Source: Candidatus Methylomirabilales bacterium
GTDB taxonomy: Bacteria > Methylomirabilota > Methylomirabilia > Methylomirabilales > 2-02-FULL-66-22
Assembly: GCA_044451055.1 (NCBI GenBank)
Contig: JBIOJT010000001.1
Location: 1-41,158 of the forward strand
DNA length: 41,158 nt
Reading direction: 5' to 3'
Shown: positions 1 to 41,158 of the stretch, in pieces
Layout: every line of letters begins with the position of its first letter
Numbering within the stretch: position 1 is the first letter of the stretch
Notes under the pieces: generated by a model
Database searches by the model: none
The model's input: the letters and a program-made list of their open reading frames with translations, nothing else
Told to the model about the DNA's origin: nothing
Translations under genes and position numbers: made by a program

Positions 1-217
1 GCGGGGACATCGGTGGCAGTGGGCATAGGGCACCTCCTTACGGATACTATATCTGTAAGATGCCCCCTACCGCAACCTCTATCTGCTCAGGCGATAACTT
101 TGGTGTCGTGCACCCCCCATCCTCCCCGAAGTTGCCCGCCTGCCCGGAACGTGATAGGTTCATCGAGCAGCCAGGGCTTGCAGTTGGCGACCGTCACTTG
201 GTGGTGAAGGAGGCCAA

Positions 218-478
218 ATGTACGTCCTGGTAGTGAGCATTGACATTCAGCCAGGCTTCAAGGGACAGCACGTCGGGCGATGCTCGCCGCTCCGTCACCG
301 CGGAGCCCGGTGCGTGCGCTTCAACGTGATCCACAACGAGGGGGAAACGATCGGGATCTCCCTGTACGAGGCGTGTCGGGACAAGGCGCCCTTCGATCAC
401 CGCATGACGATGCCCCATTTCATCCGGTGGCAGGACACGGTGACGGACAGGTCCGCATCGCCCCCCCGTGGTGCGTAG
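218..478 (+). CDS. ABM (antibiotic biosynthesis monooxygenase / Dabb fold)-like small protein; the central segment may carry compensating indels
   Basis: 86-aa ORF with AAGGAGG just upstream of the ATG. MYVLVVSIDIQPG at the N-terminus and VRFNVIHNEGETIGISLYEACRDKAPFDHRMTMPHFIRWQDTV fit the ABM pattern. Residues ~17-33 look non-native. Confidence 0.5.
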   Translation: MYVLVVSIDIQPGFKGQHVGRCSPLRHRGARCVRFNVIHNEGETIGISLYEACRDKAPFDHRMTMPHFIRWQDTVTDRSASPPRGA

Positions 479-697
479 TGGGCCCAGCGTCTTTCCCTCC
501 GACGGCGACTGATCCAGGAACTGGAAGGCCAAGTAGGATGCGGCCCGGACTGTGTCCACACCCCGAACGCGCCCCTGACATCGGGCGAGGACGCGTTCCT
601 CACACACGAGCTGGTGGATCGGATCTATCGCGCCTCCGGCCTACCGCCTCTGGCTTGACTCATCCCCCAGGCATCGCAACGACCCGATCGGCATTTG

Positions 698-711
698 TAT
701 AGACGTCTATA
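698..711. promoter_or_regulatory. Perfect 14-bp AT-rich palindrome TATAGACGTCTATA; candidate operator overlapping -10-like hexamers (TATAGT, TAGAAT), about 95 nt upstream of the SDR gene
   Basis: Read directly. The two halves TATAGAC and GTCTATA are exact reverse complements, AT-rich in GC-rich DNA, in the 5' intergenic region of the + strand cluster. Confidence 0.35.
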
Positions 712-805
712 GTAGAATGCGCCTCTTCCCGCCGGAGGAACGCGCGCGTAGCGGTGGGCTTCGACACGACGGCGGGCACACACAGCGGTCGGTGAGGACG
801 GGGCA

Positions 806-1618
806 ATGGATCTCCAACTGAAAGGAAAGGTGGCTCTAGTTACGGGTGCGGCGCGAGGCATCGGGCGAGGTATCGCCCTCACCCTGGCTCAAGAAGGGGC
901 GCAGGTGGCCGTCAACTACGTGAACCGCGCCGATGCGGCCGAGGAGGTCGTCACGCTCATCCGAGACAGTGGCGGCGAGGCCTTCGCCATCCAGGCGGAT
1001 GTCGGCCGGTATGCGGAGGCGGAGCGCCTCGTGGCGGCGTCGCTGGAACGGTTCGGGCGAATCGATATCCTGGTCAACAACGCCGGGATCGTGAGCCGGA
1101 AGCCGATCCTGGAAGTGCCCCTGGAGGAATGGGACCGGGTGGTGCACACGAACTTCTACGGCTGCTTCCATTGCTGCCGCCTGGTGGGCCAGCACATGGT
1201 GGCCCGGGGCGGCGGCGGGAAGATCGTCAACATCTCCTCCATCCACGGCCGCGTGGCCAAGGCGAACATGGGCCCGTACTGCTCCACCAAGGCGGCCATC
1301 GATATGTTCAGCAAGCAGCTCGCCGTGGAGTTGGCCCCCCACCGCGTCAACGTGAACGTGGTGGCCTCTGGGACGATCACGACCGATATCAACATCCCGC
1401 TCTACAAAAGCACCAGGCCAGAGGATATCGCCCTCCGCCAGGCCGTGCTCGCGCGCGTTCCCTGGGGCGTCATCGGGGACCCCCAGGACATCGGACGGGC
1501 CGTTGCCTTCCTGGCCTCGGACGCCGCCCGCTATATCACGGGCGCCGTGCTCTATGTGGACGGAGGGTACACGGCGGAGGGGACGCCGCGTGTCTCATCC
1601 GGAGTGCAAGTTCCGTAG
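806..1618 (+). CDS. Short-chain dehydrogenase/reductase (FabG-like SDR)
   Basis: 270 aa. TGAARGIGRGIA nucleotide-binding motif, NNAG, and catalytic S...YCSTK (YxxxK). Confidence 0.9.
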   Translation: MDLQLKGKVALVTGAARGIGRGIALTLAQEGAQVAVNYVNRADAAEEVVTLIRDSGGEAFAIQADVGRYAEAERLVAASLERFGRIDILVNNAGIVSRKPILEVPLEEWDRVVHTNFYGCFHCCRLVGQHMVARGGGGKIVNISSIHGRVAKANMGPYCSTKAAIDMFSKQLAVELAPHRVNVNVVASGTITTDINIPLYKSTRPEDIALRQAVLARVPWGVIGDPQDIGRAVAFLASDAARYITGAVLYVDGGYTAEGTPRVSSGVQVP

Positions 1619-1660
1619 CCCTTGGACTTTTATGCCTCACCGTCCGTGAGGGAGTTCACG

Positions 1661-2398
1661 ATGACCCACTGGACCATCACCATGCTGGACACGGGGACGC
1701 AGACCCAGGACAAGGGGGTGATGACGTATCTCACCGATATGGGTCAGCAGATCCAGATCCCCGTCACCGTGGCCCTGATCGAGGGCCCCGAGAAGATCCT
1801 GGTGGACACCAGTTTCCTCTCGGTGGAGCGGACCTGGCAGATCCGACGCCGGAAGATCACCCGCACCCCCGAGCAGGAGCTACTGGCAGCCCTCGCCTCC
1901 GCTGGCGCCCGCCCGGAAGAGATCACCACCGTCATCCTGACCCACCTCCACTACGATCATTGCGGCAACAACCGGCTGTTCCCCAACGCCCGGTTCTTCG
2001 TCCAGCGGGAGGAACTGCGCTACGCCCTGGCGCCGACCAGCTTTGATGCCACGGCGTACTTTGCGCCAAGCCTGGGCATCACGCCCGATTATCTGGGGAC
2101 CAGGTTCGAGTTGCTGGATGGAGATGCCGAGATCGCCGATGGAGTCAAGGTCATCACCACACCAGGACACACGCCGGGCCACCAGTCGGTCGTCGTGGAT
2201 ACCGCGGGCGGACGGTACTGCATTTCCGGGGACGCGGTCATGTGGTTCGAGAACCTGGAGAGGCGCATCCCTCCGGGGATCCACACCTCGATGATCGAGT
2301 GCATGGCGTCCCTCGAACGAATCGCCCGGGAAACGGACCATGTGCTTCCCGGTCACGATCCGAAGGTCTTTGCTCGGAAGCCTGCCCGGTTCCCGTGA
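1661..2398 (+). CDS. MBL-fold metallo-hydrolase, N-acyl-homoserine-lactonase-like
   Basis: HLHYDHCGN (HxHxDH) motif plus downstream TPGHTPGH and GHD metal ligands. ATG at 1661 is preceded by GAGGGAG; the track ORF begins at a TTG at 1622. Confidence 0.85.
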   Translation: MTHWTITMLDTGTQTQDKGVMTYLTDMGQQIQIPVTVALIEGPEKILVDTSFLSVERTWQIRRRKITRTPEQELLAALASAGARPEEITTVILTHLHYDHCGNNRLFPNARFFVQREELRYALAPTSFDATAYFAPSLGITPDYLGTRFELLDGDAEIADGVKVITTPGHTPGHQSVVVDTAGGRYCISGDAVMWFENLERRIPPGIHTSMIECMASLERIARETDHVLPGHDPKVFARKPARFP

Positions 2399-2506
2399 CG
2401 AGATCGGTGGGCGTCGAGGAGGTGAGGAGAGGCCCGAGATCAGGTATAGCACATGGGGGGATTACGCACTCTCTTCGTGGGTTCTTTCGATGGCAGGAGG
2501 AGGCAC

Positions 2507-3502
2507 ATGAGGAAGGGATTGGCATTGGCGGTCGCCGTAGCCCTTATCTTGACGATAGGGGTCGCATCTGGAACTGCCCTAGCTGCCGACAAGATCATCA
2601 TGAGAGTCGCCACCGGCACCGCGCCCGACCATCCGGAGAACGTCGGCGCCAACAAGTTCAAGGAAATCTTGGAAAGGAAGAGCAACGGCAGAGTGGAGGT
2701 CCGCGTCCATCCCGCCGGCCAGCTCGGCTCTCAGCGCGACTTCGTTGAGGCGTTGCGCTCGGGCACGCTGGAAATCACCATGGTCACGTTGGGCTTCTAC
2801 TCTGCGTATGATCCCCTGCTGAACATTTTCGAGTTGCCGTACCTGTTCCGCGACCGCGATCACGCCTATCGGGTGGTCGACGGACCGATCGGCGCCCAGA
2901 TCAAAGACAGGGTTAACAAGAAGGGTGTCCACGTGATGGCCTTCTGGGAGGCGGGGCTCCGCTACGTGACCAACAATGTGCGGCCCATCGCCAAGCCGGA
3001 TGACTTGAAAGGCCTCAAGATTCGCGTCCCGGAATCGAAAGTCAACATCGACACCTTCAAGGCCTTCGGGGCGAACCCGGCACCGCTACCTTTCACGGAA
3101 GTCTACATGGCCTTGAAGCAAGGCGTGTTCGACGGCCAGGAGAATCCTCCATCCAACATCTATCGCTCGAAGTTGTACGAGGCGCAGAAGTACCTTTCGC
3201 TCACCGGGCACCAGTTCCTGGTCCACATGTTCATGTATAGCGGTCAATTGTGGGACAAGCTGCCGGCCGACATTCAGAAGATGACTGAGGAGTCTGCGAT
3301 TGAGGCCGGGAAATTCCAGCGCGACTACACCTGGTCGGAAGATACCAAGTTGGTGAACGCGCTGAAAGACGTCGGCATGCAGGTCAATCAGGTCGACAAG
3401 CAGGCCTTCATAGACAAGGCCAAGCCTTTGTACGCCGAATACGCAAAGCTGTACGGGGACGACGCCAAGAGGTTTATCGATCAGATCCAGGCGGTCAAAT
3501 AG
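2507..3502 (+). CDS. dctP: TRAP transporter substrate-binding protein, DctP family
   Basis: Signal-peptide-like N-terminus (MRKGLALAVAVALILTIGVASGTALA). Overall DctP-like sequence (HPENVGANKFKE..., GLRYVTNN, FTEVYMALKQGVFDGQENP). AGGAGGAGG precedes the ATG at 2507. Confidence 0.9.
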   Translation: MRKGLALAVAVALILTIGVASGTALAADKIIMRVATGTAPDHPENVGANKFKEILERKSNGRVEVRVHPAGQLGSQRDFVEALRSGTLEITMVTLGFYSAYDPLLNIFELPYLFRDRDHAYRVVDGPIGAQIKDRVNKKGVHVMAFWEAGLRYVTNNVRPIAKPDDLKGLKIRVPESKVNIDTFKAFGANPAPLPFTEVYMALKQGVFDGQENPPSNIYRSKLYEAQKYLSLTGHQFLVHMFMYSGQLWDKLPADIQKMTEESAIEAGKFQRDYTWSEDTKLVNALKDVGMQVNQVDKQAFIDKAKPLYAEYAKLYGDDAKRFIDQIQAVK

Positions 3503-3527
3503 AGAGACGGAACCCGTTGCTGGCTTG

Positions 3528-3562
3528 GGATGCGGCCGGTCGGGCCCCGATCGGCCGCATCC
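3528..3562 (+). terminator. Strong intercistronic stem-loop after dctP (attenuator/stabiliser type, no U-tract)
   Basis: GGATGCGGCCG...CGGCCGCATCC is a perfect 11-bp inverted repeat, extendable to ~17 bp around a tiny loop. It lies 26 nt after the dctP stop. Confidence 0.45.
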
Positions 3563-3699
3563 ACGTGCAGTCACGCCGTAAGTCAAGGGCGGCAGAAATG
3601 GCAATTCGCGCAGGATGGATGGCCGCCTGGGGGAGGAGTCGCGGCAGTTCACGTCACGACAGACACGAAAGGCTCGCTCGCCGATAGGAGGTACGACGG

Positions 3700-5621
3700 A
3701 TGCTCAAGGCGGAAGCGGGAGAGTCCCTACCCCCTGCGCACGGGGTCCCAGGTAGCACCGTCCATGGTGCCGCGGCCACAGGCAGCCTTGGCAGAATGCA
3801 GCGGTGGGTGAACACCGTGCTCGACGTGCTGCTGGCGATCGCCCTGCTCAGTCAGTTGGCTATCATGTTCACCAACGTGGTCACGCGGTATTTGTTCGAC
3901 TATCAGACCATCTGGGGCCAAGAAATCTCCATGATCACGTTGACGATGATCGCCTTCCTCGGGGGAGCGGTTGCTTACTCGCGGAACAAACATATGGCGG
4001 TTGAAGTACTCACGAAAACGTTCCGCGAAAGCTGGCGCAGATTCCTTGAGGCGAGTGTTGACTGGCTCATCCTGTTCCTGGCTGCCATGGTGGGCTGTCT
4101 CTCGCTTCCGCTAGTCAAATCGCGTCTGGAAATGTTGTCGCCGATTATCGGCATGCCGGAAGCCTGGTTCATGATGCCTCTGCCGGTGGGGATGGCGCTG
4201 ATGTTAGTAATCGCCGTCCAGCGGTTGTGGGCCCGGTCGAGGAGGAGCGTGATTGCGTCGGGCGTCACGATTGCCGGGCTGCTTGCCGTGCTCATAACCG
4301 CCCGGAACCTGTCGGGCCCTTGGGGTGTGCATGCATTGGTCCTGTGGCTGACGTTCGGCGCATTTTTCGTTCTGCTGGCCATCGGTGTCCCCATCGGCTT
4401 CGTGCTGGCGATGACAGCGATGTTTTTCCTCTATGCTTCAGGGCAAGCCCCCATCAAATCGGTGCCCCAGACCATGTACGGCGGCATCTTGGGGTATGTG
4501 CTGCTTACAATCCCGTTCTTTGTCTACGCCGGGTTTATCATGACCGAAGGCGGGCTGAGCCGGCGGCTGGCGGAATGTGTCATCGCGCTGATCGGCCGGT
4601 TGCCCGGCGGGTTGCTGCAGGTCATCGTCGTGGCTATGTATATTGTTTCCGGAATTTCCGGTTCCAAAGTGGCCGACGTGGCAGCCGTCGGATCAACCAT
4701 GAAAGGGATGTTGAGAGCGGGCGGATACAACATGGGGGAAGCAGCCGCGGTGCTGGCCGCTTCGGCGATCATGGGGGAAACGGTTCCGCCCAGCTTCCCG
4801 ATGCTGGTTTTGGGTCGATCACTACGCTCTCCGTCGGCGCGCTGTTCATGGCCGGTCTGCTGCCAGCCGCTTTCATGGCAGTGTGGCTCATGATTCTCAT
4901 TCACGTCCGCGCCCGCAAGTTCGGTATGCCGGCCGGCATGAAGTTGCCGGCGAGGGAGGCGGTGCGGGCCACCCTGATCGCCCTTCCATCGCTTGCTGTA
5001 CCGATTTTCCTGATTGGTGGCATCATGGCCGGAGTCGCGACTCCTACGGAAATATCATCCGCGGCTGTTGTCTATGCCCTGGCTCTGGCTGTGATCTTTT
5101 ATAAGGAAATGGGGGCGCGGTCGTTCTGGGAAACAGTGGTCCAGACTTGCACCACTTCGGGGATGATCCTGTTCATTATCAGTGCTGCTTTCGGATTCTC
5201 CTGGTCGTTAGCGGTCGTTAACTTGCCAGACAAGATCGGCTCCACGCTCCTGGCCGTCGGCGGCCAAACCTGGCTCTTCTTGTTGGGGTCAGTAATCACC
5301 CTCGTAATCACAGGAGCGCTTCTCGAAGGACTCCCGGCGCTGCTGATATTCGCGCCGATGCTGATGCCAATAGCGGTCAAGCTGGGTATTCATCCCCTGC
5401 AATACGGCATTGTCCTCATCATCGCCATGGGATTTGGAACTTTCTCCCCGCCGATCGGCATCGGAATTTACGTTACCTGCGGCATAGCCGAGACCAGTAT
5501 GGAAGACATCACCCGGCGGCTGACCCCGTATTTGATCGTTCTGTTCTTCGGGATGCTTGCGGTGACCTTTGTTCCGTGGTTCAGCCTGGTCCTACCAAGG
5601 CTGCTGCACATGGCCAACTGA
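3700..5621 (+). pseudogene. Fused TRAP small/large permease (DctQM), interrupted by an apparent 1-nt deletion near 4811-4817
   Basis: ORF 3700-4893 (frame 1) reads as DctQ-like helices then DctM up to ...PPSFPMLVLG. Homology continues in ORF 4227-5621 (frame 3) from ...SITTLSVGALFMAGLLP to the C-terminus. AGGAGG lies 8 nt before the ATG at 3700; an alternative ATG is at 3796. Confidence 0.8.
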
Positions 5622-5649
5622 AAGACTGCCGCCAGCGGGAAGATAGTCT

Positions 5650-6480
5650 ATGGACCGCATCGTCTCCGTGAGCACCATGGCCTTCGACGGCTATTCGTTG
5701 GAGACCGCCCTGGACGAGCTGGCGGCGCTCGGCGTTCGCTATGTGGAGCCCGCCAGCGTGGACAAGGTCTTCCAGCACCTCACGGAAGAGGATTTCCGCG
5801 ACGCTCGAGCTGCCTGGTTGAAGCACCAATTGGCAATGCGCGATCTGTCCTGCGTCTCCCTCTCGGCCCACATGGATTTGACCCGGCCGGATTCGGTGGA
5901 CCGATTCCTCCGGCGGCTGGAGTTCGCGCGCGCCATCGGGGCGCGGATCGTGAACACCATCGCCGGACCGACCGCTGGCCTGGAAGGATTCCGGACCAAT
6001 ATCCCGACCATCGGAAAACGGGCTGCCGACCTGGATCTCACTCTGGCGCTGGAGAATCACGGGGACCTGGTGGATCGCGGGCCCCAGATCGTGGAGTTCA
6101 CCGAGCGGATCGGCATCCCGGCCGTTCGAGCGAACTACGACACCGGGAACGCCTGGTACTATGCGAAGGGCGGGCTCGACCCGGCAGTGGAGCTGGCCGG
6201 TGTGGCCTCGGTCGTGGCCCACGTCCACCTGAAGGATCCTCGGGTGGAAGACGGGGTCATGCGGTGGGTGGCCCTGGGAGACGGTGTCCTGGACCTTCCG
6301 GCTGTCGGCCGCATCCTCCGCCATCGGCTCCCAGCGGTCCCGGTGAGCATCGAGCTTTCGCTCCGCCAGCGGTCCCGAGATTTCGAGCCGCGCTGGCGCA
6401 CGCCAGACTTCCCTTCGCTGCCCGAGATCCGGGGGATCATCACCCGGTCGCTCCGGTCCCTCGAGAAGGTTTTGGCGTAG
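5650..6480 (+). CDS. Sugar phosphate isomerase/epimerase (xylose-isomerase-like TIM barrel)
   Basis: 276 aa. Typical pattern GVRYVE, ...LALENH..., ...AHVHLKD... of AP-endonuclease-2 / xylose-isomerase-like TIM barrels. Confidence 0.8.
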   Translation: MDRIVSVSTMAFDGYSLETALDELAALGVRYVEPASVDKVFQHLTEEDFRDARAAWLKHQLAMRDLSCVSLSAHMDLTRPDSVDRFLRRLEFARAIGARIVNTIAGPTAGLEGFRTNIPTIGKRAADLDLTLALENHGDLVDRGPQIVEFTERIGIPAVRANYDTGNAWYYAKGGLDPAVELAGVASVVAHVHLKDPRVEDGVMRWVALGDGVLDLPAVGRILRHRLPAVPVSIELSLRQRSRDFEPRWRTPDFPSLPEIRGIITRSLRSLEKVLA

Positions 6481-6804
6481 CCGGGTCGGTTGCGCATCAA
6501 TCTGCGGGTCACCTCTCCCGTCGTCCGACGCGAGGAAGCCAAGATGCCGGGGGCGAAAGTTGGTGGCGGCCTCCTCATCCGCGAACACATTTGGCATGTT
6601 GGCCCGGAGGGCCCGGTCGGGTGCGGCGAATCCATCTTCCGTGGTGACCGCTATCAGATGCTCGTCGAGTTCGTCTCGGTCCCGCCCGCCCGCTCCTTTG
6701 GCGCCTGAAGCATGGTCCATGCAACGGCGGGCTATCGGTCCGGTGATCCGCCAGACCGGAAATAGAGATTCCAGGTTTCATGATCGCCGGCAAAAGGAGG
6801 GATT

Positions 6805-7494
6805 GTGCGAATCATCGACCTGACACTGGCACTTGCCGACGGGACGCAAACCCACCCGGCGCATGCGCGCTGCGTGGTGATCGAGTTCGCCAGCCACGCG
6901 ACGACGGCTCCCCGCTTCAAACCGCCCTGTCAGGGTTTCGCCTCGCGGATCTTGATGTTCTCCGACCACATCGGGACGCACGTGGACTCGCCGTTCCACT
7001 TCATCCCCACGGGGGGAACGATCGAGTCTGTGCCGCTGGATCGTCTGGTCGGCCCGGCTATTTGCCTGGATGTCTCGGGGAAGCCGCCGGACCAGCCGGT
7101 CACGCCCGCCATGCTGGAGGCGGCGGAGCGGCGCGCCGGTGCGACCGTGCAGCGCGGAGACATCCTCCTGGTACGAGCGTGGCCGGGGCACCACACCGAC
7201 GATGGATTCATGCAATGCGCTGGCCTGAACCGCGAGTCTGCGAAGTGGGCCGTGGCGCGCGGCATCAAGGCCCTCGGGTGCGATCTGGCCAGTCCGGATG
7301 ATCCGAGGGACCTCACGCGGCCCGTGCATCTGATCCTGCTCGGGCAGGGGATCCTGATCATGGAGCACGTTGCTCACCTCGAGACGTTGCCGAGGCCCCG
7401 GTTTCTGTTCGTCGGGGCGCCCTTACGGATCCGGGGCGCCACGGGCTCTCCCATCCGGAGCCATGGCCATCTTCGAAGAGGAAGGAGCGCACGC
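6805..7494 (+). CDS. Putative cyclase / kynurenine-formamidase-like domain; as sequenced it is fused in frame to the next gene
   Basis: GTG start after AAGGAGG. MRIIDLT..., HIGTHVDSPFHF (HxGTHxDxPxH metal motif), ...PLRIRGATGSPIR C-terminal motif. Continuous ORF 6805-8490. Confidence 0.75.
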
Positions 7495-8490
7495 ATGAGC
7501 CAACCAACGATTGCCATCACCATGGGAGACCCGGCCGGCATCGGGCCCGAGATCGTAGCCCGGGCCCTGGGAGAGCGAGAGGTCCGCACCGCGTGCCATC
7601 CCGTCGTCGTGGGCGACCCCCGCATCATGGCGCGCGCTGTCGAGCTGGTGAAGAGCCCGCTGCGCGTCCGCACGGTCCAAAGCGTGGGCGGGGCCGGCGC
7701 CGATCCCGCGGCCATGGACGTGGTTCCGGCTGGCGCGGTCGACCCCGGGAGCCTCACGCCGGGGAGGCTGGACGCTCGCTGGGGTCACTCCGAGGCCGCA
7801 TGCGTCCAGCGGGCGGTGGCGGCCGCCAAGGCGGGCGAGGCCGCCGGCATCGTGTCCGCACCGCTGAACAAGGAGACATTCCACATGGCCGGCTACAAGG
7901 CCATGGACGACATGACGTTTTTCGAGGAATGCTTCGCGGACGGTGTAGCCTACCAGGTCGGAGAGGTGGCCGGTCTGTGGACGACCCCCGTGACGTTTCA
8001 CGTCCCCTTCCGCCAGATTCCAGACCTCATCACCGTCGAGGCTGTCCTCCAGAAGATCCGGACGCTGTACCAGGTGATGACGGCCGCGAAAGTGAGCCCC
8101 CTCAAGATCGGGGTGGCCGCCCTAAACGTTCACGCCGGCGAGGGCGGGATGTTCGGCCGGGAGGAGATCGACGTGATCGCTCCGGCGATCCAGAAGGCTC
8201 GGGCCGAGGGCATGGACGTTCTCGGGCCCATCCCTCCCGACAGCTTCTTCCCCCTGGCGTTGCGCGGGGATTTCCGGGGCCTGGTGTTCATGTACCACGA
8301 CCAGGCCAACATCGGGCGGAAGATCCTGGGGCGGGAACAGCCCGGGGTGAGCCTGTTCCTGGGAATGCCGGTCCCCGTCGTCACCGTCCCCCATGGAACG
8401 GCCTATGACATTGCCTGGAAGGGGGTAGCCAAGCATGCCATGATCGTCCGCGCCATCACCATGGCCGCAGCCCTGACAGGGATGAGGTGA
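7495..8490 (+). CDS. PdxA-family NAD-dependent (decarboxylating) dehydrogenase
   Basis: 332 aa counted from MSQPTIAITMGDPAGIGPEI. Also SAPLNKE, NVHAGEGG, YHDQANI and TVPHGTAYDIAWKG, the PdxA family signatures. Confidence 0.85.
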   Translation: MSQPTIAITMGDPAGIGPEIVARALGEREVRTACHPVVVGDPRIMARAVELVKSPLRVRTVQSVGGAGADPAAMDVVPAGAVDPGSLTPGRLDARWGHSEAACVQRAVAAAKAGEAAGIVSAPLNKETFHMAGYKAMDDMTFFEECFADGVAYQVGEVAGLWTTPVTFHVPFRQIPDLITVEAVLQKIRTLYQVMTAAKVSPLKIGVAALNVHAGEGGMFGREEIDVIAPAIQKARAEGMDVLGPIPPDSFFPLALRGDFRGLVFMYHDQANIGRKILGREQPGVSLFLGMPVPVVTVPHGTAYDIAWKGVAKHAMIVRAITMAAALTGMR

Positions 8491-8513
8491 GTCTCCACTT
8501 CAGGGACAACGGA

Positions 8514-8663
8514 ATGCACTCGATGCGAATTGTCCTGGGCGAGGCCCGTTGTTTCACCAAAGAGTGTGCGATCTTCATGCTGGCCCTGCTGGTCGTGCTG
8601 ATTCTGATCACCTACGTGCCCGGCCTGGTGACGTTCCTGCCGCAACTGATCATGGGTCGGTGA
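8514..8663 (+). pseudogene. Relic of a TRAP DctM large-permease C-terminus (49 codons)
   Basis: My translation: MHSMRIVLGEARCFTKECAIFMLALLVVLILITYVPGLVTFLPQLIMGR*. It parallels the C-terminus of the DctQM gene in this window (...ITRRLTPYLIVLFFGMLAVTFVPWFSLVLPRLLHMAN). Confidence 0.4.
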
Positions 8664-8729
8664 GCCGCTCGGGGGCGCCCGAACCTGGAGTGAGGGGGTT
8701 TCCACGCGGTCAAGAGTCGGAGGGTATCT

Positions 8730-9491
8730 ATGACGCTCGAAGGGAAGACCGCCGTCGTTACCGGTGTCACCAGCGACATCGGACGGGCCATCGCGCTGCG
8801 TCTGGCGGCCGAGGGAGCTGCCGTGGCCGTGACCGGCAACACCCCCGCCAAGGTGGCAAGGGTCGCGAAGGACTTGGAGGGCGCGCGGGCGCGGTTTTTT
8901 GCCGAGGCGCTCGATCTCGCCGCGCCAGAGACGGTAGAGCAGCTCTTCGCGCGGGTCGCGGAGCGATTCGGCCCCACGGATATCCTGGTGAACGGAACGG
9001 CCTGGCGCGTACGCTCGTCGTTTCTGGAGACGACCTATGCGGACTGGCGGAAGCCTTTCGCGGGCTGCGTGGATAGCTACTTCTACTGCAGTCTCGCCGC
9101 AGCGCGGCAGATGGTTCCGCGAAAATGGGGGCGGATCATCCACGTCGGCTCCATCGCCGGCGCAGTGATGATGGCCCCCTTTGCGGCGTACACGGCCGCC
9201 AAGGGAGCCGTGCACGCCCTCGCCAAGGCGATGGCGATTGACCTGGCTCCCCACGGGATCACCGTCAACGTGATGGCGCCGGGAATCGTCGAGTCCCAAT
9301 ACTTGCGCGCCAACGTCACGCCGGCGGCGATCGCCAAGCGCCTGGAGCGGATTCCGATGGGCCGACTCGCCAGCCCCGAGGACTGTGCAGCGGCCGTGGT
9401 CCATCTGGTCTCCCCGGATATGAACTACGTCACCGGGCAGATCCTGTACGTGGACGGTGGCTTCCTGAGCGCCGGGGTGATCGCGAAGTAG
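8730..9491 (+). CDS. Short-chain dehydrogenase/reductase (SDR)
   Basis: 253 aa. TGVTSDIGRAIA glycine-rich motif and YTAAK catalytic motif. GGAGGG RBS. Confidence 0.9.
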   Translation: MTLEGKTAVVTGVTSDIGRAIALRLAAEGAAVAVTGNTPAKVARVAKDLEGARARFFAEALDLAAPETVEQLFARVAERFGPTDILVNGTAWRVRSSFLETTYADWRKPFAGCVDSYFYCSLAAARQMVPRKWGRIIHVGSIAGAVMMAPFAAYTAAKGAVHALAKAMAIDLAPHGITVNVMAPGIVESQYLRANVTPAAIAKRLERIPMGRLASPEDCAAAVVHLVSPDMNYVTGQILYVDGGFLSAGVIAK

Positions 9492-9547
9492 GCCGCAAGG
9501 GCAGGACCAAGGGGATTCGTGTCTCGGCTTGAAGGGGGTCGAGGACC

Positions 9548-10447
9548 ATGGCACAGGTAGTGGCCTTCATTGGCTTGGGCATCATGGGCGGGCGGATGGT
9601 GAAGAACGTTCTCAAGGCAGGCTTTGCCCTCCGGGTGTACAACCGGACGGCCGCCAAGACCGAGGAGGTGCGCAAGCTGGGCGCGACGGCGACCGCATCG
9701 CCGCGGGAGGCGGCCGCCGGGGCCGATGCGGTGATCACGATGGTCTCGGATCCGGCCGCTCTTGCCGCGGTCCTCGAGGGGCCAGACGGCGCCTTCGCCG
9801 GTTGCCGCCCCGGAACCCTGGTCATTGATATGAGCACGGTGGACCCTGGTACCAGCCAAGCGATGGCGGCCCGGGCCCAGGCGCTCGGCCTTCGCTACGT
9901 CGAGGCTCCGGTGACCGGGGGTGTCGGGGCCGCCGAGCAAGCGACCCTGACGATCATGGCCGGAGGCGCAGTGGAAGATTTCACCGCCGCCAGGCCGCTC
10001 CTCGAGACCATGGGCAAGAAGGTCCTTCACGTCGGGCCGATGGGCCAAGGGTCGGTCCTGAAGCTCTCGGCCAATCTCGTAGCCGCCTCCATCGTCACCG
10101 CCATGAACGAGGGCCTTGTCCTGGCGGCCAAGGCCGGTCTGGACCCGGCCCTGGTGGCCGAGGTTTTGGCGGAACGCTCACCGCTCATCGGACGGGCGGC
10201 GCCGAGGGTGCTGGCCGGTCAGTTCACAGCCAACTTCCCCCTCAGGCTTTCCCACAAGGACGTTTCCCTGGCCCTCGTCACGGGCCGACGCCTGGGCGTT
10301 CCACTGTTCGGCTTGGCCGCGGTGGCGCAACTGCAGACCGCTGCCCTGGCGAAGGGCCTGGGAGAGCTTGACCAGATCGCGACCATCCAGGTGCTCGAAG
10401 AGATCGCGGGGGTCCAGGTCCGCCGAGCCGCCCCGGTCAAAACCTAG
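9548..10447 (+). CDS. NAD(P)-dependent beta-hydroxyacid dehydrogenase (3-hydroxyisobutyrate / tartronate-semialdehyde reductase family)
   Basis: 299 aa. N-terminal VAFIGLGIMGGRMVKN Rossmann motif, ...DMSTV..., ...APVTGG..., ...KD..L, typical of the HIBADH family. Confidence 0.9.
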   Translation: MAQVVAFIGLGIMGGRMVKNVLKAGFALRVYNRTAAKTEEVRKLGATATASPREAAAGADAVITMVSDPAALAAVLEGPDGAFAGCRPGTLVIDMSTVDPGTSQAMAARAQALGLRYVEAPVTGGVGAAEQATLTIMAGGAVEDFTAARPLLETMGKKVLHVGPMGQGSVLKLSANLVAASIVTAMNEGLVLAAKAGLDPALVAEVLAERSPLIGRAAPRVLAGQFTANFPLRLSHKDVSLALVTGRRLGVPLFGLAAVAQLQTAALAKGLGELDQIATIQVLEEIAGVQVRRAAPVKT

Positions 10448-10448
10448 C

Positions 10449-10491
10449 CCGAATCGGACACAGGGTGACCGACTTCTGTGATTCGATTCGG
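10449..10491 (+). terminator. Stem-loop immediately after the dehydrogenase stop codon (no U-tract)
   Basis: CCGAATCG (10449-10456) pairs perfectly with CGATTCGG (10484-10491), with additional inner pairing ACACAG/CTGTGA. Confidence 0.3.
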
Positions 10492-10651
10492 CCGGCCGGC
10501 ATCGCCGTGGCAGCGCCGCGATGGCGTCCGCTTGACAGTTGAAGGGTTCGGGACCTAGACTCCCGCCCACGTCTGCAGGTTCCGATCGGAGGCGCCGGCG
10601 TGTTCGGTCACGGGGCTACGACGGTCGGCGGATTGCGGGCGGGGGGGGCGA

Positions 10652-11269
10652 GTGGTCGAGATCGAGGCGGATCTGGCGCTGGTGGAGCGTTTGCGGGGCG
10701 GGGATGCGGCCGCGCTCGAGACGCTCATGGAGCGCTACGCATCCCGGGTCTACCGGCTGGCATACGGGATCACTCGCAACGAGGCGGACGCGGAAGAGGT
10801 GGTTCAGGATGTCTTCCTGACCGTCTTTCGCAAGATCCACACCTTCGAGGGTCGGGCCGCCCTGGGGAGCTGGATCTACCGCGTCAGCACCAACGCGGCC
10901 CTGATCAAACGGCGAGGGAAGCGGGCGGAGGTCGAGGTGTCCCTCGACTCTCAGCTCCCGACCTTCCTGCCGGACGGGCACCGGGCGGGCGACCCGGCCT
11001 TTGTCATGGTGGACTGGTCGCAGACGCCCGAGGCGGACCTCTTATCACGGGAGACCCGCGAGATCCTGCACAAGGCGATTGACGCCTTGCCGGACCGGCA
11101 CCGGTTGGTGCTCGTCCTCCGGGACGTCGAGGGACTGTCCAATGAAGAGGTGGCCGAGGTCGTGGGCGAATCAGTGGCCGCGGTGAAGTCCCGGCTTCAC
11201 CGGGCGCGCATGGCGCTCCGCGAGAAGCTGACCAGGCACCTCGGCCCGGGCGAGGGCAGTGCGGACTGA
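10652..11269 (+). CDS. ECF-type RNA polymerase sigma-70 family factor
   Basis: 205 aa. Region 2 (RVYRLAYGITRNEADAEEVVQDVFLTVF) and region 4 (LPDRHRLVLVLRDVEGLSNEEVAEVVGESVAAVKSRLHRAR). GTG start. Confidence 0.9.
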   Translation: MVEIEADLALVERLRGGDAAALETLMERYASRVYRLAYGITRNEADAEEVVQDVFLTVFRKIHTFEGRAALGSWIYRVSTNAALIKRRGKRAEVEVSLDSQLPTFLPDGHRAGDPAFVMVDWSQTPEADLLSRETREILHKAIDALPDRHRLVLVLRDVEGLSNEEVAEVVGESVAAVKSRLHRARMALREKLTRHLGPGEGSAD

Positions 11270-11361
11270 GGCAAGCCACCCCGTGAGGGCAGCCGCGCCG
11301 AAGCGGACGAGCGCGCCTGAGCGGATGCTCGCAGCGCGCCGCCATCGGGAGTGAAACCAGA

Positions 11362-11613
11362 GTGGCTCGAGTGACTTGCAGGCAATTCATCCTCGACTTT
11401 CTGGCTGATTACCTGGACGCGAAGCTCAGCCCCGAGATCGCGGCGGACCTGGAGCGGCATCTGGCGATTTGCCCGCCGTGCGTGGCCTACATGAACACCT
11501 ATAAGAGAACCCGGGAGCTGGTTGGCCAGACGGCCCCGGCCGAGATGCCCCAGGACATGAAGACCATCTTGCGCAAGTTCCTGTTGGAGCAACTCGCCAA
11601 GGAGCAGTCCTGA
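11362..11613 (+). CDS. Small soluble zinc-binding anti-sigma factor (ZAS, HxxxCxxC)
   Basis: 83 aa, no hydrophobic segment. C6 ... H33-LAI-C37-PP-C40 matches the ZAS motif layout. Located directly downstream of the ECF sigma gene. Confidence 0.7.
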   Translation: MARVTCRQFILDFLADYLDAKLSPEIAADLERHLAICPPCVAYMNTYKRTRELVGQTAPAEMPQDMKTILRKFLLEQLAKEQS

Positions 11614-11723
11614 TCGTTCTCCTCTGACCCCTGCTTCCTCTCTCTGTTTCCCCGGATCCCCGGCCCCCTCTTCCCTCGGCGACCCTCGGCAACTCCTCCT
11701 TCGTCGGCGTTCAGTCCAGGGCC

Positions 11724-12779
11724 TCAACAGATGCGCGGCAGTTGCTCCCCGCTGAGCATGTCCACGACGCGGCTGGCCCCGATCCGGCTTCGCATGGTCA
11801 CGAGGCCGGAGGCGTCCTCCGTCGCTTGGCCGATGAGACAGGCCTCGGCCCCCAACGGGTGTGCGCGCATGACGCGAAGTGCGCGCTCGGCCTCGGGGGC
11901 GGGAAGGATGCAGATGAATCGTCCCTCGTTGGCCACGTACAGCGGGTCGAACCCGAGGATCTCGCACGCGCCCTGCACGTCCTCCCGGACGGGGATGCTG
12001 CCTTCGTCGATGCTGATCGTGAGACGCGCGGCCTCGGCGATCTCGATCAGGGCGCTCGCCAGCCCCCCGCGCGTGAGGTCGCGCAGGCAGTGCACCTCGA
12101 TCCCCGCCTCCAGCAGGCCCCCCACCAGACCGGCGAGGGGCGCGCAGTCGCTCTCGATCGTCGTCTCGAAGTCCAGCCCCTCCCGCACGGCCATGATGGC
12201 GATCCCATGGCGTCCGATGTCCCCGTTGAGGAGGACGGCGTCGCCGGCGCGGACGCTCGCGGGGGTGATGGTGAGGCGGTGGGAGATGGCGCCAATGCCC
12301 GCCGTGGCGATGAAAATACCGTCTCCCTTGCCACGATCCACGACCTTCGTATCCCCGGTCACAAGCTGAACCACCGCGGCGTCCGCGGCCTGCCGCATGG
12401 ATTGCACGACCTGCCACAAGGTCTCCATTGGGAGGCCCTCTTCGAGGATGAAGGCTGCGCTGAGATAGAGCGGGCGGGCGCCGCACATGGCCAGGTCGTT
12501 GACGGTGCCGTTCACGGCCAGGCTGCCGATGTCGCCGCCCGGGAAGCAGAGCGGCCGCACGACGTAGGCATCCGTCGTGAAGGCCAATCTCATGCCGTCC
12601 GCGGGGAGCACCGCGCCATCGTGCCGCACGTCGAGGAGGGGATTGCGGAACGCGGGGACGAACATCCGCTCGATGAGCTGATGCATGAGCGTTCCGCCGC
12701 CGCCGTGGGCGAGCAGGACGTGGGGATAGTCATTGATCGGAATGGGGCAGCTGAGGGAGAAATCCGGGAGGGTCTCCAT
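11724..12779 (-). CDS. hypE: Hydrogenase maturation carbamoyl dehydratase HypE
   Basis: 351 aa, PurM-like fold sequence, ending in the diagnostic C-terminal PRIC motif. Confidence 0.95.
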
Positions 12780-12782
12780 GGG

Positions 12783-13900
<1,118 letters not shown>

Positions 13901-13904
<4 letters not shown>

Positions 13905-14155
13905 GCGGACCCCGGCGTTCGCTCGTTGATCTCCTGGATCTGCTGCAGGTATTCCAGGGTGCGGGCCGCCTCCTCCTGGTCCAGGACGCTGATGGCCAGC
14001 CCGGCGTGCACGATGACGTAGTCGCCGATCTTCGCCTCGGGGACGCAGGTCAGATTGACCTCTTTCAGAATCCCGCCGAAGCTCACCTTGCCCGTGCGCG
14101 CGAGCGGGTCATCACCCGTGATGCTCAGGAGCTTTCCCGGGACGGCGAGACACAT
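13901..14155 (-). CDS. hypC: Hydrogenase assembly chaperone HypC
   Basis: 84 aa starting MCLAVPGK (canonical HypC N-terminus). It is embedded at the 3' end of track ORF 13901-14929. Confidence 0.9.
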
Positions 14156-16470
14156 TGGCTTTCCTCCATTGCGCGGGAAGCCGCCACGACCTGTCCCAGG
14201 GCGATGCCGCCGTCGTTGGGCGGAATGCGCTGGTGCCAGTAGGGGCGGAAGCCCTCCGCCCGCAGGCGGCGCACGGCGCGTTCGGTGAGATAGCGATTCT
14301 GGAAACAGCCGCCCGTGAGGACGATGCGTTCCTCCCCGACCTGCTCGGCCACGGCGACGATGCCCTCGACGAGGGTGTTGTGGAACCTGACCGCGATCTG
14401 GGCCACAGGGGCGTCGCCACTCAGGTCGGCCAGGACCTGCCAGACCAGTGGCTCCCAATCCAGGACGAGAGTGGATGGTTCTTCTGAGATCCGGACGGGG
14501 TAGGCTTCGTCCGTCTCGATCCCGCCCCCCGCCCACTCCAACTCCATGGCGGCCTGGCCTTCGAACTGGGGGCCGAGATGGAGTGCCAGGATCGCAGCGA
14601 CCGCATCGAAGAGCCGGCCGGCGGACGACGTGCGGGGCGCGTTGATCTGCTTGGTGAGCATCCCCTCGAGGATCCCTCGTTCCCGGGGTGAGAACGCCCG
14701 CACCGGGGCAAACTCCTCCATGGCGAAGAGGGCGTCCCCGAAGAGTTCGTACAGGAGGCCGATGGCCGCCCGCCGCGGCTCCCTGACGGCCTGCTCTCCC
14801 CCGGGAAGGCGAAACGTGCGGAGGTGCGCCACCCGCTGGAATGTCGCGGCCGTCGGCCGCAGGAACTCGCCACCCCAGACCGTGCCGTCGAGGCCGTAGC
14901 CGGTCCCGTCCCAGGCGACGCCCAGGCACGGACCCTCCAAGGCGTTCTCTGCCATGCAGGACAGGACGTGCGCGTGATGGTGCTGGACGCGGATGACGGG
15001 CAACCCGGTCCGCAGGGCGAAGTAGGTGGAGAGGTAGTCGGGATGGGCATCAGCCGCGACAGCGGTTGGGTGGAGGTCATAGAGTGTCTCCAGGCTGGCG
15101 ATCACGGAACGAAACGCGTCGAAAGCCTGGGCCGTCTCCAGGTCGCCGATGTGCTGGCTGACGAAGACCTCCGGCCCGACCGAGGCGGCGACGGCATTCT
15201 TCAGGTGCGCCCCCACGGCCAAGAGCGGCGGCAGCGATCGCGCGAGGTGGATGGGGAGCGGGGCGTATCCCCGCGCGCGACGGAGGATGAGTTCGCGGCC
15301 CAACAGGATGCGGGCGACGGAGTCATCCACGTGCCGCGCAATCGGCCGGTCGTGTACGAGGAAGTAATCGGCCACACCGTCGAGCCGCTCCACGGCCTCC
15401 CGCTCGTCCGTGCAGATCGGCTCGTCCGAGAGGTTGCCGCTGGTGGCGACCACGGGGAAGCCCAACTCCTGGAGCAGGATGTGATGGAGCGGGGTGTATG
15501 GAAGCATCACACCTAGATATGGATTGCGGGGGGCCACCTCAGGGGCGATCGGCTCCATAGGAGGGTCGGAACGACGCGCGAGAAGGACGATCGGACATTC
15601 TGGGGAGGAGAGCAGGCGCGCCTCGAGGTCAGAGACCTGGCAATAGACCCTCGCTGAATCGAGCGATGGAACCATCAAGGCGAGCGGCTTCTCCTCGCGG
15701 TGCTTCCGCTCCCGCAGGCGGAGGAGCGCGTCTTGGTTTCTCGCGTCCGCCAGCAAGTGGAACCCCCCGAGCCCCTTCAGCGCCAGGATCCTGCCGGCCC
15801 GAATGGCGTCCGCGGCGAGTTGCAGTGCGTCTTGTCGCGAGGCCAGGACGTCCCCCGCCTGGTTCCACAAGGCCAGCTGCGGCCCACAGGACGGGCAGGC
15901 AAGCGGCTGGGCATGGAATCGCCGGTTCTCAGGGTCCTCGTATTCCCGGCGGCACGCCTCGCACATGACGAATCGGGCCATCGTGGTGTTCGGCCGGTCG
16001 TAGGGAAGCGCGGTGATGATCGTGAAGCGCGGGCCGCAGTTGGTGCAGTTCGTGAAGGGATACAGGTAGCGCCGGTCGGTGGGATCGAACAACTCGCGGA
16101 GGCAGTCAGGGCATGTGGCGATATCCGGCAGCACCAGGGCGGTGGTCGCGCCACTCCCGTCGCTTTCGCGAATGGAGAAGCCGGTCATGCCGATGGCGTC
16201 CAGGAAGAAGGATTCGAGGCTCTGGATGGAGGCCCGCGGCGGTTTTTCCTTCTCGACACGCAAGAGAAACGCGTCGAGATCCTCCTTGTTTCCCTCGACC
16301 TCGACGAGCACCCCCCGTGGCGAATTCACCACCCAGCCGGAAAGCCGCAGCTCCGTTGCCAGCCGGTAAACGATGGGGCGGAAGCCCACGCCCTGGACCG
16401 CCCCATGCAGCATGAGACGGAGACGCACTCGTTCCTCGTTTGTTGCCAAGGTGTCACGCACAGCATCCAT
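14125..16470 (-). CDS. hypF: Carbamoyltransferase HypF
   Basis: 781 aa from MDAVRDTL. Acylphosphatase domain (HGAVQGVGFRP), two CxxC-x18-CxxC zinc fingers, and YrdC-like and Kae1-like domains. The track ORF extends to 16692 without support. Confidence 0.95.
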   Translation of the reverse strand: MDAVRDTLATNEERVRLRLMLHGAVQGVGFRPIVYRLATELRLSGWVVNSPRGVLVEVEGNKEDLDAFLLRVEKEKPPRASIQSLESFFLDAIGMTGFSIRESDGSGATTALVLPDIATCPDCLRELFDPTDRRYLYPFTNCTNCGPRFTIITALPYDRPNTTMARFVMCEACRREYEDPENRRFHAQPLACPSCGPQLALWNQAGDVLASRQDALQLAADAIRAGRILALKGLGGFHLLADARNQDALLRLRERKHREEKPLALMVPSLDSARVYCQVSDLEARLLSSPECPIVLLARRSDPPMEPIAPEVAPRNPYLGVMLPYTPLHHILLQELGFPVVATSGNLSDEPICTDEREAVERLDGVADYFLVHDRPIARHVDDSVARILLGRELILRRARGYAPLPIHLARSLPPLLAVGAHLKNAVAASVGPEVFVSQHIGDLETAQAFDAFRSVIASLETLYDLHPTAVAADAHPDYLSTYFALRTGLPVIRVQHHHAHVLSCMAENALEGPCLGVAWDGTGYGLDGTVWGGEFLRPTAATFQRVAHLRTFRLPGGEQAVREPRRAAIGLLYELFGDALFAMEEFAPVRAFSPRERGILEGMLTKQINAPRTSSAGRLFDAVAAILALHLGPQFEGQAAMELEWAGGGIETDEAYPVRISEEPSTLVLDWEPLVWQVLADLSGDAPVAQIAVRFHNTLVEGIVAVAEQVGEERIVLTGGCFQNRYLTERAVRRLRAEGFRPYWHQRIPPNDGGIALGQVVAASRAMEESQCVSPSRESS

Positions 16471-16664
16471 CGAGAGGATTCTAGGGGGGGAAAGGCGGCC
16501 CCGCAAGCAGATTAGGCCTTTGTCTGGTCGATCAGGAAGGGAAGGGAAGTGGACTAGTCGTTCGGCATTCCGCCGGGCCGGATCGGGCGTATATGATCTG
16601 CGCGTGGGGGACGGGCACACCGGGGCGAACGTACCGCCGACGGCTGGGGGAGTCAAGGGGAATC

Positions 16665-16728
16665 GGAGCGCCGAGCAGCCAGGGCATAGCACCGAGTGCC
16701 GAGGGATGAATAGGGAGCGCCGAGCAGC
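16665..16728. repeat. Two copies of GGAGCGCCGAGCAGC 49 nt apart, plus further GCCGAG-type partial copies
   Basis: Read directly at 16665-16679 and 16714-16728, with partial copies at 16691-16703 and 16729-16745. Located ~200-270 nt upstream of the hypF start. Confidence 0.4.
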
Positions 16729-16906
16729 GAGCGCCGAGCGTCGAGATGGAGGGAGAGCCAGGGACGGGAAGCAAGAAACAGCTGGCAGCGATCAGCAGGC
16801 AGCGGGCAGCGGAAGAACGGAGGAGTGGAGACACGCGACAGGCGGCTCCACGCTTGTCGTAAGCGCCAGGAAAGCCCCGGATACGGAGAGCGCGTGCGTT
16901 GGAGGA

Positions 16907-17038
16907 TTACCGCCGGCCGGGCCGCACCTGCTCCTGGACCGCGGGCCTCGGCCGGCGCTTCTTGAGTTCCAGCAGGACAAAGGTGAGGCCGGCGACGAAC
17001 GGGATGGACGCCAAAAGCAACCAGCAGAATTCCAGCAT
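16907..17038 (-). CDS. Possible 43-aa single-pass membrane peptide
   Basis: MLEFCWLLLASIPFVAGLTFVLLELKKRRPRP... One hydrophobic helix followed by a basic tail. GGAGG lies 8 nt upstream of the ATG. No family recognised. Confidence 0.25.
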   Translation of the reverse strand: MLEFCWLLLASIPFVAGLTFVLLELKKRRPRPAVQEQVRPGRR

Positions 17039-17487
17039 GGGTCGCGCCTCCAGGGGGCGAGCATAGCGGGAGCCGAGCATCCACCCGGCCGCCACGTCGC
17101 CTGTCTCTCTATCGACAGGCTGAAGACAGTTCTTGGATCCTAACCGTGCGCGCGGGGCGGAGGGAGTCTGCGCGCGCCCATCCGAGACCACGTGCCGGGA
17201 AGCCCCGGACTTTCTGATGCGCCATCCAGCGACACGCCCCCACGATGGATCCCAAGACAGAGGATCCCGTACTCCAATCGCGGCTGCCGACACGACACCC
17301 CGGGGTGCACCTCCCTGTACCATCCGGGGGGCCTGCGGGCGATCCCAATCGGATTGCCTCGGCTTCCGGCTCCGCCGGATCGGAGCGGGATCGCGGCCTC
17401 CTCACGAAAATGCGTTCGGGAACGCGGCGGCGTGAGGCGGCTAAATGTCGTACGCCCACTAGGGGCGCAACCGGTAACCAGGGAGAG

Positions 17488-17709
17488 CTATCCCCCGGCG
17501 GAACACGACTCCACCCGCCGACCGCGGTCGGGATACGCGAGCCACGGATCAAAGCGGGTGAGGGGCCGGAGGACGGCGAGACCGGGCTGGCAGACTGGAC
17601 AAACCCGGTGCGACGGCTCCCGACTCGGGAATATCCTCTCGCACTGGATGCAGGGCCGGTGCGCGGCGCCTCGCGGGGGCCGAGGAGAAGGAAGGGTGTC
17701 CGGATGCAT
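17488..17709 (-). CDS. Possible 73-aa zinc-ribbon protein
   Basis: GGAGG lies 7 nt upstream of the ATG. CIQC-x14-CPVC arrangement. Mostly G/C at third codon positions by eye. No family recognised. Confidence 0.35.
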   Translation of the reverse strand: MHPDTLPSPRPPRGAAHRPCIQCERIFPSREPSHRVCPVCQPGLAVLRPLTRFDPWLAYPDRGRRVESCSAGG

Positions 17710-18504
17710 GGGAATGCCTCCTTCTGCCGTTGGACCAGTCACGCCCTTCCGTGGCCGCTTCCCAGACAGGCCGCAGGGGCACTCCTTCAAGCAGCAAGAC
17801 TCATTCCCGGACCCTTGAGACCCCTGTCTCGCGGCGGGGCGGCCCAAGATTTCAACGTGTTGCGAGGAATTGTTCTCACCTGAACTCCAGAAGTCTTCAG
17901 GGCAGAGGAGAACCAGGAACGAGGCAGACACTGCAAGATTTTCCCTGTGGTCCATACAAAGTCCGTCCTCCAACATTCCCCGCTCTGGTAAGCTCTCCCC
18001 CGGAGGATGCGCCCCCAAGTGTTTCACGGCGATTTCCAGCCTGAAATGGGGGAGACCCGAATGAAATGCGTAGTCAGGAGCCGCCGGATCGATTCTTCTC
18101 GGGCACACAACATTTCGCGCTACCTCCGACCCCTTGCTGGCCTCGCAGTTGCACGAAAGAGCAGGGCTTGTCCCGGGGCACCCACCGCTTCGGTGTCTCC
18201 TCTCCACGGGTTGTGCGAATCTCGCCAGCGCAAGCGGAGATGCGGAAGCACTTAACTCCCCGTGAAGGCAGCGATGTTCCCGTTCCGGACGTTCGAGGGT
18301 GCCCGGGGTGCCGCACGACCGCGAAGGGGGGTAGCAGTGAAATTCTTCCCTCTGGCAGGCCCGGAGGGTACGACTTCTCGCATGGGGCTACGCCAATTTT
18401 GCACACCCTGGAGGATAGTCGTTTTCGCCGATCGTCTCGGACCAAACCGCCGAGCCGCCGACTGATGGCTCGCTCTTTCTCGTTTTCAAGGGGGGAATGG
18501 TGGA

Positions 18505-19326
18505 GTGTGGCTGAAGGCAGATTTGCATCTTCATACGTGTGAGGGGCCGGAACGCATCGTCCGCTGGACGCCCCGGGAGTTGATCGATCTCGCGGCCCGG
18601 GCGGGTTACCAGGTCTTGAGCATTACTGACCATGATCGGCTAACCTACAATTCGTCTCTCGCCAGCTACGCGCAAGATCGGGGTATCGTTCTGATCCCTG
18701 GCGTCGAAGCTACGGTCGAGGGCCGCCATGTGCTGCTCTACAACTTCCCACATCCCCCCGAGGCCCTGCGCACCTTCGGTGACATCCGGCGACGCAAGGG
18801 GCCCCACAGCCTCGTCATCGCTCCCCACCCGTTCTTTCCGGGACCGACCTCGCTGCGGCAGAGGCTCGTGGAAAATCTGGATCTGTTCGATGCGATCGAG
18901 TACTGCCACTTCCACACCGCGCGGCTCGACTACAATCGTCCTGCGCTCCGCCTTGCCCGAGGCCGTGACCTCCCGTTGGTGGGGAATTCGGATGCCCATC
19001 TTCCCTGCCAGTTCGGGACGACCTACTCGCTCATCGAAGCCGAGCCGACCACTGAAGGGGTGCTCGGTGCGGTCCGCGCCGGTCAGGCACGTTTTGTCAG
19101 TCGACCCCTCAAGACGAGCGCACTGATTACAGTGGGCCTGGTGCTAACCGGCGGGGCACTACTTGGGCCGGAATCATGGATCGTGCGGTTGCTCGAGGCA
19201 GGCCTCGGAGTGAACAACATCGGCGCCCCTGCTGAGGCCGGGGCATCCCCTCTGGCCGAGAGGTTACGAGGCGTGCCGCAGGCCCCAGCGGCATCGGGCG
19301 CGGGGAGCCTTCAGTCTTCGAGTTGA
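18505..19326 (+). CDS. PHP-domain metal-dependent phosphoesterase
   Basis: 273 aa. N-terminal ADLHLHT and ITDHD motifs, and a later NSDAH. Possible C-terminal hydrophobic segment. GTG start. Confidence 0.8.
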   Translation: MWLKADLHLHTCEGPERIVRWTPRELIDLAARAGYQVLSITDHDRLTYNSSLASYAQDRGIVLIPGVEATVEGRHVLLYNFPHPPEALRTFGDIRRRKGPHSLVIAPHPFFPGPTSLRQRLVENLDLFDAIEYCHFHTARLDYNRPALRLARGRDLPLVGNSDAHLPCQFGTTYSLIEAEPTTEGVLGAVRAGQARFVSRPLKTSALITVGLVLTGGALLGPESWIVRLLEAGLGVNNIGAPAEAGASPLAERLRGVPQAPAASGAGSLQSSS

Positions 19327-19564
19327 GAACTCGCACTCGAAGGTGACGTTGCTTATTTCGCCTCCTTCCGTTCCTCCCCCCTCACTCTTCTGGCAGCCTA
19401 GAGCCCACCTTGGGCTACCAGTTGTCTATGACTTGGCGTGCTCGGTCAATAAGCGCAGGCAGGGCCTGGGCGGCAGGGTCGCTCAACCGCTCGCGGATCT
19501 GGTAGGGGCCGGCAAAGTGCTCCGGTAGTGTTTTCGTTGCTGCGAGGGGGAGGCTGGCGGCGCG

Positions 19565-20122
19565 TCAGTGTGAAGCAGTGAAGCCCTGCCGCTCCACGAA
19601 CTGCCCAAGAGTCCAGTAGGAACGGCTCCCATAGGCCAACGGGTTAGCCTTGCCCAGGTCAATTTCCCCCCGAGCGTCCAGGATCGTGTCGTCTACTTGC
19701 ACCGCCACGACCCTCCCCAGGAACAGATCATGCGAACCGAGGTGGATTGTCTGCAGCACCTGGCACTCGATATTCAGCGGGCATTCCTTGATCACGGCCG
19801 TCCGGATCACCTGCGCGGGCACGGCCGTGAGCCCCATCGCCGCAAACTTGTCTTCCGAGTGTCCGGACACGGTTCCGCACCAATCTACCACCCGAACCAT
19901 CTCCGCCGTAGGGACGTTGACGGCGAATTCGCCGGACTGTTTCACCAACCCATAGGAATAACGGGAAGGCCGGATGCTGATGCCGATGATCGGCGGCTCC
20001 GAGCAGAGGGTTCCCACCCATGCCAGCGTGATGATGTTCGGCTTGTCCGCGGGGCCGCAGGTGATGAGGCTGGGTGGAAGCGGGTAAAGGTACGTGCCGG
20101 GTTTCTTGCTGACCTTGGCCAT
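19565..20122 (-). CDS. Flavin reductase-like FMN-binding protein (flavoredoxin-like)
   Basis: 185 aa from MAKVSKKPG, preceded by GGGAGG. ...NIITLAWVG...IGISIRPSRYSYGL...FAVNV... is typical of the flavin_reduct domain. Confidence 0.8.
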   Translation of the reverse strand: MAKVSKKPGTYLYPLPPSLITCGPADKPNIITLAWVGTLCSEPPIIGISIRPSRYSYGLVKQSGEFAVNVPTAEMVRVVDWCGTVSGHSEDKFAAMGLTAVPAQVIRTAVIKECPLNIECQVLQTIHLGSHDLFLGRVVAVQVDDTILDARGEIDLGKANPLAYGSRSYWTLGQFVERQGFTASH

Positions 20123-20171
20123 GGCAGGATCAACCTCCCGAAAGATGGCCCATCCGATACTGTACTGCCAG

Positions 20172-20723
20172 TCACTCGATCCCGGGAGAATAGGACGCGC
20201 GCCGACTGCGGAAGTCTTCGGTGTCAAGGGGATCGGTGGCAGGTTCGTTCTGCTTGAGGCGGTCGTGAATCTCCCGCGCGAGGGGGCCGACGGTCGCCTG
20301 GACCGCTGGCGTCAGAGCCTCGGCGATGGTGGAGGTGTCGCCCGCCTCGACCGCGATGATCTCCACCTCTCCGGGCATCGGAATACCCATCCGCTCGGCC
20401 AGGCGGAATGCGGTGCCGACGCTCATCTCGTGGGCATTCACCAATCGTGCACAGCCCGAAACGTCATCCAAGGTTAGCCGGCACACCCGGCCTGGTTGGG
20501 GGTCGGGGAGGACGACGCAGTCAACAATGATGGCGCGGGCGTATCCACGAAGAATGTCGATCAGCTCGAAGCCCGCCCGTGTGCTGGCGAGGACGTCCAC
20601 CCCGCGTACGGGTGCCTCCGCAAGGAGGCGCTTGAGCTCGGCCGCCACGGCCAGCCCCACGCCGTCGTCGCTGACGACCGGGTTACCCAGTCCCAAGGCT
20701 ACGGTGCGTCCGCTGGTCGACAT
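20172..20723 (-). CDS. [NiFe] hydrogenase maturation endopeptidase (second copy)
   Basis: 183 aa. LGLGNPVVSDDGVG (GxGNxxxxDDGxG) and a downstream ...NAHE... metal-ligand region. Confidence 0.85.
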   Translation of the reverse strand: MSTSGRTVALGLGNPVVSDDGVGLAVAAELKRLLAEAPVRGVDVLASTRAGFELIDILRGYARAIIVDCVVLPDPQPGRVCRLTLDDVSGCARLVNAHEMSVGTAFRLAERMGIPMPGEVEIIAVEAGDTSTIAEALTPAVQATVGPLAREIHDRLKQNEPATDPLDTEDFRSRRASYSPGIE

Positions 20724-20799
20724 GACGTTTCAAGGGATGCGCCGACCCCGCCACCACGCTGCGGCCGGAAGACAGCCCGGTCGCGGAACGGATCAGATG

Positions 20800-21294
20800 T
20801 CACGCGGTCCGTACCGATGCAGCCCGCTGCCAGCCATCCAGGATCTGGCGGGCGCGCTCGACATAGCCGGAGAGCGCCCGATTCACCGCGGGGCTCAGGC
20901 CTTCTCGGATGCGGTAGAGGTCCTCCACCTCCATGGCCAGGACGCAGAGGTCCGTCGGGACCGGAATGGCCAGACACTCGGCCAGCCGAAGAACCTCGGG
21001 GAGCCCGGCATAGTGGGGGGATGGCCCAATCGTTCTGTGGAAGTCCTCGTGCGAGAATTCGAGCATGGTCCCCGCCGGATGGCGTCCCGTCAGGATCGCG
21101 TCGAGCAGGAGGGCGTGACTCCGTCCCTCCAGGAAATCGAGAAGTCCCAGGCCGGACTCGGCGGCCTCCACGACGTCGACCTCCGCGGAGCAGTGCCCGC
21201 GGAGGCGGCGGGCGGCAACGAGGCCCACCGCATCGTCGCCAAGGATGTCGTTGCCGAGGCCGAGCACCAAAATGCGCGGATGCTGCTTGGTCAC
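20800..21294 (-). CDS. [NiFe] hydrogenase maturation endopeptidase (first copy)
   Basis: 164 aa from a GTG that overlaps the mvhA stop (GTGA). LGLGNDILGDDAVG motif and ...SPHY... region. Confidence 0.85.
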   Translation of the reverse strand: MTKQHPRILVLGLGNDILGDDAVGLVAARRLRGHCSAEVDVVEAAESGLGLLDFLEGRSHALLLDAILTGRHPAGTMLEFSHEDFHRTIGPSPHYAGLPEVLRLAECLAIPVPTDLCVLAMEVEDLYRIREGLSPAVNRALSGYVERARQILDGWQRAASVRTA

Positions 21295-22754
21295 CGCCGG
21301 AGTTCCTGCACGACCTGCCCGGTCGCATCGCGGATGGACACGATCAGCGGCATCTCGCCGGGAAGCGAGTGGGTCGCGCAGCCATGGCACGGGTCGTAGG
21401 CCCGGAACGCCATCTCGATCATGTTCAAGAGGCCGTCGTCCACCTTCCCTTCATGGATGAGGCCCTTGGCGCTCTTCTCCACGCCCATCGCCATCCGCGC
21501 GGAGTTCCCCTGGGTCGCCACAATCAGATTGGCCTTCTTGATCAGACCCTTTTCGTCAGTCTCGTAGTGATGGAAAAGGGTCCCACGCGGGGCCTCGACC
21601 ACACCGATGCCCACCTTGGGCGTGGTCGTCGGGATCGTCCGGATGTTCTTGCCCGTGATGTCGGGAGCGTTCACCAGTTCCCGCATCCGCTCGGCGGCGT
21701 ACAGCATCTCGATGACCCGCGCCCAGTGGTTGGCGAGCGTGAAGTGCACAGGCTTTCCGCCGAGCGTGGCGAAGTATTCCTCGTACGCCTTCTGGGCCTC
21801 CGGGGTGGCCATCCCGTCCGCCGCGTTCAGGCGCGCCAACGGCGCCACGGAATAGATGCCGCTCTCAGGCCCGTCAATGAAGCCCTTCCAGCCGAGCGCC
21901 TTCAGGTAGCAGAACTTCACGTAGCTCCACGGCTCCACGTGCTCGGCGATATTGGCGAGGTAATGATCTGCGGGAAAACTGGTGAATTCCTTGCCGAGGG
22001 GATCCACCACCCGGATCTTCCCGTCGTAGAAATTCACCTTATTCTTCTCATCCACCATTCCCATGTAGTACGTCTTGTGGGTGTAGGTATCCGACGTGAC
22101 GAGCTTCACGTACTCGGGGTTCTTGAGGACGATGTCCTTGAACACCTGCAGCGTGAAGCGGGCGAACTCAAGACCATCTTCCGCCAGCTGCTTGAAGCCG
22201 GGCAGGTCCGCTGGATTCAGACCCTTGGAGACCCCTCCCGGCAGGCCCAGAACGGGGTGGATCACCTTCCCGCCGAAGTACGCAATCAACTCACGGAGCC
22301 GGCGGCGCATAGAAATAACCTTCTTGCCGACGTCCACGCCGACTTTTTGAATCACCCCCACGACGTTCCGCAACTCCTTGGGAGCCGTGGGTCCGACGAT
22401 GAAGTCGGGCCCTCCGAGGATGTACACGTGGAGGGCGTGATCCTCCAGCATGAAGGTGTTGTACACCAGCTCGCGGATCTTCTTCGCGGTCGGCGGCGGC
22501 TCGACATCGTAGAGGTCGTCCAGGGCCTTGGTCCCCGCCATGTGGTGGGCCGTAGGGCAGACCCCGCAGATCCGGCTCGTGATCTGGGGCATGTCCTCGG
22601 CCGGCCGGCCGATGCTGAAGATTTCGAAGCCGCGCAGCTCGGGGACCTGGAAATATGCGCGCTCCACCTCGCCCTTGGCATCCAGGAAGATGTCGATCTT
22701 GCCGTGGCCTTCCAGGCGGGTGATCGGGTCAATGGTGATAGTTCGCGTCTGCAT
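21291..22754 (-). CDS. mvhA: Cytoplasmic [NiFe] hydrogenase large subunit, Mvh/group-3-like (module 1)
   Basis: 487 aa. N-terminal RICGVCPTAH and C-terminal DPCHGCATH Ni-Fe ligand motifs, followed by a cleavable ~25-aa tail. AGGAGG RBS. Confidence 0.95.
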   Translation of the reverse strand: MQTRTITIDPITRLEGHGKIDIFLDAKGEVERAYFQVPELRGFEIFSIGRPAEDMPQITSRICGVCPTAHHMAGTKALDDLYDVEPPPTAKKIRELVYNTFMLEDHALHVYILGGPDFIVGPTAPKELRNVVGVIQKVGVDVGKKVISMRRRLRELIAYFGGKVIHPVLGLPGGVSKGLNPADLPGFKQLAEDGLEFARFTLQVFKDIVLKNPEYVKLVTSDTYTHKTYYMGMVDEKNKVNFYDGKIRVVDPLGKEFTSFPADHYLANIAEHVEPWSYVKFCYLKALGWKGFIDGPESGIYSVAPLARLNAADGMATPEAQKAYEEYFATLGGKPVHFTLANHWARVIEMLYAAERMRELVNAPDITGKNIRTIPTTTPKVGIGVVEAPRGTLFHHYETDEKGLIKKANLIVATQGNSARMAMGVEKSAKGLIHEGKVDDGLLNMIEMAFRAYDPCHGCATHSLPGEMPLIVSIRDATGQVVQELRR

Positions 22755-23748
22755 CGGTGGTCGCCTCCTTTGCCTCAGGCTGCCGGCCCACGCAGGCGCG
22801 GAGCAGGGAAGCCGCTAGGCCATACCGGTAGAACGTCCCCACCGGATCCGGAATCGTGGCGAGTGTCGCGTCAATCTCCTTCTCGTCGGTGGCGGTGAGA
22901 TTGGAGCAGAGCGAGGACATGAACTTCGCGCCCTGATCCTTGACCCGCGACGTGGGACCGAAGCAGCCGGAGCAGGGCATGTTCCCCCGAACGCAGAGTG
23001 CCTCGCAGCCGCCGCGGGTCGCCGGGCCCAGGCACAGGAATCCCTGGGCCAGGAGGCATTTCTCCGGATCCACCTCGGAGGTGTGGGGTCGCTTGAATGT
23101 CGAGAAGGACAGATCCGTCGGCTTGGTCTCTTTGCGCGGGCATTCTTCGCACAGAGCGATATCCGGGGCGAGGACGCTTCCCTTGGGCGGCGCCGTGCCC
23201 GAAAGCAGCGCGGTGAGCGCCTGCTGGAGGAGCTTCGGCGTCGGCGGACAGCCGGGCAGATAGTAATCCACCGGGATCACCTGGTCCAGCGTGCGCACGA
23301 TCTTCCAGAGTCCGGGAAGCGTGGCGGTCCGGCCGTTGTCCTGAAACCGCCGCGTGGGGTACGCCTTTTCGGCGTTCTGCGTGGAAGGGGATTCCTCGTA
23401 CACGAACTTCAGGATCTGCTCTCGACCGAACTGGTTGGCCAAGCTCGGGATCCCGCCGAGTTGGGCGCAGGCGCCGTAGGCGATGACCAGTTGACTCTTC
23501 CGGCGGAGCATACGAACCATCTCCTCCTGCTCCGTGCTGCGGATGGCGCCATTGATCAGGCTCACGAGGATTGAGCCGTCGGCCATGGCTTCGACGTCGC
23601 TCCGCTTGAAATCCATGGCCACCGGCCAAAAGATGATGTCCACGGCCTCCACGACGCCGAGGATGCCCTCGGCCAGGTCCACCACGGATTCCTCGCAGCC
23701 CCCGCAGGAGGCGCACCAGTAGAACGCAACCTTCGGCTTATCCAGCAT
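22729..23748 (-). CDS. mvhG: [NiFe] hydrogenase small subunit, Mvh/group-3-like (module 1)
   Basis: 339 aa. FYWCASCGGCEES proximal-cluster motif, no Tat signal, further Cys clusters (CLGPATRGGCEALC, CSGCFGP). Confidence 0.9.
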   Translation of the reverse strand: MLDKPKVAFYWCASCGGCEESVVDLAEGILGVVEAVDIIFWPVAMDFKRSDVEAMADGSILVSLINGAIRSTEQEEMVRMLRRKSQLVIAYGACAQLGGIPSLANQFGREQILKFVYEESPSTQNAEKAYPTRRFQDNGRTATLPGLWKIVRTLDQVIPVDYYLPGCPPTPKLLQQALTALLSGTAPPKGSVLAPDIALCEECPRKETKPTDLSFSTFKRPHTSEVDPEKCLLAQGFLCLGPATRGGCEALCVRGNMPCSGCFGPTSRVKDQGAKFMSSLCSNLTATDEKEIDATLATIPDPVGTFYRYGLAASLLRACVGRQPEAKEATTDADANYHH

Positions 23749-24274
23749 GGGTGCCGACCTCCTCCAGCTCTGCTTCGACTGCGTGCTGCAGGGGCTCCAT
23801 CTCCTGGTCCCATTCCCGGAACCGCTGGGGCAGGCCCAAGGGGCCGAGGGCCCGGACCTTCTCCACCATGTCGTTGATGACCAGCTTCACCTTCTCCCCC
23901 TCGGAGGCCGAAATCCACTCGAGACGGAAGCGATCGTCCTGGATGCCCATCCCTTGCAGGATGCGGCGGAGCATCTGGACACGCCGGATGGCCTTGTAGT
24001 TCCCTTCGACGTAGTGGCAGTCGCCGATGTGGCAGCCGCCAATGAGCACCCCGTCGGCGCCTTTGGCAAATGCGTCCAGGACGAACTGCGGGTCCACGCG
24101 CCCGGAGCACATGACCCGGATGATACGCACGTTGGGGGCATGCTTCATGCGGGAAACCCCGGCGAGATCCGCAGCGGTGTACGTGCACCAATTACAGAAA
24201 AACGCCACGATGCGCGGCTCCCATCTCGCCGGGGTCCCGTCCCCGTTATCTGGTGTTTGAATCGGCAGAGACAC
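23738..24274 (-). CDS. mvhD: MvhD/FlpD-type hydrogenase iron-sulfur subunit (module 1)
   Basis: 178 aa. FFCNWCTY...VMCSGRVD...GCHIGDCHY is the MvhD/FlpD signature. Confidence 0.9.
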   Translation of the reverse strand: MSLPIQTPDNGDGTPARWEPRIVAFFCNWCTYTAADLAGVSRMKHAPNVRIIRVMCSGRVDPQFVLDAFAKGADGVLIGGCHIGDCHYVEGNYKAIRRVQMLRRILQGMGIQDDRFRLEWISASEGEKVKLVINDMVEKVRALGPLGLPQRFREWDQEMEPLQHAVEAELEEVGTHAG

Positions 24275-24289
24275 GGTTTTTTGCCTCCC

Positions 24290-26299
24290 TTATGAGACCT
24301 GGGCCAATTCCGAGAGCAGCCCGTCGATCTCGCTGAAGATCTGTTCGTCCTCGAAGAGATTTTGCCGGATCGAGCCCGACGGACAGGCCGCCACGCAGGT
24401 GCCGCAGCCCTTGCACAGGGCCTCGTTGATGGCGGCCTTCTTCTTCTCTTCGGAGAACGTGATGGCACTATAGGGGCAGAGGGGGACGCAGGACTTGCAT
24501 CCGGAGCAATCCTCTTCGACGATGTAGGCGGTGTTCGGCTCCAGCTCCACGTGGCCGATGTCGATGAGGGCCAAGGCCTCGGCCGCCGCCGCGCCCGCCT
24601 GCGCCACGGCATCGGGGATATCGCGGGGACCCTGGCAGGCCCCGGCGATGAAGATGCCGTCCGTGAAGGTGTTCACGGGCGCGAGCTTGGGATGCCGCTC
24701 CAGGAAGAATCCCTCCGTGGAGCAGGAGATGTTGAAGAGGCGCCGGACCTCCTGGGCGTCGGCGCGGGGCTCGAGGCCCACCGCGAGGATCACCATGTCC
24801 AGGGGGATGCGGCGGACCGTCCCCACGAGCGTGTCTTCCACGCGGACCACCAGCTTCCCTTCTTCCTCGGGAGTCCGCGCCCAGTCGGTCACCTCGGCCA
24901 CGCGACCCCGGATGAAGTGGACGCCCTCCTTGAGCAGCTTGTCGTAGAACTCCTCGTAGCTCTTCCCGGGGGTCCGTATGTCGATGTAGAAGTTATAGAG
25001 CTTTGCGTCCGTGTGCTCCTTGACCAGATGAGCGAGTTTCAGGGAATACATGCAGCAAACCCGGGAGCACCACCGATTGGTCTTCTCGTCGCGGGAACCG
25101 ACGCAGTGGATGATCCCCACCGCCTTGGGCTTCCGGCCATCCCGCAGGACGACGTCCCCCCCCGTGGGTCCGGAGGCGTTGATGAGGCGTTCGACCTCCA
25201 GCGCAGTGTAGACGTTGGGGTAGATCCCGTATCCGTAGTAGGGAACGCGGGTGGCGTCGAAAGGCTGGAAGCCCGTGGCCAGGATGACCGTGCCCACCTC
25301 GATCTCTTCCGTCTCTGCTACCTGCTTGAAATCGATGGCCTTGCGATCGCAGGCCTCGACGCAGCTCTGCTTGCACTTGCCGGACTTCAGCTGGATGCAG
25401 GTGTCGGGGTCGAAGAGGACGAGCTGTGGGGTCGCCTGGGGAAACGGGATGTAGACCGGCTTGCGCTTGCTCAGGCCCTGGTTGAACTCGTCCGGGAAGC
25501 GGCCGTCCTTGTAGATGCAAGCGGTCACGCATTCCATGCAACCGACGCACAGCTCCTCGTTGATGTAGCGGGGCTTGCGCCGGACCTTGACCTTGAAGTT
25601 CCCCACGTACCCATCCACCTGGGCCACCTCGGAGTAGGTCCAGAGGGTGATGTTCGGGTGGGTCCTCACCGCCGACATCTTGGGGGTGAGGATGCAGGCG
25701 GCGCAATCCAGCGTGGGGAAGGTCTTGTCGAACATGGCCATGTGGCCACCGATGGTGGGCTCCCGCTCCACCAGGTAGACCTTCTTCCCGGCGTTGGCCA
25801 AGGTCAAGGCCGCGTGGATGCCCGCGATGCCGCCTCCGACCACCAAGACCTTGGGGTTGATGGGGACCTGCTTGCGCTCCAGGGCCTTGTGGAAGCCCAC
25901 CCGGTAGACAGCCGCGCGGATCAGGTCCTTCGCCTTCTCGGTGGCGGCCTGCTTGTCCTGATTCACCCACGAGACGTTCTCGCGGATGTTCACCATCTGG
26001 AGAAAATATGGGTTCAACCCACCCTGGGCTATCGCCTGCCGGAAGGTGTGTTCGTGGAGCAGAGGGGAGCACGACGCCACGATGATGCGGTCGAGCCGGT
26101 GATCCCGGATGTCCTGCTGGATCAACTCCTGGCCCGGGTCGGAGCACATGTACTTGTATTCGCGCGATACGACCACGCCATGGAGTCTGGCGGCGTACTC
26201 GGCCACCGCCTTGACGTCCACGACGCCAGCGATATTCGTCCCGCAATGGCAGACGTACACGCCGATGCGGGGGGTGCCGTTTCCGGTGAAGTCAGGCAT
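24290..26299 (-). CDS. hdrA: Heterodisulfide reductase subunit A (full-length HdrA flavoprotein)
   Basis: 669 aa from MPDFTG (AGGAGG RBS). N-terminal CHCG...C...C domain, GGGIAG FAD motif, FPTLDCAAC, inserted and C-terminal 2x[4Fe-4S] ferredoxin motifs, CVGSRD...CSRVCC. Confidence 0.95.
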   Translation of the reverse strand: MPDFTGNGTPRIGVYVCHCGTNIAGVVDVKAVAEYAARLHGVVVSREYKYMCSDPGQELIQQDIRDHRLDRIIVASCSPLLHEHTFRQAIAQGGLNPYFLQMVNIRENVSWVNQDKQAATEKAKDLIRAAVYRVGFHKALERKQVPINPKVLVVGGGIAGIHAALTLANAGKKVYLVEREPTIGGHMAMFDKTFPTLDCAACILTPKMSAVRTHPNITLWTYSEVAQVDGYVGNFKVKVRRKPRYINEELCVGCMECVTACIYKDGRFPDEFNQGLSKRKPVYIPFPQATPQLVLFDPDTCIQLKSGKCKQSCVEACDRKAIDFKQVAETEEIEVGTVILATGFQPFDATRVPYYGYGIYPNVYTALEVERLINASGPTGGDVVLRDGRKPKAVGIIHCVGSRDEKTNRWCSRVCCMYSLKLAHLVKEHTDAKLYNFYIDIRTPGKSYEEFYDKLLKEGVHFIRGRVAEVTDWARTPEEEGKLVVRVEDTLVGTVRRIPLDMVILAVGLEPRADAQEVRRLFNISCSTEGFFLERHPKLAPVNTFTDGIFIAGACQGPRDIPDAVAQAGAAAAEALALIDIGHVELEPNTAYIVEEDCSGCKSCVPLCPYSAITFSEEKKKAAINEALCKGCGTCVAACPSGSIRQNLFEDEQIFSEIDGLLSELAQVS

Positions 26300-27203
26300 G
26301 AACAGGTTGACCTCCTTGATGGCGGGCGAAGGCCGGCTCGGGCGACACGAACAGCCGCCGCATGCCGAGCGCCGCATCCGGGATGCCGAAGGCCTTGCCC
26401 ATGAGCTGGGTCAGATACAGGACCGGAATTCGGGTAGTATCTCGGAAGGTGCGTACGATCTCTTCCTGGTAGCATTCCAGGTTGAACTGGCAGAGGGGGC
26501 ACACGGTGATCACCACCTCGGCCCCGCGCTGGGCGGCGTCCCTGAGGAGGATCTGGCTCAGGCGCAGGCCCACGTCATGGATGGTGCCGGTCAGGGTTCC
26601 CCCGCAGCAGCGCGTCTTCAGTGGCCAGGGAATCGGCTTCGCATCCAGGGCCTCCACGAGGCGGTCCATGCTGGTGGGGTTGTGGGCCGAGTCGAAGGTG
26701 GCAAAGGGGCGCACCACCTGGCAGCCGTAGTAGCAGGCGACCTTCAGCCCGTCGAGGGAGCGTTTCATGGCTTTCCTGATCCGCGAAATGCCGATGTCGT
26801 TGACGAAGACGTCCAAGGGGTGGCGGACCTGGACAGCCCCCTGGTAATCAAGGCCGATCGCCCGGAGCCCGGCGTGGACCTGGCGGGCGAGATCCTGGTG
26901 CTGCTTGACGTAGCGCTGGGTTTTCGTCAATACCAGGAAGCAGGCGCTGCACGGTGCCACCAGCTGCGGCGCGCCCTTCTCGGGGGACTGGCGGGAGGCT
27001 TGCTCGGCCAGCGCCAGGTTCCGCGCCGCCAGACTGAAGGCTTGGGCCTCATCGATCGACATGTAGGAGGTCGCCCCGCAGCAGTTCCAGTCTTCGAGCT
27101 CCCAGAGGGGGGTGTCCAGCTCCCGGAACACGGCGAGGAGCGACTGCTCGTAGGGGCCGCCATTGCTCTTGAGGGAGCAGCCCGGATAGTACCAATAGCT
27201 CAT
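26292..27203 (-). CDS. hdrB: Heterodisulfide reductase subunit B (two CCG domains)
   Basis: 303 aa from MSYWYYPGC. Two CCG motifs (NCCGAT, RCCGGT) with partner cysteines. Start overlaps the hdrC stop (ATGA). Confidence 0.9.
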   Translation of the reverse strand: MSYWYYPGCSLKSNGGPYEQSLLAVFRELDTPLWELEDWNCCGATSYMSIDEAQAFSLAARNLALAEQASRQSPEKGAPQLVAPCSACFLVLTKTQRYVKQHQDLARQVHAGLRAIGLDYQGAVQVRHPLDVFVNDIGISRIRKAMKRSLDGLKVACYYGCQVVRPFATFDSAHNPTSMDRLVEALDAKPIPWPLKTRCCGGTLTGTIHDVGLRLSQILLRDAAQRGAEVVITVCPLCQFNLECYQEEIVRTFRDTTRIPVLYLTQLMGKAFGIPDAALGMRRLFVSPEPAFARHQGGQPVHA

Positions 27204-27847
27204 GGCGCGCTCTCCTCCGCCGCCTTGGCTGCACGCAGCAGCGTGCGAATGGTGTCCCGCTGTCGCGTCTGCTCCCGCCGGAGCGAGAGTCGGCCGGTGC
27301 GCCAGAGACGCCAGGCGACGGGCGCATTCTGGAGCATCCGCAGCGGGTTCGTCTTCAGGAAGAATCTGAGCATGATGGGCAGCTCGTTGCTGCGGCCGCC
27401 GCGTTCGACACCCCGGAAGAACTCGCGCGCCAGCACGGGGATGGAAAAGCGGCTCGGGTAGACGCCCTGGGACATGGCCTCCTGCTTCAAGGCGTACATC
27501 ACGTCGGTGATCTTGATCTCCCGAGGGCAGTCGACCGTGCAGGCGTAGCAGGAGGCGCACAGCCAGATGCTGACACAGTGTAGGACCTCATCGCGGAACC
27601 CTTCCCGGATCATGGCGATGATCTTCCGGGGGGTGTAGTCCATGTAGTGGCTGACCGGGCAGGTCCCGCTGCAGGTTCCACACTGGATGCAAGAGAATAG
27701 CTTCTCTCCGTACGCCTTGCGGGCAATGCGCTCGCCGAATCCCGGGTCAAGCTCTGATTCGTAGGCGATGTGCCGCCGAATATCCCTCGGTCCGGGAATC
27801 CGTTGGACCGGACGGGAGAAATCCCCACCGGTCATTCGCTTCAGCAT
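27200..27847 (-). CDS. hdrC: Heterodisulfide reductase subunit C (2x[4Fe-4S])
   Basis: 215 aa. CIQCGTCSGTCP and CASCYACTVDCP motifs. AGGAGG RBS. Confidence 0.9.
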   Translation of the reverse strand: MLKRMTGGDFSRPVQRIPGPRDIRRHIAYESELDPGFGERIARKAYGEKLFSCIQCGTCSGTCPVSHYMDYTPRKIIAMIREGFRDEVLHCVSIWLCASCYACTVDCPREIKITDVMYALKQEAMSQGVYPSRFSIPVLAREFFRGVERGGRSNELPIMLRFFLKTNPLRMLQNAPVAWRLWRTGRLSLRREQTRQRDTIRTLLRAAKAAEESAP

Positions 27848-27923
27848 AGGCTAGGACCTCCTTGTGCACGATGTTGGCCGCACCCTTGGGCGGCGCTATC
27901 CCGTCGAGCCATCCGGTGCTCCT

Positions 27924-27939
27924 TGTGATTAAATTCACA
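27924..27939. promoter_or_regulatory. Perfect CRP/FNR-family palindrome TGTGA-N6-TCACA upstream of hdrC
   Basis: TGTGATTAAATTCACA read directly. Its centre is ~84 nt upstream of the hdrC ATG. It was the only such site I noticed in the window. Confidence 0.55.
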
Positions 27940-28151
27940 CCCACGCGCAGACCCGTGCCGTCGCCTGGGAGTGGAGTGGTTTTGCCTGTCCGTTCCTCGT
28001 GCCTGTCCAGGCGACCGCACGAGTCCGCGGACGCTTCCCCTCATTTCCTGGTCCATTCTAGGTACGAGGGGATGGAGTGCAACGAAATAAGGGGGAATGT
28101 CCGTTCCCGCAATCATCTGGGAAAACGAACAGCAGCAGTCGTCGAGGGCGA

Positions 28152-28182
28152 GGGGGTGAGGCCCGCGGGGCCTCTGCCCCCC
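28152..28182 (-). terminator. GC-rich stem-loop downstream of the QmoC-like gene (end of the module 2 operon)
   Basis: The minus strand reads GGGGGGCAGAGGCCCCGCGGGCCTCACCCCC, with GAGGCCC/GGGCCTC and flanking G5/C5 pairing. It starts ~30 nt after the stop. There is no immediate U-tract. Confidence 0.4.
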
Positions 28183-28212
28183 GAATCGGTCCGTGTGGCG
28201 CATAGAATTGGC

Positions 28213-29376
28213 CTACGCTGGGAGAGGCGGAGCCGCCTTCACGCGGGTGGCGTGAGGCTCGCGGGCGCGGGCCTGCACCGCCGAGAGGTAAATGGCCAGC
28301 GGGCGGTAGAGCATGTGGGCCCACTTACCGAAAGGCACCTCAATCGCCAGCATGGGGACGGCGACCATGAGATGGACCAGATACATGACGTAGGTGGGCA
28401 TGGGCAAGTCGAGCAGCCGGAAGAGGTGGAGCGAGATGCCGGTCAGGCTGGTGAGGAGCAGAAGGCCGACGAACAGCCAGTCGGCGAGGTCGCTGTCCTT
28501 ATGGATCTGGTCCTTCTTCTCCAAGCGGTCGCGGATGATCCAGAGAGTGGTCCCGAGCAGGACCAGGGTGGCGTAGTAGCCGAGCAGGCTCGTCCAGTGG
28601 AACGAAGCGTCCTCGACCTGGAACCAGTACAGGAAGACCACCACCAGAAGGAACATCGTCCCGTAGCCGCTCACCAGGGCCAAGTGACGCAGCCAGTGCT
28701 TGGTATTGTCGGTTGCGCACTCCCGCCAGCGTTTTTGCGTGACGGCGTGCAGGATCAACTCCTTCAGCTCGATCAGGTACGCGGTGAGCGGGACGGGGTG
28801 ACTCTTCCGCATGGCATAGTAGGCCATCCGTGCGGCATTGCTGAGGAGCAGCCCCGCCAGGAACACCGCCATGGTGATGTCCCCCCAGTGGACGATCCCC
28901 TTGGGGGCGAAGTAGGCCAGGTTCACGGCCTGCAGCGCCTCGGGGTGTTTGGCTAGCAAGCGAAAGCCGAAACTCTCCGGGAGAGTGAAGAGCCCCAGCA
29001 CCACGAGGGCCACGATGGCCAACATGCCCAGCTCCCAGCCCTCCTTCCGATACATCAGGCGGCTCAGGCCGGTCCAGTCGTACATGCTGATGAGCCAGCG
29101 CCGGCTGGCCATCATGAGTTTGCCTGGCTTCGCCTCGCGGGGGCAGGTGTCGGAGCAGTCGCCGCAGTAGTAACAGAGCCACGGATCGACGGACTCCAAC
29201 ATCTTCCCCTTCAGCCCGAGCTGCGTGTACCGGATGTACCGCCGTGGAAACACGGTGTCTTCTTTGGAGAGGGAGCAGACGGCCGTGCAGTTCCCGCAAT
29301 TGAAGCACTTGGTGACCGTATCCCCGCCGTATTTGGCAAGCTCCGAGACCACCTCGGTATCGACGCGGACGCTCAT
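28213..29376 (-). CDS. QmoC-like membrane protein: N-terminal HdrC-like 2x[4Fe-4S] domain fused to an HdrE/NarI-like multi-helix (putative heme b) domain
   Basis: 387 aa. CFNCGNCTAVC and CYYCGDCSDTCP motifs, then ~6 hydrophobic helices with conserved-looking His residues (HWGD, HAV, HLALV, HLF, HLMV). Start overlaps the upstream stop (ATGA). Confidence 0.75.
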   Translation of the reverse strand: MSVRVDTEVVSELAKYGGDTVTKCFNCGNCTAVCSLSKEDTVFPRRYIRYTQLGLKGKMLESVDPWLCYYCGDCSDTCPREAKPGKLMMASRRWLISMYDWTGLSRLMYRKEGWELGMLAIVALVVLGLFTLPESFGFRLLAKHPEALQAVNLAYFAPKGIVHWGDITMAVFLAGLLLSNAARMAYYAMRKSHPVPLTAYLIELKELILHAVTQKRWRECATDNTKHWLRHLALVSGYGTMFLLVVVFLYWFQVEDASFHWTSLLGYYATLVLLGTTLWIIRDRLEKKDQIHKDSDLADWLFVGLLLLTSLTGISLHLFRLLDLPMPTYVMYLVHLMVAVPMLAIEVPFGKWAHMLYRPLAIYLSAVQARAREPHATRVKAAPPLPA

Positions 29377-29669
29377 CGCTCTGACTCCTTCATGGCGTAG
29401 CGGAAGTAGTCACCCGCCTGCCCGGCTTCAACAATCTCGCCGTACCGCTTCAGTGCCATGACGTACCACGTGACCTTCTCGCCGGGAAGGTTGAGCTGCT
29501 GGGTGAGCTCCGGGATCGTCTTGGGACCGAATCGGAGGGCCTCCCGCACGGCCTTGCGCGCTTCTCGGTCGGATTTGAGATAGCTCTTCTTGGCGTCGGT
29601 CAGGCCCCCCATCCGCTCGCGGAAGACCCGGAGCGCCTCGCGCCACTGCAACCGTTTTGTCCCGTTCAT
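29373..29669 (-). CDS. 98-aa basic protein with a winged-helix-like segment, function unknown
   Basis: ...GPKTIPELTQQLNLPGEKVTWYVMALKRYGEIVE... resembles a wHTH. It is translationally coupled to the QmoC-like gene. Confidence 0.5.
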   Translation of the reverse strand: MNGTKRLQWREALRVFRERMGGLTDAKKSYLKSDREARKAVREALRFGPKTIPELTQQLNLPGEKVTWYVMALKRYGEIVEAGQAGDYFRYAMKESER

Positions 29670-29695
29670 GGCTCTCCCCTGCGGCTGCGGATCCG

Positions 29696-31021
29696 TTACA
29701 CGCGATGGCCGCTCCCCGTGACGGCCGCCTGACCAACCCTTGTCCGATCCAAGTACATCGCCGCCTCCATGGCGGAGGCGCCCGCCTCGACGATGGCGTC
29801 CGGAATGTCCTTTGGCCCCGTGGCCACGCCGGCGAGGAAGATTCCATCACACGTGCTCCTCGCTGGCAGCGTGGCCAACTCGGGCACTTCGAAGAACCCG
29901 TCTCTGGCCTCGTCGATGGGGATGACGCCCGCGGCGTGCCAGGCGGGGATCAGGCCTTGGCTCAGGACCACGAGTTCGTGCTGGATATCCGCCACCCGAC
30001 CGCCCTCGTCGATCAGCTCCACCCGGACGATGAGGTCCCGATTCTTCGTCTCGGTGATCTTCGCCACTTTGGCCTTGACCACCCGGATGCCCTCCGCCAT
30101 GGCGCGCCGGTAGAACTGCTCGTAGCCCTTGCCGAAGGCCCGGATGTCCATGTGATAGATCGTGACCTCGGTGTCGTGCAGCTGGTGCTTGATCATGACG
30201 GCCTGCTTGAGGGCGTACATGCAGCAGACCCGGGAGCAGTAGGGCACGCCGATTGAGGCGTCGCGGCTCCCGGCGCACTGGACGTAGGCCACCGACTTGG
30301 GCACCTTGCCGTCCGAGGGCCGGAGGACGTGGCCGTAGGGCCCGTTGGAGGACTGGACGCGCTCCATGGCCAGCGGGTTCATGACGTTGACGTACTTGTC
30401 CCCGCCGTATTCCTTCTTCGCGCCCATGGGCGTGATGTGCAGGCCGCTGGCCACGATCACCGCGCCCACGTCCACCGTCCGCTCCTCTGCCTGCTGCGTG
30501 AAGTCGATGCAGTCCCGGGGGCAGACCTTGGCGCAGTTGCCGTCGAAGACGCAGAACTCGGGGTCCAGGACCGCCACCTGGGGGATGGCGTTGGCGTGGG
30601 GGATGTAGATGGCCCGCCGGGCCCCCAGCCCCTGGTCGAACTCGTGGGGGACGTACACGTCGCAGGCCAGCTCGCACAGGCTGCAGCCGATGCAATCTTC
30701 CTCTACCACGTAGCGCGGCTTCTTGAGGAGGCCGATGCGGAAGCCGGGGTTCAGCGGCTCCACCTTCTGCACCTCGGTGTAGGTGAGCAGCGTGATGCGC
30801 TGGTGGTGGGCCACCTCGGCCATCCGGGGGGTACAGATGCAGCTACTGCAGTCGAGGGTGGGGAAGACCTTGTTCAATCCCACCATGACTCCCCCGATGG
30901 ACGGCTGTCGCTCGACCAGGAGCACCTGGAACCCCTGACCGGCCAAGTCGAGCGCCGCCTGCATGCCTGCGATCCCGCCGCCGATCACCAGCCCGTCGTA
31001 GCGATCTTTCATCTCCGCCAT
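29696..31021 (-). CDS. Short HdrA/QmoA-like FAD flavoprotein; lacks the N-terminal Cys domain and the C-terminal ferredoxin domain
   Basis: 441 aa. GGGIAG at residue ~13, FPTLDCSSC, an inserted ferredoxin (CIGCSLCELAC ... CAKVCP), CAGSRD...CSRVCC. The protein ends just after GPKDIPDAIVEAGASAMEAA. Confidence 0.85.
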   Translation of the reverse strand: MAEMKDRYDGLVIGGGIAGMQAALDLAGQGFQVLLVERQPSIGGVMVGLNKVFPTLDCSSCICTPRMAEVAHHQRITLLTYTEVQKVEPLNPGFRIGLLKKPRYVVEEDCIGCSLCELACDVYVPHEFDQGLGARRAIYIPHANAIPQVAVLDPEFCVFDGNCAKVCPRDCIDFTQQAEERTVDVGAVIVASGLHITPMGAKKEYGGDKYVNVMNPLAMERVQSSNGPYGHVLRPSDGKVPKSVAYVQCAGSRDASIGVPYCSRVCCMYALKQAVMIKHQLHDTEVTIYHMDIRAFGKGYEQFYRRAMAEGIRVVKAKVAKITETKNRDLIVRVELIDEGGRVADIQHELVVLSQGLIPAWHAAGVIPIDEARDGFFEVPELATLPARSTCDGIFLAGVATGPKDIPDAIVEAGASAMEAAMYLDRTRVGQAAVTGSGHRV

Positions 31022-31065
31022 GGTGCGACCTCTCTCCGGTTAGTCGTGGGCCTCTCCGGGGGCGA

Positions 31066-32579
31066 TCAGTCCCGCCGCCGCTCGTCGAGGATGGTCCCGT
31101 CCACGTCCCGCACCCGCACGATCAAGGCCATCTGTCCGGGCAGGCTGTGGGTGGCGCATCCGAAGCACGGGTCGTAAGCGCGGAAGGCCATCTCGACCAT
31201 GTTGAGCACGCCCTCCGTGACCGCCACGCCCTTCTTGATCAGGCCCTGGGCGGCCTGCTTGATGGACATGCAGATGGCGGCGTGGTTGTTGGTGGTGCCC
31301 ACGATCAGGTTGGCCTTCTTCACGATGCCCCGCTCGTCCGTGACGTAGTGGTGGGTGAGCGTGCCCCGCGGAGCCTCTACGACGCCCACGCCCTCGTTGG
31401 GCGTCTTGTCGCAGACCGCCCGGTACTTCTCGGGGTGGGTGATCTCGGGGTGACGGACCAGCTCCAGGGCATGCTCGGCCGCGTTCAGCAGCTCGATCAC
31501 GCGCGCCCGTGAATGGCGAGGGTGTGGTGGACCGGTTTCTTGCCGCTCTTGTCCCCGGTCAGCGTCTCGAAGTACTCCTCGTAGGCCGCCTGCGCCAGCG
31601 GGCTGTTCATGCCGTCGGCCACGTTGAGCCGCGACTGCGGGGTGGCGCGGTAGACGCCCGAAGCCTTGCCGTCCACGAACCCCTTCCAGCCCACGTTCTT
31701 CAGGTAGGGGAACTTGAGGTAGCTCCACGGCTCGACCCGCTCCGCGATGTGCTGGACGTACTCGGAGGGGGCGTACTTGCACAGCTCCTGACCGTCCGGG
31801 TCCACTACACGCACCTTACCGTCGTAGAAATTCACCCGGTTCCGGTCGTCCACCAGGCCCATGGAGTACGTCTCGTGGCGATAGGGGCCGTTCAGGATCA
31901 GCTCCACGTATTCCTTGTTGGAGAGCACCACATCATGGAAGAGCTTCAGGGTGAACTTCCCGAACTCCACCATGAAGCGGCAGATCTCGTCCAGGCGGTT
32001 GCGCTCCTCGGCCGTGAGAGGCTTGCTCATGCCCCCCGGGATGGCGTTGGCGGGGTTCACCGGCTTGCCGCCGAAGATGCCGGCCGCCTCGTGGCCCCAG
32101 GCGCGGCACTTGATCACCTCGCCGCCGATCTGGAGCCCCACCTTGCCGATCACCCCGATCAGGTTGCGCAGGGCCGGATCGCTCTGCGGGCCCATCACGA
32201 AGTCCGGCGCGCCCAGGGCGTAGAAGTGGGTGGTGTGGTCGGTCACGTAGAAGATGTTGTACTGCAGCTCGCGCAGGAGCTTGGCCGTGAGCGGCAGCTC
32301 GACGCCGTAGACGGCGTCGCAGGCCTTGGCGGAGGCCATCATGTGAGCCTCCGGGCAGACCCCGCAGATGCGGGGCGTGATGCGGGGGAGCTCCTCGACG
32401 GGCCGCCCCTCGCAGAACTTCTCGAATCCCCGTAATTCCGGGACCTGGAAGAAGCAGTCGGCGACGTTGCCATCCGCGTCGAGAAAGATGTCGATCTTCC
32501 CGTGGCCCTCCAGCCGGGTCACCGGGTCGATGCTGATCCGTCGGAATCCTTCTGCCGTCTTAGCGTGCGGACTGGTCAT
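31066..32579 (-). pseudogene. mvhA: Mvh/group-3-like [NiFe] hydrogenase large subunit (module 2), with an apparent 1-nt deletion near 31506-31511
   Basis: ORF 31497-32579 carries RICGVCPEAH and runs to ...KPVHHTLAIHGRA*. Homology resumes in another frame (ORF 31066-31782) at RVIELLNAAEH... through DPCFGCATH plus tail. Module 1 reads FTLANHWARVIEML across the same point. Confidence 0.85.
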
Positions 32580-32595
32580 GCTGGCCCTCTCCTTC

Positions 32596-33564
32596 TCACT
32601 GCGCCGCTTTCATGAAGCTCGAGGACATGCTGAATCGGTAGAAGGTCCCGGTTGGATCCGCGATCTGTGCGACCATCTCCTGCGCCCGGTCTTCGCTCTG
32701 GGCGTCCAGCAAGGCGCCCAGGGCGCCGATCATGGACGTGCCCTGATCCTCGGCGTTGGCCGGCGGGCCATAGCACCCCTCGCACCGCATGCCCGCCTTG
32801 AGGCACAGCGCACCGCACCCGCTGCGGGTGGCAGGCCCCATACACAGGATGCCCTGCTCCAGCAGGCACCAGCCGGGCTCGGGCCGGAACTCGTGGTGCC
32901 GCTTGAACTGCTTGATCTTGGTGAGCTTCTTTTCGAGCGCGCACTCGTCGCACACGGTCTTCCCCGTGCAGCCGACCTTCACCGCCGCATTGCGAGGAGG
33001 GACCGCCCCTGTGACGACCGCCTGGATGGATTCCCAGACGCGGTCGGCCTGAGGGGGGCACCCCGGAATCTCATAGTCCACGGGGACGATGTCTTTCAGG
33101 CGCAGCACGCCGGGATAGAACGTGGGGATCTCGAGTGCCCCCACGGGCGTCTCGACGCTCGGCTGGGGCTCCACCCCGTCCCGGTTGTCGAGGGAGGGAT
33201 TGGTATGGTAGACCACGTCGTAGATCTCCGCCCGGCTCTTCAGGTTGGCCAGGGCCGGGATCCCACCCTCGGCCGCGCAGGCCCCGTAGCCGATGAGGGT
33301 CTTGCTCTTCTTCCGGAGCAACCGGGCGACCTCTTCCTGCTCACTGTTCCGGACGCCGCCGTTGTAGAAACAGACATCCATGTACCCGTCCGGGTAGTGG
33401 GCGACGTCCTGGTACTTGAAGTCGGCCGCGCAGGGCCAGAAGACCACGTCGGCAACCTTGATCAGGTCGAGCAGGCGGGGGCCGATCTCCAACAGCGAGA
33501 TGTCGCAGCCGCCGCAGCTACAGGCCCAGTACATGCCGACCTTGAGCTTCCCGTTGGTACCCAT
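32596..33564 (-). CDS. mvhG: [NiFe] hydrogenase small subunit, Mvh/group-3-like (module 2)
   Basis: 322 aa. MYWACSCGGCDIS proximal-cluster motif, no Tat signal. CMGPATRSGCGALC and CEGCYGP. Confidence 0.9.
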   Translation of the reverse strand: MGTNGKLKVGMYWACSCGGCDISLLEIGPRLLDLIKVADVVFWPCAADFKYQDVAHYPDGYMDVCFYNGGVRNSEQEEVARLLRKKSKTLIGYGACAAEGGIPALANLKSRAEIYDVVYHTNPSLDNRDGVEPQPSVETPVGALEIPTFYPGVLRLKDIVPVDYEIPGCPPQADRVWESIQAVVTGAVPPRNAAVKVGCTGKTVCDECALEKKLTKIKQFKRHHEFRPEPGWCLLEQGILCMGPATRSGCGALCLKAGMRCEGCYGPPANAEDQGTSMIGALGALLDAQSEDRAQEMVAQIADPTGTFYRFSMSSSFMKAAQ

Positions 33565-33567
33565 TCG

Positions 33568-34098
33568 CTATTCTCCCCACGCCTTGAGACCCATGCCGTG
33601 CCCCACGCCGCGCTCGTGCAGGAGTTGCGGCCAGTTCAACGGACCGATCTCCCGGACTTGTTCCGTGATCTCGGCGACCAGCTTGCTGAACTTCTCCCCC
33701 TCCGCGGCACTGACCCATTCGTGCCGGAAGCGCTCCGGCTCGATGCCGAGGTCCTCGAGTATCCGACGCATCAGTGGCATGCGAACCATGGTCTTATGAT
33801 TGCCGGAGATGTAATGGCAGTCGCCGATGTGGCACCCCAGGACCATCACACCGTCGGCGCCGTTGGCGAAGGCCGTGGTGATCAGCTCCGGATCGATCCG
33901 CCCCGAACACATCACCTTGATGATGTCCACATTGGGGGGATATTTCATCCGCGCCGTGCCGGCGCTATCCGCCCCGGTGTAGGAGCACCAGTAGCAGAGG
34001 AAGCCGATGATGCGCGGCTCCCATGTGGCGGGTGTCGCCTGCGGCTGTTGGCGTGCGGTGGCAACGTCGACCATGGCAGATCTCCCGTTAGGCGGCAA
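33568..34098 (-). CDS. mvhD: MvhD/FlpD-type iron-sulfur subunit (module 2)
   Basis: 176 aa. FLCYWCSY...VMCSGRID...GCHIGDCHY. An alternative start is MVDV at 34074. Confidence 0.9.
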   Translation of the reverse strand: MPPNGRSAMVDVATARQQPQATPATWEPRIIGFLCYWCSYTGADSAGTARMKYPPNVDIIKVMCSGRIDPELITTAFANGADGVMVLGCHIGDCHYISGNHKTMVRMPLMRRILEDLGIEPERFRHEWVSAAEGEKFSKLVAEITEQVREIGPLNWPQLLHERGVGHGMGLKAWGE

Positions 34099-36127
34099 CG
34101 GCCGCCAGTTGCTTGCCGAGCAGGGCCAGGACCTCGGATTTCACCTCCTGGTCCGTGAAGCCGAACTGGGTGATGGCGTTGCAGGGACAGGTGGCCACGC
34201 AGGTGCCGCAGCCGGTACAGACGGCCTCATTGATGGTCGCGACCCGCTTCGCGTCGTCGCGCGCGATGGCCTCGTAGGGGCAGACGCTCAGGCAGATCCG
34301 GCACCCGCTGCACAGCTCTTCCGTGACCCGGGCAACGAAGGGGTCGAGTTCGATGCTGCCCTGGCTGATCAGGGCCGACGCCTTGGCGGCCGCTGCGGCG
34401 GCGCCGGCCGAGGACTCCACGGTATCCATTGGCCCCTGGACCGAGCCCGCCAGCAACAGACCGAAGGCTGCAAGTTCCACCGGCCGGAGCTTGGGGTGCA
34501 CCTCCAGAAGGAACCGGTCCGGTCCCACCGCGCAGCGGAGGAGATCCACCAGCCTGGTCATATCCCCGGCCACCAGCCCCGTGGCGAGGACCAGCATGTC
34601 CAGGGGGACCTCGATCTCCTCCCCGAATGTGAGCCGGTCGACCGTCCGGACCACGAGCGGGGCGTGGCCACGGGGGTCCCGCTCCACCTGGGGGGGCCGC
34701 AGTGGGTTGAAGCGAACGAAGGCGACGCCCTGTTCGCTGGCCCGGCTGTAGTAGTCCTCGTGCCACCGGCCGTAGGTCCGGATGTCTTCGTGAAAGTCGA
34801 AGACGTGCAAGTCGGGGTAGCGGGCCTTCAACTCGGTTTCCGCGTGGAGGCAGGCCGTGCAACAGACGCGGCTGCAGTAATCGTTGAGTTTTCCGTTGGG
34901 CGTGGGGGTATGAATTCCCTTTTGCTGCATGGAACCCACGCAGTGCATGAAGCCGATGCTTCGAACCGGCTTGCCGTTGAGGACGAGCTTGCCGCCGGTG
35001 GGCCCTTCCGCGTCCAGCAGCCGGTTGAGTTGGGCGAGGGTAATGACCTCTCGAAACTGTCCGAAGCCGTATTCTCCCGTCCGCGGCCGGTAGAGATCGA
35101 GCCCCACGGCGATCAGGATGACGCCGGACTGGATCTCAATCTCGCGCGGCGCCTCCGCGAGATTGATGCCGCGGCCGCCGACCGCCTCCAGGCACTTCCC
35201 ACACTTGGTGCACGCCTTCCAGTCGATGGCCGGGTAAGGGGGGTAGCAGCCCTGGTAGGGAAGGTAGATGGCCTTCCGTTTGGTGAGTCCGAAGTTGTGC
35301 TCGTTGTCCGTCGTCTCGGGGCAGACGTCGATCGCGGCCTGGACGTTTCTCACCCCGAATTCGACCCCCCGGGAGTGGAGCCGTATGGCGGTTCGGAAGT
35401 CCCCGATGAAGCCGGTGGACTGGATCATCTCCGCGTTGGTGTAGATGGTGATCTTCGGGTTGTTGACCACCGCGTCCATCACCGGGCGAAGGAGTTCGCG
35501 CGCCTGCCGCCCGGTGGGAAAGAGGCCGGCGAGGCGCGGCATGCGGCCGCCGAGGAACGGGCTGGATTCGATCAGAGTGACCGCGATGCCGCGAGCGGCC
35601 AGATCCCGTGCCGCGGTGAGGCCGGCAATCCCCCCGCCGATCACCAGAGCAGAGGGGTGGATGGGGATGACCCGCTTCTGCAGCGGGGCCAAATGCGGCA
35701 CGCGGGCCACGGAGGCGCTGACCAGCCGGATGGCCTTCTGGGTGGCCAACTCCTTGTCCTCCACCACCCAGGAAACCTGCTCGCGAATGTTGGTGTGTTC
35801 GTAGAGGTATTGGTTCAGGCCCGCGCGGCCGAGCGTGCGCCGGAACGTCAATTCGTGCAGGCTGGGGGAGCAGGCGGCCACGATGACGCGGTTGAGGTTC
35901 AGTTCCTTGATCTTCTGCTCGATGAGTGCCTGGCCGGGATCGGAGCAGATGAACATGTGTGTGGTGGAGAAGACGACCCGGGGCAATCGACCGATCTCCT
36001 CTGCCACTCGCTGCACATCCACGACGTCGGAGATGTTGCCACCGCAATGACAGATAAAGACTCCGATGCGTGGGTCCTCCCCGCCGCCGTTACCCGAACT
36101 CTGTGCCTGCATGCTGTGCTCGCTCAT
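34088..36127 (-). CDS. hdrA: Divergent HdrA-like flavoprotein (module 2)
   Basis: 679 aa from MSEHSMQ (GGGAGAGGTGG upstream). N-terminal CHCG...C...C domain, GGGIAG, CSRVCC, and a C-terminal 2x[4Fe-4S] domain (CSGCRICLSVCP, CTGCGTCVATCP). Several cluster motifs are degenerate. Confidence 0.9.
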   Translation of the reverse strand: MSEHSMQAQSSGNGGGEDPRIGVFICHCGGNISDVVDVQRVAEEIGRLPRVVFSTTHMFICSDPGQALIEQKIKELNLNRVIVAACSPSLHELTFRRTLGRAGLNQYLYEHTNIREQVSWVVEDKELATQKAIRLVSASVARVPHLAPLQKRVIPIHPSALVIGGGIAGLTAARDLAARGIAVTLIESSPFLGGRMPRLAGLFPTGRQARELLRPVMDAVVNNPKITIYTNAEMIQSTGFIGDFRTAIRLHSRGVEFGVRNVQAAIDVCPETTDNEHNFGLTKRKAIYLPYQGCYPPYPAIDWKACTKCGKCLEAVGGRGINLAEAPREIEIQSGVILIAVGLDLYRPRTGEYGFGQFREVITLAQLNRLLDAEGPTGGKLVLNGKPVRSIGFMHCVGSMQQKGIHTPTPNGKLNDYCSRVCCTACLHAETELKARYPDLHVFDFHEDIRTYGRWHEDYYSRASEQGVAFVRFNPLRPPQVERDPRGHAPLVVRTVDRLTFGEEIEVPLDMLVLATGLVAGDMTRLVDLLRCAVGPDRFLLEVHPKLRPVELAAFGLLLAGSVQGPMDTVESSAGAAAAAAKASALISQGSIELDPFVARVTEELCSGCRICLSVCPYEAIARDDAKRVATINEAVCTGCGTCVATCPCNAITQFGFTDQEVKSEVLALLGKQLAAVAA

Positions 36128-36760
36128 GCCCACCTCTCCCAACAACGGGTGTCTTCCCCGGTGCGCCGAACCCGGGCCCCCGCCCCAGCGTCCGCCTGCC
36201 GGCACCGCCTTGCGAGGTGCTGGGGGACCTGATGGCTCGCCCAGAATCCCGATCCAGTCGGCCCACCTTCGACCGGCCGCTCTGAAGCGTGGCACACCCC
36301 TGCAGATCTCCCTCTCTCAGCACCTATGATGGATCGAGATGCGGAACACGCCTCCAAATCTCTCCCGGTTCGTCAATCTGTCTGTACGAAGATGTCGCTC
36401 CTGTGAGTACAATATGCCCCCCACCCACAGGTTCAAGGAATTTAGTGCGATTGTCTGTCGTCCCAATCATCTGTCGACAATCTCAACAAGCGCTTTGATG
36501 CGGTGATAACGTCTGCTGGCGACTTCTGTTGGGGCGCCTGGAGTAGCGTCGCTGCCGCGGACGAGACCAGAGCACCACGTCTTCACTCTTCTGCCCCGGG
36601 GATCCGCCCTCTGACGCCCCCACCCCCTGCCGGGAGAGGCCGGCCGTCCAGCCACAATCTCGGCCCCCAAGAAAATAGTCCTTTAAATCCTCCTGCGGAG
36701 CGTGTACATTATAAGCACTGGGATTTGTGGGACTAATCTTCCTCACAGAGGAGGGGAGTC

Positions 36761-37150
36761 ATGGAAAGTACCCAGGAGGCACGTGGAGCCAGTTTGGAGA
36801 TGCTGAAGAAGTTTGGGACAAAGTGGGCGGTGCTGGCCGCGATGAGGCTGGACATGGCGAGCCGGGGATTCAGGATCGGGGGTGAGACGGACGAGCAGCT
36901 CAAGCTGGCGCGGGTCCAGATCTTGTCCGGCTGCTTCTCCCCGTGCGAGGTCGCCTGCTCGCTCTCGAAGGTAGAGGGCCAGCTCATTTCCTCCATCGGG
37001 TCTTCCCTTTGCGGGGACTACCTTCGGCCGTGGTCCGACCTGCTGGCCCGGGCCATGCGGGGAGAGATTGACCCCCAGCGACTTGCGGACATTCCGGCCC
37101 TCAAGCCTGTGGAGATGGATTGTAAGCTCCTGGCGTGCCGCTGCGCCTGA
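36761..37150 (+). CDS. 129-aa Cys-rich hypothetical protein
   Basis: GAGGAGGGGAG RBS. Seven Cys, including GCFSPCEVAC (Cx3Cx3C) and C-terminal CKLLACRCA. No family recognised. Confidence 0.5.
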   Translation: MESTQEARGASLEMLKKFGTKWAVLAAMRLDMASRGFRIGGETDEQLKLARVQILSGCFSPCEVACSLSKVEGQLISSIGSSLCGDYLRPWSDLLARAMRGEIDPQRLADIPALKPVEMDCKLLACRCA

Positions 37151-37319
37151 TCTGGCCGCCTAGGAGGTTTCGGCATGGGGCGGGGGAGAAGCCTATCCCT
37201 CTCTTACCGAACGGATCCTCGCTCCAGGAGGTGACGCCAGGAAAGGGCGCGCGCCAGGGCGGGCCGAGTTACCCTGGGTGCGGTGAAGCTCGAATGTCCT
37301 GTCGCAAAGGAAGGGAAAA

Positions 37320-38213
37320 CTAGGCCGGGTTAGCATTTGCGGAATTCGATGCGGTCTGTCCCTTCTCTCGCCGGCAGCGTTCATCGAGGTAAGTGTACCA
37401 GCGAGACATCCCCTGACCCGTCCGAGCTGACACTTCGAGGATCGTGGCCGCAGGAGCGACCCGGCGGATGTTCCGGAGGGCCGCGTCGCGGTCGAAGCCG
37501 ACGGCCTCGGCGATGTCCATCTTGTTCACCACGACCACCTGGGCGGTCCTGAACATGACGGGGTACTTCAGGGGCTTGTCCTCCCCCTCGGTAACCGACA
37601 ACAGCACCACGCGCAAGTCCTCTCCCAGATCATACGAGGCAGGGCAGACCAGGTTTCCCACGTTCTCAATGACAAGAACATCCAGAGTGTCGAGGGGCAG
37701 CTGCTCCATCGCCCGGGCCACCATCTCTGCCTCGAGGTGGCAGACGTTTCCCGTGGTGATCTGCACGGTCGGGACCCCCCGAGCGCGCAACCGCTTCGCA
37801 TCGTTGTCGGTCTCGAGGTCTCCCGCGATCACGCCGGCGTGCAGGCGATCCCCGAGGTCCGTGACTGTTCGCTCGATGAACGCGGTCTTGCCGGAGCCCG
37901 GGGAAGACAGCACGTTCAGCACGAGGAGGTGCTTCGCCTTGAAGTAGCCCCGGTTCCGCTCGGCCAGTCGATCGTTCTTGTCCAGGATCGCCTGGTGGAC
38001 GGGCACGGTGCGCCGGTCGCCCTCGTGCACGTCCTCATGCGGATGAGGGTGGGGATGGGGATGGTCGTGCGGATGGGCGTGATCATGGTCACCACCCCCT
38101 TGGTGCCCGTGGCTGGGGGGCTGCAATCCGGCCAGGCCCGCCGAGTCGTGCGGGTCCGGCCTTCCGTCAATGCGAACCTCTCCGACGATATTGCATCCGC
38201 AATCCTTACACAC
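37320..38213 (-). CDS. hypB: Hydrogenase nickel incorporation GTPase HypB with a His-rich linker
   Basis: GTG start gives MCKDCGC (canonical CxxCGC). His/Pro-rich tract. GSGKT P-loop, [13 protein letters not shown]. The track ORF extends to 38300 without support. Confidence 0.95.
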
Positions 38214-38215
38214 GG

Positions 38216-38557
38216 CTAGGATACCTCCAGAGATGCCAGTTCGAGTTCCCGTCCCTGGTGCACCTCCGCGCTGGGGTTGTGGCACCGGGGACACTCGCAA
38301 AAGAGGTCATCCGGCTGAAACTCGAGGCGGCATGTCGCGCAGTAACAGATGATCGGGATGTGTTGCACCTCGAGCGTCGCGCCTTCCGCAATCGTCCCTC
38401 GCGTCAGCACATCGAAGGCGAATTCCAGGGCCTCAGGGACCACCCCGGACAGTGGACCGATGCGCATCGTCAACCGGTGGATCCGGCCTGCCCTCTCCTG
38501 AGCCGCCTGCTTCAAGGCAATGGCCAGCGTATTCTCCATTATGCCGACTTCGTGCAT
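38216..38557 (-). CDS. hypA: Hydrogenase nickel insertion protein HypA
   Basis: 113 aa. MHE N-terminus and CATC...CPRC zinc site. The stop lies 2 nt before the hypB start. Confidence 0.95.
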
Positions 38558-38988
38558 GCTGTCCGAGCCCTAACGCTATGGCCCACCATTGCGCCTGCCT
38601 GGACCGAGGGAAGGATCGGAGGGCCGGGGCCCGAACAGGCGCAACCTGGCAGTCACAGCCTATCACGGTAAGATGTTTTAAGATGGCCGTCTCTGGTGAG
38701 AGTGTCAAGGGGAAACTCCCGGGTGATATGCGTCGCCAGACCCTTGCACGGCCCTCGCTTGGGACGAACGCGGGTTTTGTCTTGACACGCCAGTGGCATT
38801 TCGGGCATACCCTCGTGGGCTGATGGAAACGCGTGAAGGGGGCGAGGAGCCGATGAAACTGGGACACGCGGTCTACGGTATCAAGCAAGCATGGCGCCGT
38901 GGCCCTCGTGAGTTCGCGATCACGCACGCCTGAACCCGCCCTCCTCATCGGCCACTCGACCGTGCGTCTTTCCGGGAGGAAGCGCCAC

Positions 38989-40125
38989 GTGAAGCTCACA
39001 GATTTGCACACCTACCTGGTGGACACCAAGGGCCTCATCAAGTGGGTGTTTGTGAAACTCACGACCGATGAAGGCATCGTGGGCTACGGCGAGGCGGGCA
39101 ACGCCTTTCGCGAGCGGGCCCAGGCCGCCGCCATCCAGGAGCTGAAACCCTTGGTGGTGGGCCGGGATCCGTTCGAGATCCGGGCGCTTTGGAGCCACGC
39201 CTACAAATCGCGCCTGGACGTGCGCGGCCCCAGCTCGCTCCACGTCTCTGCCCTCGGCGCCATCGAATTCGCCATGTGGGACATCGTGGGCAAGGCGCTC
39301 AACGCCCCGGTGTACAACCTGCTGGGCGGGAAGTGCCGGGACACGGTCCGCGCCTACCTTCACGCCCAGGTCTGGGGCGGCGAGGTGGAGCCGGGGCCGG
39401 AGGTGTACGTTCAGCTGGCGCGTGAACGGGTGGCCGAGGGATTCTCCGCCATCAAGTTCGACCCCTTCTGGTTCGCCGCGCCCAGCGATGCCAACATCGG
39501 TCGGGACGAGCTGCGGCGCGTGGTGAAGATCGTGAGCGCCGTGCGCAAGGCGGTGGGCGACGACGTGGACATGGGGATCGAGTTCCACGCCAAGTTCAAC
39601 ACGCCCGCCGCCATCCGGATCGGGCTGGCGCTGGAGGAGTTCGACCCCTTCTTCATCGAGGAACCCACCGGCTCCGAGGACCTGGACGCGCTGCGGATGG
39701 TGACAGACAGCCTGAAGGCTCCTGTCGCCTCCGGAGAGCGGTTGGTCACCCGATACGCATTTAAGCCGATGATCGATCGGCACGCCGTGGACATCCTCCA
39801 GGTCGACCCCGGCCGGGCCGGGGGCTTGCTGGAGAGCCGGATCGTGGCCGACATGGCGGAGGTGGCCTTCATGCCCGTGATTGTGCACCAGCCCTATGGC
39901 CCGGTCTACGACGCCATGGCAGTGCAGCTCGCCGCGATGATCCCCAATTTGCTGGCCGTGGAGTGGCCCAAGTACTACTATCCGGTGGTGCCGTCCGATT
40001 TGCGGTTCCGGCTCGTCAAGGAGCCCCTGGTCGTGGAGAACGGCCACGTGCGCGTGCCTACGGCCCCGGGCCTGGGTGTGGAACTGGACGAGGCGGAGGT
40101 GGAAAAGTATCGGCTCGAGCCCTAA
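38989..40125 (+). CDS. Enolase-superfamily enzyme (mandelate racemase / acid-sugar dehydratase-like)
   Basis: 378 aa from a GTG at 38989 (GGGAGGA upstream). GYGEA, ...AMWDIVGKAL..PVYNLLGG..., DVDMGIEFH, FIEEP, ASGERL metal-ligand pattern. The track ORF begins at 38899. Confidence 0.85.
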   Translation: MKLTDLHTYLVDTKGLIKWVFVKLTTDEGIVGYGEAGNAFRERAQAAAIQELKPLVVGRDPFEIRALWSHAYKSRLDVRGPSSLHVSALGAIEFAMWDIVGKALNAPVYNLLGGKCRDTVRAYLHAQVWGGEVEPGPEVYVQLARERVAEGFSAIKFDPFWFAAPSDANIGRDELRRVVKIVSAVRKAVGDDVDMGIEFHAKFNTPAAIRIGLALEEFDPFFIEEPTGSEDLDALRMVTDSLKAPVASGERLVTRYAFKPMIDRHAVDILQVDPGRAGGLLESRIVADMAEVAFMPVIVHQPYGPVYDAMAVQLAAMIPNLLAVEWPKYYYPVVPSDLRFRLVKEPLVVENGHVRVPTAPGLGVELDEAEVEKYRLEP

Positions 40126-40448
40126 TCGTGGCCCCGCGCGCATCCATGACCCGCCATGTGGGGGACACTGGCCCTCTGTCAATCTATCCCCTGCCCAATC
40201 AGAACCGAGCGGATCGGCGGACCTCTCGCGCGATCCCTCGCTCCGGGCCGACCGGCATACAGTTCTGATCGCATCCGGTCCACCGCGTCACTTCGGCGCC
40301 GGCCAATCCCTCTCTATTGACAGGCCAACGGGCCAGGCATAGCTTCTCGCCGGAACGGTCCGGGCCCGGCGGACTCGTTTCGAGCTGAGAGCCGCGGCAG
40401 CTTTCGCCAGGCAATCCAGCTTTTCCCTCTCGGAGACGGCAGCCCGAG

Positions 40449-41126
40449 ATGCAGAAGAGATTCTACTCCCTGCTCCTTCTTCCGGGATTCTTTCTCATCA
40501 TGGCGGGCTGCTCGCTTGTCTCCGCTCCGTTCAAGGGCGCCAAGGGGGCGGTCACGGGGGGGGTCTGGGTGGTGAAGACCACCTACGAGGTCACCGCCGG
40601 AACGACCAGGGTGATCTATCGGATTGGGGAATTCACCTATGAGGTTGTGAAAGCCCCGATCGGCTGGGCGCTGACCCACGAGGAGATTGAGAGCATCGAT
40701 GGGCTTCCGGCGAAGGAGGCCATCCGACAGGGCCGGGTGAAGGCATCCCCATATGTGGTCAGAGGGAAGACGTACGTCCCCATGCCGGCGGAAGCGGCCC
40801 AGCGGTATCGGGAGGAAGGCATCGCCTCGTGGTACGGGTACGAGAGCGGCCGCATGACCGCAACCGGCGAGGCATTCAATCCGAACGGGTTGACGGCCGC
40901 CCACAAGTACCTCCCCATCCCCATGTTCGTGCAGGTGACAAACATGGAGAACAGCAAGTCCATCATTGTGCGGGTCAATGACCGGGGACCGTTCCCGAGC
41001 GATCAGAATCCGAAGTCAGGCGACCGGATCATCGACCTCAGCATGGGAGCCGCCAAGCGCCTTGGGTTCTATGCCAAGGGCACGACGATGGTGCGGGTCG
41101 AGGCGATCCAAGTGAAGGAGGAGTGA
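40449..41126 (+). CDS. rlpA: Septal ring lytic transglycosylase RlpA-family lipoprotein
   Basis: Lipoprotein signal with lipobox (LIMAGC). DPBB domain: GIASWYG...MTATGEAFNPNGLTAAHKYLPIPMFVQVTNMENSKSIIVRVNDRGPF. Confidence 0.85.
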   Translation: MQKRFYSLLLLPGFFLIMAGCSLVSAPFKGAKGAVTGGVWVVKTTYEVTAGTTRVIYRIGEFTYEVVKAPIGWALTHEEIESIDGLPAKEAIRQGRVKASPYVVRGKTYVPMPAEAAQRYREEGIASWYGYESGRMTATGEAFNPNGLTAAHKYLPIPMFVQVTNMENSKSIIVRVNDRGPFPSDQNPKSGDRIIDLSMGAAKRLGFYAKGTTMVRVEAIQVKEE

Positions 41127-41158
41127 ATAGAAGAGTTGGGGGCAGGGGGACGGGGAGC

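Follow-up and report, generated by a model that had tools for sequence, protein, structure and literature searches.

The described systems closest to the locus analysed here are the Mvh-Hdr complex of methanogens and the Qmo complexes. In HdrA, the distance between Lys409 and N5 of the bifurcating FAD is 3.4 A, and the potentials quoted are -414 mV for H2, -140 mV for the heterodisulfide of Mvh-Hdr, -74 mV for menaquinone and about -450 mV for ferredoxin (PMC10734219); HA4 belongs to the high-potential branch, and the inserted-domain clusters HA5 and HA6 to the ferredoxin branch (PMC12350162). For QmoABC, confurcation has been proposed by Ramos et al. For 'Type II' Qmo, the accessible parts of Neukirchen et al. 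2023 (PMC10504309) describe QmoAB proteins nearer to HdrA than to classical QmoAB, whose hosts may or may not have Apr and Dsr, state the function to be unknown and contain, in main text and supplements, no mention of a hydrogenase linkage.

We analysed a seven-gene set of a Candidatus Methylomirabilales bacterium (contig JBIOJT010000001.1; "the window" denotes the whole stretch of 41,158 nucleotides) that unites an Mvh hydrogenase with a Qmo-type membrane subunit; we found no published description of such an operon. We propose, with a probability of about 0.5, that the seven genes encode one membrane-bound complex, in which a Qmo-type core would receive electrons from the Mvh hydrogenase as input module and would bifurcate them from H2 to menaquinone and ferredoxin.

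Gene order, boundaries and distribution

Seven minus-strand ORFs occupy positions 36127-28213, all at the coordinates given by a sequence-only reading of the window, and the ORFs and profile matches bear out the order that it assigned: HdrA-like, MvhD, MvhG, MvhA, short HdrA-like, 98-aa winged-helix and QmoC-type (Table 1). Each test applied to the claimed composition supported it. The tight junctions that it described are present as gaps of 3, 16, 44 and 26 nt and as an ATGA overlap of the X98 stop with the qmoC-like start, but the 11-nt overlap of hdrA and mvhD requires a TTG start; since orthologues have 168 aa, mvhD1 likely starts at ATG 34074, leaving a 13-nt gap after hdrA1.

Table 1. 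Features of the seven-gene set and its surroundings in the window
Feature	Position	Strand	Description
hdrA1	34088..36127	-	HdrA-like flavoprotein, 679 aa; functionally QmoB-like
mvhD1	33568..34074 (ORF opens also at TTG 34098)	-	[2Fe-2S] MvhD subunit, separate gene; Pfam FlpD E 3e-53
mvhG1	32596..33564	-	[NiFe] hydrogenase small subunit, Mvh/Vhu type; VhuG model E 4e-62
mvhA1	31066..32579	-	group 3c [NiFe] large subunit, two frames; VhuA model E 2e-84 and 1e-21
sHdrA	29696..31021	-	short HdrA core, 441 aa, QmoA-like architecture
X98	29373..29669	-	98 aa; predicted ArsR/SmtB-like winged-helix fold
qmoC-like gene	28213..29376	-	387 aa; NCBIfam qmoC NF038018
hairpin 3' of qmoC-like gene	~28183-28149	-	G+C-rich
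hycI	20172..20723	-	hydrogenase maturation protease
hypA	38557-38216	-	nickel-insertion gene just upstream of operon
hypB	38300-37320	-	nickel-insertion gene just upstream of operon
hdrC, hdrB, hdrA2, mvhD2, mvhG2, mvhA2	21291..27847	-	paralogous neighbour module (module 2), outside the seven-gene set

Among the 80 closest species-level genomes, 24 have the seven-gene order, and two further long contigs contain it too; at least 25 species-level MAGs, from Methylomirabilota/NC10, several Acidobacteriota families, Geobacteraceae and others, carry it. The type I arrangement is usually closed by hycI, and a second, different gene order that likewise unites QmoC, QmoA, QmoB/MvhD, MvhG and MvhA is present at locus L071. 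The gene order is thus conserved, as had been claimed: it is found across phyla and in most genomes stands alone, without hdrBC. We conclude from these comparisons that the arrangement is far beyond chance. It is repeated in many uncultured soil and sediment bacteria; we found no cultured host.

The sequence-only reading had described an operon without hdrB. This holds for most genomes with the seven-gene order, which have no hdrBC nearby, and among the loci compared no hdrBC lies beside that order outside NC10; in the window, however, hdrC and hdrB (27847-26292) share the strand of the qmoC-like gene and start 365 nt downstream of it, and in NC10 genomes they could be co-transcribed with the seven-gene set. 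The stem-loop that had been taken to mark the operon end does not carry that argument: the hairpin has no T tract, does not differ significantly from shuffled sequence (z = -1.5), is only partly conserved and is truncated in the relative locus L001, and is therefore weak evidence for an operon end, the comparative evidence being much stronger.

To judge from its genes, module 2 is the canonical soluble Mvh-Hdr set, with an hdrA2 that has all its cysteines. The shared strand, the short spacing, the absence of a convincing terminator between the two modules and their repeated adjacency in four NC10 genomes (the window, L001, L008 and L020) would suit a single system in which the Qmo-like operon and hdrCBA-mvhDGA are transcribed together and both use the HdrBC disulfide site. 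We consider such a system highly improbable: most type I loci (including NC10 loci L002 and L007, all those of Acidobacteriota, L084 and L085) lack hdrBC in their vicinity and continue directly with hycI, a conserved intergenic element before hdrC contains a promoter-like TTGCAC-N16-TAGAAT, and module 2 possesses a complete HdrA, MvhDGA and a second hycI of its own. The hycI gene listed in Table 1 is orthologous to the hycI found directly 3' of qmoC where the second module is absent, and so is the probable maturation protease of MvhA1.

Hydrogenase, flavoproteins and membrane subunit

The closest solved structures for the products of mvhA1, mvhG1 and mvhD1 are MvhA, MvhG and MvhD of the Mvh-Hdr complex 5ODC (MvhG1 vs. 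5ODC_E, E 2e-58; MvhD1 vs. 5ODC_D, E 9e-53, with conserved Cys), in agreement with the assignment to an Mvh-type, group 3c hydrogenase. MvhA1 has the RICGVCxxxH and DPCxxCxxH motifs, and MvhG1 lacks a signal peptide motif. The large-subunit frameshift noted earlier is present in the deposited sequence: mvhA1 is split into ORFs 32579-31497 and 31782-31066 by a 1-nt deletion near 31506, where, compared with four relatives, a T is missing from the CAC-TGG of the HWAR motif. Taken at face value, this deletion would make the module a dead remnant in this organism, a reading to which we give almost no weight, and which the comparison does not support. The deletion is unique to this contig, and the four relatives are intact at the site; dN/dS relative to L001, 0.12 for the part upstream of the shift and 0.16 for the part downstream, shows both halves to be under purifying selection, and there are no further stops; the remaining genes of the module are all intact; and another conserved gene in the window, dctQM, is likewise split by a frameshift, which points to indel errors in the assembly. 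The mvhA1 frameshift is therefore likely an assembly error.

The two HdrA-type flavoproteins are, by their residue patterns, degenerate in complementary ways, the long one retaining the MvhD-docking arm and the short one the ferredoxin-side features. In HdrA1 the cluster domain at the N-terminus, the FAD motif, the HA4 CC motif and, at the C-terminus, the 2x[4Fe-4S] ferredoxin domain are all present, but Cys194/Cys197, Lys409 and one of the two inserted-ferredoxin-domain clusters are missing. Its orthologues (n = 26) have the same pattern: Cys194/197 in 0/26, His, Arg or Gln instead of Lys409 in 25/26, one inserted-domain cluster left, and arm domains and HA4 retained. sHdrA has no N- or C-terminal domains, retains Cys194/Cys197, Lys409 and the HA4 Cys, and has an inserted ferredoxin domain with seven Cys and an Asp; in its orthologues the arm domains are absent, and the Cys pair, Lys409, HA4 and the full inserted domain, with both clusters, are strictly kept (32/32). 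These features make sHdrA the likely bifurcating flavoprotein. The architecture match of the 441-aa protein upholds its description as QmoA-like, and HdrA and MvhD together correspond to a split QmoB.

The same residues bear on whether the flavoproteins are simply wires, in a non-bifurcating H2:quinone oxidoreductase or quinol-driven H2 producer that involves no ferredoxin. Only two substrate sites are evident, the [NiFe] site and the quinone site, and H2-to-menaquinone electron transfer is strongly exergonic, so that coupling is unnecessary; we nevertheless regard a wire as unlikely, because Lys409, the Cys pair and both inserted-domain clusters, which are linked to bifurcation and the ferredoxin branch and are strictly kept in sHdrA, would be free to decay in one, as they have decayed in HdrA1. 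The complementary pattern makes an H2-to-quinone complex with a bifurcating flavin and ferredoxin more plausible.

The product of the last gene matches NCBIfam qmoC (NF038018) over model positions 2-358 of 360 with 204.8 bits, below the NCBI cut-off of 300 bits, and is 56% identical to the QmoC of an aprBA-qmoABC-sat cluster. Its N-terminal HdrC-like 2x[4Fe-4S] domain (Cys 24/27/30/34 and 68/71/74/78) is followed by six predicted transmembrane helices; Cys220, His231, His335 and His354 are invariant or nearly so, and His260, His292 and His317 are mostly conserved. The apr-linked QmoC has the same eight cluster Cys, and it shares Cys220 and the histidines as well. The structural model has low confidence (pLDDT 64), and its fold matches to NarI and EtfD are not significant. 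The positions of the K/R-rich loops assign the Fe-S domain to the cytoplasm, the side on which the signal-less hydrogenase also lies. We conclude from these sequence features that the protein is a genuine QmoC relative, as had been proposed. At every type I and type II locus, X98, which has no Cys, no His and no match in Pfam or NCBIfam, directly precedes qmoC; it probably serves as a small structural or assembly subunit and is co-translated with QmoC, or could simply be a regulator.

A predicted path from hydrogen to menaquinone and ferredoxin

What is established in our explanation is the identity of the subunits, their cofactor-binding residues and the conservation of the gene order; the arrangement probably links hydrogen to the quinone pool. 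In the complex that we propose, H2 would be split at the [NiFe] site of MvhA, and electrons would pass through the three MvhG clusters to the [2Fe-2S] cluster of MvhD, docked on the two arm domains of HdrA1, one N-terminal and one C-terminal. A HdrA1/sHdrA heterodimer would mimic the methanogen HdrA homodimer, HdrA1 passing electrons to the sHdrA FAD, which, with Lys409 at N5 and the Cys194/Cys197 pair, would bifurcate. The high-potential electron would proceed from the HA4-type cluster through the two HdrC-like QmoC clusters and the predicted hemes b to menaquinone, and the low-potential electron would exit to ferredoxin, the assumed partner, by way of the inserted ferredoxin domain of sHdrA. 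We expect the reaction to be reversible, quinol and reduced ferredoxin yielding H2 at low H2 pressure. The energetic logic would be the same as that of Mvh-Hdr.

Against the proposed complex, quinol oxidation is the norm for QmoC, HdrE and NarI-type proteins, and quinone reduction on the periplasmic side would oppose the membrane potential. Usual quinol oxidation favours instead a complex that serves a soluble acceptor enzyme encoded elsewhere, for example APS reductase, with H2 and menaquinol as co-donors (confurcation). A hydrogenase, by analogy to MvhADG, is among the possible Qmo co-donors named by Ramos et al. 2012, apr, sat and qmo genes have been reported in Rokubacteria (PMC6018805), and AprAB is served by QmoC relatives within the same tree. 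Yet aprBA and sat lie beside 22 canonical-type loci and beside no type I, II or IV locus, which confirms the earlier separation of the present locus from apr and sat (aprBA and sat flank canonical qmoABC loci only); the apr-linked QmoC forms a clade of its own in a rough NJ tree; the operon encodes no acceptor-binding subunit; and hycI and hyp are the only conserved flanking genes across type I loci. Confurcation to such an acceptor thus seems improbable.

Comparison with known systems

Like canonical QmoABC, the predicted complex has a membrane subunit in which an HdrC-like 2x[4Fe-4S] domain is fused to a multi-helix domain, and two HdrA-derived flavoproteins, the short one with QmoA architecture and the long one, like QmoB, without the Cys pair and paired with an MvhD module. 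Unlike in QmoB, which contains it as a domain, MvhD has a gene of its own, and the long flavoprotein retains one cluster as a remnant of the inserted ferredoxin domain, which canonical QmoB wholly lacks. The locus further differs from canonical QmoABC in encoding a [NiFe] hydrogenase (MvhG, MvhA) within the operon, in the additional 98-aa winged-helix protein before QmoC, in its gene order (B-D-G-A-A'-X-C), in the absence of aprBA/sat linkage and in its sub-cut-off qmoC score. Its QmoAB-like proteins resemble those of 'Type II' Qmo by description, as given in the accessible parts of PMC10504309, rather than by mapping to those clades.

VhtAGC and HdrDE of Methanosarcina, like the proposed complex, tie H2 oxidation to a membrane quinone-like carrier and an HdrE-type cytochrome b, but are two enzymes instead of one; the hydrogenase is periplasmic, and neither an HdrA flavoprotein nor bifurcation is involved. 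EtfABCX/FixABCX would be a functional analogue, membrane-associated and using menaquinone as the high-potential acceptor of a flavin-based bifurcation that drives ferredoxin reduction (PMC10734219), but is unrelated in sequence and fold, takes NADH rather than H2 as donor and has no cytochrome b subunit.

With MvhADG-HdrABC of methanogens (5ODC), the locus shares MvhA, MvhG, MvhD, HdrA-type flavoproteins with the HA4 CC motif and the predicted logic, in which H2 is the mid-potential donor and ferredoxin the low-potential acceptor. It differs in having two complementary, partly degenerate paralogues instead of an HdrA homodimer, in being predicted to encode a membrane-bound complex, and in having QmoC in place of HdrB (CCG, non-cubane clusters) and a free HdrC; quinone, not a disulfide, is therefore the likely high-potential acceptor.

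Gene content of the window and integrity of the hydrogenase genes

The window is the complete 41,158-bp contig of an NC10/Methylomirabilota MAG, in which long spurious ORFs are common because the G+C content is ~65%; gene calls were based on profile matches and orthologues, not on ORF length. The genes and junctions that a sequence-only reading had listed for module 1, the seven-gene series hdrA1-mvhD1-mvhG1-mvhA1-sHdrA-X98-qmoC-like, are all present, with one junction revised. Both ORFs that meet at the hdrA1/mvhD1 junction exist, but the overlap proposed there, which requires a TTG start, is improbable: orthologous MvhD proteins have 168 aa, making the ATG at 34074 the probable mvhD1 start and a 13-nt gap the likelier junction.

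Features of the window, with strand and the context or basis of each assignment
Feature	Coordinates	Strand	Context or basis
hypA + hypB	38557-37320	-	hydrogenase island
Module 1, seven genes	36127-28213	-	profile searches
Intergenic element between qmoC and hdrC	28078-28118	-	conserved in NC10 loci with module 2
Module 2, hdrC-hdrB-hdrA2-mvhD2-mvhG2-mvhA2	27847-21291	-	second, canonical module
Two hycI proteases, in tandem	20172-20723; about 20800-21390	-	hydrogenase island
Flavin-reductase-like gene	19565-20227	-	hydrogenase island; Pfam Flavin_Reduct
hypF, hypC, hypD, hypE	16692-11724	-	hydrogenase island
Cyclase-PdxA ORF	6805-8490	+	Cyclase and PdxA domains
dctQM	3700-5621	+	fused TRAP transporter gene

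Profile searches identify HdrA1 as HdrA and match MvhD1 to FlpD (E 3e-53), MvhG1 to the VhuG model (E 4e-62) and MvhA1, in two pieces, to the VhuA model. The closest solved structures are all chains of 5ODC, the methanogen Mvh-Hdr complex (MvhA1 to 5ODC_F, E 8e-111; MvhG1 to 5ODC_E, 2e-58; MvhD1 to 5ODC_D, 9e-53), and the cysteines of the hydrogenase clusters and of both [NiFe] motifs (RICGVC, DPCFGC) are kept. The results support the Mvh-type assignment made earlier: the module encodes a group 3c [NiFe] large subunit together with MvhG and MvhD. MvhG1 carries no Tat signal, which indicates that the hydrogenase is cytoplasmic. As had also been claimed, a CCG protein is absent between 36127 and 28213; the hdrCB genes belong to module 2.

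The large-subunit gene mvhA1 is split, as it might be if module 1 were a dead remnant. The split results from the absence of one T from CAC-TGG, at the Trp codon of the conserved HWAR motif. The missing T is present in four relatives, and restoring it makes mvhA1 collinear with the intact 504-aa orthologue of L001, a related NC10 locus. No other stop occurs, and dN/dS has values of 0.12 on the upstream and 0.16 on the downstream side of the shift. An unrelated but likewise conserved gene of the contig, dctQM, is also split by a frameshift, near 4800-4830 (ORF 3700-4893 covers DctM profile positions 1-157, and ORF 4227-5621 covers 155-413), which suggests assembly indel errors in this contig. 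The mvhA1 frameshift is most simply read as an indel error of the assembly, or at the most as a lesion that arose very recently in the population. The dead-remnant reading, contradicted by both the selection and the assembly evidence, is unlikely. In another NC10 locus (L020; MFD10007.bin.2.127), nearly all genes of both modules are recovered by tblastn in two or three pieces, breaks typical of uncorrected long-read indels that advise caution over pseudogene calls in such MAGs.

With respect to operon limits, the hairpin after qmoC that had been read as the operon's end exists, but at z = -1.5 against shuffled sequence it is not usable as evidence. A terminator/promoter scan returned 11 sites against 9.7 expected from shuffles, no excess, and an Rfam scan of the window returned zero matches. 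The conserved element AGATGATTGCGGGAACGGACATTCCCCCTTATTTCGTTGCAC, common to the four NC10 loci with module 2 and without an Rfam match, lies between qmoC and hdrC and is followed in the window by a promoter-like TTGCAC-N16-TAGAAT; the element may serve hdrCBA-mvhDGA as an independent promoter or operator. The two hycI products are mutually just 31% identical; the distal gene is the orthologue of the hycI found after qmoC in genomes with one module, and the proximal gene follows mvhA2, so that each of the two hydrogenases seems to have its own maturation protease. The flavin-reductase-like gene after hycI also occurs in NC10 loci L001, L002 and L007. Elsewhere in the window, one 561-aa ORF joins a Cyclase domain (4-165) to a PdxA domain (263-554) and may be a real fusion or a reading-frame artefact.

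Locus architectures around QmoC relatives

A scan of one genome per GTDB species yielded at least 580 genomes with a QmoC relative, of which the best 80 were analysed by tblastn with all window proteins. Four architectures surround the QmoC relatives in these 80 genomes. Type I, hdrA1-mvhD-mvhG-mvhA-sHdrA-X98-qmoC and then usually hycI, occurs in 24 of the 80, and also in L001 and on two megabase long-read contigs (L084 and L085); its hosts are NC10/Methylomirabilales, Solibacteraceae, Bryobacterales, Thermoanaerobaculaceae, Holophagae and other Acidobacteriota, one Geobacteraceae MAG, and a few doubtfully labelled proteobacterial MAGs. Type II, MvhD-like-sHdrA-hdrA1-X98-qmoC, has no hydrogenase and occurs in Planctomycetota, Chloroflexota and some Deltaproteobacteria. 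Type III is canonical qmoABC flanked by aprBA and sat, mostly in Acidobacteriota and also in some Ignavibacteriales, Bacteroidota and Kryptoniota MAGs. Type IV, in Desulfobacterales, has a QmoC-like domain fused to an HdrD-like C-terminal half. The gene order described from the window is thus conserved in several phyla.

The reading in which module 1 shares the HdrBC of its neighbour, module 2, is contradicted by most genomes: in the tblastn survey, HdrB adjoins a locus of the module 1 type only in four NC10 genomes, and in NC10 loci L002 and L007 and in all other phyla qmoC is followed directly by hycI. The recurring order, with hdrBC absent beside most loci, indicates that the seven genes are, as judged by synteny, an evolutionary unit and that module 2 is a lineage-specific neighbour. 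A flank survey by de novo ORF clustering, noisy because of antisense ORFs in high-G+C loci, found no conserved extra neighbour at type I loci. On L085, an IS110-family transposase gene lies between mvhA and sHdrA (7079-8023) in an otherwise intact type I operon.

Searches by tblastn with AprA, AprB and Sat detected 22 loci, all either type III or unclassified loci without adjoining hdrA-like genes (L028, L042, L048). No match lies beside a type I, II or IV locus, and none lies in the window, in agreement with the sequence-only reading. These results bear on a reading in which a soluble partner such as AprAB takes electrons from H2 and quinol. Ramos et al. (2012) speculated likewise for Qmo, with hydrogenase hypothesised as a co-donor and no gene linkage; the reading loses weight because no type I locus has apr or sat nearby.

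In a rough neighbour-joining tree, apr-linked QmoC proteins fall in one clade and types I and II are interleaved, which suggests more than one gain or loss of the hydrogenase module, in a tree too rough for counting the events. A locus of Elusimicrobia GWA2_69_24 (L071:1790-9259), with the order qmoC-qmoA-qmoB/mvhD-mvhG-mvhA and no X98, is a second way of clustering a QmoC-type gene with a [NiFe] hydrogenase. In a MAG of Candidatus Methanoperedens, an archaeal methanotroph, several HdrA-like and MvhD genes come after a gene for a QmoC relative of 48% identity (L065:10001-17222). ArsR-family regulators are often near type II loci (L019, L024, L050, L057, L062, L072, L077), several of which have a DsrE-like sulfur-carrier gene, and one (L057) a pyridine nucleotide-disulfide oxidoreductase gene; this gene content hints at a sulfur-related role for the hydrogenase-less variant. 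In type IV loci (within L058-L083; for example L074:10001-12307 of Desulfospira joergensenii DSM 10085), the QmoC-like protein has ~765 aa, its HdrD-like half carries a further CxxCxxCxxxC pair and CCG-type motifs, and split HdrA, HdrL-like and MvhD genes adjoin; the fusion is probably the 'HdrF' of the D. autotrophicum genome paper. D. joergensenii is the sole cultured organism among the loci. No host in culture occurs among the 120 best relatives of the QmoC proteins of the window and the Geobacteraceae MAG, all of which come from metagenomes or MAGs. The Mvh cluster of Geobacter sulfurreducens might be a type I module.

The membrane protein, X98 and the two flavoproteins

The 387-aa product of the last gene of module 1 matches the NCBIfam qmoC model NF038018 end to end with 204.8 bits, below the 300-bit equivalog cut-off, and is a homologue, not an equivalog, by the NCBI criterion. 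It contains eight cysteines in two CxxCxxCxxxC motifs, its Fe-S domain matches HdrC chains in the PDB (E about 1e-11), and six hydrophobic transmembrane helices are predicted, with K/R-rich loops placing the Fe-S domain and loops 186-228 and 284-296 on the cytoplasmic side. In an alignment of 82 relatives, all eight cysteines, Cys220, His231, His335 and His354 are invariant or nearly so, and His260, His292 and His317 are mostly conserved. Three histidines lie on each membrane face, a pattern shared with apr-linked QmoC; these putative heme ligands are enough in number for two bis-His hemes. Members of clear aprB-aprA-x-qmoA-qmoB-qmoC-sat clusters are among these relatives, such as the QmoC of L036, which shares 56% identity with the protein of the window. 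An AlphaFold model of middling quality (pLDDT 64) gives NarI and mycobacterial EtfD as its best PDB folds, matches of the expected kind that are not significant (E >= 0.13). The earlier identification of the membrane protein stands at the level of the QmoC family: an HdrC-like domain for two [4Fe-4S] clusters fused to a multi-helix domain.

X98, the 98-aa winged-helix protein, is encoded in every type I and type II locus, always directly 5' of qmoC, and its stop lies -4 to +20 nt from the qmoC start in 37 of 37 loci, with a 4-nt overlap in 18. Its family has 394 clusters at 50% identity (E <= 1e-3), 177 of which reach E <= 1e-10, and almost all members listed are stand-alone proteins, about 60-170 aa long and mostly 90-135 aa. 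The AlphaFold (AF2) model (pLDDT 83) is a winged helix whose top PDB folds, HlyU, SqrR, CzrA and SmtB, are weak matches (TM about 0.58, E about 3e-3). A classical metal- or thiol-sensing ArsR protein can be rejected: X98 has zero cysteines and zero histidines, and it has no Pfam match even at E 10, hence no HTH_5 or HTH_20 membership. The fixed position before qmoC, together with the true ArsR genes (Pfam HTH_5 matches) that lie separately near several type II loci, leads us to regard X98 as more probably a structural or assembly factor of QmoC, comparable to DsrD, a winged-helix protein that acts on DsrAB rather than DNA. X98 may alternatively be a regulator.

The two flavoproteins, HdrA1 and sHdrA, were aligned to 5ODC HdrA, HdrA2, QmoA and QmoB, and diagnostic residues (5ODC numbering) were surveyed in 26 HdrA1 and 32 sHdrA orthologues from type I and II loci. 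The shorter protein, sHdrA, covers only the core of HdrA: positions 139-570 of the HdrA2 profile model, and residues of about 143-570 in HdrA itself. HdrA2 of module 2 has all features: six clusters, Cys194/197 and Lys409.

Cluster and flavin-site features of the two HdrA paralogues (5ODC numbering)
Feature	HdrA1	sHdrA
N-terminal cluster domain	kept, 25-26 of 26 per Cys	absent
C-terminal two-cluster ferredoxin domain	kept	absent
HA4 cysteines 386, 399, 403, 404	26 of 26	32 of 32
Cys194/Cys197 pair	0 of 26	32 of 32
Inserted ferredoxin domain	one cluster only (Cys256 + 293/296/299)	eight ligands (Cys296 replaced by Asp in 9)
Lys409	1 of 26 (His 19, Arg 4, Gln 2)	32 of 32

Lys409 lies 3.4 A from N5 of the bifurcating FAD in HdrA (PMC10734219), the Cys/Sec197 pair has been proposed as a relay beside the FAD (PMC13518236), and HA4 starts the high-potential branch, with HA5 and HA6 of the inserted domain passing the low-potential electron to ferredoxin or polyferredoxin (PMC12350162). 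The residue patterns suggest that docking and bifurcating functions, as they appear, are divided between the two paralogues: HdrA1 would be the arm that docks the hydrogenase, and sHdrA would provide the bifurcating core and the exit to ferredoxin. The HdrA dimer of methanogens consists of two identical chains, each serving the other, whereas module 1 has two paralogues and a predicted heterodimer. By domain content, the apr-linked proteins of L036 look like the same trend taken further, with no inserted domain at all and a fused MvhD in QmoB, and with the architecture of sHdrA in QmoA.

Proposed reaction and relation to known systems

The complex would have as its three terminals the [NiFe] site of the hydrogenase, a site for quinone in QmoC and, in sHdrA, an exit of the ferredoxin type. 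The corresponding potentials are -414 mV for H2, -74 mV for menaquinone and near -450 mV for ferredoxin (PMC10734219). One three-way reaction would be thermodynamically coherent, namely bifurcation of H2 electrons to menaquinone and ferredoxin; in the reverse direction, quinol and reduced ferredoxin could confurcate to H2 at low H2 pressure. Proteins of the QmoC, HdrE and NarI types usually oxidise quinol, and quinone reduction at a periplasm-side site would oppose the membrane potential; the H2-to-quinone branch would have about 340 mV to spare. A plain H2:quinone oxidoreductase leaves the strict conservation of the bifurcation-linked features of sHdrA unexplained. We propose, tentatively and with a probability of about 0.4, that module 1 represents a respiratory hydrogenase of a class not recognised before, which would be widespread among the Acidobacteriota and Methylomirabilota of soils. 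The enzyme would be a group 3c [NiFe] hydrogenase bound to the membrane, and flavin-based bifurcation would let it pass H2 electrons to menaquinone and ferredoxin (or, in reverse, vent quinol electrons as H2); an obligate heterodimer of HdrA paralogues would separate the docking arm and the bifurcating core, functions superimposed in the methanogen HdrA homodimer.

The proposal concerns bioenergetics. Group 3c hydrogenases are common in non-methanogenic bacteria lacking CoM-S-S-CoB, where the acceptor is an open question, and the operon suggests the quinone pool as acceptor for the recurrent Acidobacteriota, Methylomirabilota/NC10 and Geobacteraceae MAGs. The genetic joining of hydrogenase and Qmo in module 1 bears on the still unsettled function of Qmo, and the complementary losses in HdrA1 and sHdrA are a natural dissection of the HdrA dimer that predicts which half holds the bifurcating flavin and which docks the donor. 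If the enzyme does provide reduced ferredoxin from H2 while feeding respiration, models of H2 use and of low-potential electron supply in abundant uncultured soil phyla would change. Full-text searching, with most subscription papers outside its scope, found no description of an mvh-qmo operon. The nearest precedents are the co-donor hypothesis of Ramos et al. and the report by Neukirchen et al. 2023 (PMC10504309) of HdrA-like 'type II' Qmo proteins, of unknown function, in organisms without Apr or Dsr, a paper whose main text and examined supplements make no mention of hydrogenases.

Every part comes from a known family; what is new, as far as we have seen, is their combination, X98 as an additional subunit and the apparent division of functions between two flavoproteins. 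Module 1 resembles QmoABC in its QmoC-type protein, which joins an HdrC-like part with two [4Fe-4S] clusters to a membrane part of several helices, and in sHdrA, a QmoA-type HdrA core without terminal domains. It differs from QmoABC in that QmoB has a fused C-terminal MvhD-like domain, whereas in the window, as in every type I locus, HdrA1 and MvhD have a gene each (an equivalent domain content, but with the inserted ferredoxin domain partly retained), and in that aprBA/sat linkage is absent from type I loci. Compared with MvhADG-HdrABC, module 1 lacks HdrB, with its CCG domains, and HdrC, hdrCB being absent beside most type I loci, and the features of the single HdrA (six clusters, Cys194/197, Lys409) are split between HdrA1 and sHdrA. 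The proposed logic would be that of Mvh-Hdr with quinone in place of the heterodisulfide, and that of EtfABCX with H2 in place of NADH.
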